DNA of 64,000 nucleotides from Anaeramoeba ignava BMAN (taxonomy: Eukaryota; Protista; Anaeramoebae): assembly GCA_028826165.1 (NCBI GenBank), contig JAPDFW010000065.1, positions 124,001-188,000 of the forward strand. The letters run 5' to 3'. The notes beneath the pieces are model-generated. The model made no database searches. It worked only from the letters and a program-made list of their open reading frames with translations, and had not been told where the DNA came from. Both the position numbers and the translations under genes were made by a program. Shown here in pieces: positions 1-64,000 of this stretch. Within the stretch, counting starts at the first letter, position 1. Every line of letters begins with the position of its first letter.

Positions 1-3000
1 TTTTGATTCTTCAAAAGTTAAATTTGTTTCAAGAATTTTGTGTTGTTCTTCAATTTGATTTTGAATTTTTATAAAATTTTCATGTTCTTTGTTGAATTTA
101 TCAATCATATCAAATTTTTTCTGAACAAAATCATCAAATTGTTGGTTACTTAATTCCTTAAGAGTAGGCTTTAATTTAATGCAACTATCACTTTTTAAAT
201 TATCAAAAAGAGGAATATAAGAAATTTCTTCATAAATTTGAGGTGTTAGAATGGGAGTATGAAGAATTTTTTCAACAACATTAAATTGAACCATAAGTTG
301 TGATTTTTCTAATAAATTATTATATAAACTAATGAGTCCATCAAGAAGAGCTAATGCATCCATAATAATTTTTAAATGAGCAATTCTTTCTGTTATTTTT
401 TGTGTTTTTAATGAACGAATCCATTGTTTTCTGGTTCTTTTAATGTGTATATCTAGTTTTCGGAATTTTGTTTTTCTTTTTAAAAGTTGATTTTTAAGTT
501 CTTGTTCAGGTTTCAAAAATGAAATGGGAATATAATCAAGAAGTTCAAATAAATTTTCATCAAGAATTTCTTTGTTTGCTTCGATTTCCTTTTGCTCTTC
601 CTCTTCTTCTTGCTTTCTTCTCAATTCATCTTCTTCTTGTTGTTTTCTTCTTAATTCATCTTCTTCTTGTTGTTTTCTTCTTAGTTCATCTTCTTCTTGT
701 TGTTTTCTTCTTAATTCATCTTCTTCTTCTTTTTTTCTTCTTAGTTCATCTTCTTCTTGTTGTTTTCTTCTTAGTTCATCTTCTTCTTCTTGTTTTCTTC
801 TTAATTCATCTTCTTCTTCTTGTTTTCTTCTTAGTTCATCTTCTTCTTCTTGTTTTCTTCTTAATTCATCTTCTTCTTCTTGTTTTCTTCTTAATTCATC
901 TTCTTCTTCTTGTTTTCTTCTTAATTCATCTTCTTCTTCTTGTTTTCTTCTTAATTCATCATCTTCTTCTTGTTGTTTTCTTCTCAGTTCATCTTCTTCT
1001 TCTTGTTTTCTTCTTAATTCATCATCTTCTTCTTGTTTTCTTCTTAATTCATCTTCTTCTTCTTGTTTTCTTCTCAATTCATCTTCTTCTTCTTGTTTTA
1101 TTTTTAGTTCTTCAATTTGGTGCTGTTTAATATCTTCAATTTGTTGTTTTTGTTCAATATCTTCAATTTTCTTCGATTTGTTGTTGTTTAATATCTTCAA
1201 TTTGCTCAATATCTTCATTTTCTTCAATTTGTTGTTGTTTTTCAATTTCTTCAATTTCAATATCTTTTTTTTCAATATCTTCATTTTCTTCAATTTGTTG
1301 TTGTTTTTCAATTTCTTCAATATTTTCATTATTTTCAATTTCTTCGATTTGTTGTTGTTCATCTTGTTTAATATCTTTAATATCTTCAATTTCTTCAATA
1401 TTTTCATTATCTTTAATATCTTCATTTTCTTCAATATTTTCATTATTTTCAATATCTTCAATTTCTTCAATTTGTTGTTGTTCATCTTGTTTAATATCTT
1501 CAATTTCTTCAACTTGTTGTTGTTTTTCAATTTCTTCATTATTTTCATTATTTTCAATTTCTTCAATTTGTTGTTGTTGTTTTTGTTGTTGTTGTTTTTT
1601 AAGTTGTTCTTCAATTTCTTGTTGTTCATCCTCAATATCAATTATATCCTCTTCAACATCACTTTGATTACTTTCATCAAAATCATTTTCTAAAAATCTT
1701 GGTTGATATTCAATCTCTTTCGTTTTTTCATTTTCAAATTTTGAAATGGGACTTTCTGATAATTCAAGATTAGATAAATCAAGCACTAAATTTGTAATTT
1801 GTTTAAGAACAATCAAAGATGAATAAATATTTCCAAAATTTTCTTCAATTTTTTGCACATTTTCTTTTTCAATCTCTTCTTGTCTTTCAATATATAATTC
1901 TTTTCCAATATAATTTTCTCCAATTGATAAATCCAATATATTTTTTGTTAATTCAAGATTTTGTGGATTTGTAAATTGAATTAAGTTGATGAATAAATTT
2001 GGTTTTGTTTCTTCTTTTTCAATTTCAGATTTTGAAATTAAATGATAAATAATTGTTAGCATTTCATCTCGATATTCTGAGACAGGATAATTTGAATGTA
2101 AATAAAAATTTAACAAGCATGTATTCACTTGTGGCAATAAATTATTTGTTAAAGAATTTCTTAATTGAATTAAAAATAAATTCATGTTTGCAAATTCTCC
2201 TTTTGAATACTGATCAAAAACTTCAGAAATTTCTGTAAATCCAAGATCTTGAGAAACATTCGCAATGTTTTGTGCCCATTTGATTTTGTTTTCGTCTTCT
2301 TTGTGAATATTCTTGCAGAAAAACGGTAATAAGCCAACAATGTTTGAAGTTAATGATGTTTCTGAATTCTCAATAATTTCATCAGATTTAAGTAATGTTA
2401 AATAAGAAAGAACTGAAAAAACTGTTTCATTTAAATTTTCGAAATGAAATGCTTTCAAAACAAGTTGTTGAATTCCCAAGAAGGAGTTTCCCCTAAATTA
2501 AAATTATTATTAAAATTTATTTTGAATTTAAAATTATTATTAAGATTAATTTGTGTTTTTTTTTACCAGTCTTTGGGTTTTGTTGTGATAAGAGCTTGTA
2601 ATGTTCTAAAACCAGAAATTCCTTTTTTTAATAAAATTTCCAAAATCTCTAATCCATAGTTAAATAACTCAACATTATTTGAATTTAATAAAGCAACACT
2701 TGACCAGAATAATTTTTGATGATTTCGAACAACTACAACTTTGGAACTAATTTTCTTCATAGTTTCTATTACTTCATTAACAAAAGGTTTAATTTTCAAA
2801 GATTTAGAACACAAAAATCTGAACAAAACATTGACAATTTGTTCAGTATCACGATTCTTCACTTGAGTAATTAAAATTCGATATAAATGATGAGATCGAA
2901 TAAAATATTGAGATGATATGCAATGAGGGTTTGATTGATCATACATTTGGATTTGGGTTGTCCATTTAAAAGCTTCATCCAACCAAAAATTACGCAATCC

Positions 3001-6000
3001 ATTTGCACAACCTTGAAATAAACTAATTAATAAATCAATAACTCTTTTCAAACCCTCATCAGTTTTCATATCGAAATCTTGTGTTTGTATTTCTTTGATT
3101 AATTCAAATGCTTGTTGTGTTTCTTCACTTTGTAAATCTTTTGAGTTTTCAATTTGAATATATGAAATCAAATATACTAAAAGAAGTTTTGCATGATATA
3201 AAACAATTGGAACAAATGAATCAAGTTCCAAAAACACAACATGGAATATCAATGGAAGATTTTCATAAAACATTTCCACATTAATTGTAATCAATTCACA
3301 TAAGAAAATGAGTGAAACTTGTTTTCGATTGATAAATTTTGTTTCTTCCTCTCCCATTTCAAAAAATAGCAATGAAGAAGACATTACAGATTCATTCATT
3401 TTTCTGAAAACTGCTCTTCGACGGTTGAATTTTCTTTTGATAAAACTTTTAATCATATCACTTTTGGAAATTTTGTTTATAAATTTTTTTTTTAATAAAT
3501 TTTTCCGTTTATAAATTTTGTTTATAAATTTTTTTAATAAATTACTTTTTGTATGGAATAATTTTTGGATTGTGATATTCTTGAAATTTGATTAAAGAAA
3601 GGAGAATATTAAAAGATTTCAAACCTGTTTTCTTTGTAATCCAATATATGATCTTTTTTCCTGTATGAATTAATTCGGTATTTGGCTTTAAAAAAAAATT
3701 TCAATTTAAAAAAAAATTTCAATTTAAAAAAATTTTTTGAAAATTATTTTCTAATTTTACATCTCCCATTCCAATTCCAACTAAATAATCAATAATAGCA
3801 TCTAAATTTGGATCATTTAATGAAATGGAATTCCATAATTCATCATATAAATCTGTTAAATTATCAAGATCTTTATTTGTATGTTCTAAAAGTTTGTCAA
3901 GTAAAGATATAAATTTTAATCGAGAATCTTCATCATCTTTATTATATTTAAGTTGTTTTCCCCAAGGAATTAAGTAATTAAGAATAGATTCTTTTTCTCG
4001 CTTTAATTAAGGAAAGAAAATATATAATAAATGAATAAAAAAAATTTTCTTTCTTTTTTCTTTTTTCTTTTTTAATTTTGAATTACCAAGTTTCTTTGAA
4101 AACTAAGAGATGTATCTTCTGTTTTTTTATCAAGATTTTCATAATTTTCAAATGAAAGTTCAAAAATTTCATAAATCATTTCTGGTTTTTGAGTTGCAAT
4201 CCAATCACTAATTTCAGTCTATTTGAATTTTGAATTAATTTTGAATTAATTTTGAATTAATTTTGAATTAATTTTAATTTGAATTTTCACCTGAAATTCA
4301 GAAATTTTTGATTTAGTTGTAACAAATTGTGAAGATATTTTTGTTTTTGGAAATTCTTTTAATCCTAATTTGTTTGAATACTTTAAAAAAAGTGAAGTAA
4401 CCAATTGTCTAATTAAAGGATTTGGATGATTCAACTTGAATAAAATAATATTTATTAAGAAAAGTGGACTAATTTCAATATCATTTTCAAGTAAACTTTC
4501 CACAAAAGCAATTGTAAAAGCATTTGAAATATTTTCGTCAATAAGATATATTTGTGTGTAAAAAATGTCAAAAAGTTTTTCGGATTTGCTTTTGTAAAAT
4601 GTTTTGAGAATATCATTAACAAATAAAGAAGTAAATTCATGATTTTCTTGTGATTTTACTAAATCAAATATCCAACGAAATGTTTGGGAATCAGATCTCC
4701 AAGTTCCTGAATCAAATATCTCACCTTGAAATAATAAAGTAATAGCCTAATAAAAGAATAATTTTAATTTAATTATAATTTTAATTTTAATTTTAATTTT
4801 AATTTTAATTTTAATTTTAATATTAATTTTATTAATTTTAATTTTAATTTTAATTTAATTTTAATTTTAATTTTAATTTTAATTTTAATTTTAATTTTAA
4901 TTTTAATTATAATTTTAATTTTAATTTTAATTTTAATTTTAATTTTAATTTTAATTTTGAATTTAATTTTAATTTTAATTTTATAAATGAATTTTAATTT
5001 TGATTTTAATTTTAATTTTAATTTTAATTTTAATTATAATTTTAATTTTAATTTTAATTTTAATTTTAATTTTTTAAATCCCTATACTTTTAAAGCAATA
5101 TAATTAATTGATTTGATTTGTTCAATTAAAGCATTCTGTTTTTTTTCTTGGTTTTGTTGATTAAGTTTTTCTGCTTTTAAAAATCCAGAAATAAATGATT
5201 GTGGATCTGGAATTTCACTTCTTGAATCAATTCCTGTAAATTGTTTAAGGATAACAAAAAATGATTTTCTTTCAGATTTAGTGAAATTATCTCCAATTTT
5301 GATGAAAAAATCAAGGAAATATTGAATAATAAGAATATAATTATAACGAAGTCGAAGAATTGTTAATGAAAATTGATCTGCTGTTTCGGAAAAATAATCT
5401 TTTGTTATCATGATAATTGAACTAAATTCTTCTATTAATGGATTATCATTATCCATAGGTGTTAATCGATGAATTTCCAAAAATAAGCGATAAATTTCTA
5501 ATAATTTAAAATTTTTTTTTGTAAGATGAACATAATCAAGCTCAGATATATAAAAGAATATTTCCTTCATTTTTTTTTAAATCAAAAAATAAAAAGAAAA
5601 TTGTTTTACCAAGAATTTGATTCACTAATGGAATTTGTTTCTTTTTGGTAGAAATATCAGATTGAATGAAAATAGCTTTGAAATGTTCTTTTAGTTTTTC
5701 AAACATTAGGGAAGCTGATTCAAAATTTGAATTTGCAAGTGCCTTAAAAGTTTTTATTATTAAAATTAATAAATAAATAAATTAATAAATAAATTAATAA
5801 ATTACATTTCTTGTCATTAATCCCAATTCTTTTTTTTTATGAGTACTAAATGGTATAACTTTATCATAAAGCTCTATAATTTGATCATCAGAAACTAAAT
5901 TAAATGATAAATGAATTTTTTTTTTTAATTTTTTAAATGTTTTTTTTTAATTTAATTTTTTCAATATTTTTTACTGCAATCATAAATAGCTATTGAACAA

Positions 6001-9000
6001 GCACAAGAAACAAAACTATGCCATAAATCAATTTTTTTCATAGAATCTTGAGTATTAAATTTAGATTGATATTTTGAATTTAATTCATTTTCCAAAGTCG
6101 TTATTTGTTTAAAAAACTATTTTTCAAATTTTAAATTTTAAATTTTAATTTTGAAATTTTAAATTTTAAATTTTGATTTTGATTTTCACATGATAAAATA
6201 AAGAAGAGAATTGATCATTATCTAATTCAAGTTTTGGTAATAATTGGGAAAAACAATTCAAAAATAAAAGTGTTTGCGAACTATCATCACTTGTAAATAG
6301 ACTCTCAAAAGTTATTGAGATTTCAGAGGTTTTTTGAGTAAGCTTTTTTTTTTGATTTGTTATTATTATTATTATTATTAAAAAAAAATCAATAAAATTA
6401 TTAAATACTTGGTTAACTGAAAGAATCTCTGTTGTTCTATAAATGCATTTTGGAATGATTTCTGGGAAAAATTTCTTAAATTGAGAAAGAGAAGATGAAG
6501 CTATAAAAATATATCAAAATTTTATATCAAATTTAGAGAAAATATACAGAGTTAATTAATTATATATTTTTATTTTTGAGTATTTATTAAATAAAAAATT
6601 ACCTTCATTTGGATTTGAAATGAATTGGAAAATAGAATCCATTTTTTGTAATAATTGGAATGTTTTCTTTCTAATTGGAGGATATGGATAAGCAGCGAAA
6701 AACAATAAACTTGAATCAATATCACTTAAACTAACATTTACTTTTTCACCAAGTAAATCTTTATGGAGAGAAATTAACGATTGAGAAGGAATTTTTAATT
6801 GAGGAGATATTCCTGTTTTTTTCTTGGATTCTTTAATAATGAAAATCCATTCATCAATTAATACTTCTAAAATGTTTAATCCTTTGAGTATTTCTGGTAA
6901 AATGATTGGAATTCGAATTAAATTTTGAGCATAAACATAAATTAATAAAATTTGGAAATCTGGGTTGTTTAAAAGCTTTTTGAGTTTTGTTATGGAAGAT
7001 CTTGAAATCTTTCCATCAAGATGTAATGTTAATTGGCTAATTATTGAAAAGATGTTTTGGGGTAAAATTTCTGAGACACATCGAATACAATTTCGGAGAA
7101 TTCTTGTTTCGATTATTTGATTTTCTTTGATAAGATCTAAAAATAAAATGAAATAAAAAGAAAAAATTTGGATTAAGAATAGTTGAATAATTATTTAAAG
7201 TGATAAAAGTACCTGAAAGTTCTTTTGTTTGAGAATAACTTAACAAGTTTCCATAGAGTGAAATGTAATTCAAAAGTATTTTTTCAATTTCTGGTAAAAT
7301 AGGTTTAAATAAATCTTGAGAATTAAGTAAGGTTAATTGATCATTCTGATTTTGTGATGAAAGTAGACGAAGAAAAGAATATAAAGCTTGAGTTCCAATA
7401 TAACGTTTTTCTATCATTTCTGAACGTAATAAGCTCAATATAATATTTTCCAAAACAAAATTTGGATCAAATTTTGCATAAGTTTTGAGGAAATAATCCA
7501 GAATTTTAAAGTCACGAATCTGGTTAAATTGATAAGGTTTTGAATAATGGAAAAGAGATGCAATGATTTGTTTGATTTTGTTTTGAGCACTAAGACGATC
7601 TGAAGAACTAGAAATAATTTTGGAGCCAAGATCAACTAAGCATTTAATACCGGTTTTCATAGTTTTTTTATTATTTCTTAAATCAATTGCTTTTTCAAGT
7701 AGCTCTTCGTAGTGATTATTAAAAATTTCATCTGAAAAAACTGCAATTTGTGTTAAAAAATTTGTTAAAGATTCTTCCTCTTTTGATTTTGTGAAAATTT
7801 TTTTGGAATTGACGAATGCTAAGGTGAGCATTTGTGATAATTCTTGTTTTAATTCAAGGATTTCTGTGTTTGGAATTTTGTATAAAATTTTAGAAATAGC
7901 CATTATTTGATTAATATAATATTTGTTTTTTTTCTTTTGGGAAAATTTATCAATATATTTTTGTAAAAATTTAAGGGATTTTTTTGCGTTTTGTTCAGAA
8001 TTAAATGGGAGTTTTAAATATCCTAAGCTATGAATCCAAACTTCTATTTTATTTTCTTTGATTTCGAAATTGAGTGAGAAGTAAGAATCAATTAAATCCA
8101 AGTCAGTTATGCAAAGTTGTTCTAAAATTTGAATTGATAATTTTCTTAAGAATCTTTTGTTTATAATAGTTTGATCATGTGACCATTGAGTTCCAAATAT
8201 TTCGTATGTTTCGATTATATAAGATACTGAAAATTGAAGGATATCTTGAAGGTATTCTGTAGTTAAATATGTAGAATTTTGGTTTATAATTATTTGAATA
8301 GATTTTGCGAAAATGGAATCGATAAAAAGCTAAAAAATAAAAAAATTAGAAACAAAAAATATAAATAAAAATTTAAAAATTAAACCTTTTTAGAATTTGT
8401 CCAAAGTCTCATTTCTTTTGTTTCCGATTTTCTATTTTAATTTTATAAATTAATTTATATTTATATTTATATTTATATTTATATTTATATTTATATTTAT
8501 ATTTATATTTATATTTATATTTATATTTATATTTATATTTATATTTATATTTATATTTATATTTATATTTATTTATATTTATATTTATATTTATATTTAT
8601 ATTTATATTTATATTTATATTTTTATTTTTATATTTATATTTATATTTATATTTATATTTATATTTATATTTATATTTATATTTATATTTATATTTATAT
8701 TTATATTTATATTTATATTTATATTTATATTTATATTTATATTTATATTTATATTTATATTTATATTTATATTTATATTTATATTTATATTTATGATTTA
8801 TATTTATATTTATATTTATATTTATATTTATATTTTATATTTATATTTATATTTATATTTATAATTATATTTATATTTATATTTATATTTATATTGTATT
8901 TATATTTATATTTATATTTATATTTATATTTATATTTATATTTATATTTTATTTTATATATTTATATTTTATATTTATTATTTATATTTATATTTATGTT

Positions 9001-9604
9001 TATATTAATATTTATATTTATATTTATATTTATATTTATATTTATATTTATATTTATATTTATATTTATAATTATATTTATATTTATATTTATATTTATA
9101 TTTATATTTATATTTATATTTATATTTATATTTATATTTATATTTATATTTATATTTATATTTACTTCTTCGATGACTTTTCAGTTAATTCTTTTGTAGT
9201 TGAATCAATTTCTAATTCTTTTTTTCTCCATTCTATTAAATTAAAAACTGTAAAAGTCATATCATGTTTTGCTAATAATGATAATGGTTGAAGTCTTAAT
9301 AAAAAAGATTGAGTTTTCAAAACTTGAGGAATATCAATTATTTTATTTGAAAACTAAATAAAAGAAAACATTTAAATTTTAATTTTTGTTTTTGTTTTTG
9401 TTTTAATTTTTGTTTTTGTTTGTTTTTGTTTTTGTTTTTGTTTTTATTTTTGTTTTTATTTTTGTTTTTGTTTTTATTTTTAGTTGTTTTAAATTTTTTT
9501 ACATTTGAAAAGTTTAAATCAATTAATTTATGAGCTTCAGAACAAAAAGATAACATGCTCTCTTTTAAAATATCTCGACTTATTAATTTTTGATGATTTG
9601 CCAT
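1..9604 (-). CDS. FRY: Furry/Tao3/Mor2-PAG1 cell-morphogenesis scaffold; multi-exon, 3' end beyond the left edge
   Basis: Spliced exons give Furry-like blocks [89 protein letters not shown] and [22 protein letters not shown] at 9604, many GT-AG introns, an E/Q/K low-complexity tract at ~560-1650 and an apparent +1 frameshift near 1163. Confidence 0.85.
4747..5084. repeat. Intronic (TTTTAA)n microsatellite in Furry
   Basis: Hexamer repeat fills a GT-AG intron. Confidence 0.9.
8450..9165. repeat. Intronic (TATATT)n microsatellite in Furry
   Basis: About 700 bp of near-perfect hexamer repeat between exons. Confidence 0.95.
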
Positions 9605-9713
9605 TTCAAAATAATAAAAGAGATTTGAGAAATTTTAAATAGAAAAAAATGAAAAATGAAAAAATAAAAAATGAAAAAAATAAAAAGGAGAAAAAAAAGG
9701 GAATTCAATAATT

Positions 9714-12700
9714 TTATTTTTTTTGAAGTTCTTTAAAGCTTTTCTTTAGGAAAAGAAATTCATATTTTGAACAAATTTGAGGATAATTAATTTCAAAAGA
9801 ATTAATATTATAAGTTAAATTTTGAAATAAGTTTTCATTTAAAACAAATTCTGATTCATTTGATTGAAGATTTGATTTTGTATTATTTGTATGAAATTCT
9901 CTAAAATTTTCTAATTGAATTTGAGGAATTGTTTCTGGATCCAAACTAGAAAAAAGTTGAATAAAAAAAATTTAATAAAAAAAGTGGAACAAAAAAAAAA
10001 TTTTTTTTTTAATTTTTTGCTTTTTTTTTTTTCTTACTTATCAGGTTGAAAATTTGTTAAAATTTTATAAATTTGTTTCCATCCAATTTGAGGAACTATT
10101 TGTTGACAAACAGAATAACCATTTTCAAAATCTGATGCGATTATTTTGTTTAAAATCAAACAATCAGCAAGTTGTTTAATTTTAGAAAATTGATTACTAA
10201 AAAAAAATTAATTAATAAATTCAAATAATAAATTATAAATTAATTTTTTAAAATGAATTTCTTTCTTTTTGCTTTTTTTTTTTAATAATCCAAATTATTT
10301 TACATTTTATCTGATAAACCCCAAGAACAAAACCATTGATCAACAAGTGAAAAATCCATTTTGATTTGAAGACCAATTGTTGATGTGCATCTATTTTTAT
10401 TATTATTAAGTTCTTGACTAAGAAAATTAAAAGCGCTACTACAAACTTGTTGGAAAATATCAATTAAAATTTGTTCAGGTAAAAAATTTTTTTTCATAAG
10501 TTCATATAAATTAGTGAAAAATTGAGTCAAATTTGTATGACACATTCCACCTGATGTTTTGATTTCCTTTTTGTGGAATTGTGTTTGTTGTTGAGGTTGT
10601 CGTTGTTTTCTTGAAATTACTTTTCTCAATCTCGGAATCAATTCACTCATAAAAACTGAGTTTAAATTGTCAAAAATAGTCAATATAATTATTGTTAATT
10701 CTTTTGAAAAATTATGATTTGGTTTTGAATTTCCATTTTCAATAACAAAATTATTGGATAAATAAATCATGAAACAACAATTTGATAATAACCAAACCAA
10801 TCTTTCTTTTTCTTGTCGATTATTTTGAATAAATAAATTTAAGATGTCCAAAAAAGATGTAAAAATTTCTCCATTTTCATCTTGTTTAAAAACTCCCCAA
10901 TAAATTTCTGCTTTTACAAGAAGAAGAGCAGAAACTGGGTATTTATTTTGGTATAAAGGTTCTGTGAAATGGATCAATTCCAAGAGCAATTTCCTTTGTT
11001 GAGCAATAATTGTACTTATTTTTATTTTGGATTCAATTGATTCTAATTGATTTTTCAAATCGGATATAATTTTTTTTTGATTTTCAATTTCGCTTTCAGA
11101 AGGAGCTTCAAGTTCATTTGCTGATTCCATTGATGATTCAATTTTATCAGTAAAATCTGTTGAATTTATTTCTGATTCTGATGAATTATGATTATTATTT
11201 TTATTTGAATTTTCTGAATTTTCTGAAGAAACTATTTTATATTCAAGATCAACTAAATTATTTTTATTAGAATTATCTTTTCTTGGAGAATAAAAACTCT
11301 CTTCCTCTGGTTTCCAATTTGTGTTTTTGATTTCATATAATGATGTTTTGTGTTTAGGAATATTTGGTGAATAATCAAAAAGCTAAAAAGAAAAAGAATT
11401 TCGAATTTTAATTTTAACTTAGAATTTAATTTTAAATTTAATTTTTTAAATTTGATTATTTTTATTGTTTACGTTTGTATTATGTAAAAATTGATCAAAA
11501 TATTCTGTTGTTGATTTTTTTAAATGTTTAACCGGAGAAACTGAACGTTCTCCTGTAACTGGATTTATACCATCTTCAATAGAAAATTCAGTTACTGTTC
11601 TTCTTATAGGAGCAGGTGATAAATTTGGAGAACTTATAGTTTTCTTTGAATTTTTTAATTAAATTTGATTTTTTAATTAAATTTGATTTTTTGATTAAAT
11701 TTCAATTTTTGATTAAATTTGAATTTTTTAATTAAATTTGATTTTTTTAATTAAATTCAATTTTTTAATTAAATTTGAATTTTTTAATTAAATTTGATTT
11801 TTTTAATTAAATTTGAATTTTTAATTAAATTTGGATTTTTAATTAAATTTGATTTTTTGATTAAATTTGAATTTTTTAATTAAATTTGAATTTTTTAATT
11901 AAATTTGAATTTTTTAATTAAATTTGGATTTTTTGATTAAATTTGAATTTTTTAATTAAATTTGAATTTTTTAATTAAATTCAATTTTTTAATTAAATTT
12001 GAATTTTTTAATTAAATTTGATTTTTTGATTAAATTTCAATTTTTGATTAAATTTGAATTTTTTAATTAAATTTGAATTTTTTAATTAAATTTGAATTTT
12101 TAATTAAATTTGAATTTTTAATTAAATTTGAATTTTGTGATTAAATTTGAATTTTTAATTAAATTTGAATTTTTTATTTAAATTTGAATTTTTTATTTAA
12201 ATTTGAATTTTTAATTAAATTTGGTTTTTTTGATTAAATTCAATTTTTTAATTAAATTTGAATTTTTTAATTAAATTTGAATTTTTAATTAAATTTGATT
12301 TTAGTACATTTTGAGCAAAATCTTTTAATTCTGTATTTTCAACTTTAATTGGAAATTCATTATTTTCATCTCCACTTGTTGTACTATTAAGTGGAGAAAC
12401 ATAATATTTATCTTTTGGCATTGTTTTTTGTGAATTTTTTTCTTCTTGATTTAATTTATCAAGTTTTTCTTGAACTGGAATAAGTGATAATAAAGAAATT
12501 TCTTTTTGAATTTTTTTTTCTTTTGAACTTTTTGTGATCATAATTGAAAGAGTTATTGTTGGTTTTTGAGGTGAATGTAAATTTTCACTCAATTCAACAG
12601 AAAACTTTTCTGTAACTGGTTGAGGTAATTGATTAATTTTAGAAAGATTTAATGCTAATTTTGCAATTAAAACTTCTTCAGCTTTTAAACTTTTTGACTA

Positions 12701-13027
12701 AAATTTTTTGGATTTTGATTTAAATATTTTTTTTGTAATATTTGAATATTTTTTTTCTAAAGTTACAAAATAAAATGATAAGCCAAAAAGCTTATCATCA
12801 GGATTTTCTGAATTTTTCTTATAAAATAATGTTAAAGGCATTGAAAATTCTTCTTCAAATTTAACAGAACCTGATTGATTGATTTGATTTCTTTTTGTTG
12901 TTTTTATTCTTTTTCCTCTTGAACATTTAATACTTAATAAATTATTTTGAAAAGGTAAATTTTGAACTGAAACAATTGCAAAAGTAAATAAATGTTTAAC
13001 TCTTTTTTTTCCTTTATGTTTAAACAT
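9714..13027 (-). CDS. NT-C2 (EEIG1/EHBP1-type) plus Dilute (DIL) domain protein, multi-exon
   Basis: N-terminus has FTFAIVSVQNLP..VKFEEEFSMPLTLF..IAKLALNLS (NT-C2). C-terminus has LVWLLSNC, IFQQVCSSAFNFL..CTSTIGLQIKMDFSLVDQW, IKQLADCL, QIYKILTNFQPD..DPETIP (DIL). Confidence 0.8.
11650..12305. repeat. Intronic ~19-20 bp minisatellite (AAATTTGAATTTTTTAATT)n
   Basis: More than 30 degenerate tandem copies inside an intron of the NT-C2/DIL gene. Confidence 0.9.
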
Positions 13028-13080
13028 CAAATAAATTGAAAAATAAAAAAAATGAAAAAAACTTTTTCTCCTTTTTTTTT

Positions 13081-14010
13081 ATTAAAATTTTTGATAAATT
13101 CAATTACATTAAATAAAAATAAGTTAATAATCTTTTTATTTTTAAAAAGTTATTTATTTTTAAATTTAAATATTAAATTAAAATTAATTTAGAAAATGAA
13201 ATAAATTAAATAAAAAAATTTAATTAAAATTTTTGATAAATTCAATTACATTAAATAAAAATAAGTTAATAATCTTTTTATTTTTAAAAAGTTATTTATT
13301 TTCTAAATTTAATATTAAATTAAAATTAATTTAAAAATGAAATAAATTAAATAAAAAAATTTAATTAAAATTATTTCAAAATTTAAAAAGGAATTAAATA
13401 AAAATAAGTTAATAATCTTTTTATTTTTAAAAAGTTATTTATTTTCTAAATTTAAATATTAAATTAAAATTAATTTAAAAATGAAATAAATTAAATAAAA
13501 ATTTAATTAAAATTATTTCAAAATTTAAAATTCAATTAAATTAAAATAAGTTAATAATCTTTTTATTTTTAAAAAGTTATTTATTTTCTAAATTAAATAT
13601 TAAATTAAAATTAATTTTAAAAATGAAATAAATTAAATAAAAAAATTTAATTAAAATTATTTCAAAATTTAAAAAGGAATTAAATAAAAATAAGTTAATA
13701 ATCTTTTTATTTTAAAAAGTTATTTATTTTTAAATTAAATATTAAATTAAAATTAATTTAAAAATGAAATAAATTAAATAAAAATTTAATTAAAATTATT
13801 TCAAAATTTAAAACAGAATTAAATTAAAATAAGTTAATAATCTTTTTATTTTTAAAAAGTTATTTATTTTTTAAATTTAATATTAAATTAAAATTAATTT
13901 AAAAATGAAATAAATTAAATAAAAATTTAATTAAAATTATTTCAAAATTTAAAACAGAATTAAATTAAAAAAAGTTAATTGATTTTTATTTTGAAATTTA
14001 TTTATTTTTA
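13081..14010. repeat. Tandem array of a ~142-bp AT-rich unit, ~6.5-7 copies
   Basis: Anchor AAGTTAATAATCTTTTTA recurs near 13121, 13263, 13406, 13549, 13692 and 13831, and in degenerate form near 13972. Confidence 0.9.
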
Positions 14011-14234
14011 AATTTATTTTTGAATTCAAAAATTAATTTAAAACGAAACAAAAAGAAAAAAAAATCAATTTAAGAAAAAAAAGGAAAAAGAAAAGTTAAA
14101 AAAGAAAAAAGATTTTGATTGAGGATTTGTTTTGAATTTGAGTAAATTATTTCTTTTGTTTGCATTCAAATTAAAATACCATCTTTAAAAATGCAAATAA
14201 AATCTTAAAAATTTAATCTAAACATTTTCAAATT

Positions 14235-14354
14235 TTAAAAACAAATTTTATCACCTGTTTTGCATTTGCAAGTGCAAATTCCATCTTTCATTGTGCAATC
14301 ACAATCTTCACACTTACAATCTTCACATTTACAAGTTTTAGTTTGTTTCTCCAT
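14235..14354 (-). CDS. Metallothionein-like small Cys-rich protein (39 aa unspliced)
   Basis: MEKQTKTCKCEDCKCEDCDCTMKDGICTCKCKTGDKICF*: 10 Cys, mostly in CxC motifs. TTTCATTTTT initiator-like motif ~35 nt upstream. A possible second exon lies near 14147-14182. Confidence 0.8.
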   Translation of the reverse strand: MEKQTKTCKCEDCKCEDCDCTMKDGICTCKCKTGDKICF

Positions 14355-14584
14355 TATAAATTTTTTTTGGTTTCAAAAAATTGAAAAATGAAATTTTCTT
14401 TTTGTTTTTTTTTTTGTTTTTCTTTTGAACTTTTTGATCAAAAAAATTTTTAATTTAAGAAAAAGGGAAAAAGATTTTGATTCAATTTTTAAAGTTGAGT
14501 AAATTATTTTTATTTTTAATCTTTCCTTTCAATTTATTTCTAAAATCCTTTTATAATCACAATCTTCAAAAATTTTGATCTTCA

Positions 14585-14720
14585 TGAATTATCACCTGTT
14601 TTGCATTTGCAATCTAATCAATATTTAAATCAAATCAAATCAAATCAATCTTCATTTACAAGTTTTAGTTTGTTTCTTCATTATAAATTTTTGGTTTCAA
14701 AAATGAAAAATGAAATTCAA
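14585..14720 (-). pseudogene. Degenerate tandem copy of the metallothionein-like gene (or collapsed consensus)
   Basis: Repeats ATG AAG AAA CAA ACT AAA ACT TGT AAA, TGCAAATGCAAAACAGGTGATAA and the upstream sequence. The middle is replaced by (GATTT)n and contains a stop. Confidence 0.6.
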
Positions 14721-14849
14721 TTTTTGTTTTTATTTTTGTTTTTCTTCAAATCAAAAATTTTTAATTTAAAAAATTTATTTCAATTCAATTTTTAAATTAA
14801 ATCATATTTTATTTTTAATCTTTCCTTTCAATTTATTTCTAAAATCAAA

Positions 14850-16875
14850 ATAAATTAAATCAAAAATTTTAAATCAATTTCAATGAATTCAAAAAATCAA
14901 ATTAAATCAATATTTAAATTAAATTTAAATCAATATTTAAATCAATATTCAAATCAAATCAAATCAAATCAAATTAATTAAATTCAAATCAAATCAAATC
15001 AAATCAAATCAAATCAAATCAAATCCAAATCAAATCAAATTAAATTAAATTATTTAAATCAAATCAATATTTTAAATCAAATCAATTCAATATTCAAATT
15101 TCAAAAATCAAATCAATATTCAAAATCAAATCAATATTTAAAATCAATATTTAAATCAAATCAAATCAACATCCAAATCAAATCAAATAAATCAAATCAA
15201 ATCAAATTAAATCAAATCAATATTTAAATCAATATTTAAATCAATATTTAAATCAATATTTAAATCAATATTTAAATCAATATTTAAATCAATATTTAAA
15301 TCAATATTTAAATCAAATCAAATCAAATCAAATCAAATCAAAAAATCAAATCAAATCCTAAATCAATCAATTAAAATCAAATCAAAATCAAATCAATATT
15401 TCAAATCAATATTTAAATCAATATTTCAAATCAAACTCAAATCAAATCAAATCAAATCAATATTTAAATCAAATTTAAAATCAATATTTTAAATCAAAAT
15501 CAAAAATCAATATTTAAAATCAATATTTAAATCAAATCAAAAACCAATATTAAATCAAATCAAAATCAATATTTTCAAATCAAATCAAATCAAATCCAAA
15601 ATCAAAAAAAAATCAAAATCAAATCAAAAATCAAATCAAATTCAAATCAAAAATTCAAATCAAATTTAAATCAAATCAAATTCAAAATCAAAATTTAAAT
15701 CAAATTCAAATTCAAATCAAATTCAAATCAAATCAAAATCAAAAATTCAAATCAAAAAAATCAAATCAAATCAATATTTAAATCAATTCAATATCAAATC
15801 AATATTTCAAATCAAACTCAAATCAAATTTCAAATCAAATCAAATCAAATCAAATTTAAATCAATCAAATTCAAATCAATATTTCAAATCAAATCAAATC
15901 AAATCAAATCAAATCAAATTCAAATCAAATCAAATCAATATTTAAATCAATATTTTAAATCAATATTTTAAATCAATATTTAAATCAATATTTAAATCAA
16001 ATCAATATTTAAATCAATATTTAAATCAATATTTAAATCAATATTTAAATCAATATTTAAATCAAATCAAATCAATATTTAAATCAATATTTTAAATCAA
16101 TATTTAAATCAATATTTAAATCAATATTTAAATCAATATTTTAAATCAATATTTAAATCAATATTTAAATCAATATTTAAATCAATATTTAAATCAATAT
16201 TTAAATCAATATTTAAATCAATATTTTAAATCAATATTTAAATCAATATTTAAATCAATATTTAAATCAATATTTAAATCAATATTTAAATCAAATCAAA
16301 TCAAATCAATAATCAAATCAAATCAAATCAAATCAAATCAAATCAAATCAATATTCAAATCAATATTCAAATCAAATCAAATCAATATTTAAATACAATA
16401 TTCAATATTTAAATCAATATTTAATTCAATATTCAAATCAATATTCAAATCAAATCAATATTTAATATTTAAATCAATATTTAAATCAATATTTAAATCA
16501 ATATTTAAATCAAATCAATATTTAATATTTAAATCAATATTTAAATCAATATTTAAATCAATATTTAAATCAATATTTTAAATCAATATTTAAATCAATA
16601 TTTAAATCAATATTTAAATCAATATTTAAATCAATATTTAAATCAATATTTAAATCAATATTTAAATCAATATTTAAATCAATATTTAAATCAATATTTA
16701 AATCAATTCAATTCAAATCAAATCAAATCAATATTTAAATCAAATCAATATTTAAATCAAATCAAATCAAATCAAATCAAATCAATATTTAAATCAATAT
16801 TTAAATCAATTCAATTCAATTCAATATTCAAATCAAATCAATATTTAATATTTAAATCAATATTTAAATCAATAT
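14850..16875. repeat. ~2 kb compound satellite (AAATC)n / (AAATCAATATTT)n
   Basis: Alternating 5-mer and 12-mer tracts, intergenic. Confidence 0.95.
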
Positions 16876-17003
16876 TAAATATGAAAATCCAAAAATTGTA
16901 AAAAGGAAAAATTGAAAAAAAAAAAAACAAAATAAATGAAGATCTTTCAAATTCTCAAAATTTTTTTTTTCATTTTTCTTTTTACAATTTTTTTATTTGT
17001 TAA

Positions 17004-17708
17004 ATGTCTGTTAATAATCAATATATTGAAAATTTACAAAATCAATTAAAACAATTAGGATGTTATGTTGAATCTGAATGGATCACATTGAAATTAAATC
17101 AAATAATAATACAAAAAACAAGAACAATATTAAATGAAGAAGAAGAAATATTAAAATTAATAATATCAGAATTTTTAGACACGGATTTAAAAAAAATAGG
17201 GACAGGATGTTTGCCAGCAAATATATCAACAATGCACAAGCAAACAATAGAAAATAAATGTATTGTTCAAGTTGAAGAAATGATAAATTTTGGAGAACCT
17301 CATGAAAAAAGAATGAAAGAATCTAAATTGAGAATGTTTAAATTTTGGTTAACAGATGGAAAACAAGATGTTTATGCAATGGAATATAGAAAAATTAATG
17401 ATTTTTTAATTGATGATAATTTTAAAAGGCCTGGAATGAAAATTGTTATTCAAAATGTTTTTGTTAGAAGAGGTTTGTTGTTATTATCTCCTGAAAATGT
17501 ATCTGTTTTGGGTGGTTGTGTTCCAGAAATGCTCAAAGAAAGAAATGAAGAATTGAATCAAAATCCAAATCAAAATCCAAATCAAAATCCAAATCAAAAT
17601 CCAAATCAAAATCCAAATCAAAATTCAAATCAAAATCAAAATCAAAATCAAAATCAAAATCAAAATCAAAATCAAAATCAAAATCAAAATCAAAATCAAA
17701 AAAATTAA
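17004..17708 (+). CDS. RMI1: RMI1-like protein (N-terminal helical region and OB fold only) with (NQ)n tail
   Basis: FLDTDL..GCLP, VQVEEMINFG, RMFKFWLTDG..AMEYRKI..PGMKI..VRRGLLLLSPENVSVLGG match the RMI1_N OB fold, which TDRD3 also has. Confidence 0.75.
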   Translation: MSVNNQYIENLQNQLKQLGCYVESEWITLKLNQIIIQKTRTILNEEEEILKLIISEFLDTDLKKIGTGCLPANISTMHKQTIENKCIVQVEEMINFGEPHEKRMKESKLRMFKFWLTDGKQDVYAMEYRKINDFLIDDNFKRPGMKIVIQNVFVRRGLLLLSPENVSVLGGCVPEMLKERNEELNQNPNQNPNQNPNQNPNQNPNQNSNQNQNQNQNQNQNQNQNQNQNQNQKN

Positions 17709-18135
17709 ATTCAAAATCAAAATCAAAATCAAAATAATTCAAATCAAAATTAAATTTAAATCAAAATCAAAATCAAAATCAAAATCAAAATAATTCAAAT
17801 CAAAATTAAATTTAAAAAATATTTATTATTTAATCCAAAAAAATTAATCAAAAAAATTGTAAATAAATTCCCCTTTTTTTTAAATCAATTTCTTTCTTCT
17901 TTTTATTAATAAATCTTTAGAAAATCAATTTTTTTTTAAATTGTTATTTTCTTTTGTTTTTAATTAACGTTCTTCTTATCTTAAAAAAAAAAAAGAAAGA
18001 AAAAATGCAAAAAAAATTTTTTTTCCTTTTCAATTCATTTTTTCATTTTTTTTCTTTTTTTCTTTTTTAATTTAAATCATAAATTTATTTGCTTTATAAA
18101 ATAAACTAAAAAAAATTACTTATCTATTGAGGAAA

Positions 18136-19870
18136 ATGAACAAATTAATTCCAGAAGAAGAAGAAGAAGAAAAACAAACTTTAATCACAAAAACTCCATT
18201 AAAAAAACAACTTTTTGTTGATCCTGAACTTAAAATTTTTGGTAAAATTGTTAGTAGAAAATTTTATCTTTATTTTTGGCAATTTTTATGGTAAAATATT
18301 TGAAATAAAATTTTAATGAAAATTTTAATTGAAAATTTTAATTAATTTTTTTTCATTTTGATTTTGAAAGGAATTTAAGTTTAGGTGCTTTTAGTTCAAC
18401 AATCCAATTCTGGGTTCCTGATTTTTATTTTTCAGATATTAATTTTGCAAATTCATTAAAAAATGCAATTGGATCTTTTGTAATTGCAATGACAGGACAA
18501 ATTGCACAAATAAAATTTCAATACACACAAACATATCTAATGTATTTAAACAAACAAACAAACAAAAAAATCCCGAAAAGAAAAAAAAATTTTTTTCCCC
18601 ACTTTTTTTTAAATTTCCCACATTTTTTTGATAATAAAAAAAACAATACTTTTCTTTTTGATAAAGGTATAACGCAATTCAGAATAGTTTTTGTAGTGTT
18701 TTCACAACATTTGGGAATGTAATTGAAGACACAGAAAAAGTTATGTACTTTGATTATTGGTGGATAAGTCCAGTGTTTTTAATTGGGAATTTGATACTGA
18801 GTTTTTTCTTCCACTATCTAGGCGTAGTTGTGGCAAATAAGTTTAAGAAAGGGGTCAAGTATTCCACTGCATTAAGCCATTTGGATGGCGAAGACTACAG
18901 AATGAATTACGAGATCGATAACTATTTAACAAAAAGCTCTTCCACAATTCAAGATATGAATTTCGAGTTCCATCCCAAATTCTCGCTTTTCCAAAACAAG
19001 GAATCTGTGTTGCCAACTGATCTCAACTCGGATTCTGATCTGAAGATGAGTGCAAATGATTTGGATTCCGAAAGTGATCACGAAAACCAATATCAAAATG
19101 ATCATTTTTTGGATCGAAAAAGAATTTTTTTGAGAAATAATCCCAAAATGGAAAAAAATGAAATTAAAATTGGGAAGGAAAAGGAAGATGAGCAAAATGC
19201 GGACAATGATTATGGAACTTTTCAACTTGGAAAGAAGAAAAAAGTGTCTTTTTATTTAAAAAGCATAGCAGGAAAAACACCACTTAATGAGCTGTCAGAA
19301 CATATTGAAAAACAATTTAGCAAGAAAATACGGCATCGGAGATTACAAACAAAAAGAAGACATCGGATAATCATCACGATAATGCTTGTTTTGAGCATGT
19401 TGAATTTCTTATTTGCACGATTCCCTGCTTATTACCCGACCAATTCCATTCACAGTGCTGGTCTTCTTGTATATTATTGCGGAATCACTTTACTTCTTAA
19501 TGTAAGTGGTGCTTTTGCAGGCAATTTTTTGACTGGTGATCTTAATAGAGTTTCGTCAGTTCAATGGGGAACTTTTCGAACCAATATTATTTCCTGTTTG
19601 TTGATTGCAACCGCTCACAATGTTTTGATTTTTAGATACTCTTTTTCTGATTCTTTTAAATTTGTTTTATTTATTAATGCTTTCATCTCAAATTTTTGTG
19701 GATCTGAATCTTCTTGGGCTGGTTTGATTGATGAAACGGTCAATCTTTTTAATGCTGATATCTCAAAAAAATTTGCTATTCGGAACTTGTTTTGGAATTT
19801 ATTTGTTTGTTTTGCTTTTTATTTGGTTTTGATTTATTTTGTGAGATTCTTATTATTTTTCACAGCTTAA
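18136..19870 (+). CDS. Divergent FEX-type fluoride exporter (two Fluc/CrcB domains); exons 18136-18290, 18371-18541, 18667-19870
   Basis: Domain 1 has NAIGSFVIA and SFCSVFTTFGNVIED. Domain 2 has WGTFRTNIISCLLIA and NFCGSESSWAGLIDETVNL. These resemble Fluc WGTLxxNxxGxFxxG and GFCGxxTTFSTFxxE. Splice phases join in frame. Confidence 0.7.
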
Positions 19871-19936
19871 TTAAATGCTTCTTTTTTTTTTCAATTTCAA
19901 AATGATCTGAAATAAATCAAATGAAAATTTTTATTT

Positions 19937-21135
19937 TTATTTCTTTTGAAAAAAATTATTTGATACAATGTATCTTAAACAAGAAAGAATAAATAAATTT
20001 TCTTCATGGATATCATTTTCTAATAGTTTTTCTCTTAATGATAGTTTTTTTTTAAAAGATTTTTTAAGAGGATAATTTCTATTATCATTTCTATTATAAT
20101 TTCTATTAACATTTCTATTACCATTTCTATTATAATTTCTATTATAATTTCTATTATCATTTTTATTATCATTTTTATTATCATTTCTATTATCATTTCT
20201 ATTATCATTTCTATTATCATTTCTATTATCATTTCTATTATTATTTCTATTACCATTTCTATTATCATTTCTATTATTATTTCTATTATTATTTCTATTA
20301 TCATTTCTATTATCATTTCTATTAACATTTCTATTATTATTTTTATTAACATTTCTATTATAATTTCTATTATCATTTCTATTATCATTTCTATTATCAT
20401 TTCTATTATCATTTCTATTATCATTTCTATTATCATTTCTATTATCATTTCTATTATCATTTCTATTATCATTTCTATTATCATTTCTATTATCATTTTT
20501 TGGAGATTTTTTTCTTTTTCTATTTCTATTTCTATTTTTGAATTGATTTTGGTTTATAAATTGATTTTGATTTTGATTTTGGTTTATAAATTGATTTTGG
20601 TTTATAAATTGATTTTGATTTTGATTTTGGTTTATAAATTGATTTTGATTTTGATTTTGATTTTGATTTTGATTTTGATTTTGATTTTGATTTTGATTTT
20701 GATTTTGGTTTATAAATTGATTTTGATTTTGATTTTGGTTTATAAATTGATTTTGATTTTGATTTTTATTTTTTGATTTTGATTTTTAAATTGATTTTGA
20801 TTTTGGTTTATAAATTGATTTTGATTTTGGTTTATAAATTGATTTTGGTTTTGATTTTGGTTTATAAATTGATTTTGGTTTATAAATCGATTTTGATTTT
20901 GATTTTGATTTTGATTTTGATTTTGATTTTGATTTTGATTTTGGTTTATAAATTGATTTTGATTTTGATTTTGATTTTGATTTTGATTTTGATTTTGATT
21001 TTGATTTTGATTTAAAAATTCAGTTAAAAAATTATTTTGATTGTTATTTTGATTAAGAAATTCAATTTCATTTTGAATTTGATTTTGAAAATCAATTTGA
21101 TTCTTTAAGAAATTTTGATTTTTATTTGAATTCAT
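19937..21135 (-). CDS. NUFIP1/Rsa1-like protein, mostly (NQ)n and (RNDN)n repeats; frame broken within the repeats
   Basis: C-terminus LSLREKLLENDIHEENLFILSCLRYIVSNNFFQKK* resembles the NUFIP1 C-terminal motif LLEMLLAPDIRHERNVILQCVRYII. ATG at 21135 has an upstream initiator-like motif. Confidence 0.6.
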
Positions 21136-21260
21136 TCTAATTTAAAAAAAAAAGAAAAAAAAAATAAAAATGAAAAAAATTTTTTAAAATTAAATTTTTT
21201 TTTTCATTTTTTTTTCTTTTAAAAACAAAACAAAACAAAACAAAAGTAACAAGAATAAAA

Positions 21261-23330
21261 ATGCCACCAAAAAAACAACAATCATTTGGAAAACAACAAA
21301 TCAAAGCATTAAGAGCCAGAGTTAAAAAACTTAAAGGGGGCAAACCAGAGAAATGCCATCTCACAGTTCATGACTTCCAATTACTTTTCAACCTTGACCA
21401 ACAAGGAGCTGAACTTCTCCATAAACTTTTTGACGAGTAATTTTTGTTTTTATTTAATTTTTTTATTAAATTTTTTTATTTAATTTTTTTATTAAATTTT
21501 TTGTTTTATTTTTTTTATTAAATTTTTTTTGTTTTATTTTTTTTTTTGCTTTTTTTTTTTGCTTTTTTTTAGGGATGGTAACGGAACTGTTGAATTTAGT
21601 GAACTTATTTCTGCTTTCACAATACTTTCTGATGATTCTGATGAAAAGAAAGCTGAATTTTTGTTTAAAACTTGGGATGCGTAAATTAATTTTAATAATT
21701 TTAATAATAAATTAATAATAAATTTAAAAATAATTTTATTAATAATTTTAATAATAATTTTAATAATAAATTTAATAATAATTTTTAATAATAATTTTAT
21801 TAATAATTTAAATAATAAATTTAATAATAATTTTAATAATAAATTTAATAATAATTTTAATAATAATTTTAATAATAAATTTTAATAATAAATTTTAATA
21901 ATAATTTTAATAATAATTTAAATAATAAATTTAATAATAAATTTAATAATAAATTTAATAATAATTTTAATAATAATTTTAATAATAATTTTATTTGTAA
22001 ATTTAATAATAATTTTAATAATAATTTTAATAATAATTTTAATAATAATTTTATTAATAATTTTAATAATAATTTTATTAATAATTTTAATAATAAATTT
22101 AATAATAAATTTAATAATAAATTAAATAATAAATTTTAATAATAATTTTATTAATAATTTTTAATAATAATTTTAATAATAATTTTAATAATAAATTAAA
22201 TAATAATTTTAATAATAATTTTTAATAATAATTTTAATAATAAATTTAATAATAATTTTAATAAATTAAATAATAATTTTAATAATAAATTTTAATAATA
22301 ATTTTAATAATAAATTAAATAATAATTTTAATAATAAATTTTAATAATAAATTTTAATAATAATTTTAATAATAAATTTAATAATAATTTTAATAATAAA
22401 TTTTAATAATAAATTTTAATAATAAATTTAATAATAAATTTAATAATAAATTTAATAATAATTTTAATAATAAATTTAATAATAAATTTAATAATAAATT
22501 TAATAATAAATTTTAATAATAAATTTAATAATAAATTTAATAATAATAAATTTTAATAATAAATTAAATAATAAATTTTAATAATAATTTTAATAATAAA
22601 TTAAATAATAAATTAAATAATAAATTGAATAATAAATTTAATAATAAATTTAATAATAATTTTAATAATAAATTTAATAATAAATTAAATAATAAATTAA
22701 ATAATAATTTTAATAATAATTTTAATAATAAATTTTAATAATAATTTTAATAATAATTTTAATAATAATTTTAATAATAAATTTTAATAATAATTTTAAT
22801 AATAATTTTAATAATAATTTTATAATAAATTTAATTATAATTTTAATAATAAATTAAATAATAATTTTAATAATAATTTTAATAATAAATTTAATAATAA
22901 ATTTAATAATAAATTTAATTATAATTTTAATAATAATTTTAATAATAATGAATAAAAAAGAGATGGAAATGGAGTTCTTGATAAAGATGAAGTCTACCAA
23001 ATGGTTTACAGTACAGTTACAGTTACAGCAGCTTTAATTGCAGCAGAATACACACAAGAAATGGGAAAACTTATTGGAGTTAAAGTTGATACACAATCAG
23101 TTGAATTCAAACAAAAATTACAGAAAGACATTTCAGCCAATATTAAACACGAAGATATTCAGAAAATAGTTGATGATTTATTTGAAGAAGTTGATAAGAA
23201 TAAAGATGGTCAAATTTCTTTGGATGAATTCGTTACTCACTGCAAAGGAACTGGAAACACTCTTGCTCCTTTTGTTGAATCAATCAAAACAGTTATTAAA
23301 CCCCAAAAAGGAGGTTGCTCAATCTTTTAA
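21261..23330 (+). CDS. Calcineurin-B/NCS-like EF-hand protein with C-terminal CaaX (CSIF), 3 exons
   Basis: EF loops DEDGNGTVEFSE, DADGNGVLDKDE and DKNKDGQISLDE. Ends KPQKGGCSIF*. Confidence 0.85.
21681..22960. repeat. 1280-nt intron composed of (TAATAATTT/TAATAAATT)n
   Basis: GT at 21681, AG at 22959-22960. The interior is almost purely A/T repeat. Confidence 0.9.
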
Positions 23331-23696
23331 TTCTTTTTAATTCTTTTTAATTCTTTTTAATTCCTTTTAATTCTTTTTAATTCCTTTTAATTCCTTTTAT
23401 TCTTTTTTTTTCTTTTCTTTTCTTTTATCAAATTTTCTTTCTCATCGAATTAAAAAAGAGCAACAAAAACAAACAAATATTTTAATTAATATTTTAATTA
23501 ATATTTTAATTATTATTTTAATTATTATTTTAATTATTATTTTAATTATTATTTTAATTATTATTTTAATTAATATTTTAATTATTATTTTAATTATTAT
23601 TTTAATTATTATTTTAATTAATATTTTAATTAATATTTTAATTATTATTTTAATTATTATTTTAATTATTATTTTAATTATTTTTTTAATTAATTT

Positions 23697-25175
23697 TTAA
23701 ATGAAATAAGTTTCAAGTTCATCAACAACCCATTTCTCAGAACCTCCTAAATAATTTGTAGCTTCATTTGTTCTATATTCAATTCCTTCAGGTAGATGAT
23801 AACTATATCCAAAATTTGATCTTCCATTCTTTAACTTAGATTTTAATTGAAAATCAGAACCAAATCCAAAAAATGGACCAAAACCTGAATAATTATACCA
23901 CATTGAATGGTTTTCTTCTCCTTTTCTAATTGGAAATTTATCCGGTTTTCTATTATTCTTATCATTTCTTAATGAAAAAATAAATGCATTTGAATCAATA
24001 ATATATCCATTTGGATTATCTTGATAACTTTCATCCCATTTTGATTTATCATTTGTAAATCCAACTTGAGTAAATCCTCCAAAAATAAAATTATCTTCTG
24101 TTTTGATAATAACTAATGTTTTCCCTTTATTATCACAAATATAATGCCAATTTTTACAAGAAAATCCATCTTTTTTTGCTGAAAATCCTTTTTTCATTTT
24201 GGAAAAGAATTCATCATCATTTATCCATTCTTTTAATTTCTCGTAATGCTCTTTTGTTTGAATAGTTCTTGATTTAAATCTTGGTTTGAAAATTAATGAA
24301 TTTTGATTTTGATTTTCTTTTTCAATAAATTGAATTAATTCTTTTTGATCATTTTCTTCATTTTGAAGTTTTTGAAATTGAATTAATTTTTCTGAAATTT
24401 GATTTGGAATTAAATCTTCTTTTAAAATATCTTCAAGTTCTTGTTTTGAAAAATCAATAAATCTGATCTTTTGGATAATATTTGAAATTTGATCTTGTAT
24501 TTTTTCTTTTTCTTCTTTTTCAAGTTTTTCATTTTCTTTGACTTGATTAACGTTTGATTTATGTTTTCCCCATTTGATTATTGATTGGAACATTTTAAAT
24601 TCATTTAAAAACATAAAATCATTTGATAAAATTGAATTTAAATGATTTTCTTCAAGTTCAAGAAAAAATGGAGTTTTGATAAATTTATTAAAATTATCTA
24701 AAATAAGTTGATAAGAAGAATCAAATAATTCATTGAAGTTCATTGATTCAGATAATTTAAGAACATCAACAATAGTTTCAAATTGTAAATTGTTTTTGAT
24801 AAAATTTAAAGAAATTTCAATTAATTCATCAATTAAATATTTTGATGAAAAAATTAAAATTTCAACTGAATTTTCTAAATTAATTTCAATTTTTCCTGAA
24901 TAAAGATAATTTAAAATTGAAGATAGAACTGAACTTGAAAAATCTTGAAGAATTAATTTATTTTCTTGATATTCTTTCATTTTTGAATGGAAAAGAGATT
25001 TAAAATAATGACTTCTTGAAGAAAGAATTGATTTATGAGTTTTAAATGAAGTTTGATTTTGTTCACAAATTATTTCAAAATCGAAATAACTTTCTTCATT
25101 TTCAGTTTGGTTTTGATTTTGAAATAAATTTTCTAAATCATTTGAAAGTTTTTCTAAATTTAAATAATTTTCCAT
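23697..25175 (-). CDS. BTB/POZ-BACK-TLDc protein (copy A, intronless)
   Basis: BTB: DFEI..FKTHKSILSSRSHYFKSLF..ILNYLYSG. BACK: EFKMFQSIIKWG..IRF. TLDc: KDGFS..DNKGKTLVIIKT..FIFGGFT..D.NAFIFSL..GPFFG..ELETY. Confidence 0.9.
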   Translation of the reverse strand: MENYLNLEKLSNDLENLFQNQNQTENEESYFDFEIICEQNQTSFKTHKSILSSRSHYFKSLFHSKMKEYQENKLILQDFSSSVLSSILNYLYSGKIEINLENSVEILIFSSKYLIDELIEISLNFIKNNLQFETIVDVLKLSESMNFNELFDSSYQLILDNFNKFIKTPFFLELEENHLNSILSNDFMFLNEFKMFQSIIKWGKHKSNVNQVKENEKLEKEEKEKIQDQISNIIQKIRFIDFSKQELEDILKEDLIPNQISEKLIQFQKLQNEENDQKELIQFIEKENQNQNSLIFKPRFKSRTIQTKEHYEKLKEWINDDEFFSKMKKGFSAKKDGFSCKNWHYICDNKGKTLVIIKTEDNFIFGGFTQVGFTNDKSKWDESYQDNPNGYIIDSNAFIFSLRNDKNNRKPDKFPIRKGEENHSMWYNYSGFGPFFGFGSDFQLKSKLKNGRSNFGYSYHLPEGIEYRTNEATNYLGGSEKWVVDELETYFI

Positions 25176-25189
25176 TTTCAATAAAATTT

Positions 25190-25910
25190 TGAAAAGAAAA
25201 AAATGAAAAAATGAAAATAAGTTTAATTTAATATTTAATTTATAAATTAATTTAAAAATATAATTTAATATTTAATTTTATTATTAAAATAATAATTTAA
25301 TGTTTTAGATTTAAATATTTTATTATTTAAATATTTAACATATAAATATAAAAAATAAGAATAGATTTAATTTAATATTTAATTTATAAATTAATTTAAA
25401 AATATAATTTAATATTTAATTTTTATTATTAAAATAATAATTTATTGTTTTAGATTTAAATATTTTATTATTTAAATATTTAACATATAAATATAAAAAT
25501 AAGAATAGATTTAATTTAATATTTAATTTATAAATCAATTTAAAAAATATAATTTAATATTTAATTTTTATTATTAAAATAATAATTTATTGTTTTTAGA
25601 TTTAAATATTTTATTATTTAAATATTTAGCATATAAATATAAAAATGAAAATAAATTTAATTTAATATTTAATTTATAAATTAATTTAAAAATATAATTT
25701 AATATTTAATTTTATTATTAAAATAATAATTTAATGTTTTAGATTTAAATATTTTATTATTTAAATATTTAACATATAAATATAAAAATAAGAATAGATT
25801 TAATTTAATATTTAATTTATAAATTAATTTAAAAATATAATTTAATATTTAATTTTATTATTAAAATAATAATTTAATGTTTTAGATTTAAATATTTTAT
25901 TATTTAAAAA
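25190..25910. repeat. Tandem array of a ~145-bp unit (~5 copies), left arm
   Basis: Anchor TGTTTTAGATTTAAATATTTTATTATT at 25301, 25446, 25591, 25735 and 25878. Confidence 0.95.
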
Positions 25911-26320
25911 TATTTTGAAAATTGATTTTTGAAATTAAAAATTTTATCTTTTTTTTTGAATTAAATTGAATTAATATTAATTTAGAAATTTGTTTTTAAA
26001 TTTAAATTTATTAATAATTTTTAAATTCCAAAAAAAAAAATTAAATTAAAAATTAAATTAAAATAATTTTCCTTTTTTTTTAATAAAAAAATTAATAAAA
26101 AATAATAATAATTTATTAATAAATTAATTTAAAATAATAAATTAAAAAGAAAATTAAATTAATTATTAATTTAAATTTATTCTCATTTTTTATATTTTTA
26201 TTTATTTTCAAAATCCACTTTTTTTTATTCATTTTTTTTTATTTAAATTTTTTTTTTCATTTTTTTCCTTTTTTTTTAAAAAACAAAAACAAAAACAAAA
26301 ACAAAAACAAAAACAACAAA

Positions 26321-28376
26321 ATGGATAATAATAATAATAATAACCAAATTGAAAATGCAAATCAAAATGAAAATGAAAATGAAATGAAAAATTTAGAAAA
26401 AAAAGTAACAAAAAATTTAATTAAAAATTATTCAAACCTTTTAAATGGAAATTCATTTAAAGATTTTTCAATTTTTGTTGAGAATAAATCAAATCCTTTT
26501 GAAATTAAAGTTCATAAATCAATTTTATCTTCAAGATCTCCTTTTTTTAATGAGTTTTTAAGAAGAAAAAACGATATTGATAAGATTTTTTTAAATCAAT
26601 TTAATAAAAAAGAAATGGAATCAATTTTAAGTTATATTTATTATGGAAATATTTCTTTTGAGAATCAAGAAAATCTTATTCAATTATTGGAAATTTCAAT
26701 TTATTTTAAATTAAATTTATTGAAAGAAATTATTCAAAAAAAAATTTCAAATTCAATTAATTATTCAAATTTTTTCCAATTTTTTTTCCAAAATCGAAAT
26801 TTAAAACTAAATGAAATTGAAATAAAATGTTTTGAATTAATAAATCAAAATTTTTCCCAAATTCAGAATAATGAGAATTTATTCAATTTAACTAAAGAAG
26901 AAATTATCAAATTTATTCAATTTAAACAAGAAAAAAAAGAAATTTTTCAATTTGATTTTTTTCAATTTTTGGATAATTGGATTAAAAAAAGGAATGAAAG
27001 ATTAAAAGGAAAGAAATATGAACACAAAATGAATGCAAAGAAAAGATTATTTCATTCTTTTTTTTCATTATTTGATAAAGATTCAATTTCAAAAAAAGAT
27101 TTTGATAAATTAAAACAATTTGATATTTTTCTTCCAAATTCTTTTTTAATTAATTTTGAAAGAACTATTTTTGAAATTAAAGATAAAGAAAAAGAAAAGA
27201 AAATTAAAGAAAATCAAACAAAAATTAAAAAAAAAGATAAGAAAATTGAAGAAAAAGAAAAGAAAATTAAAAGAAGAGATAAAAGAATTAAATCATTTCA
27301 ATCCGAAACTCAAAATTTAAAATCAGAAAATCAAGATTTGAAATTAGAAAATGAAAAGAATAAAAAAGAAAACAAAGAGATTCAAGAAAAACTCAAAAAA
27401 GAAAATAAAAAGAAAGATAAAATTCTCAAACAAAAAGATAAAGAAATCCAAAATCTTAAATTATCATTTGAGAAAGAAATTGAAAAAGAAAATCAAAAAG
27501 AAGAATCAAATCAAAATCAAAATCAAAATCAAAATCAAAATCAAAATCAAAATCAAAATCAAAAAGAAGAATCAAATCAAAAACAAAACCAAAATAAATT
27601 GTTAAAGATTTTTTCAGATTCAGAAATTATTAAAGATATTGAATATGTTAAGAAATTAAAAGAATGGATAAATGATAATGATTTTTTTTCTAAAATGAAA
27701 AAAGGATATTCAGCAAAAAGAGATGGATTTAATTGTAAAAATTGGCATTATATTTGTAATAATAAAGGAAAAGCATTAGTTATTATCAAAACAAAAGATA
27801 ATTTTATTTTTGGAGGATTTACTCAAGTTGGATTTACAAATGATAAATCAAAATGGAGAGAAGAAGATAGAAATGATAATTGGGGATTTATTCCAGATTC
27901 AAATGCATTTATTTTTTCATTAAGAAATGATAAAGAAGATAGAAACCCTGCAAAGTTTACAATTAAACAAGGAAAAGAAGAATATGCAATTTATTATCAT
28001 TTAAATGATGGTCCAACTTTTGGAAGTAAATATAAATAATTTATATTTAATAAATATTTATTATTATAATTAAAATAAAATTAATAAATAATACAAAATA
28101 TTAATATAATAAATAATATTATTATATCAATTTAAAATAAAATAAATTTTAAATTAAATTATTATTAATTATTATTAAAATTAATTATTTATCTTTATTA
28201 AAATATTTATAGGTGATATTCATTTAAAATTTGATTTACAATCTGGTCGTTCAAATTTTGGTAATAGTTATAATCTACCGAATGGAATTAAATATTATAC
28301 AAATGAAGCTCAAAGTTATTTAGCTGGTTCTTTTGATAAATGGGTTGTTGATGAACTTGAAACTTATTTCATTTAA
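26321..28376 (+). CDS. BTB/POZ-coiled-coil-TLDc protein (copy B); intron 28026-28212
   Basis: BTB: DFSIFV..IKVHKSILSSRSPFF..ILSYIYYG. TLDc is completed by exon 2: SDIHLKFDLQSGRSNFGNSYNLPNG..YLAGSFDKWVVDELETYFI*. Confidence 0.9.
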
Positions 28377-28864
28377 AAAATATTTTCCATTTTTTTTTCA
28401 AAATTCAATTCAATTTTAATTTACTTTCAATCAAATTAAATTCTTCAAATTAATAAAAAAGAAACAAATCCAATTTTAACAAATTTCAAATTAATTTAAA
28501 AATATGATTAAAAAGAATATTAAATTCAAATTTTTCTTTTCAAAAATATATAAAAATTGAAAATATAAATTAATTATTATTAATTGGAAAATATTTTATA
28601 AAATATAAAATAAGAAAAAAATCAATTAAAATTTATTATTAAAACTTATTAAAAATAAATTTTTATCTTTATTAAAATATTTCAAATTTTTTTTTGCAAG
28701 CTTATTAAATTATTGGGAATTATTTTATATTATTTTAAATAAAGAAAAATTGATAAAATATATAAAATAGAATTAATTTTAAATTTAATTATTTAATATT
28801 CTTTATTCCATTTTTGAAATAAAATTAATTAAAATATTTTATTAATTTTTTTCCAAAAATTTTT

Positions 28865-29880
28865 AATAATAAAATATTTAAATCTAAAACATTAAATTAT
28901 TATTTTAAACATAGAATTAAATATTAAATTATATTTTTAAATTAATTTATAAATTAAATATTAAATTAAATCTATTTTCATTTTTAATATTTATATGTTA
29001 AATATTTAAATAATAAAATATTTAAATCTAAAACATTAAATTATTATTTTAATAACAAATTTAAATATTAAATTATATTTTTAAATTAATTTATAAATTA
29101 AATATTAAATTAAATCTATTCTCATTTTTTTATATTTTTATGTTAAATATTTAAATAATAAAAATATTTAAATCTAAAACAATAAATTATTATTTTAATA
29201 ACAAATTTAAATATTAAATTATATTTTTAAATTAATTTATAAATTAAATATTAAATTAAACCTATTCCCATTTTTTATATTTATATGTTAAATAATTAAA
29301 TAATAAAATATTTAAATCTAAAACATTAAATTATTATTTTAATAATAAAATTAAATATTAAATTATATTTTTAAATTAATTTATAAATTAAATATTAAAT
29401 TAAATCTATTTTCATTTTTTATATTTATATGTTAAATATTTAAATAATAAAATATTTAAATCTAAAACATTAAATTATTATTTTAAACATAAAATTAAAT
29501 ATTAAATTATATTTTTGAATTAATTTATAAATTAAATATTAAATTAAATTTATTCTTATTTTTTATATTTATATGTTAAATATTTAAATAATAAAATATT
29601 TAAATCTAAAACAATAAATTATTATTTTAAACATAAAATTAAATATTAAATTATATTTTTAAATTAATATTAAATTAGATATTAAATTAAATCTATTTTC
29701 ATTTTTTATATTTATATGTTAAATATTTAAATAATAAAATATTTAAATCTAAAACAATAAATTATTATTTTAATAATAAAATTAAATATTAAATTATATT
29801 TTTAAATTAATTTATAAATTAAATATTAAATTAAATTTATTTTTCATTTTTTCATTTTTTTCATTTTTCACTTTTCAAAT
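28865..29880. repeat. Tandem array of the same ~145-bp unit in reverse orientation (~7 copies), right arm
   Basis: Anchor AATCTAAAAC at 28881, 29025, 29171, 29315, 29459, 29603 and 29746 is the reverse complement of the left-arm unit. Confidence 0.95.
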
Positions 29881-29922
29881 TTTTTTTGCTTTTTTAATTA
29901 ATTTCGAACTAAGAAAAAAAAA

Positions 29923-32154
29923 ATGAGTTATGAATATTTAAGTTCACGATTCAAAAACAACGAAACAGATCACACATTAGAAGCGATGTTAGGGAAAGAA
30001 AAGAACCAAGGAAGAAACGAACATCAAACAGTACGAAGTGGGAATTATCGGTGTTCTGGATGCAATAAGCTTATTGAAAGAGGAGAAATGGTTGAGTATG
30101 AAGGAAAATATTATCACCGACAGTGTGTGGATATAGATTTCCGATGCGAAAGATGCGGGGGCGTTGTGATTGGAAAAGTGGTTCGAACTTCAACTAGCAA
30201 AACATATCATCCTAAATGTTTCACTTGTGAACATTGTGGGCATAAACTTGCCCCCGAAGGAACTTATACTGAAAGAATGGGTCATTTACTTTGTAATGAT
30301 TGTGTTGTTGAGATTGAATCTTTTAAGAGAAATAATCCCCCAAGAAATAATCAACCTAATAAAAATAGAACTAATGTTGATCGTCAGAAACAAATTAGGG
30401 AAAGAGAACAGTTTTTGGATAATCAAAATCAGGGTAAAGAGATTTGTGGTGTTTGTGGTAAAGTTATTATGAAAGATGCTATTATTGCTTTGGATGTTTT
30501 TTTTCATAAAGAATGTTTTACTTGCAAAGGGTATTTTTATTCAACAAAAATTAAAATGAAAATTCATTTATAAAATTAAAATTCATTTATAAAATTAAAA
30601 TCCATTTATTAAATTAAAATTCATTTATAAATTAAAATTCATTTATAAAATTAAAATTCATTTATAAAATTAAAATTAAAATCCATTTATAAAATTAAAA
30701 TTAAAATTAAAATTAAAATTAAAATTAAAATTAAAATTAAAATTAAAATTAAAATTCAAAATTAAAATTAAAATTAAAATTAAAATTAAAATTAAAATCA
30801 ATATTAAAATTAAAATTAAAATTAAAATTAAAATTAAAATTAAAATTCAAATCCAAAATTAAATTCAAAATTAAAATTAAGATGTGGAAAACAATTTAAT
30901 GAAACTCAATTTCAAATGTATGATGGATTTCCTTATCATCCAGAATGTTATTCAAGAAAATATGGTAAATTTTGTGCTGGATGTAATAAGGAAATTGAAG
31001 GAAAATTTATAGTTGCATTAGGAAAAGATTGGCATCATGGTTGTTTTAGATGCACAAAGTAATTAAATAAAATATTAAATAAAATATTAAATAAAATATT
31101 AAATAAATTATTTCAAAATCGGATAAAAATTATTAAATAAAATATTAAATAAAATATTAAATAAAATATTAAATAAATTATTAAATAAAATATTAAATAA
31201 ATTATTAAAAAATAAAAAAATATTAAATATTAAATAAAATATTAAATAAAATATTAAATAAAATATTAAATAATATATTAAATAAAATATTAAATAAAAT
31301 ATTAAATAAATTATTAAATAAAATATTAAATAAAATATTAAATAAAATATTAAATAAAAATTAAATAAATATTAAATAAAAATATTAAATAAAATATTAA
31401 ATAAATTATTAAATAAAATATTAAATAAATTATTAAACAAAAATAAAATAAAATATTAAATAAAAATTAAATAATATATTAAATAAAATATTAAATAAAA
31501 TATTAAATAAAATATTAAATAAAATATTAAATAAAATATTAAATAAAATATTAAATAAAAATATTAAATAAAAATATTAAATAATATATTAAATAAAATA
31601 AATTATTAAAATAAATTATTTCAAAATCGGATAAAAATATTAAATAAAAATAAAATATTAAATAAAATATTAAATAAATTATTAAATAAAATTATTAAAT
31701 AATATATTAAATAAAATTATTAAATAAAATATTAAATAAAATATTAAATAAAATATTAAATAAATTATTAAATAAATTATTAAATAAAATATTAAATAAA
31801 AATATTAAAAATAAATAAATTATTAAATAAAATATTAAATAAAAATAAATAAATTATTAAATAAATTATTAAATAAAATATTAAATAAAATATTAAATAA
31901 ATTATTAAATAAATTATTTCAAAATCGGATAAAAAATTCTTTTGAAAATTCTTTTGAAAATTTATTTGAAAATTTATTTTGAAAATTTGAATAGATGTGG
32001 AGCAAGTTTTGGAGATGAAGGATTTTTAGAAAAAGATGGTAAACCGTACTGTGTTGATTGCTATCCAAAACAACCACAAAAAAAAGTTGTTACAACAACA
32101 AAAAGAAGAGGATTTGTAATTGATCCAAGAACAGGACAAAAAAGATATGTATAA
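29923..32154 (+). CDS. LIM-domain protein (paxillin-like; half LIM plus three LIMs), 3 exons
   Basis: CERCG..HPKCFTCEHC..CNDC; CGVCG..HKECFTCK-CG..HPEC; CAGCN..WHHGCFRCTK-CG..YCVDC. Middle exon ~30882-31058. Confidence 0.9.
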
Positions 32155-32246
32155 GAACAAAAGAAACAAGATTTTCTAAATGAAAAATTTTTTTTTTGAT
32201 TTTTTTTTTTTCATTTTTTTTTTCATTTTTTTTTTCATTTTTCAAA

Positions 32247-34604
32247 ATGAATCAATTACTTTCTTTGTTAATCATTTTATCTTTATTTTTTTCAACTCTT
32301 TCAATTTCAGAAAAGAAAGCCTTAAAAAAATTATTAGATCCAAACAGATTTCCATTTCAAACAGAAAAACCAACAAAAAAAACACCTTTTTTTTTTTATG
32401 AACCATTTTATAAAGAAGAAGTAAATGAATCAATAAACAAATGGATATTTCCAAGTTCAACAAACAAATCAACATTTCGAATCGACAAAACAGAACAAAA
32501 ACACCGAGTTTTAGACGATTATGCGCTTATATACACACCCCAAAATTTAGAGCCTCAAAAAATAATAAGAAAATTTGAAAAACCGTTTAATCCAAAAAAT
32601 AAAGGAATTATTTTTCAATTTGAAATGACAGTTCCTTATATAACTCCCTGTTCAAATGTGACATTTAAATTTTTGACTGAGCCAATTTCGAGCAATAAAA
32701 CAGACAATATTTCTTCTTGGGTCTTTTCTTTTGGTCCTGAAGTCTGTGGAAATCAAGCTCGAAAAACGAATATGAAAATTAGATTTTATTCACCAAAAGA
32801 AAAGAAATGGAAAATTGCCAAATTTAATCCAGGAATTTATCCGCGAATAGATGAATTGCCGCATTTATTCACGCTTATATTTGATGAGGATAATAATTTC
32901 TATCTTATTTTGGATCAAATTATTGAATATCGTGGAAATCTTGTGGAAGCCAATCCTGAATGGGAAGTAAAATTGGAATCAGATTTAAGATCAAAATATG
33001 AAAATAAATTTGAATCTGAAGTAGATGCGATATTGATACAAGAATTTCGAGGAAAATCAGAATTGAAATCAAAATTGGAATCAGAATTAAAATCAAAATT
33101 AAAATCAAAATTGGAATCAGAATTAAAATCAAAATTGGAATCAGAATTAAAATTAAATTCAGAATTAAATTCAGAATCAAAATTGGAATTGGAATCAAAA
33201 TTAAAATCAGAATTGGAATCGGAATTTGAATCACAACTAAAATCACAATTACAATCAGAATTCAACTTGCAAATGAGACCACAAATTGAGAAAGAATTAC
33301 GATCAAGATACAAATTGGAACTAGAATCAAAAATGGAATCATATTCAAATTTTGCGCCAAAAATACAAGAACCCAAAACAATACCCGATCCAAAATCAAC
33401 CAAACCAAAGAATTGGGATGATCGGGAAGAATTGATAATCGAGCCCAATTCACAACAAAAAAAGCTATACATAGATTCCCCAGATTATTTCATTCCCGAG
33501 AATTGGAATGAAGATATTCCAGAATTTATTCCTGATCCAACAAAGCAAAAACCAAGTGAATGGGTTGATAAAAGAGATGGAACTTGGAAGCAGCCCATGA
33601 TTCCAAACCCAGAATGCGCGAAGTATTCGGGATGCGGGAAACTCAAAGTTCCGGAGATCAGGAATAAGGATTATATGCCTGAACCAGTCAAAATCAAGAA
33701 CCCAAATTTCAACGGAACTTGGAATCCAAGTAGAATTCCGAATCCAAAATATTTCCGAAATGAACATCCTGTTGATGGACAAATTATTTATGGATTTGAA
33801 ATTGAAATTCAATCGCAAAATTTTCCGATTTACATCGACAATATTTTGCTGAGTTATTTTGATCATACAAGATATGCATTTGAAGAAGCACGAAATACAT
33901 GGGGTTTAAAAATGAAATCAAAGTGGGATTTTCTACTTGATTTTTATCAATTAAGATACAAAAGACGATATTTTCCTCGCGATTTTCTTTATACTCAAGA
34001 AGAAATTTTGAATAATCATCCATTTGAAGTCGAATTTTTTTTTATTGATTCTCCATCTTTTTCTTACACTTCTTTACTTAATGATTTTACTGATTTTTTA
34101 AGGTCTATCCCCCCAAAACTTAATTATTTCTTTGCACATCATTTGTATGAATATCTTGTTTCTTTGCTTGTTATTACACTCTCTATTTTGCTCTTTATTT
34201 TTAAAAAATTCCAAAAGGAAAAACAAACTGCTCAAAAAGAACTTCAATATGTTAAAATTATTAACCAATATTTCAAAGAACAAAAAGAAATTAATCAAAA
34301 ATCAAACCAAAAGAGAAAGAGAATTCCAAAAAAGATTGAAATTTTAAATGAAAAAAACAATGAAAATCAAAATGGAAATGAAAATGAAAATGAAAATGAA
34401 AATGAAAATCAAAATGAAAATGAAAATGAAAAAGAAAAAGAAAATGAAAATCAAAATCAAAATCAAAATGAAAATCAAAATGAAAATCAAAATGAAAATG
34501 AAAATCAAAATGAAAATCAAAATGAAAAAGAAAATCAAAATCAAAATCAAAATCAAAATCAAAATGAAAATCAAAATCAAAATCAAAATGAAAATCTAAA
34601 TTAA
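32247..34604 (+). CDS. Divergent calnexin-like type I membrane protein
   Basis: Signal peptide MNQLLSLLIILSLFFSTLS; FGPEVCG; HLFTLI; P-domain repeats IPDPKSTKPKNWD, IPDPTKQKPSEW..DGTWKQPMIPNPEC..GCG, IKNPNFNGTW..IPNPKYF; C-terminal TM helix and acidic tail. True ATG is 32247, after the initiator motif. Confidence 0.85.
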   Translation: MNQLLSLLIILSLFFSTLSISEKKALKKLLDPNRFPFQTEKPTKKTPFFFYEPFYKEEVNESINKWIFPSSTNKSTFRIDKTEQKHRVLDDYALIYTPQNLEPQKIIRKFEKPFNPKNKGIIFQFEMTVPYITPCSNVTFKFLTEPISSNKTDNISSWVFSFGPEVCGNQARKTNMKIRFYSPKEKKWKIAKFNPGIYPRIDELPHLFTLIFDEDNNFYLILDQIIEYRGNLVEANPEWEVKLESDLRSKYENKFESEVDAILIQEFRGKSELKSKLESELKSKLKSKLESELKSKLESELKLNSELNSESKLELESKLKSELESEFESQLKSQLQSEFNLQMRPQIEKELRSRYKLELESKMESYSNFAPKIQEPKTIPDPKSTKPKNWDDREELIIEPNSQQKKLYIDSPDYFIPENWNEDIPEFIPDPTKQKPSEWVDKRDGTWKQPMIPNPECAKYSGCGKLKVPEIRNKDYMPEPVKIKNPNFNGTWNPSRIPNPKYFRNEHPVDGQIIYGFEIEIQSQNFPIYIDNILLSYFDHTRYAFEEARNTWGLKMKSKWDFLLDFYQLRYKRRYFPRDFLYTQEEILNNHPFEVEFFFIDSPSFSYTSLLNDFTDFLRSIPPKLNYFFAHHLYEYLVSLLVITLSILLFIFKKFQKEKQTAQKELQYVKIINQYFKEQKEINQKSNQKRKRIPKKIEILNEKNNENQNGNENENENENENQNENENEKEKENENQNQNQNENQNENQNENENQNENQNEKENQNQNQNQNQNENQNQNQNENLN

Positions 34605-35760
34605 AATCAAAATCAAAATCAAATTAAAATCAAATTGAAAATGAAAATCAAAATCAAAATCAAAATCAAAATCAAAATTAAAATCAAAATCAAAATTAAA
34701 ATCAAAATCAAAATCAAAATCAAAATGAAAATTGAAAATCAAAATCAAAATTAAAATCAAAATCAAAATTAAAATCAAAATCAAAATTAAAATCAAAATT
34801 AAAATCAAAATCAAAATTAAAATCAAAATCAAAATCAAAATCAAAATGAAAATTGAAAATCAAAATCAATTTATAAACCAAAATCAAAATTAAAATCAAA
34901 ATCAAAATTAAAATCAAAATTAAAATCAAAATCAAAATTAAAATCAAAATCAAAATCAAAATCAAAATGAAAATTGAAAATCAAAATCAAAATTAAAATC
35001 AAAATCAAAATTAAAATCAAAATCAAAATTAAAATCAAAATTAAAATCAAAATCAAAATTAAAATCAAAATCAAAATCAAAATCTAAATCAAAATCAAAA
35101 TTAAAATCAAATTGAAAATCAAAATTAAATTGAAAATTAAAATCAAAATCAAAATCAAATTCAAATTCAAAATCAAAATCAAATTCAAAATCAAAATGAA
35201 AATCAAAATCAAAATCAAAATCAAAATCAAAATCAAAATCAAAATGAAAATGAAAATGAAAATGAAAATGAAAATGAAAAAGAAAATCAAAATGAAAATC
35301 AAAATCAAAATGAAAATCAAAATCAAAATCAAATTGAAAATCAAAATCAAAATCAAAATGAAAATCAAAATCAAATTGAAAATTAAAATCAAAATAAAAA
35401 TCAAAATCAAAATCAAAATCAAAATGAAAATCAAAATCAAAATGAAAATCAAAATCAAAATCAAAATCAAAATCAAAATGAAAATCAAAATCAAAATCAA
35501 AATTAAAATCAAAATCTAAATTAAATTAAAATCAAATTGAAAATCAAAATTAAAATCAAAATTAAAATCAAAATCAAAATTAAAATCAAAATGAAAATCA
35601 AAATCAAAATGAAAATTAAAATTGAAAATTAAAATCAAAATCAAATTCAAAATTAAAATCAAAATCTAAATTAAATTAAAATCAAAATGAAAATCAAAAT
35701 TAAAATCAAAATTAAAATCAAAATGAAAATCTAAATTAAAATCAAAATGAAAATCAAAAT
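34605..35760. repeat. (AAAATC/AAAATT/AAAATG)n hexamer satellite
   Basis: Continues the NQ/NE coding repeat of the calnexin tail into intergenic DNA. Confidence 0.9.
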
Positions 35761-35870
35761 TTTCTCTTTTAAAAGGAAATAAAATTTTACAAAATTATTT
35801 TTTTCATTTTTTTCCTTTTATTTTTAAATTAAATTAAATTGAATTAAATTTATTAAATTTATTTATTAAA

Positions 35871-36557
35871 ATGTTGATTTATATTCGAAGTTTAACTGGT
35901 CAAATAATAACACTTGAAGTTGAATTAAGTGATACAATTAAAGAAATTAAAGAAAAAGTTGGAGAAAAACAAGATTGGGATCCAGATTGTTTATTATTAA
36001 TTTTTGCAGGAAAATTTTTAGAAAATGGAAAAACTCTTAATGATTATAATATTCGAAATGAATGCAATATTCATGCTATTCAATTTCTTGATAAAATTGT
36101 TTATATTACTATTTTTCATCCAATTAGAAAAGTTTCATTGCTTATTCGAAATACTTCCAAACAAAATTCACAAATTCCAGTTTTTGAAAATACACTTCAA
36201 GATATTTTAACAAAAATATCAAAAATGAAATATGAAATTGAAGGAACAAGTTTAATTTATGAAGGAAAAAGACTTGAATATAATAAAAAATTATCTTATT
36301 ATCAAAATTCAAATGAAAATCCTTCACTTAATATTTTTACATTAATTAAAGTTAATATTAAAAAATTAAACCAAGAAAATAAATATTATTATGTTTCTCC
36401 TGATGAATCAATTAAAGATTTAAAAATCCAAATTGAAAAAGTTGAAAATATTCCAAATCAAAATCAAATTTTATTATTTAATAATGAAATTTTAGAAAAT
36501 GAAAAACAATTTAATTATTTTATTCAAACAAAAAGAAGATTATGGGAAAATTATTAA
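35871..36557 (+). CDS. Tri-ubiquitin-like protein, copy 1 (extra A near 36530 alters the C-terminus)
   Basis: UBL1 aligns without gaps to ubiquitin (ITLEVE.SDTI..K.K..LIFAGK.LE.G.TL.DYNI). UBL2 has LIYEGKRLE..LSYY. UBL3 has VSPDESIKDLKIQIEKVENIP..Q.LLF. No Gly-Gly. Confidence 0.85.
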   Translation: MLIYIRSLTGQIITLEVELSDTIKEIKEKVGEKQDWDPDCLLLIFAGKFLENGKTLNDYNIRNECNIHAIQFLDKIVYITIFHPIRKVSLLIRNTSKQNSQIPVFENTLQDILTKISKMKYEIEGTSLIYEGKRLEYNKKLSYYQNSNENPSLNIFTLIKVNIKKLNQENKYYYVSPDESIKDLKIQIEKVENIPNQNQILLFNNEILENEKQFNYFIQTKRRLWENY

Positions 36558-36714
36558 TTTATTTCTTAAATTTTAATTTCTAATTTTCTTTTCCAAAAAT
36601 TCAAAAATTAAATTTTTCATTTTTTTATTTTCATTTTTTTCCTTTTATTTTTTAAATTAAATTGAATTAAATTGAATTAAATTGAATTAAATTAAATTAA
36701 ATTTATTTATTAAA

Positions 36715-37419
36715 ATGTGGCTTTATATTCGAACTTTATTTGGTCAAACAATAACACTTGAAGTTGAATCAAGTGATACAATTAAAGAAATTAAAGAAAA
36801 AATTGGAGAAAAACAAGATTGGGATCCAGATTGTTTAATATTAATTTTTACAGGAAAATTTTTAGAAAATGAAAAAACTCTTAATGATTATAATATTAGA
36901 CATGATTATACTATTCATGTTATTCAATCTCTTGATAAAATTGTTTATATTACTATTTTTCATCCAATTAGAAAAGTTTCATTGCTTATTAGAGGTATTT
37001 TCAATCCAAATACACAAATTCCAGTTTTTGAAAATACACTTCAAGATATTTTAACAAAAATATCAAAAAGTAAATATGAAATTGAAGGAACAAGTTTAAT
37101 TTATGAAGGAAAAAGACTTGAATATAATAAAAAATTATCTTATTATCAAAAATCAAATGAAAATCCTTCACTTGATATTTTTTCATTAATTAAAGTTAAT
37201 ATTAAAAAATTAAACCAAGAAAATAAATATTATTATGTTTCTCCTAATGAATCAATTAAAGATTTAAAAATCCAAATTGAAAAAGTTGAAAATATTCCAA
37301 ATCAAAATCAAATTTTATTATTTAATAATGAAATTTTAGAAAATGAAAAACAATTTAATCATTTTATTCAAACAAAAGAAGATTATGGGAAAATTATTAA
37401 TTTATTTCTTAAATTTTAA
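36715..37419 (+). CDS. Tri-ubiquitin-like protein, copy 2
   Basis: 234 aa, intronless, three UBL repeats, ends INLFLKF. Confidence 0.9.
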   Translation: MWLYIRTLFGQTITLEVESSDTIKEIKEKIGEKQDWDPDCLILIFTGKFLENEKTLNDYNIRHDYTIHVIQSLDKIVYITIFHPIRKVSLLIRGIFNPNTQIPVFENTLQDILTKISKSKYEIEGTSLIYEGKRLEYNKKLSYYQKSNENPSLDIFSLIKVNIKKLNQENKYYYVSPNESIKDLKIQIEKVENIPNQNQILLFNNEILENEKQFNHFIQTKEDYGKIINLFLKF

Positions 37420-37536
37420 TTTCTAATTTTCTTTTCCAAAAAATTCAAAAATTAAATTTTTCATTTTTATTTTCATTTTTTTCCTTTTATTTTTTAAATT
37501 AAATTGAATTAAATTAAATTAAATTTATTTATTAAA

Positions 37537-38241
37537 ATGTGGCTTTATATTCGAACTTTATTTGGTCAAACAATAACACTTGAAGTTGAATCAAGTGATA
37601 CAATTAAAGAAATTAAAGAAAAAATTGGAGAAAAACAAGATTGGGATCCAGATTGTTTAATATTAATTTTTACAGGAAAATTTTTAGAAAATGAAAAAAC
37701 TCTTAATGATTATAATATTAGACATGATTACACTATTCATGTTATTCAATCTCTTGATAAAATTGTTTATATTACTATTTTTCATCCAATTAGAAAAGTT
37801 TCATTGCTTATTAGAGGTATTTTCAATCCAAATACACAAATTCCAGTTTTTGAAAATACACTTCAAGATATTTTAACAAAAATATCTAAAAGTAAATATG
37901 AAATTGAAGGAACAAGTTTAATTTATGAAGGAAAAAGACTTGAATATAATAAAAAATTATCTTATTATCAAAATTCAAATGAAAATCCTTCACTTAATAT
38001 TTTTTCATTAATTAAAGTTAATATTAAAAAATTAAACCAAGAAAATAAATATTATTATGTTTCTCCTAATGAATCAATTCAAGATTTAAAAATCCAAATT
38101 GAAAAAGTTGAAAATATTCCAAATCAAAATCAAATATTATTATTTAATAATGAAATTTTAGAAAATGAAAAACAATTTAATCATTTTATTCAAACAAAAG
38201 AAGATTATGGGAAAATTATTAATTTATTTCTTAAATTTTAA
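37537..38241 (+). CDS. Tri-ubiquitin-like protein, copy 3 (near-identical to copy 2)
   Basis: 234 aa. The N-terminal half is identical to copy 2 in protein sequence. Confidence 0.9.
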   Translation: MWLYIRTLFGQTITLEVESSDTIKEIKEKIGEKQDWDPDCLILIFTGKFLENEKTLNDYNIRHDYTIHVIQSLDKIVYITIFHPIRKVSLLIRGIFNPNTQIPVFENTLQDILTKISKSKYEIEGTSLIYEGKRLEYNKKLSYYQNSNENPSLNIFSLIKVNIKKLNQENKYYYVSPNESIQDLKIQIEKVENIPNQNQILLFNNEILENEKQFNHFIQTKEDYGKIINLFLKF

Positions 38242-38375
38242 TTTCTAATTTTCTTTTCCAAAAATTCAAAAATTAAATTTTTCATTTTTTTATTTTCATT
38301 TTTTTCCTTTTATTTTTTAAATTAAATTGAATTAAATTGAATTAAATTGAATTAAATTGAATTAAATTTATTAAA

Positions 38376-39080
38376 ATGTTGATTGTTATTCGAAGTTTAT
38401 CTGGTCGAACAATAACAGTTGAAGTTGAATCAAATGATACAATTAAGCAAGTAAAAGAAAAAATTGGAGAAAAACAAGATTGGGATCCAGATTGTTTAAT
38501 ATTAGTTTTTGCAGGAAAAATTTTAGAGAATGAAAAAACTCCTTATGATTATAATATCACAAAAAATTCTACTATTCATGTTATTCAATTTCCTGATAAA
38601 GTTGTTTATATTAATATTTTTCATCCAATTAGAAAAATTTTTCCTTTTTACCAAACAAACTTGGGTCCAGATTCACAAATTCCAGTTTTTGAAAATACAC
38701 TTCAAGATATTTTAACAAAAATATCAACAATGAAATATGAAATTGAAGGAACAAGTTTAATTTATGAAGGAAAAAGACTTGAATATAATAAAAAATTATC
38801 TTATTATCAAAAATCAAATGAAAATCCTTCACTTAATATTTTTACATTAATTAAAGTTAATATTAAAAAATTAAATGAAGAAAATAAATATTATTATGTT
38901 TCTCCTAATGAATCAATTCAAGATTTAAAAATTCAAATTGAAAAAGTTGAAAATATTCCAAATCAAAATCAAATATTATTATTTAATAATGAAATTTTAG
39001 AAAATGAAAAACAATTTAATCATTTTATTCAAAAAAAAGAAGATTATGGGAAAATTATTAATTTATTTCTTAAATTTTAA
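38376..39080 (+). CDS. Tri-ubiquitin-like protein, copy 4
   Basis: 234 aa, divergent N-terminal half, conserved C-terminal half. Confidence 0.9.
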   Translation: MLIVIRSLSGRTITVEVESNDTIKQVKEKIGEKQDWDPDCLILVFAGKILENEKTPYDYNITKNSTIHVIQFPDKVVYINIFHPIRKIFPFYQTNLGPDSQIPVFENTLQDILTKISTMKYEIEGTSLIYEGKRLEYNKKLSYYQKSNENPSLNIFTLIKVNIKKLNEENKYYYVSPNESIQDLKIQIEKVENIPNQNQILLFNNEILENEKQFNHFIQKKEDYGKIINLFLKF

Positions 39081-39192
39081 TTTCTAATTTTCTTTTCCAA
39101 AAATTCAAAAATTAAATTTTTCATTTTTTTATTTTCATTTTTATTTTTATTTTTTAAATTAAATTGAATTAAATTGAATTAAATTTATTAAA

Positions 39193-39897
39193 ATGTTGAT
39201 TTATATTCGAAGTTTATCTGGTCGAACAATAACACTTGAAGTTGAATCAAATGAAATGATTAAAGAAATTAAAGAAAAAGTTGGAGAAAAACAAGATTGG
39301 GATTCAGATTGTTTATTATTAGTTTTTGCAGGAAAAATTTTAGAGAATGAAAAAAACCTTAATGATTATGGAATTCAAAAAGAATCTACTTTTTATTTTA
39401 TTCAATTTATTGATAAAGTTATTTATATTAATATTTTTCATCCAATTAGAAAAGTTTTACCACTTGTTCGAAATACTTCAAATTCAAATATGCAAATTCC
39501 AGTTTTTGAAAATACACTTCAAGATATTTTAACAAAAATATCAACAATGAAATATGAAATTGAAGGAACAAGTTTAATTTATGAAGGAAAAAGACTTGAA
39601 TATAATAAAAAATTATCTTATTATCAAAAATCAAATGAAAATCCTTCACTTAATATTTTTACATTAATTAAAGTTAATATTAAAAAATTAAACCAAGAAA
39701 ATAAATATTATTATGTTTCTCCTGATGAATCAATTCAAGATTTAAAAATTCAAATTGAAAAAGTTGAAAATATTTCAAATCAAAATCAAATTTTATTATT
39801 TAATAATGAAATTTTAGAAAATGAAAAACAATTTAACCATTTTATTCAAACAAAAGAAGATTATGGAAAAATTATTAATTTATTTCTTAAATTTTAA
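39193..39897 (+). CDS. Tri-ubiquitin-like protein, copy 5
   Basis: 234 aa. DYGIQKEST is the most ubiquitin-like version of this segment. Confidence 0.9.
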   Translation: MLIYIRSLSGRTITLEVESNEMIKEIKEKVGEKQDWDSDCLLLVFAGKILENEKNLNDYGIQKESTFYFIQFIDKVIYINIFHPIRKVLPLVRNTSNSNMQIPVFENTLQDILTKISTMKYEIEGTSLIYEGKRLEYNKKLSYYQKSNENPSLNIFTLIKVNIKKLNQENKYYYVSPDESIQDLKIQIEKVENISNQNQILLFNNEILENEKQFNHFIQTKEDYGKIINLFLKF

Positions 39898-40105
39898 TTT
39901 CTAATTTTCTTTTCCAAAAATTCAAAAATTAAAAAAAGGAATTTGATCAATTTCAGAAAAAAAATTTTTTTTTAATTTTAATTAAAATTGATTTGAAATT
40001 AACTTTTTCAACATTTTTGATGCAAAAATAATTGGATAAGTTTAATCCAAATCAAAAAGAAGAAAAAAAAAAAGAAAATAGAAAAAAAGAAAAAATTGAT
40101 GAAAA

Positions 40106-42939
40106 TTAGCAGCAAGAACTTTTGTTTGGTTTTGTTGGAGGATTGATATCTATATCTTTATCTTTATCCAATTTACATCTAAAAAAAAAATAATCAAAAT
40201 TTTTCAATTAAAATTTTTATTTTGTTTTGTAAAAAAATTAATTTACTTTTCAAAAGCAGATTCAGCTAAAGAAAGAAATGTTTCTGAAACAAAAGAAAAC
40301 TTTGAGAAAAACAAAATTGGGATTCTATTAAAATTCAATTTAATTTTTATTTTAATTTTGATTTTTTGGGAAAAATTTTGAGAGAATGAAAATTTTAATT
40401 TAATGAATAATTTTATTTTTGATTTTGAATGCAATTTTCAATTTAATTTCAATTTCCTGATAAAGTTTTAATTTTAATTTTATTTTTTTAATCCAATTAG
40501 AAAAATTTTAATTTTTATTCGAAATAATTCCAAACAAAATTCACATTTTTCATTTTTTTTAATTTTACATTTTTCATTTTATTTTTAACAAAAATATCAA
40601 ATTTAAAAATTTGAAATTGAAGGAACAAGTTTAATTTTGAAGGAAAAAAATTTTAATTTTAATTTTAATTTTTATTAAAAATCAAATTTGAAAATTTCAA
40701 TTTGATATTTTAATTTTTAATTAAAGTTAATATTAAAAATTAAACCAAGAATTTTAAATTTTATTATTAATTTTAATTTTAATTTTGAATTCAATTTTAA
40801 TTTTTTAAAAATTTCAAATTGAAATTTTTGAAAATTTCCAATTTCATTTTCAAATAATTTTAATTTTAATTTTAATTTGAAATTTTAATTTGAAATTTTA
40901 ATTTTAATTTTAATTTTTATTTCAATTTTTTAATTTTAATTTTAATTTTAATTTATAAATTTTAATTTATAATTTTCTTCCAAAAATTCAAAAATGAATT
41001 TTTAAAATTTTAATTTTAATTTTCAATTTTATTTTTAATTTTAATTTAAAATTTTAATTTTAATTTTAATTTTAATTTTTTCAATTTTCATTTTTTATAA
41101 TTTTCATTTTAAAAATAATTTTTAATTTTAATTTTAATCCAAATCAAATTTTCAAAAAGAAAAATTATTTTCTTTTAAAATAGAAAAAGAAAAATTGATG
41201 AAAATTAGCAGCAAGAACTTTTTTCATTTATCCAATATTCAACTTGTTCAAAAAGATTCGATTTTAATATCTTTACTTAAAACAGCATTTGCATCTAAAA
41301 ATAATAATTGAAAATCTTTTTTCACCTAAAAATTTTTATGAAAATTTTGTTTAAAAGCAAAAATTTTTAATTATTTTTCTTTTCAATTTTCGTTTAAAGA
41401 AAGAAATATTTTTGAAACATTTTCACCAGTTTTAGCGGAAATTTTTATATAAAACTTCATTTGTTTTTTAATTGATAATTTTTAAATTTAATTTTTAATT
41501 TTAATTTTTAATTTTCTTTTTTAATTTTGATTTTAATTTTAATTTTAATTTTAATTTTAATTTTAATTTTAATTTTAATTTTTGATTTGAATTTTAATTT
41601 TTTTAATTTTGATTTTAATTTTAATTTTTGATTTTAATTTTTAATTTTATATTTTAATTTTAAATTTCTTTTTAATTTTTAATTTTCATTTTAAATTTAT
41701 AAATTTTTATTTTAATTTTTATTTTTTTTTTTAATTTTTAATTTTAATTTTCATTTTAATTTTCTTTATAATTTTAATTTTAATTTTCATTTTAAATCCA
41801 AATTCAAATTCTATTCCAAAATTAAAATACTTGTCCTTCTTGAAGAGTAACTTTTCTTGATAATTGAAGATCCAATTTGTTTCCAACTAAAGTAACTGAA
41901 ACATTTTTTGGAGCATTTTTTGAAATATCATTTATCCAATATTCAACTTGTTCAAAAGATTCTCGATTTGTAATATCATAAACAACTAAAACAGCATTTG
42001 CATCACGATAATAAGCACTTGTAATTGATCTAAATCTTTCTTGACCTTGAAAATTTATTATGAAAAATTTTTATTTAAAGCAAAAATTTTTTTTTAGTTA
42101 TTTTTTTTTCTTTTCAATTTTCGTTTAAATTATTAGAGATTTAGAATATAAACCTGTTGTATCCACTAAATTTATATTTAAAATTTTAGATTAATTTTTT
42201 ATATAAATATTTTTATCAATTTTTATAATTTTAATTGATAATTTTATAAATTTAATTGATAATTTCTTTTATAAATTTAATTTTATAATTTTTTTGATAA
42301 TTTATTTTATAAGTTTCATTGATAATTTCTTTTTATAAATTTATTTTATAAATTTAATTGATAATTTAATTGATAATTTCTTTTATAAATTTAATTGATA
42401 ATTTATTTTGTAAATTTAATTTTGTTAATTTCTTTAAATAAATTTAATTCTCAATTTTGTAATTTAATAAATTTCTTTTATAAATTTCTTTTTATAATTT
42501 CTCTTATGAATTTAATTGATAATTTTAATAGATTTAATTGTAAATTTCTTTTATAAATTTCTTTTATAAATTTCTTTTATAAATTTCTTTTATAATTTTA
42601 TAGATTTAATTTATAAATTTCTTTTATAGATTTAATTGATAATTTCTTTCTTTTTCTCTCTAATTTAAATTCAGTATTTACAATTTGTAATTTAACATGC
42701 TGATTTTTAATTGTAATAGTAGAATATCTAAAATCAACTCCAGTTGTAGATATTGTATTTGGTGCAAATTTATCTTCACAAAAACGTTGAAGCAAACAAC
42801 TCTAATAAAAAATAAATAACGGAAAAAAAATTTTAAAAAAAAGAAAAAAAAAAAAGAAAAAAAAAGCGAAAAAAGTTTTTTTTACTTTTCCAACTTGTGT
42901 ATTTCCTAAAAGTATAAGTTTTAGCGTAAGAGAAGTCAT
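40106..42939 (-). CDS. Rab-family GTPase, multi-exon; 3' exons lie in a garbled region
   Basis: [22 protein letters not shown], (W)[44 protein letters not shown]; C-terminus NKSSCC*. Confidence 0.85.
40240..41470. other. Chimeric/decayed segment: ghost sixth UBL unit overlaid with duplicated Rab exon fragments
   Basis: Collinear UBL fragments (ATCCAATTAGAAAA ~40491, GAAATTGAAGGAACAAGTTTAATTT ~40613, TTAAAGTTAATATTAAAAA ~40720) plus second copies of Rab sequence at 41190-41300. Confidence 0.7.
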
Positions 42940-43057
42940 AAAAAGAAAAATAAATGTAAATTTATAAAGAAAAGAACCAACAAAATAAAAAAAAATGGAA
43001 AAATAAAAATGAAAAAACTTTTATTCATTTTTTTTTATTCTTTTTTTTAAAAATCAA

Positions 43058-44657
43058 ATGCAAAAAGATTCAAATCAAAATGATGATCAAAAAGAAACAC
43101 CAAAACAACAAGAACATCAACAGAAAACTTTATATATAAGGAATATAAATGAAAAAATAAAGCTTAGAGGTTAATAAATAAATTCATAAAACAGAAAAAA
43201 AAACAAACGAAAAATTGAAAAACAAAATTTTAAAAATATCAACATTATAGATTTAAAAAAACAACTTGAGACATTGTTTTCGAAATATGGAACAATATTA
43301 AAAATCATTGCCTACCGTTCATTGAGAATGAAAGGTCAGGCTTTTGTTATTTTTGAGGATATTAATTCAGCAATAAGTGCAAAAGAGAAACTTCAAGGTT
43401 ATAATTTACAAGGAAAATCAATTGTAAATCAACATTAAAATTTGCACTATTAATTTCAAATGAAAAAATAGCTCCTTTTTTTATTTATAAATTAATCCAA
43501 ATTTTTTATTTTTATCGAAAAAATTTATTTTGGAAAAAAAAAATCATTTTCAAAGCAAATTCAATTTTCTCGTTCAAAATCTGATATAATAGCAGAGAAA
43601 GAAGGAAATTTAGCTGAACATTTAGAAAGAAGAAAAAGAAAGAAAGAAGGTTTTACTATCCAAAGGAGATTAAAATAGAAAAATTCATTTAAAAAAATTT
43701 AAAATTCAATTTAAAATTTAATTTAATTTAAAAAAAAATTTAGAAAGAAAAAGAAAAGAACAAGCAAAAAAAAGAGAAAAACAAACAGAAAAAGTTGCAA
43801 AACCAAGAATAATACAAACATCTAGAATGCCAACTCAAACAACACAAGTTCAACAACCAAATAGGATTTTATATCTTGAAAATCTTCCTAAACAAATGAC
43901 AGTTAAAATGCTTGATCTTCTTTTTCAACGGTATCAATATAAATCTAAATATAAATATAAATATAAATATAAATATAAATATAAATATAATAAATATAAA
44001 TATAAATATAAATATAAATATAAATATAAATATAAATATAAATATAAATATAAATATAAATATAAATATAAATATAAATATAAATATAAATATAAATATA
44101 AATATAAATATAAATATAAATATAAAAAATATAAATATAAATATAAATATAAATATAAAATATAAATATAAATATAAATATAAAAATATAAATATAAAAT
44201 ATAAATATAAAATAAATATAAATATAACATAAATATAAATATAAATATAAATATAAATATAAATTATAAATATAAATATAAATATAAATATAAACATAAA
44301 TATAAATATAAATATAAATATAAATATAAATATAAATATAAATATAATTATAAATATAAATATAAATATAAATATAAATATAAATATAAATATAAATATA
44401 AATATAAATATAAATATAAATATAAATATAAATATAAATATAAATCTAAATTTATTTTTTTGTTCCTCTTTTTTTTAATTTTTGTTCCTCTTTTTTTATT
44501 TAGTTTTCCTGGTTATGTTTCAAGTCAATTAGTTCCTGGTAATAGAGCTTTCGTTGAATTTCAACATGAAATTGGTTCTATTGAAGCACGAAATAATTTA
44601 CAAGGTTATCAATTAAGTGAAGGTTATTTCTTGAATATTTCTTTTGCTAAAAAATAA
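43058..44657 (+). CDS. U1A/U2B'' snRNP protein (two RRMs), 5 exons
   Basis: [49 protein letters not shown]; [30 protein letters not shown]. Confidence 0.92.
43932..44450. repeat. Intronic (AAATAT)n microsatellite
   Basis: Fills the last U1A/U2B'' intron. Confidence 0.95.
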
Positions 44658-44715
44658 CGTTTTAATTCTTTTTTTTTTGCTTTTTTTTTTGATTTAAATT
44701 TAATCAATAAATTTT

Positions 44716-44772
44716 TTTCATTTTTTCATTTTTTCATTTTTCATTTTTCCATTTTTTCATTTTTTCATTTTT
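44716..44772 (+). promoter_or_regulatory. Example of the recurrent TTTCATTTTT initiator-like element (reiterated here)
   Basis: The same motif lies within ~100 nt upstream of nearly every ATG in the window, on the coding strand. Confidence 0.7.
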
Positions 44773-44789
44773 CTATTTTTCTATTCAAA

Positions 44790-45932
44790 ATGAGTGAAAT
44801 TTTAGTTTATAAAATGGTTCTTGTTGGTCATACTGGTGTTGGAAAAAGTTGTTTAACTTTTCGTTTTTGTCAAAATGAATTTGATTCAACTACTAAACCA
44901 ACACTTGGTTGTAAATTAACCATTCAAATATAAATATAAATATAAATATAAATATAAATATAAATATAAATATAAATATAAATATAAATATAAATATAAA
45001 TATAAATATAAATATAAATATAAATATAAATATAAATATAAATATAAATATAAATATAAATATAAATATAAATATAAAAATATAAATATAAATATAAATA
45101 TTTATAAATATAAATATAAATATAAATATAAATATAAATATAAATATAAATATAAATATAAATATAAAATATAAATATAAATATAAATATAAATATAAAT
45201 ATAAATATAAATATAAATATAAATATAAATATAAATATAAATATAAATATAAATATAAATATAAATATAAATATAAATATAAATATAAATATAAATATAA
45301 ATATAAATATAAATATAAATATAAATATAAATATAAATATAAATATAAATATAAATATAAATCTAAATATAAATACAAATATAAATCTAAATCTAAAATT
45401 AATATTAAAATTAAAATTAAAATTAATTGATAAAAAGCTTCTTACCTTTCAAAAGTTGTTGAAGTTAATGGAATGAAAGTAGATATTTATAATCAAAAAA
45501 CTTTTTTCAAAAACAAAATTATTAATTAATTATTTAATTAAAGATACAACTAAATATATGGGATACAGCAGGACAAGAAAGATATCTTTCAATTGCACCA
45601 ATGTTTTATCACAATTCATCTGCAGCAATAGTTACTTATGATATCACAAATTATGTAAAAAAAATAATTTTCCACTTCTTTTTTAATTGAAAAAAATTGC
45701 TTTTAAAAATTAAAGGAAAGTTTCCAAAAATCAAAACTTTGGGTTGATGAATTACTTGTTCATCGTCCTTCAAATATTGAAATTGCTTTTGTTGGAAATA
45801 AACTTGATTTAAGTGAGAAAAGAAGAGTTACTAAAGAAGAAGCTGAAGAATATGCAAAACAAAATGGTTTTCTTTTTTATGAAACATCTGCAAAAACAGG
45901 TGAAAATGTTGAAAAAGTTTTTTTGGATTTAG
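44790..45932 (+). CDS. Rab5/21/22-like GTPase; terminal exon not identifiable
   Basis: [69 protein letters not shown]; splice donor after VFLDL. Confidence 0.85.
44925..45395. repeat. Intronic (AAATAT)n microsatellite
   Basis: Fills the first intron of the Rab5-like gene. Confidence 0.95.
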
Positions 45933-46441
45933 GTAATTTTAAAATAATATTCAAATCAAATATTCAAAATCAAATATTAAAATCAAATATTTAAAATCAA
46001 TTATTCAAATAAAATATTTAAATAAAATATTTAAATCAATTATTTAAATCAAATATTCAAAAAATAAAATCAATCAAAATCAAAATCAAAAATTAAAATC
46101 AAAATATTTAAATTTAAATCAAATTAAAACCAACAAATATAAAATAAATATTTAAATAAAATATTCAAAATCAAATATTCAAAATCAAAAAATCAAAACA
46201 AATATTTAAATCAATCGAAAATTAAATCAAAAGAAAATCAAATTGAATCTTTTTTTTTATATTATTCAATTTCTTTTAAATTTATTTTCATTTATTAAAT
46301 AAGATTTTTATCAAAATTTGAAATAAAATTAATTTTTTTTAAAATTAGATTTGTTTCTTATTTATTGATTTAAAGAATTTAATTTGATTGAAAGTAAATT
46401 AAAATTGAATTAAATTTTGAAAAAAAAATGAAAAATATTTT

Positions 46442-48842
46442 TTAAATGAAATAAGTTTCAAGTTCATCAACAACCCATTTATCTAAAAGAACCAGCTAAA
46501 TAACTTTCAGCTTCTTTTGTTTTATTTTTCAATTCCATTCGGTAGATTATAACTATTACCAAAATTTGAATGACCTTTTTGTAAATTATCATTTAAATGA
46601 ATATCACCTATAAATATTTTAATAAAAATAAATAATTAATTTTAATAATAATTAATAATAATTTAATTTGAAATTTATTTTATTTTAAATTTAAATAATA
46701 ATATTATTTATTATATTAATATTTTGGATTATTTATTAATTTAATTTTAATTTTATAATTTATTAAATAATATTATTTAATTAATAATAATTTAATTTGA
46801 AATTTATTTTATTTTAAATTAAAATAATAAATATTTATTAAATATAATTTTTATTTTTAATTTAATTTTAATAAAGATTAAAATAAAATTTAATTTTAAT
46901 AAAAATAAATAATTAATTTAATTTAAAATTTATTTTATTTTAAATTAAAATAATAATAATATTATTTATTATATTAATATTTTGGATTATTTATTAATTT
47001 AATTTTAATTATAATAATAAATATTTATTAAATATAATTTATTTACTCTCTATTTTAATAAAGATAAATAATTAATTTTAATAATAATTAATAATAATTT
47101 AATTTAAAATTTATTTTATTTTAAATTTAAATAATAATATTATTTATTATATTAATATTTTAGATTATTTATTAATTTAATTTTAATTATAATAATAAAT
47201 ATTTATTAAATCAAAATTAATTATTTATATTTACTTCCTCCAAAAGTTGGACCATATCTTAAAGCATATTCAATTGCATATTGTTCTTCTCCTTTTTTAA
47301 TTGTAAATTTATCTGGTATTCTATCTCCTTTATCATTTCTTAATGAAAAAATAAATGCATTTGAATCAATAATATATCCATTTGGATTATCTTGATAACT
47401 TTCATTCCATTTTGATTTATCATTTGTCCATCCAACTTGAGTAAAACCTCCAAAAATAAAATTATCTTTTGTTTTGATAATAACTAATGTTTTTCCTTTA
47501 TCATCAACTGCTTTATGCCAATTTTGAGAATCAAATCCATCTCTTTTTGCTGAAAATCCTTTTTTCATTTTAGAAAAAAAATCATTATCATTTATCCATT
47601 CTTGTAATTTCTTAGCATATTCAATATCTTGAACAATTTCTGAATCTGAAAAAATCTTTTGTAATTCCATTAATTCAAATTTAGATTTGAGTTCTTCTTT
47701 TTGATTTTGATTTTCTTTGATTTCCATTTTGATTTTCATTTTGATTTTGATTTCCATTTTGATTTTCATTTTCTTTGATTTTTGATTTTCTTTTTCAATA
47801 TCTTTCTTGATAATTTAAGATTTTGAATTTCTTTTCTCCATTTTCATCTTTCTTTTTTTTTCCATTTCTCTTGGTTTTTCTTTTTCTTTATTTTTCTAAT
47901 TTTCTTTCTTCCATTTCTAATTCAAATGATTTCTCTTTTTTATCTTCAATTTCTTTTTCTTTGTTTTCAATTTTCTTTTTGATTATCTTGAATAACTTTG
48001 TTTTGAATATCAACTAAAAAGATTTAGGAAAAATCAAATTGTTTTAATTTATCAAAATCTTGTTTTGAAATTGAATCTTTATCAAATAATGAAAAAAAAG
48101 AATGAAATAATCTTTTCTTTGCAATTCCCTTTTCTTTTTCTTTTTCTTTCTTTCCTTTTAATCTTTGATTTCTTTTTTCAATCCAATTATTTAAAAATTG
48201 AAAAAAATCAAATTGAAAAATTTCTTTTTTTTCTTGTTTAAATTGAATAAATTTGATAATTTCTTCTTTAGTTAAATTGAATAAATTTTCATTATTCTGA
48301 ATTTGGGAAAAATTTTGATTTATTAATTCAAAACATTTTATTTCAATTTCATTTGAATTTAAATTTCGATTTTGGAATAAAAATTGGAAAAAATTTGAAT
48401 AATTAATTGAATTTGAAATTTTTTTTTGAATAATTTCTTTCAATAAATTTAATTTAAAATAAATTGAAATTTCCAATAATTGAATAAGATTTTCTTGATT
48501 CACAAAAGAAATATTTCCATAATAAATATAACTCAAAATTGATTCCATTTCTTTTTTATTAAATTGATTTAAAGAAATAGAATTAATATCGTTTTGTCCT
48601 TTTAAAAACTCATTAAAAAAAGGAGATCTTGAAGATAAAATTGATTTATGAACTTTAATTTCAAAAGGATTTGATTTATTCTCAACAAAAATTGAAAAAT
48701 CTTTAAATGAATTTCCATTTAAAATATTTGAATAATCTTTAATTAAATTTTTTGTTACTTTTTTTTCTAAATTTTTCATTTCATTTTCATTTTGATTTTG
48801 ATTTGCATTTTCAATTTGGTTATTATTATTGTTGTTATCCAT
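46442..48842 (-). pseudogene. BTB-coiled-coil-TLDc (copy C), frame-disrupted at ~47770-48030; pseudogene or consensus error
   Basis: The first ~270 aa are nearly identical to copy B. TLDc has the same intron position (46608-47234) and ends ELETYFI*. Several indels and stops occur in the coiled-coil linker. Confidence 0.75.
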
Positions 48843-48962
48843 TTTGTTTTTTGTTTTGTGTTTGTGTTTTGTTTTTTGTGTTTTTTGTTTTTGTTTTTAA
48901 AAAAGGAAAAAAATGAATTTTTAATTTTTCATTTTTTTTCTTTTTTTTTTTTTTTTAAAAAC

Positions 48963-49521
48963 ATGACAAACAGATTTTCTTTTGATTCTATTGAATTAAA
49001 TCCATTAAATCCAGAAAGACAAGAATTATTTCAAGGAAGAACAATAAACAAAAACAAAAATCAAGAAGAAACAATTAATTCTAAATCAAAAAATGAAAAT
49101 TATGAAGATGAATATGATCATCTTTTTAAACGAAAACGAAAGAAAAATAGATCAAATTTCAGATAAAGTTTCTTCTTTAAAAAATGTAGATAAAAAGAAT
49201 TAATTAAAAATTAAAAAAAAATGAATTAAAAAACGTTTTTTTTTTGTTTTTGAAAAATTTAAATTATTTTTTTAATTATTTAAAAAAAAGGTTAGTTCAA
49301 ATTTAAAAACACAATTTAATAATCAAAATATTGTTCTTGACGATTTAGAAGAAAATTTTGAAGGAGCTGATGAAAAATTAGATGCAAATGTTACAAAATT
49401 AGAATCTGTTGCTGAGATTTCTTCTTGTAGATTGATGTTTTATGTTGCTTGTTTTATTTTTGCAGTTTTTCTTGTTATTTATTTTTTGATTGATTGGACA
49501 ACAAAACCAAATCAAAATTGA
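48963..49521 (+). CDS. BET1: Bet1-like Qc-SNARE, 2 exons, one apparent +1 homopolymer frameshift near 49125
   Basis: NENERKIDQISDKVSSLKN-VSSNLKTQFNNQNIVLDDLEENFEGADEKLDANVTKL followed by TM LMFYVACFIFAVFLVIYFLI. Confidence 0.75.
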
Positions 49522-49795
49522 AAAAGATTTCGAAATAAAATTATTTTAATTTTAATTTTAATTTGAATTTTTAATTTTTAATTGAATTTGAATTTTAATT
49601 GAATTTTAATTTTAATTGAATTTGAATTTGAATTTTTAATTTTTAATTTGAATTTGAATTTGAATTTTAATTTTAATTTTAATTTGAATTTTTAATTTCT
49701 TAATGAAGAAGCAAAAAAAAAAAAAAAAAAAAAGTGGATCAAAAAAAAAAATGGATTAAAAAAAAATTTTTCAAAAAAAAAAAGAGAAGAAATTC

Positions 49796-50675
49796 TTAAA
49801 AAATCCGACAAGAACCTTTTTGAGGTTTAAGAACTTTCTGGATAGCTTCAACAAAAGGAGCCAAAGAATTTTCATTAGATTTGCAGTGGTTTGTGAACTC
49901 CTCAAGAGAGATTTCTCCGTCACCATTTTCATCAATTTGTTCAAATAAATCATTGACAGCATTTTGAACATCTTGTGGATCAATTTTTTGTGAGATCTCC
50001 ATTTGTGTTTTTGTCTTGAATTCAGATGATTCTGTATCAACCTTCATTCCAATCAGTTTTCCTAATTCTTCTGCTAATTCTGATGCTATTAATGCTGCTG
50101 AAATACTGACTGTGCTATAAACCATTTGATAAATTTCTTCACGATCCAAAACACCATTTCCATCACTTTTTTGATCCAAATTTGGATTGGTTTTTGTAAT
50201 GATTTAAATGTGGATAAAAAATATTATTGATTTTTATTTATAATTTTATTTATAATTTTATTTAATTTTTATTTTATTTACGCATCCCAAATTTGAAACA
50301 AGAAATGAGCTTTTTTTTCATCTGATTCATTTGAAAGTAAAGTAAAACCTGAAATTAATTCATTGAATTCAATTGTTCCGTTACCATCTCTATTAAAAAA
50401 GAGTTGGAATTTTTTAAATTAAATTTTTTAAATTAAATTAAATTAAATTAAATTAAATTAAATTAAATTAAATTAAATTAAATTAAATTAAATTAAATTA
50501 AATTAAATTTTTTTTACAAATCAAAAACTTTATGAACTAATGCTGCGCCTTTTTCATCTAAACCAAATAATGTCTGAAAATCTTCAATTGATAAATGGCA
50601 TTGTTTTGGATTGCCTCCTTTTAATTTCTTAATTGCTGCTGCTAAAGCTTTAATTTGTTTTTTTCCAAATTCCAT
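49796..50675 (-). CDS. Second calcineurin-B/NCS-like EF-hand protein with CaaX (CRIF), 3 exons
   Basis: MEFGKKQIKAL..KKLKGGNP..DGNGTIEFNE..WDADGNGVLDREE..DENGDGEISLEE..KPQKGSCRIF*. Same intron positions as the gene at 21261. Confidence 0.85.
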
Positions 50676-51010
50676 TTACTTTTTAAGATTTAATTTGTTT
50701 TGATTTGTTTTAAAAAAAGTAAAAAAATGAATTTGAGAAAATTAAAAAATATTTTTTTTTATTTATTTTTTTTGCTTTCTTTTCTTTTCTAATTTAAAAA
50801 AAAAAAGCAAAAAAGGAAAAAAGGAAAAATAAAAAAAAAATAAAAAAAGATTTTTTAATTTTTGTTCTTCTTTTTTTCCCTTTTTATTTTTATTTTTATT
50901 ATTTTTTTTAAAAAAAAAAAACTACAAATCAATTATAATTTCTTTGGGAAATCAATTATAAATTCTGAATGAAAAATCAATTGTATATTTTTTAATGAAA
51001 AATTAATTAA

Positions 51011-54000
51011 TTATTTTTTTGTAAAGAAAAATTCTTTTGAAGATAAACTTTTTCTTAATTCATGGAATCTTCTTGATTTTGGAGAAGGAGATTGATTATC
51101 GGTACTCATAGAAAAATATCTTTCAATTTTTGGATGAGAATTTTCTAAATGTTGAATATTTGGATTTTCATTTGAATTTTCATTTGAATTTTCATTTGAT
51201 TTTTCATTTGATTTTTCATTTGATTTTTCATTTGAATTTTGTGATTGAGAATCGATTTGAATTTCTTGTTTTTGATGATTTGGAGACATATTTAATAGAT
51301 TTGAAACTGTTCCTGAACTTTCTCTTCTTTTTGATTCATCCAATAAATTTGAGTTTTCATACAAAGTATTCAATTCATTTTTAGCTTGTAAAGCTCTTTT
51401 CAAAGTATTTATATTTGTTCTTGATTCACTTGTTTTTTTCATTTTTTTAAGTGCTTTTTATTGATGAAATCCATTTTGTTCTTTCTTCGTTTGTTGGAAC
51501 ATCAAGTATATATTTTTTCACGTGAGTAATTAATAAAAATACAAATGAATCTTGGTATGATGTTTTATCAATTTTAATTTTTATATGTGAAAGTGGGTGA
51601 AATTGTAAAAATTGGTAGCGTGTCATTTTGCTCAATGTTTGTGATTTAGGTTTTGTAACTAATAATAAGTCGTTGAAAAGAAAAAGATAAAGTGGTGTTT
51701 TTCTTTTTTGTTTTTGTGGATCTCTTTCAATAACGGGTCCTTCTAAAATAAATCTTCTGTGAGGTTCAACAAGATTCTTTTTTTTAAAAAAATTTTTTAA
51801 TATTAAATTAAATTAAATTGAATATTGAATATTGATTTAAATATTGAAATTAAATATTAAATTAAATTGATTTGAATTGAATTGAATTGAATTGAATTGA
51901 ATTGAATATTGAATTGAATTGAATTGAATTAAATTGAATTAAATATTGAATTGAATTGAATATTAAATTGAATTGAATATTAAATTGAAATTGGATTGAA
52001 TATTAAATATTGGTTTGAAATTGAATATTAAATTGAATTGAATATTGAATTGAATATTATATTGAATTGAATTGAATTGAATTGAATTGAATATTAAATT
52101 GAATTGAATATTAAATTGAATTGAATATTGAATTGAATATTATATTGAATTGAATTGAATTGAATTGAATTAAATATTGAATTGAATATTATATTGAATT
52201 GAATTGAATTGAATTGAATTAAATATTGAATTGAATTTTGAATTAAATATTAAATTGAATTGAATTGAATATTGAATTGAATTGAATTAAATTGAATATT
52301 GAATTGAATTGAATTAAATTGAATATTGAATTGAATTGAATTAAATTGAATATTGAATTGAATTGAATTAAATTGAAATTGAATATTGAATTGAATTGAA
52401 TTAAATTGAATATTGAATTGAATTGAATTAAATTGAATTGAATATTGAATTGAATTGAATTAAATTGAATTGAATTGAATTAAATTGAATTAAATTGAAT
52501 ATTGAATTGAATTGAATTGAATTGAATTGAATATTAAATTGAATTGAATATTAAATTGAAATTGGATTGAATATTAAATTGAAATTGGATTGAATATTAA
52601 ATTGAATATTGAATTGAATATTGAATTGAATATTAAATTGAATTAAATATTAAATTGAATATTGAATTGAATATTGAATATTAAATTGAATATTAAATTG
52701 AATTAAATTGAATATTAAATATTGAATTGAATTGAATTGAATTGAATTGAATTGAATATTGGTTTGAAATTGAATATTAAATTGAATTTACTAAATCCAT
52801 CTTTTTTGGTAAACCTGTTATTTTTTGACTGATTTCTTGAACTTTTAAACTACTTTCTTGTTCTGTTTTCTTTTTATCTATTCCTTGTAATAAAGTATCT
52901 AAATTATGAAAAGCTTCTTGAAGTATTTGAGATTCATGCTTATCTTCAATTTTTAAATTCATTAAACTCTAAAATAAATAAAATAATAATTATAATTAAA
53001 ATTAAAAGAATAATTTGTTTAATTTTTAATTTCAAGAAAAATACTTCAAATAAAACTTTAAGATGAGTAATTCTTTGAAGAGGAAGAGAAAGAAAATCTT
53101 CAAGAATCAGATTTTCACATCTTTTTTGTTGTTGGGATTTCTATTTGAATTTTTTAATCTTTTAATATTTGAATTTGTTTTATTTTTTTTTAAATTTTTT
53201 ACTTCAACAAATTTTTGAAATTTAGAATTTTTTCTTAAATTTTTTAATTTTGAGAGGATATTTGAAAATTTGCCAAAATAAGAAGAATATGCATTCATCC
53301 AAATGTTCTATTTTAATTTTAATTTTATTTTAAATTTAATTTTAATTTTAATATTAATTTTATTTTAAATTTAATTTTAATATTAATTTTAATTTTAATT
53401 TTAATTTTAAATTTAAATTTTAATTTTAATTTTAATTTTAAATTTAATTTTTACATTTATTATATAAATTCTAGCAATTGAAGCAACATCTCTTTCATTT
53501 TTTTTAAAAATTTCTTTTAAAGATTGTAATAATTGATCATGAAAATTCCATAAAACAATAATATCAGAAAAAATCAATTTAAATTCTGATAATGAAATAA
53601 TTTCTTCATTTGTTCCAATTGCTTTTTCAATTGGATCTATAAACAGCTTTTTAAATTTAAATTTTAATTTTAATTTTGATTTTAATTTTAATTTTGATTT
53701 TAATTTTAATTTTAAATTTAATTTTTAATTTAAATTTTAATTTTAATTTTAATTTTAATTTTAATATTAATTTTAATTTTAATTTTAATTTTAATTTTAA
53801 TTTTGATTTTAATTTTGATTTTAATTTTGATTTTAATTTTGATTTTAATTTTATTTTTAATTTTAATTTTAATTTTAATTTTAAATTTAATTTTTAATTT
53901 AAATTGTAATTTTTAATTTTAAATTTAATTTTTAATTTTATTTTTAATTTTAATTTTAATTTTAATTTTAATTTTAATTTTGATTTTAATTTTAAATTTA

Positions 54001-54309
54001 ATTTTTAATTTTAATTTTAATTTTAATTTTAATTTTAATTTTTAATTTAAATTTTAATTGTTTTACCTCTTTTAAAGTTGTAAGTTTTTCTACATAATGT
54101 CTTTCTGTGCTAATTATCTATGTTTGTTTTTAATTTTATATTTAATTTTATATTTAAATTTGTTTTAAAATAAGAAGAATTACTTCCAAACCAAAATTAA
54201 CTTTTTCTTCTTCAATTTCTATAAATTTAATCAAAATATTTTTAATTTAATTTTATTTTTCAATTTTAAATTCATTTATAAATTTTTTTTTACTTTGTTG
54301 ATCTGTCAT
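51011..54309 (-). CDS. RhoGEF (DH-PH), multi-exon; apparent +1 frameshift near 51447
   Basis: DH: EIISTERHYVEKL, LIFSDI..FHDQLL, LEDFLSLPLQRITHL. PH: NLVEPHRRFILEG..YLFLFNDLLLVTK..EERTKWISSI. Confidence 0.88.
51800..52790. repeat. Intronic (AATTG)n/(AATATTG)n satellite
   Basis: About 1 kb of repeat fills the intron between DH and PH. Confidence 0.9.
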
Positions 54310-54508
54310 CAAAATAAAGAGTTTTTAATTAAATTTGTTTTTGTTTTTGTTTTAAAAGAAAAAAGAAAAAGAAAAAAAATGAAAATAAAAAGGAGAAAAA
54401 TAAATAAATAATAAAAAATAAAAAAGGAGAAAAATAAACGTAATTAAAAATTTTTTTTTTCATTTTTTTTTTTCATTTTTTCCCTTTTTAAAAAATAAAA
54501 CAAAAAAA

Positions 54509-57500
54509 ATGTCTTTAATTGATTCTGAAATAAAACAAAAAATTATTGATGAATTAAATGAATCAAATGAAATAACAAATTCAAGACAATTTGCAATAAA
54601 AATAGGAAAAGAACATGAAGAAGTTGTTGCTGAATTAAATAGTTTACATGCTTATGAAATTCTTCTTCCTGAAGTTATTCAAGAAGATATTTGGGAACCA
54701 ACTCAAGAAGGTCAAGATTACATTGAAAAAGGTTCTCCTGAAGTTATTTTCTTTAATTCAATCCCTCAAAATGTATTTAATATTTAATATTTAATATTTA
54801 ATATTTATTTAATATTTATTTTTTCTTAATTATTTAATTAGGGAATTGCTCTTTCTGAATTACAAGTTTGATTTCTTATTTATTTTTCTTTTATTTCCAA
54901 AATCCTTTAAAATTATAAATTATAAATTAAAAATTATAAATTAAAAATTATAAATTATAAATTATAAATTAAAAATTATAAATTAAAAATTATAAATTAT
55001 AAATTATAAATTAAAAATTATAAATTAAAAATTATAAATTATAAATTATAAATAATTAAAAATTATAAATAATTATAAATTATAAATTATAAATTATAAA
55101 TAATTAAAAATTAAAAATTATAAATTATAAATTATAAATTATAAATTATAAATTAAAAATTATAAATTAAAAATTATAAATTATAAATTAAAAATTATAA
55201 ATTAAAAATTATAAATTAAAAATTATAAATTATAAATTATAAATTATAAATTAAAAATTATAAATTAAAAAAAATTAAAAATTATAAATTATAAATTAAA
55301 AATTAAAAATTAAAAATTATAAATTATAAATTATAAATTATAAATTATAAATTATAAATTATAAATTATACATTATACATTATACATTATACATTATACA
55401 GAAAACACTAGGACCAATTGCTCAAATTGGTTTTTCTCAATGTATGAAACTAAAATGGATTACAACAAAAAAAATTGAACCAAGTAAAGAAGAAATTGAA
55501 AAACAACAACAACAAAAGAAAAAAGCAAAAGTAGATCAAATGATATTTCAAAAAGTAAATATAAAATATAAAATATAAAATATAAAATATAAAATATAAA
55601 ATATAAAATATAAAATATAAAATATAAAATATAAAATATAAAATATAAAATATAAAATATAAAATATAAAATATAAAATATAAAATATAAAATAATTAAA
55701 ATGAAAACAAAATCAAAAATTTTCATTTTAAAAAGGTTGAAAAAATTGAAGATAAAACTAAAGATTTATTATTACAATTAACTAAATCAACAATTTCATC
55801 AAAAGATTTACAAGCTTTAAAGAGAAGAAAATTAGCACAAATTGTTAAGATTAAATATTTCAAAATTACAAAAGGAGCAACATTTGAAAGATTGATTACA
55901 AAAAAAGAAAAAGTTCACACAGATTTTAATAAAGAAATTCTTTCTCAGTTGAGATTTTAATTTAGTTTAATTTAAATCATTAATTATAAATTAATTTTAA
56001 ACAAAACATTTTTAATTGTATTTAAATTTAACCAAAATTTAGAGAGTTATGGAAAGATGCTTTCTTTAAGAAATATAATTTTAATGCTCTTGGAATTTAT
56101 TCTAGTATATAAAATCATATTAAATCAAATCAATTTCAATTTAATTCAATTTCAAATCAATTTCAAATCAATTTCAATTCAATTTCAAAATCAATTTCAA
56201 ATCAATTTCAAATCAATTTCAAATCAATTTCAAATCAATTTCAAATCAATTTCAAATCAATTTCAAATCAATTTCAAATCAATTTCAATTCAATTTCAAT
56301 TCAATTTCAATTCAATTCAATTCAATTCAATTCAATTTCAATTCAATTTCAATTCAATTTCAAATCAATTTCAAATCAATTTCAAATCAATTTCAAATCA
56401 ATTTCAAATCAATTTCAAATCAATTTCAAATCAATTTCAAATCAATTTCAATTCAATTTCAAATCAATTTCAATTCAATTCAATTCAATTTCAAATCAAT
56501 TTCAAATCAATTTCAAATCAATTTCAAATCAATTTCAATTCAATTTCAATTCAATTTCAAATCAATTTCAATTCAATTTCAATTCAATTTCAATTCAATT
56601 TCAAATCAATTTCAAATCAATTTCAAATCAATTTCAATTCAATTTCAATTCAATTTCAAATCAATTTCAAATCAATTTCAAATCAATTTCAAATCAATTT
56701 CAATTCAATTTCAATTCAATTTCAATTCAATTTCAAATCAATTTCAATTCAATTTCAATTCAATTTCAAATCAATTTCAAATCAATTCAAATCAATCAAA
56801 ATTTAAATTTCAAATCAATTTCAAATCAATTTCAAATCAATTTCAAATCAATTTCAAATCAATTTCAAATCAATTTCAAATCAATTTCAAATCAATTTCA
56901 AATCAATTTCAATTCAATTTCAAATCAATTTCAAATCAATTTCAAATCAATTTCAAATCAATTTAATTTAATATTCAATTTCAAATCAATTCAATTTCAA
57001 ATCAATTCAATTTCAATTCAATTCAATTTAATATTTAATTTACTTTTAATTCAATAAGGTGGCCATTTACATCCATTATTAAAAGTTAGAACACAAGTTA
57101 GAGAAGCTTTTCTTGAATTAGGATTTGAAGAAATGGATACAAGTATTTGGGTTGAATCTTCTTTTTGGAATTTTGATACTTTATTTCAACCTCAACAACA
57201 TCCTGCAAGAGATATGCATGATACATTTTTTATGTCAAGTATAAATCATTTATAAAATTATTTATAAATATAAAATTATTTATAAATTTAATATTATTTA
57301 TAAATATAAAATTATTTATAAATATAAAATTATTTATAAATATAAAATTATTTATAAATTTAATATTATTTTAAGAACCTGAATTTTCAAGTGATTTTCC
57401 AAAAGAATATATGGAAAAAGTTAAAGAAACTCATGAAAAAGGAGGTTATGAATCTATTGGTTGGAGATATGATTGGGATGAACAAGAAGCTAAAAAAAAC

Positions 57501-58406
57501 ATTATGAGAACACATACAACTGCAATATCTTCAAGAACATTAAATTCTTTAATTGGTGTAAAAAGAATATTATTAATAATATTATTATTATTTTTAAGAT
57601 TAATTTAAATTCGAAATATTTTTAAATTTAAAAAAAAATAACAGCAAGAATTTAAACCAAGAAGATTTTTCTCAATTGATCGTGTTTTTAGAAATGAAAC
57701 ACTTGATGCAACACATCTTGCAGAATTTCATCAAGTAGAAGGATTTATAATTGATAAAAATCTATCACTTGGAGATTTAATTGGAGTTATAACACAATTC
57801 TTTCAAAAACTTGGTAAATAATTCAAATTTAATTAGGAATTTTAATTAAATTAAAATTAAAATTAAAATTAAAATTAAAATTAAAAAAATTAAAATTAAA
57901 ATTAAAATTAAAAATTAAAATTTTAAAATTAAAATTAAATTAAAATTAAAATTAAAATTAAAATTAAAATTAAAATTAAAATTAAAATTAAAATTAAAAT
58001 TAAAATTAAAATTAAAATTAAAATTAAAATCAAAATTAAAATTAAAATTAAAATTAAAATTAAAAATTAAAATTAAAATTAAAATTTAAAATTAGGAATG
58101 AATAAATTGAAATTCAAACCAGCTTATAATCCTTATACAGAACCATCAATGGAAATATTCATTTATCATGATGGATTAAAGAGATGGATTGAAGTTGGTA
58201 ATTCAGGAATTTTCAGACCAGAAATGCTTAGACCAATGGGATTTGATGAAGATGTTTCTGTTATTGCTTGGGGATTATCATTAGAAAGACCTACAATGAT
58301 TAAATACAAAGTTAATAACATTAGAGATCTTTTTGGTCATAAAGTTGATCTTCAAACAATTTATTCTTTCCCTCTTTGCAAAATTACTTTAGAGAAATTT
58401 GATTGA
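54509..58406 (+). CDS. FARSA: Phenylalanyl-tRNA synthetase alpha subunit (cytosolic type), multi-exon
   Basis: [114 protein letters not shown]. Confidence 0.97.
56120..57030. repeat. Intronic (CAAATCAATTT)n 11-mer satellite
   Basis: About 900 bp within a FARSA intron. Confidence 0.9.
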
Positions 58407-59790
58407 TTTAATTTACAAATTTAATTTACAAATTTAATTACAAATTTAATTACAAATTTAATTACAAATTAAAATCAAATTTAATTACAAATTTAATTAC
58501 AAATTTAATTACAAATTTAAATATAAATTTAAATACAAATTTTAAATATAATTTTAAATATAATTTTAAATATAAAATTAAATATAATTTCAAATATAAA
58601 TTTAAATATAATTTTAAATATAATTTTAAATACAAATTAAATACAAATCAAATATAAATTTAAATACAAATTTAAATATAAAATTAAATACAAATTTAAA
58701 TACAAATTTAAACACAAATTTAAACACAAATTTAAATATAAATTTAAATATAAATTAAAATACAAATTTAAATATAAATTTTAAATATAAATTTAAATAT
58801 AAAATTTAATTATAAATTTAAATACAATTTTAAATATAATTTTAAATATAAATTTAATTATAAATTTAAATATAAAATTAATTACAAAATTAAATATAAA
58901 TTTAAATACAAATTTAAATATAAATTTAAATATAATTTTAAATACAATTTTAAATACAAATTAAATATAAATTTAAATACAATTTTAAATACAATTTTAA
59001 AATACAATTTTAAATATAAATTTAAATATAAATTTAAATATAAATTTAAATCCAAATTTTAATTATAAATTTAAATACAAATTTAAATATAAATTTAAAT
59101 ACAAATTTTAAATATAATTTAAATATAAATTTAAATATAAATTTAAATATAAATTTAAATATAATTTTAAATGTAATTTTAAATATAAATTTAAATATAA
59201 ATTTAAATACAAATTTAAATACAAATTTAAATACAAATTTAAATACAAATTTAAATATAAATTAAAATACAAATTTAAATATAAATTTAAAATACAAATT
59301 TAAATATAAATCAAAATACAAATTTAAATACAAATTAATTATAAATTTAAATATAATTTAAATTACAAATATAAATTTAAATACAAAATCAAAATCCAAA
59401 AATTAAATATAAATTTAAATACAAATTTAAATTTTAAATATAATTTTAATTACAAATTTAAATACAAAATTTAAATACAAATTTAAATATAAATTTAAAT
59501 ATAAATTTAAATATAAATTTAAAATAAAATTTAAATACAAATATAAATATAAATTTAAATATAATTTCAAATACAAATTTAAATACAAATTTTAAATATA
59601 ATTTTAAATATAAATTTAAATACAAATTTAAATACAAATTTAAAATATAAAATTAAATACAATTTTAAATATAATTTTAAATATAAATTTAAATACAAAT
59701 TTAAATATAAATTTAAATACAAATTTAATTATAATTTTAAATCAAATCAAAATCAAAATCAAAATCAAAATCCAAAATTAAATTTAATTT
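58407..59790. repeat. Intergenic (AAATTTAAATAY)n ~12-mer satellite
   Basis: About 1.4 kb between the convergent FARSA and dNK genes. Confidence 0.9.
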
Positions 59791-59910
59791 AATTTAATTT
59801 AAAGTTCATTTCAAGTTTAAAAAAAAAATAAATTTAAAAAGAAAATAATGTTTTTGTTCTTGTATTTTTAATCCAAAAAAAAAATTGGTTTGTGTTTGTG
59901 TTTGTATTGC

Positions 59911-60759
59911 TTAAAAAAAATTAAAAAATTCTTTCTTTGTTTTCATTCCCATAAATTCAATCAAATCCTCTAAATTAGTTTCAAAAGATTCAAACTTAAA
60001 AATAACTTTAGAAGATTTAAACAAATTAAAACTTTCTGATTGATTTCCAAAAGAAGAAACAATACGAAGCCAAGAATAAATAGTTCTAGTTTGATCATCA
60101 ACTAAAAACTCATTTGAATTAATTTTTGATTTTTCCAAAAATTCAGGAATAGTCAATTTAGCAACTCCAGAAAGAATATCATCACAACGGTCAAAATGTT
60201 CCCAATTAAGTAAAATAACGGAAATTTGATGATCTCTTGATTCTTGAACAAGCTCTTTATAACACTTATTCAAACCTTGCAAATATTCAAGTTTAATACT
60301 TGATTCACAAGCAATGCATCTGACATTATTGATTCTATCAAAACAAATTTCAGGTGAAACATCAAGATAAATAATCAAATCAGGTTGAGTTATAAGTGAC
60401 AAGAATTTGTTTCTCAATTTCATATATTCTTCAAATTGAGATTGGTCCAAATTTCCATCAACTAAATTTTGTTTAGCAAAAACATAATCTGAAAAAATTG
60501 ATCGATCCAAAATTATTATCAAATCAGGATTCTCTAAATGTAAAGACATTGCTTGTAGATAAGTTAGAAATCTTTGTCTTAAAAGCCATAATTGCATTAC
60601 ATATGCATATTCTTTTGGATTTCCATAATATTTTTCTAAATATGGATTGTTTGCTACTGGTTCTTTGAAAATTATTATATTCTCTTTTATTGCTAGTTTT
60701 AATTTTGTTGCAAATGTTGTTTTTCCTGCACAAATATTTCCTTCAATAACAATAATCAT
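59911..60759 (-). CDS. Deoxynucleoside kinase (dNK family), intronless
   Basis: P-loop IEGNICAGKTT, EPV, DRSIFSDYVFA, PDLIIYLDVSPEICFDRI, I.LEYLQGL. Confidence 0.9.
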   Translation of the reverse strand: MIIVIEGNICAGKTTFATKLKLAIKENIIIFKEPVANNPYLEKYYGNPKEYAYVMQLWLLRQRFLTYLQAMSLHLENPDLIIILDRSIFSDYVFAKQNLVDGNLDQSQFEEYMKLRNKFLSLITQPDLIIYLDVSPEICFDRINNVRCIACESSIKLEYLQGLNKCYKELVQESRDHQISVILLNWEHFDRCDDILSGVAKLTIPEFLEKSKINSNEFLVDDQTRTIYSWLRIVSSFGNQSESFNLFKSSKVIFKFESFETNLEDLIEFMGMKTKKEFFNFF

Positions 60760-61181
60760 TTTTAAAAAACAAATAAAACAAAAACAAATAAAACAAAAAC
60801 AAATAAAACAAAAAAGAAAAGAAAAAATGAATAAGTTTTTTAAAAAAAATTCGTTAATCTTTTAAAGTGAACGGTTAAAAAAAAATAATTAAAAAAAACG
60901 GATATTTTTTTGCGGAATTTATAAAAAGAATTTTAATTTAAATTTTTAAAAAAAGAATTTTAATTTAAATTTTGCGGAATACGTTAAAATTAATAATAAT
61001 TAATAAAAATTAATAAAAATTAATAAAAATTAATAAAAATTAATAAAAATTAATAATAATTAATAATTTTCTCCTTTTTATTTATTTTTTTTTTAATTTT
61101 TTTTTCATTTTTTTTTCCACTTTTTTTTTCATTTAAAAAAATTTATAATTAAAAAAAATATAAAAATTTTTATAAAATTAA

Positions 61182-63417
61182 ATGGTTGATTCTCCAACAA
61201 ATTCAGATTCAGAAGATGGTAACTAAAAAAAATTAAAATTTATTTTGAAATTAAAAAATTAAAAAATTAAAAAAGCAATTTCCAAAAAAAAAATTAAATA
61301 AAAAAGAATTAAAATGGAAAATTTATAATAAAATTTTTCTTTTTATTTGCTAGATTTTGATTCAGAAAAACTACAACAAATAATACTCGATCAAGAATCA
61401 GAAATTAAAGAGAAACAAGAATTAATTGATAAATTAATAGTTGACTATCGAGAAAGTGTTCAAAAAAATGTTGAATTAATCGAAGAAATAAAACAAAAAG
61501 AAATTGATATAGTTAAACTGCAAAATTCGAATCAACGCCAAAATTTCGAGAAAGAAGAGCAATCAACAGTGTCTGCTCAAGTGAACCAAGACCTAAGACT
61601 TTTAAGGAATGAAAATGCTCGACTCAAAAAACTTGTTGAAGACCTCAAACAAAAAAAAGATTTGGATCAAGGCGATGACAGCAAAAATCACAATGATTTT
61701 CAACTTGAAATCCAAAAATTAAAAAAAACAATTGATGATTTAAATCAAGAAAAAAAAGCAAATCAAATTGCAATAAGAAATTTATCAGAAAAGCTTCAAA
61801 AATCATCAAATTCGCCTCAAAGTCCAAAAACATTAGCCAAAAATCAAACTTTGGATAAATTTGATATTGATTCAAAATTAATTGAGAAAATGAAAAATTT
61901 GGAAATTTTTCAAGAAGATTTTCTCGATGAAAAAAATTTTTCACCTTTTTTACAAAACTTGATCCAAAAATATGAGGATTTACAAAACAACAGCGAAACG
62001 CATGAGGAAGAAATGGAGAAGCAAAAGAAAAGCATGATTGAGAACAAAACACAAGCAGAATTGCTACAAAAAATAAATCTTGAGCAAGGAATGAAGTATA
62101 CACAAGAACTAAGTCAACTCAGAAACGAAAAGAACAGTCTTTCAATCGATCTTGTTAAGGCTCTTGATCAGGTTGAGCGATTGCAGAATAAGATACGTGA
62201 GGCAGAGTCTACTTTCCTCACTTTTAGAACCCAGGAATTGGACAAACAAAACGAACAAATTATGATTCTTAAAAAAAATACAAACTCATTATTTCAATAT
62301 AATTCTAATTTGGAAAAGGAAAACAAAAAAATACACAACGAAATTACGAATTTGATTGAAAATGAGAAAATTTCCCAAGAAATTAAAAACAAAATCTTGC
62401 GTATTTTGCATACAGAAGAACAAACAAATGAATCAATTGAATCAATTATAAATCTTGCAAATTTTGATTATCAAAAAGCTTCAAATCAACAAATTATTGA
62501 AGAGAATGAAATGTTAAAATCCCATAATTCAAAACTTCAAGAAAGAATGGATTTAATTTCCCAACATTTGGATCAATTAGATGGATTTCAATCAGAAAAT
62601 TTAATTCTTTCTCAATTAAAATCACAATTAGAACTCAAAAATCAAGAAAATAATCAACTTGTTATTCATCTTTCTGAATTTGAAAATAAAATTGATTTTC
62701 TTGAGAATGAAAAGGATAATTTAAATCAAGAAATTTTTAAATTGAAACAACAAAAACAAAAACAAAAACAAAAACAAAATGAAATTGAAGAAGAAAATAA
62801 AAAACAAAAACAAAATGAAGAAGAAAATAAAAAACAAAAACAAATTGAAGAAGAAAATAAAAAAATTGAAGAAGAAAATAAAAAAATTGAAGAAGAAAAA
62901 CAAAAACAAATTGAAGAAGAAAAACAAAAACAAATTGAAGAAGAAAAACAAAAACAAATTGAAGAAGAAAATAAAAAAATTGAAGAAAATAAAAAAATTG
63001 AAGAAGAAAAGCAAAAACCTATTAATCAAGATCCTGATGAAGATTTTAAACAACAAATCATGAAAGATTTTGAAAAATCTAAAAAGGAAAAAGTATATGA
63101 TTTTTATATTGAACTTTTAAAGAATCCAAAAAAAAAATCCCGATTTTCAAGAAAAAGAAAATGGGAGAAAAAATTATTAACAATTCGTGATAATTCCTTT
63201 TGAAGTAAGAAATATAGATACAAGACAAATTGAAAGAACTTTTGGTTTTTCCTCTTTAACAGTTAAACCAGAAGTTTGTAATGATCGTAAATTTACTTTT
63301 ATTATTTCTATTCCTGCTGGTGATTTTCTTTTTTCTGCTTTAAATGATTTGGAAAAAAAAGAAATCAATCGATTAATTAAAGAAAGAAAAGCAAATAAAT
63401 CAAAAGGTTTAAAATGA
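61182..63417 (+). CDS. Long coiled-coil protein with C-terminal PH-like domain; short first exon, +1 frameshift near 63200
   Basis: MVDSPTNSDSED splices to DFDSEKL. Heptad-rich body. Removing one T gives KRKWEKKLLTIRDNSF-EVRN..FTFIISIPAGDFLFSALNDLEKKEI, which reads as a PH pattern. Confidence 0.65.
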
Positions 63418-63505
63418 ATTTTTAATTTTTAATTTTTAATTTTAATTTCAAAAATAAATTCAAAAAAAAATTATTTTCATTTTTTTCTTTTTTTTTTTTT
63501 TTAAA

Positions 63506-64000
63506 ATGAAAAATAATTTAAAAAATTCTAAAAATAAAAAAAGAAAAATTGAAAATGATTCAATTATTCCTTCTGAAAATGATTCAGAATCTTCAGAAAT
63601 TGAAGATGAAACTGCAGATCTTTTAACAACTCAATTTCAAACAGATATTGCTAAAACATTACAATTAATTAGAGAAAAAAATCCTATAATTTATTCAGAA
63701 AAACCTAATTTTTTTCAAAAAAAATATAAAATTGAAGAAAATGTTAATCAAATTGATAAAAATAATGTTATTCAAGAAGAACAAAAGAAAAAAGTTCTTC
63801 AATCAATTCATTCAGAAGTTAAAAAGTTAGAGAATGATGATGATTTTTTTGTTATTAAAAAGAAATCAGAAGAAGAAAAAGAAAAAGATGATCAAGAATA
63901 TCAAAATTTTATATCAAATCAAAAAGAAAAGGTTTATATTTAAAATATAAATATAAATATAAATATAATTAGAAAATTAAATATAAATATAAATATAATT
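63506..64000 (+). CDS. KRI1: KRI1 ribosome-biogenesis factor, first exon; continues beyond the window
   Basis: SESSEIEDETADLLT..DIAKTLQLIREKNPIIY..FF and DDDFFVIKKKSEEEKEKDDQEYQNFI resemble Kri1. Donor GT near 63932. Confidence 0.75.

Follow-up and report, generated by a model that had tools for sequence, protein, structure and literature searches.

Does the array of ubiquitin-like genes in this window, a stretch of 64,000 nucleotides from Anaeramoeba ignava, encode a repertoire of diversified binders or a generic protein whose surface is free to drift? The preliminary description had proposed a natural repertoire of uncleavable polyubiquitin mimics. The array itself was confirmed by the ORFs, the periods of 817-844 bp and Pfam. 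Five intronless genes are situated head-to-tail on the + strand within 35871-39897 (program ORF list), with start-to-start periods of 844, 822, 839 and 817 bp from c1 to c5, and each is composed of three ubiquitin-like (UBL) domains. The copies and the regions around them are as follows.

35790..35870, +, region 5' of c1; contains TTTTCATTTTT motifs and (TTAAA/TTGAA)n
35871..36576, +, copy c1, assembled ORF 35871-36557, 228 aa
36577..36714, +, spacer c1-c2, about the same as the other spacers apart from microsatellite and homopolymer lengths
36715..37419, +, copy c2, intact tri-UBL, 234 aa
37420..37536, +, spacer c2-c3
37537..38241, +, copy c3, intact, 234 aa
38242..38375, +, spacer c3-c4
38376..39080, +, copy c4, intact, 234 aa
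39081..39192, +, spacer c4-c5
39193..39897, +, copy c5, intact, 234 aa

Copy c1 carries one extra A in a homopolymer at about 36529-36534, which places its last 14 codons out of frame; the family C-terminus is undamaged in the next frame and runs to 36576. The region 5' of its ATG ends with ...TTTATTAAA. The spacers differ almost solely in the lengths of (TTAAA/TTGAA)n and of homopolymers. A collection of paralogues, as proposed earlier, added four copies on contig C71, a tandem pair and two more inside a segmental duplication, so that the family possesses nine copies in A. ignava. A predicted promoter/5'UTR-like core is common to all nine copies at all three loci, and the layout of a variable head and a constant tail recurs at each locus (3/3). 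An intact 234-codon ORF was found in six of the nine copies, while c1, e1 and e2 have a 1-nt frameshift. An assembly or polishing artefact, in which collapsed or over-polished long reads would account for the copy number or for the uniformity of spacers and tails, is extremely unlikely. The frameshift of c1 is a homopolymer length difference, a typical nanopore error, and the genome was assembled from Nanopore and Illumina reads (PMC11550330); against this, many fixed head substitutions and scattered tail sites separate the copies, the head/tail pattern is also present at two loci on another contig, microsatellite length differs between spacers, and the insertion in e1 and e2 is a G common to both and outside any homopolymer.

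Domain organization was analyzed by Pfam. Each copy contains three PF00240 matches (E 1e-28 to 1e-34), and no domains other than UBLs were found by Pfam. When the UBLs were scanned one by one against the cut-off of 25.4 bits, UBL1 (80 bits) and UBL3 (34.7 bits) scored above it and UBL2 (19 bits) below it. The domains are placed as follows.

37537..37761, +, UBL1 of c3, aa 1-75; offsets are equal in every copy
37762..38007, +, UBL2 of c3 (~aa 76-157), a beta-grasp of high divergence; 19 bits in Pfam, pLDDT 57-74
38008..38238, +, UBL3 of c3 (~aa 158-234); 34.7 bits in Pfam, pLDDT 82-92

The structure prediction suggested earlier was run with AlphaFold2 on a 71-sequence alignment. The model is composed of three beta-grasp units with a mean pLDDT of 78. 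UBL2 showed beta-grasp-like secondary structure at modest confidence, and the protein terminates at the end of UBL3 strand beta5 with no flexible tail. UBL1 aligns with A. ignava ubiquitin position by position at about 50% identity. It ends in ...IQSLDK against ...LRLRGG in ubiquitin; R42 is replaced, and R72, R74, G75 and G76 are changed to F/S, D, K and I/V. No GG dipeptide is present in any copy, and no LRGG-type site was found at the junctions or the end. The claim that these proteins are non-conjugatable was thus upheld, and the sequences support tri-UBL proteins predicted to be devoid of any processing or conjugation site. A true modifier, with non-canonical processing and conjugation via a non-Gly C-terminus, is very unlikely; nothing in the sequence favors it, and it was considered only because of the resemblance of UBL1 to ubiquitin, while the absence of Gly-Gly throughout, the four replaced residues and a modelled chain that stops flush with beta5 all speak against it.

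Among known structures, the best Foldseek matches were linear tri- and tetra-ubiquitin (7eb9, 7yui, 5b83, 5h07; E ~1e-22, 29-30% identity), followed by ISG15, the OASL tandem UBL and di-ubiquitin Affilin. Like linear (Met1-linked) or unprocessed polyubiquitin, the tri-UBL protein consists of head-to-tail beta-grasp units in a single chain. Unlike it, the protein has no RLRGG at the junctions or end and therefore no cleavage site for deubiquitinases, and its three units are dissimilar, UBL2 being barely recognisable. The genuine polyubiquitin genes of A. ignava possess identical repeats with RLRGG. ISG15 and FAT10 are likewise small, fast-evolving proteins of tandem UBLs alone (ISG15 chains were matched at E ~1e-10 to 1e-11), but they have an exposed C-terminal Gly-Gly and are conjugated, whereas the tri-UBL family has neither GG nor C-terminal tail. 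Non-conjugatable UBL domains that dock non-covalently are found in the Rad60/Esc2/NIP45 proteins with their SUMO-like domains and in other type-II UBL-domain proteins (Rad23, Dsk2), which, unlike the UBL-only tri-UBL proteins, have other domains or long N-terminal regions; the Rad60-SLD Pfam match (E 1e-12 to 1e-16) scored far below that of ubiquitin. One paralogue carries the automatic NCBI name 'rad23'. OASL offers tandem UBLs that escape conjugation and reportedly mimic polyubiquitin (PMC6019448), and its chicken di-UBL 7sbi was matched at E 3.8e-11 (Foldseek). In OASL two UBLs, in place of three, are attached to an OAS-like domain, identity is about 14%, and mimicry by the present family would be an analogy.

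These features suggest an ancestor of head-to-tail ubiquitin repeats which lost all Gly-Gly sites. The product would therefore be neither cut to monomers nor conjugated, and its three UBLs would remain joined in a single chain of 234 residues. Such a chain may permanently resemble a short linear chain of ubiquitin and work only by non-covalent binding.

The near invariance of spacers and C-terminal part described earlier was borne out, as the tail (residues 101-234) differs at few positions among copies and the head (residues 1-100) is divergent. The gene-conversion tests proposed with it were run and were positive. The PHI test on the whole gene gave p=0.0002, and 23 of 45 informative-site pairs in the tails of the array violated the four-gamete condition. 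The heads of c3 and c2 differ by 1 nt and their tails at 5 sites, 4 of which show states found in other copies (5/6 for all c2-c3 differences). The copies evolve via tandem duplication and gene conversion, and conversion partly keeps the spacer, promoter core and codons 101-234 near uniform. The constant tail is not due to constraint alone, because the tail undergoes conversion and clean synonymous sites are equally quiet in both parts of the gene. Given these quiet sites, greater age alone does not account for the head; its excess lies specifically in amino-acid changes.

The preliminary description placed the variation on a hypervariable L8/I44/H68/V70 binding face, and this was contradicted. 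The hydrophobic patch is kept in UBL1 (L8 invariant; I/V/F at 44, H/Y at 68, I/V at 70), together with the fold-determining hydrophobic core and K27, K29 and K48 of ubiquitin, and only the patch periphery varies. The proposed substitution clusters stood in part. At the nucleotide level, divergence has one sharp peak at codons 61-70 (28-32%) and another at codons 91-100 (35-44%). Residues 62-66 rank with the most variable ones (3-4 states across nine copies); but positions 14-21, 25, 35 and 53-57 vary too, 42-49 shows conservative hydrophobic swaps, and 2, 4 and 6 have two states each. Variable positions are weakly enriched in 2-14/42-49/62-76 (17/36, compared with 11/40 elsewhere; Fisher p=0.097, Mann-Whitney p=0.028). 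These regions were correctly identified as those of engineered variants, as the UbV library randomises ubiquitin residues 2-14, 42-49 and 62-76 (PMC12155308), and Affilin randomises 2, 4, 6 and 62-66 (PMC3961674). In both, surface residues are varied on a scaffold of ubiquitin or linear di-ubiquitin, and Affilin structures 8pf0 and 8peq were among the Foldseek matches. The tri-UBL family differs from them in the conserved L8, I44, H68 and V70, in the two states only at 2, 4 and 6, and in its strongest variation, a strand-plus-loop cassette of the second domain with no library counterpart. Since the engineers chose positions which tolerate mutation (PMC3961674), the resemblance is no proof of selection, and relaxed constraint predicts the same pattern.

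Relaxed constraint with concerted evolution is a possible explanation, though a tentative one. It supposes no repertoire but a single generic job, for example UBL docking on a ubiquitin receptor via the conserved patch and tail, with a head surface that drifts; diverged patches would persist because mismatches block conversion, which needs high identity. The use of mutation-tolerant positions and the conversion signals agree with it, as do the three broken copies, consistent with birth-and-death turnover. The cassette, of 13 codons (aa 88-100) between invariant IFHPIRK and QIPVFENT, agrees with it less well.

36132..36170, +, cassette of c1, aa 88-100
36976..37014, +, cassette of c2
37798..37836, +, cassette of c3
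38637..38675, +, cassette of c4
39454..39492, +, cassette of c5

The four cassettes quoted earlier were exactly as read, one being common to c2 and c3. The most divergent, that of c4 (IFPFYQTNLGPDS), has no second copy in the genome and about 50% nucleotide identity to the others, with identical sequence on both sides. In the model the cassette maps to UBL2 strand beta2 (88-91) and the next loop, and residues 94-102 have pLDDT below 50. Against relaxed constraint, its 35-44% nucleotide divergence is flanked by zero differences in all nine copies, its length is held strictly at 13 codons, and the head excess is amino-acid-changing at equally quiet synonymous sites.

Selection was analyzed on nine sequences with our own implementation of the site models, which was checked against IQ-TREE for M0 only (omega 0.57 vs 0.56; lnL -1340.57 vs -1340.66). 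A naive dN/dS above 1 was rejected as spurious, being caused by the base composition (80% A+T). Head omega varied with the codon-frequency model from 0.35 to 1.26; with MG94, which fitted best, it was 0.9 and did not differ from 1. Tail omega was significantly below 1 (0.19-0.29 in per-region fits, 0.06-0.13 in joint fits). The tail is under purifying selection, and codons 1-100 evolve about 3-6 times faster than it at the protein level. A class with omega above 1 was not significant in UBL1 alone (p=0.13 and 0.28). Substitution at its surface positions is close to neutral in rate, and as average omega is about 1, relaxed constraint fits UBL1 as well as selection does; a head omega of ~0.9-1.0 also favors it. 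Site-wise dN/dS, proposed earlier as a check, thus gave no support in UBL1 but did in the cassette block, where M2a was better than M1a (p=0.002-0.025) with omega ~5-7 at about 6 codons, repeatedly, which argues against relaxed constraint. In the head, too, M2a was the better model, with p between 0.001 and 0.07 according to model and subset; the signal became weaker with F61 frequencies (p=0.069) and, for the head, when c4 was left out (p=0.07). Alignment columns 63, 93, 95-97 and 101 were flagged again and again by the site models. The M2a test was marginal in the tail as well (p=0.017), in a region with evident recombination, so false positives are a risk in such tests, a point in favor of relaxed constraint. 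Together, these results suggest positive selection only at some 6 codons of the cassette and at UBL1 position 62.

It is improbable that the genes are decaying leftovers of polyubiquitin duplication, without translation or function and on the way to pseudogenes. The frameshifts in c1, e1 and e2 and an aberrant beta1-beta2 region with G10Q in d2 are consistent with it; six full 234-codon ORFs in a genome of 80% A+T, the low tail omega (0.19-0.29, per-region fits), the conserved hydrophobic core and the promoter core kept at three loci are not. Random mutation of these codons would yield a stop in about 10% of cases, and the heads contain no stops and no indels despite about 40% amino-acid divergence; therefore selection, not chance, maintains the ORFs.

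To the reading of a species-specific, non-conjugatable linear poly-UBL family, with a conversion-held tail, a faster head, a docking tail and a paralogue-specific second contact, we give about an even chance. The constant UBL2-UBL3 tail and the I44-type patch of UBL1 would dock on a common ubiquitin-binding partner, and the variable head surface and cassette could make a different second contact in each paralogue. The proposed mimic repertoire is retained as to uncleavable tri-UBL proteins with variable head and constant tail, but not as to a variable patch or significant selection in UBL1. The proteins may plausibly be diversified binders, as their sequences hint; a decoy or sensor role is purely conjectural.

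Distribution beyond the family was analyzed by an exhaustive HMMER search with a tail query, in which no orthologue was found among 1.84 billion representatives. High scores were obtained for family members alone, the remainder being polyubiquitin-like/poly-UBL proteins of about 20-35% identity, and a word search matched only A. ignava members. We read the family as young and Anaeramoeba ignava-specific. The same genome possesses other GG-less poly-UBL families. Tandem genes at C59:369-375 kb and at C70:305-307 kb encode multi-UBL proteins of 294-604 aa, the first unit of which is ubiquitin-like and ends in RLAPP. At C56:495 kb lies the gene of a protein of 397 aa, in which three collinear UBL units are accompanied by some 160 other residues. 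Both kinds align collinearly with the tri-UBL protein along three units (30-31% identity), but they differ in length and unit number and are no closer than foreign polyubiquitin-like proteins.

The A. ignava assembly (42.8 Mb, 147 contigs) possesses nine copies of a gene for three ubiquitin-like (UBL) domains. Five of them (c1-c5) form a tandem array at 35871-39897 of the window (C66:124001-188000), with start-to-start periods of 844, 822, 839 and 817 bp. The preliminary description had reported five tandem tri-UBL units of 234 aa, the first of 228 aa, and five plus-strand ORFs were found accordingly, each with three PF00240 stretches and read without any spliced model. It had also proposed collecting the paralogues, and a six-frame genome search added four members (d1, d2, e1 and e2), all on contig C71.

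Tri-UBL genes of A. ignava (window positions unless the contig is named)
35871-36557, plus strand, c1 as assembled, 228 aa
36715-37419, plus strand, c2, 234 aa
37537-38241, plus strand, c3, 234 aa
38376-39080, plus strand, c4, 234 aa
39193-39897, plus strand, c5, 234 aa
C71:872423-873124, minus strand, d1, intact, tandem partner of d2
C71:871627-872328, minus strand, d2, intact, tandem partner of d1
C71:309496, e1, frameshifted tri-UBL copy
C71:316227, e2, frameshifted tri-UBL copy

Three copies, c1, e1 and e2, are frameshifted and the other six intact. In c1 the ORF is cut short by a surplus A within a homopolymer around 36529-36534, and the family C-terminus resumes in the next frame, reaching 36576. 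Both e1 and e2 carry the same 1-nt G insertion, which truncates their annotation at 171 aa, and UBL3 is intact one frame over. For the codon alignment alone, the surplus base of each frameshifted copy was taken out. e1 and e2 bracket RCC1-BTB genes in C71:309496-316932 (loci L032 and L034; three full ORFs and a partial fourth at the locus edge), an arrangement suggestive of a segmental duplication ~6.7 kb in size. e2 is followed by a porin_3 (VDAC-like) gene. The spacers of the array had been described as near-invariant, and their differences are indeed almost solely in (TTAAA/TTGAA)n and homopolymer length. In all nine copies, TTTTCATTTTT motifs and a GAATTAAATTTATT...AAAATG core precede the start codon. 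By an exact-pattern search, which matches six of the nine family copies, the core was found outside the family only in minisatellites and at one isolated position, C1:647492. Minisatellite arrays with a 22-24-bp unit GAATTAAATTTATTTAAAAAATG are located at C70:167.8-170.8 kb, C77:121.2-123.7 kb, C81:149.3-150.3 kb and C86:284.8-285.0 kb, and share the motif located just upstream of the tri-UBL start codons. A 1.4 kb hexanucleotide/18-mer microsatellite, (AAATGA/AAATCA)n at 34346-35760, starts within the 3' end of a calreticulin-family ORF and stops ~110 bp upstream of c1.

Scoring of whole proteins against PF00240 gave three stretches per copy at 99-117 bits (E 1e-28 to 1e-34). When the domains were scored separately against the cut-off of 25.4 bits, UBL1 (aa 1-75; 80.1 bits) and UBL3 (about aa 158-234; 34.7 bits) were above it, while UBL2 (about aa 76-157) reached 19 bits and covered profile positions 23-58 only. 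AlphaFold2 with eight paralogues as alignment folded only UBL1, and residues 71-234 (pLDDT <50) were unusable. With an alignment of 71 sequences, comprising the paralogues and three-unit segments from HMMER matches, the mean pLDDT was 78 (UBL1 ~90, UBL3 82-92, UBL2 57-74, residues 94-102 <50). All three modelled units show the beta-grasp order of secondary structure, which is not clear-cut for UBL2 (strand-strand-helix-strand-strand-strand with a disordered loop at 94-102). The strand beta5 of UBL2 continues directly into beta1 of UBL3, and the C-terminus, which reads ...KIINLFLKF, ends at beta5 of UBL3. The best Foldseek matches in PDB were linear tetra-/tri-ubiquitin (E ~1e-22, 29-30% identity), followed by linear di-ubiquitin and then di-ubiquitin Affilins, ISG15, the OASL tandem UBL and USP7 UBLs.

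The features of a conjugated modifier are missing from these proteins. LRGG had been noted as absent from the junctions and the end; the GG dipeptide is found in none of the nine proteins, which also lack the C-terminal Gly(-Gly) of type I modifiers. Arg72/Arg74-type residues of the flexible C-terminal tail serve E1 recognition in such modifiers; here position 72 is F/S, 74 is D, 75 is K and 76 is I/V, and the chain runs straight into UBL2. The three units are dissimilar, with junctions ...LDK-IVY... and ...IFSLIKVNI..., unlike a polyubiquitin gene with its near-identical 76-residue repeats that each end RLRGG. Only ubiquitin-type Pfam families were detected across the 234 residues, with no second domain, for example UBA, of the Rad23/Dsk2 type.

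The genuine ubiquitin of A. ignava is canonical, with identical repeats ending RLRGG, and UBL1 aligns with it residue for residue at ~50% identity. A word-index search retrieved A. ignava proteins only, and then unrelated polyubiquitin-like proteins at ~30% identity. When aa 76-234 were compared exhaustively by HMMER with 1.84 billion representatives, the family itself scored 297 bits, and the other matches were only long multi-UBL or polyubiquitin-type proteins (23-35% identity, 3-17 matched stretches). Matches to poly-UBL proteins cross the UBL2-UBL3 boundary; those sampled bear names such as 'ubiquitin C' and 'polyubiquitin-like' and carry PF00240-type repeats alone. No orthologue outside A. 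ignava was detected in this search. The tri-UBL genes are a species-specific, recently amplified, GG-less family. Two C71 paralogues, M0811_01361 and M0811_01366, are placed with other ubiquitin-domain genes in one pan-metamonad orthogroup (orthogroup table of PMC11550330), and the consecutive tags M0811_05981-05985 of the same orthogroup may be the window array. The genome paper has no discussion of ubiquitin (PMC11550330), and a literature search for Anaeramoeba linked to the tri-UBL family found no paper.

Codons 1-100 are referred to here as the head and codons 101-234 as the tail. Mean pairwise nucleotide divergence is 0-7% in the tail, with up to 13% at codons 111-120 across loci, and peaks at codons 61-70 (28-32%) and 91-100 (35-44%). 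A variable 13-residue cassette, aa 88-100, lies between invariant IFHPIRK and QIPVFENT, and its sequences and flanks are exactly as quoted in the preliminary description. In the model it forms strand beta2 of UBL2 and the loop after it. The claim that the L8/I44/H68/V70 face is hypervariable was contradicted. In ubiquitin numbering, L8 of UBL1 is invariant, position 44 is I/V/F, 68 is H/Y and 70 is I/V, which shows the canonical hydrophobic patch to be conserved. At core positions the only exchanges are among I/L/V/F; little or no change is seen at 36-41, 45, 47-48, 50-52, 54 and 58-59, and R42 and Q49 are replaced by hydrophobic residues in all copies. Non-conservative variation was found at 9, 11, 12, 14, 18-21, 25, 35, 53-57, 62-66 and 71-73. 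By one-to-one alignment with ubiquitin and its core positions, non-conservative changes appear to be at surface positions; the cassette loop has pLDDT <50. The head changes fast with the fold and the I44-type patch kept.

The regions randomised in engineered ubiquitin variants had been named correctly (PMC12155308, PMC3961674). The clustering of substitutions claimed for them held weakly, with enrichment at 2-14/42-49/62-76 giving Fisher p=0.097 and Mann-Whitney p=0.028. Affilin positions were picked for mutation tolerance (PMC3961674), so their overlap with UBL1 variation is compatible with drift as much as with selection. The main alternative to a variable head that sets binding specificity is a generic UBL protein under relaxed constraint, together with gene conversion. 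By Nei-Gojobori counting, dN/dS lies at 1.1-3 for the head and, in most pairs, at 0.2-0.7 for the tail (up to 1.65). The head values were rejected as evidence of selection because a simulation at omega=1 with fitted composition gives 2.2. The average head omega was 0.57 under GY94-F3x4 (IQ-TREE agrees), 0.35-0.45 under F61, 1.26 under F1x4 and 0.89-1.13 under MG-type models; the MG-type model is ~30 log-likelihood units better, with a head omega of 0.91, not different from 1. Tail omega is significantly below 1 (0.19-0.29 in per-region and 0.06-0.13 in joint fits). IQ-TREE codon runs on the tail were discarded for omega = kappa = 1.000 in three of four models (GY+F1X4 omega 0.498) and poor likelihoods. 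The nuclear genome, assembled from Nanopore and Illumina data, is 80.65% A+T (PMC11550330). If the head variation is mere drift, the case has methodological value, as 80% A+T inflates counting dN/dS (~1.5 by Nei-Gojobori against 0.35-1.3 by codon models).

Site-model tests by region (own code on nine sequences; IQ-TREE comparison for M0 only)
Head, GY-F3x4: M2a vs M1a p=0.001; M7 vs M8 p=0.0008
Head, F61: M2a vs M1a p=0.069
Head, MG94: M2a vs M1a p=0.006
Head without c4: M2a vs M1a p=0.07
Head, six intact copies only: M2a vs M1a p=0.026
UBL1 alone: M2a vs M1a p=0.13 and 0.28, not significant
Cassette block, codons 78-101: M2a vs M1a p=0.002-0.006, p=0.025 without c4; about one quarter of sites at omega 5-7
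Tail: M2a vs M1a p=0.017, recombination evident in the region

The site-wise check suggested earlier gave p=0.002-0.025 for the cassette block and no significant signal for UBL1 alone. The tail is also marginally positive in a region of evident recombination, so false positives are possible in this test. Positions 62, 89, 92, 94-96 and 100 were flagged repeatedly, and about six codons of the cassette, together with position 62, may be under positive selection. The head contains no stop, although ~10% of random head-codon mutations would create one, which indicates that the ORFs are maintained.

Gene conversion, for which tests had also been proposed, gave a signal: PHI was significant for the whole gene (p=0.0002) and not within the tail, and 23 of 45 informative-site pairs violate the four-gamete test in the c-array tails. 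Among the six differences between c2 and c3, five are states that other copies also have. Between d1 and d2 the tails show no synonymous difference, and the heads differ by ~50 non-synonymous substitutions (~49.5 of 57 nucleotide differences). The tail is both constrained and homogenised by gene conversion. Recombination within the head was not significant by PHI (p=0.52), though 41% of site pairs are incompatible. A head older than the tail was considered on the basis of NG/ML dS, which is 2-4 times higher in the head. This was rejected, since columns with an invariant residue are equally quiet in both (synonymous change in 2/29 head and 11/110 tail columns; unchanged-residue codon pairs 8/285 against 6/519, p=0.097), and a greater age of the head is not demonstrated. 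The divergence that the head has in excess consists specifically of amino-acid changes and is patchily distributed. At the nucleotide level, the c4 cassette differs by ~50% between identical flanks. A compensated frameshift was rejected as its origin because no shifted register improved the identity, and no donor within three mismatches was found elsewhere in the genome.

Ubiquitin is among the most conserved proteins of eukaryotes. To our knowledge, non-conjugatable tandem UBL chain mimics are known only as appendages (OASL) or engineered reagents. A tri-UBL protein would act through non-covalent contacts, stably imitating a linear ubiquitin chain, its constant tail docking on a common partner and its variable head setting specificity. 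It seems rather unlikely to us that A. ignava keeps a natural library of uncleavable linear-ubiquitin-chain mimics, in which the constant di-UBL tail binds one host ubiquitin receptor and selection diversifies the surface of the head and the beta2-loop cassette of UBL2 to capture different targets. Candidate targets of such a library would be deubiquitinases or ubiquitin-binding effectors of its sulfate-reducing symbionts, prey bacteria or viruses, or members of the expanded BTB adaptor set of A. ignava itself. The library would be nature's equivalent of the engineered ubiquitin variants and Affilins. A species-specific tri-UBL family that stands alone and combines a conserved recognition patch and a constant tail with a fast head would be new, and would offer a tractable natural case in which ubiquitin serves as a binding scaffold. 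The family would also add to the signs of a remodelled Anaeramoeba ubiquitin system, which are the BTB candidate matches in their thousands, the several poly-UBL families without GG and the variant polyubiquitins.

BTB (Cullin-3 adaptor) genes are situated near the tri-UBL genes at all three loci. BTB-BACK and RCC1-BTB genes flank the C71 loci, and the window contains BTB-TLDc genes along with a calreticulin-family and a LIM gene.

Neighbours of the array in the window
23700-25181, minus strand, BTB-TLDc gene
26321-28036, plus strand, BTB-TLDc gene
about 32196-34604, calreticulin-family gene
47224-48842, minus strand, BTB-TLDc gene

A meaningful linkage was rejected. BTB/POZ is massively expanded: the 42.8 Mb contain 3711 first-look candidates, of which 150 were scored and every one exceeded 75 bits, so the proximity is expected by chance.

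Other ubiquitin-related genes were also observed. A second GG-less poly-UBL tandem family of 294-604 aa is present at L041 (C59:368500-375500) and L042 (C70:304500-307600), where a near-canonical first ubiquitin (MQIFVKTLTGKTITIEI...) ending RLAPP instead of RLRGG is followed by several divergent UBLs. Locus L039 (C56:495000-504999) encodes a GG-less 397-aa protein with three collinear UBL units in the first ~235 residues (locus positions 20-1210, minus strand). It also carries two fusion genes (3324-4238 and 8041-8940, minus strand) that join a ubiquitin ending TLRRGD, without GG, to a Cys-rich C-terminal domain. The poly-UBL families of C59, C70 and C56 align collinearly with tri-UBL at only 30-31% identity. 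Variant polyubiquitins (NFQIFVKTLTGRTITLDV...LRLRGGN) of 2-4 repeats, which keep GG and have an extra Asn between repeats, are located at L035-L038 (C65:16800-53200), L030 (C147) and L045 (C74). The window also contains a plus-strand 234-aa ORF at 17004-17708 with a long (NQ/NP)n low-complexity C-terminal tail; though as long as the tri-UBL proteins, it is not related to them.
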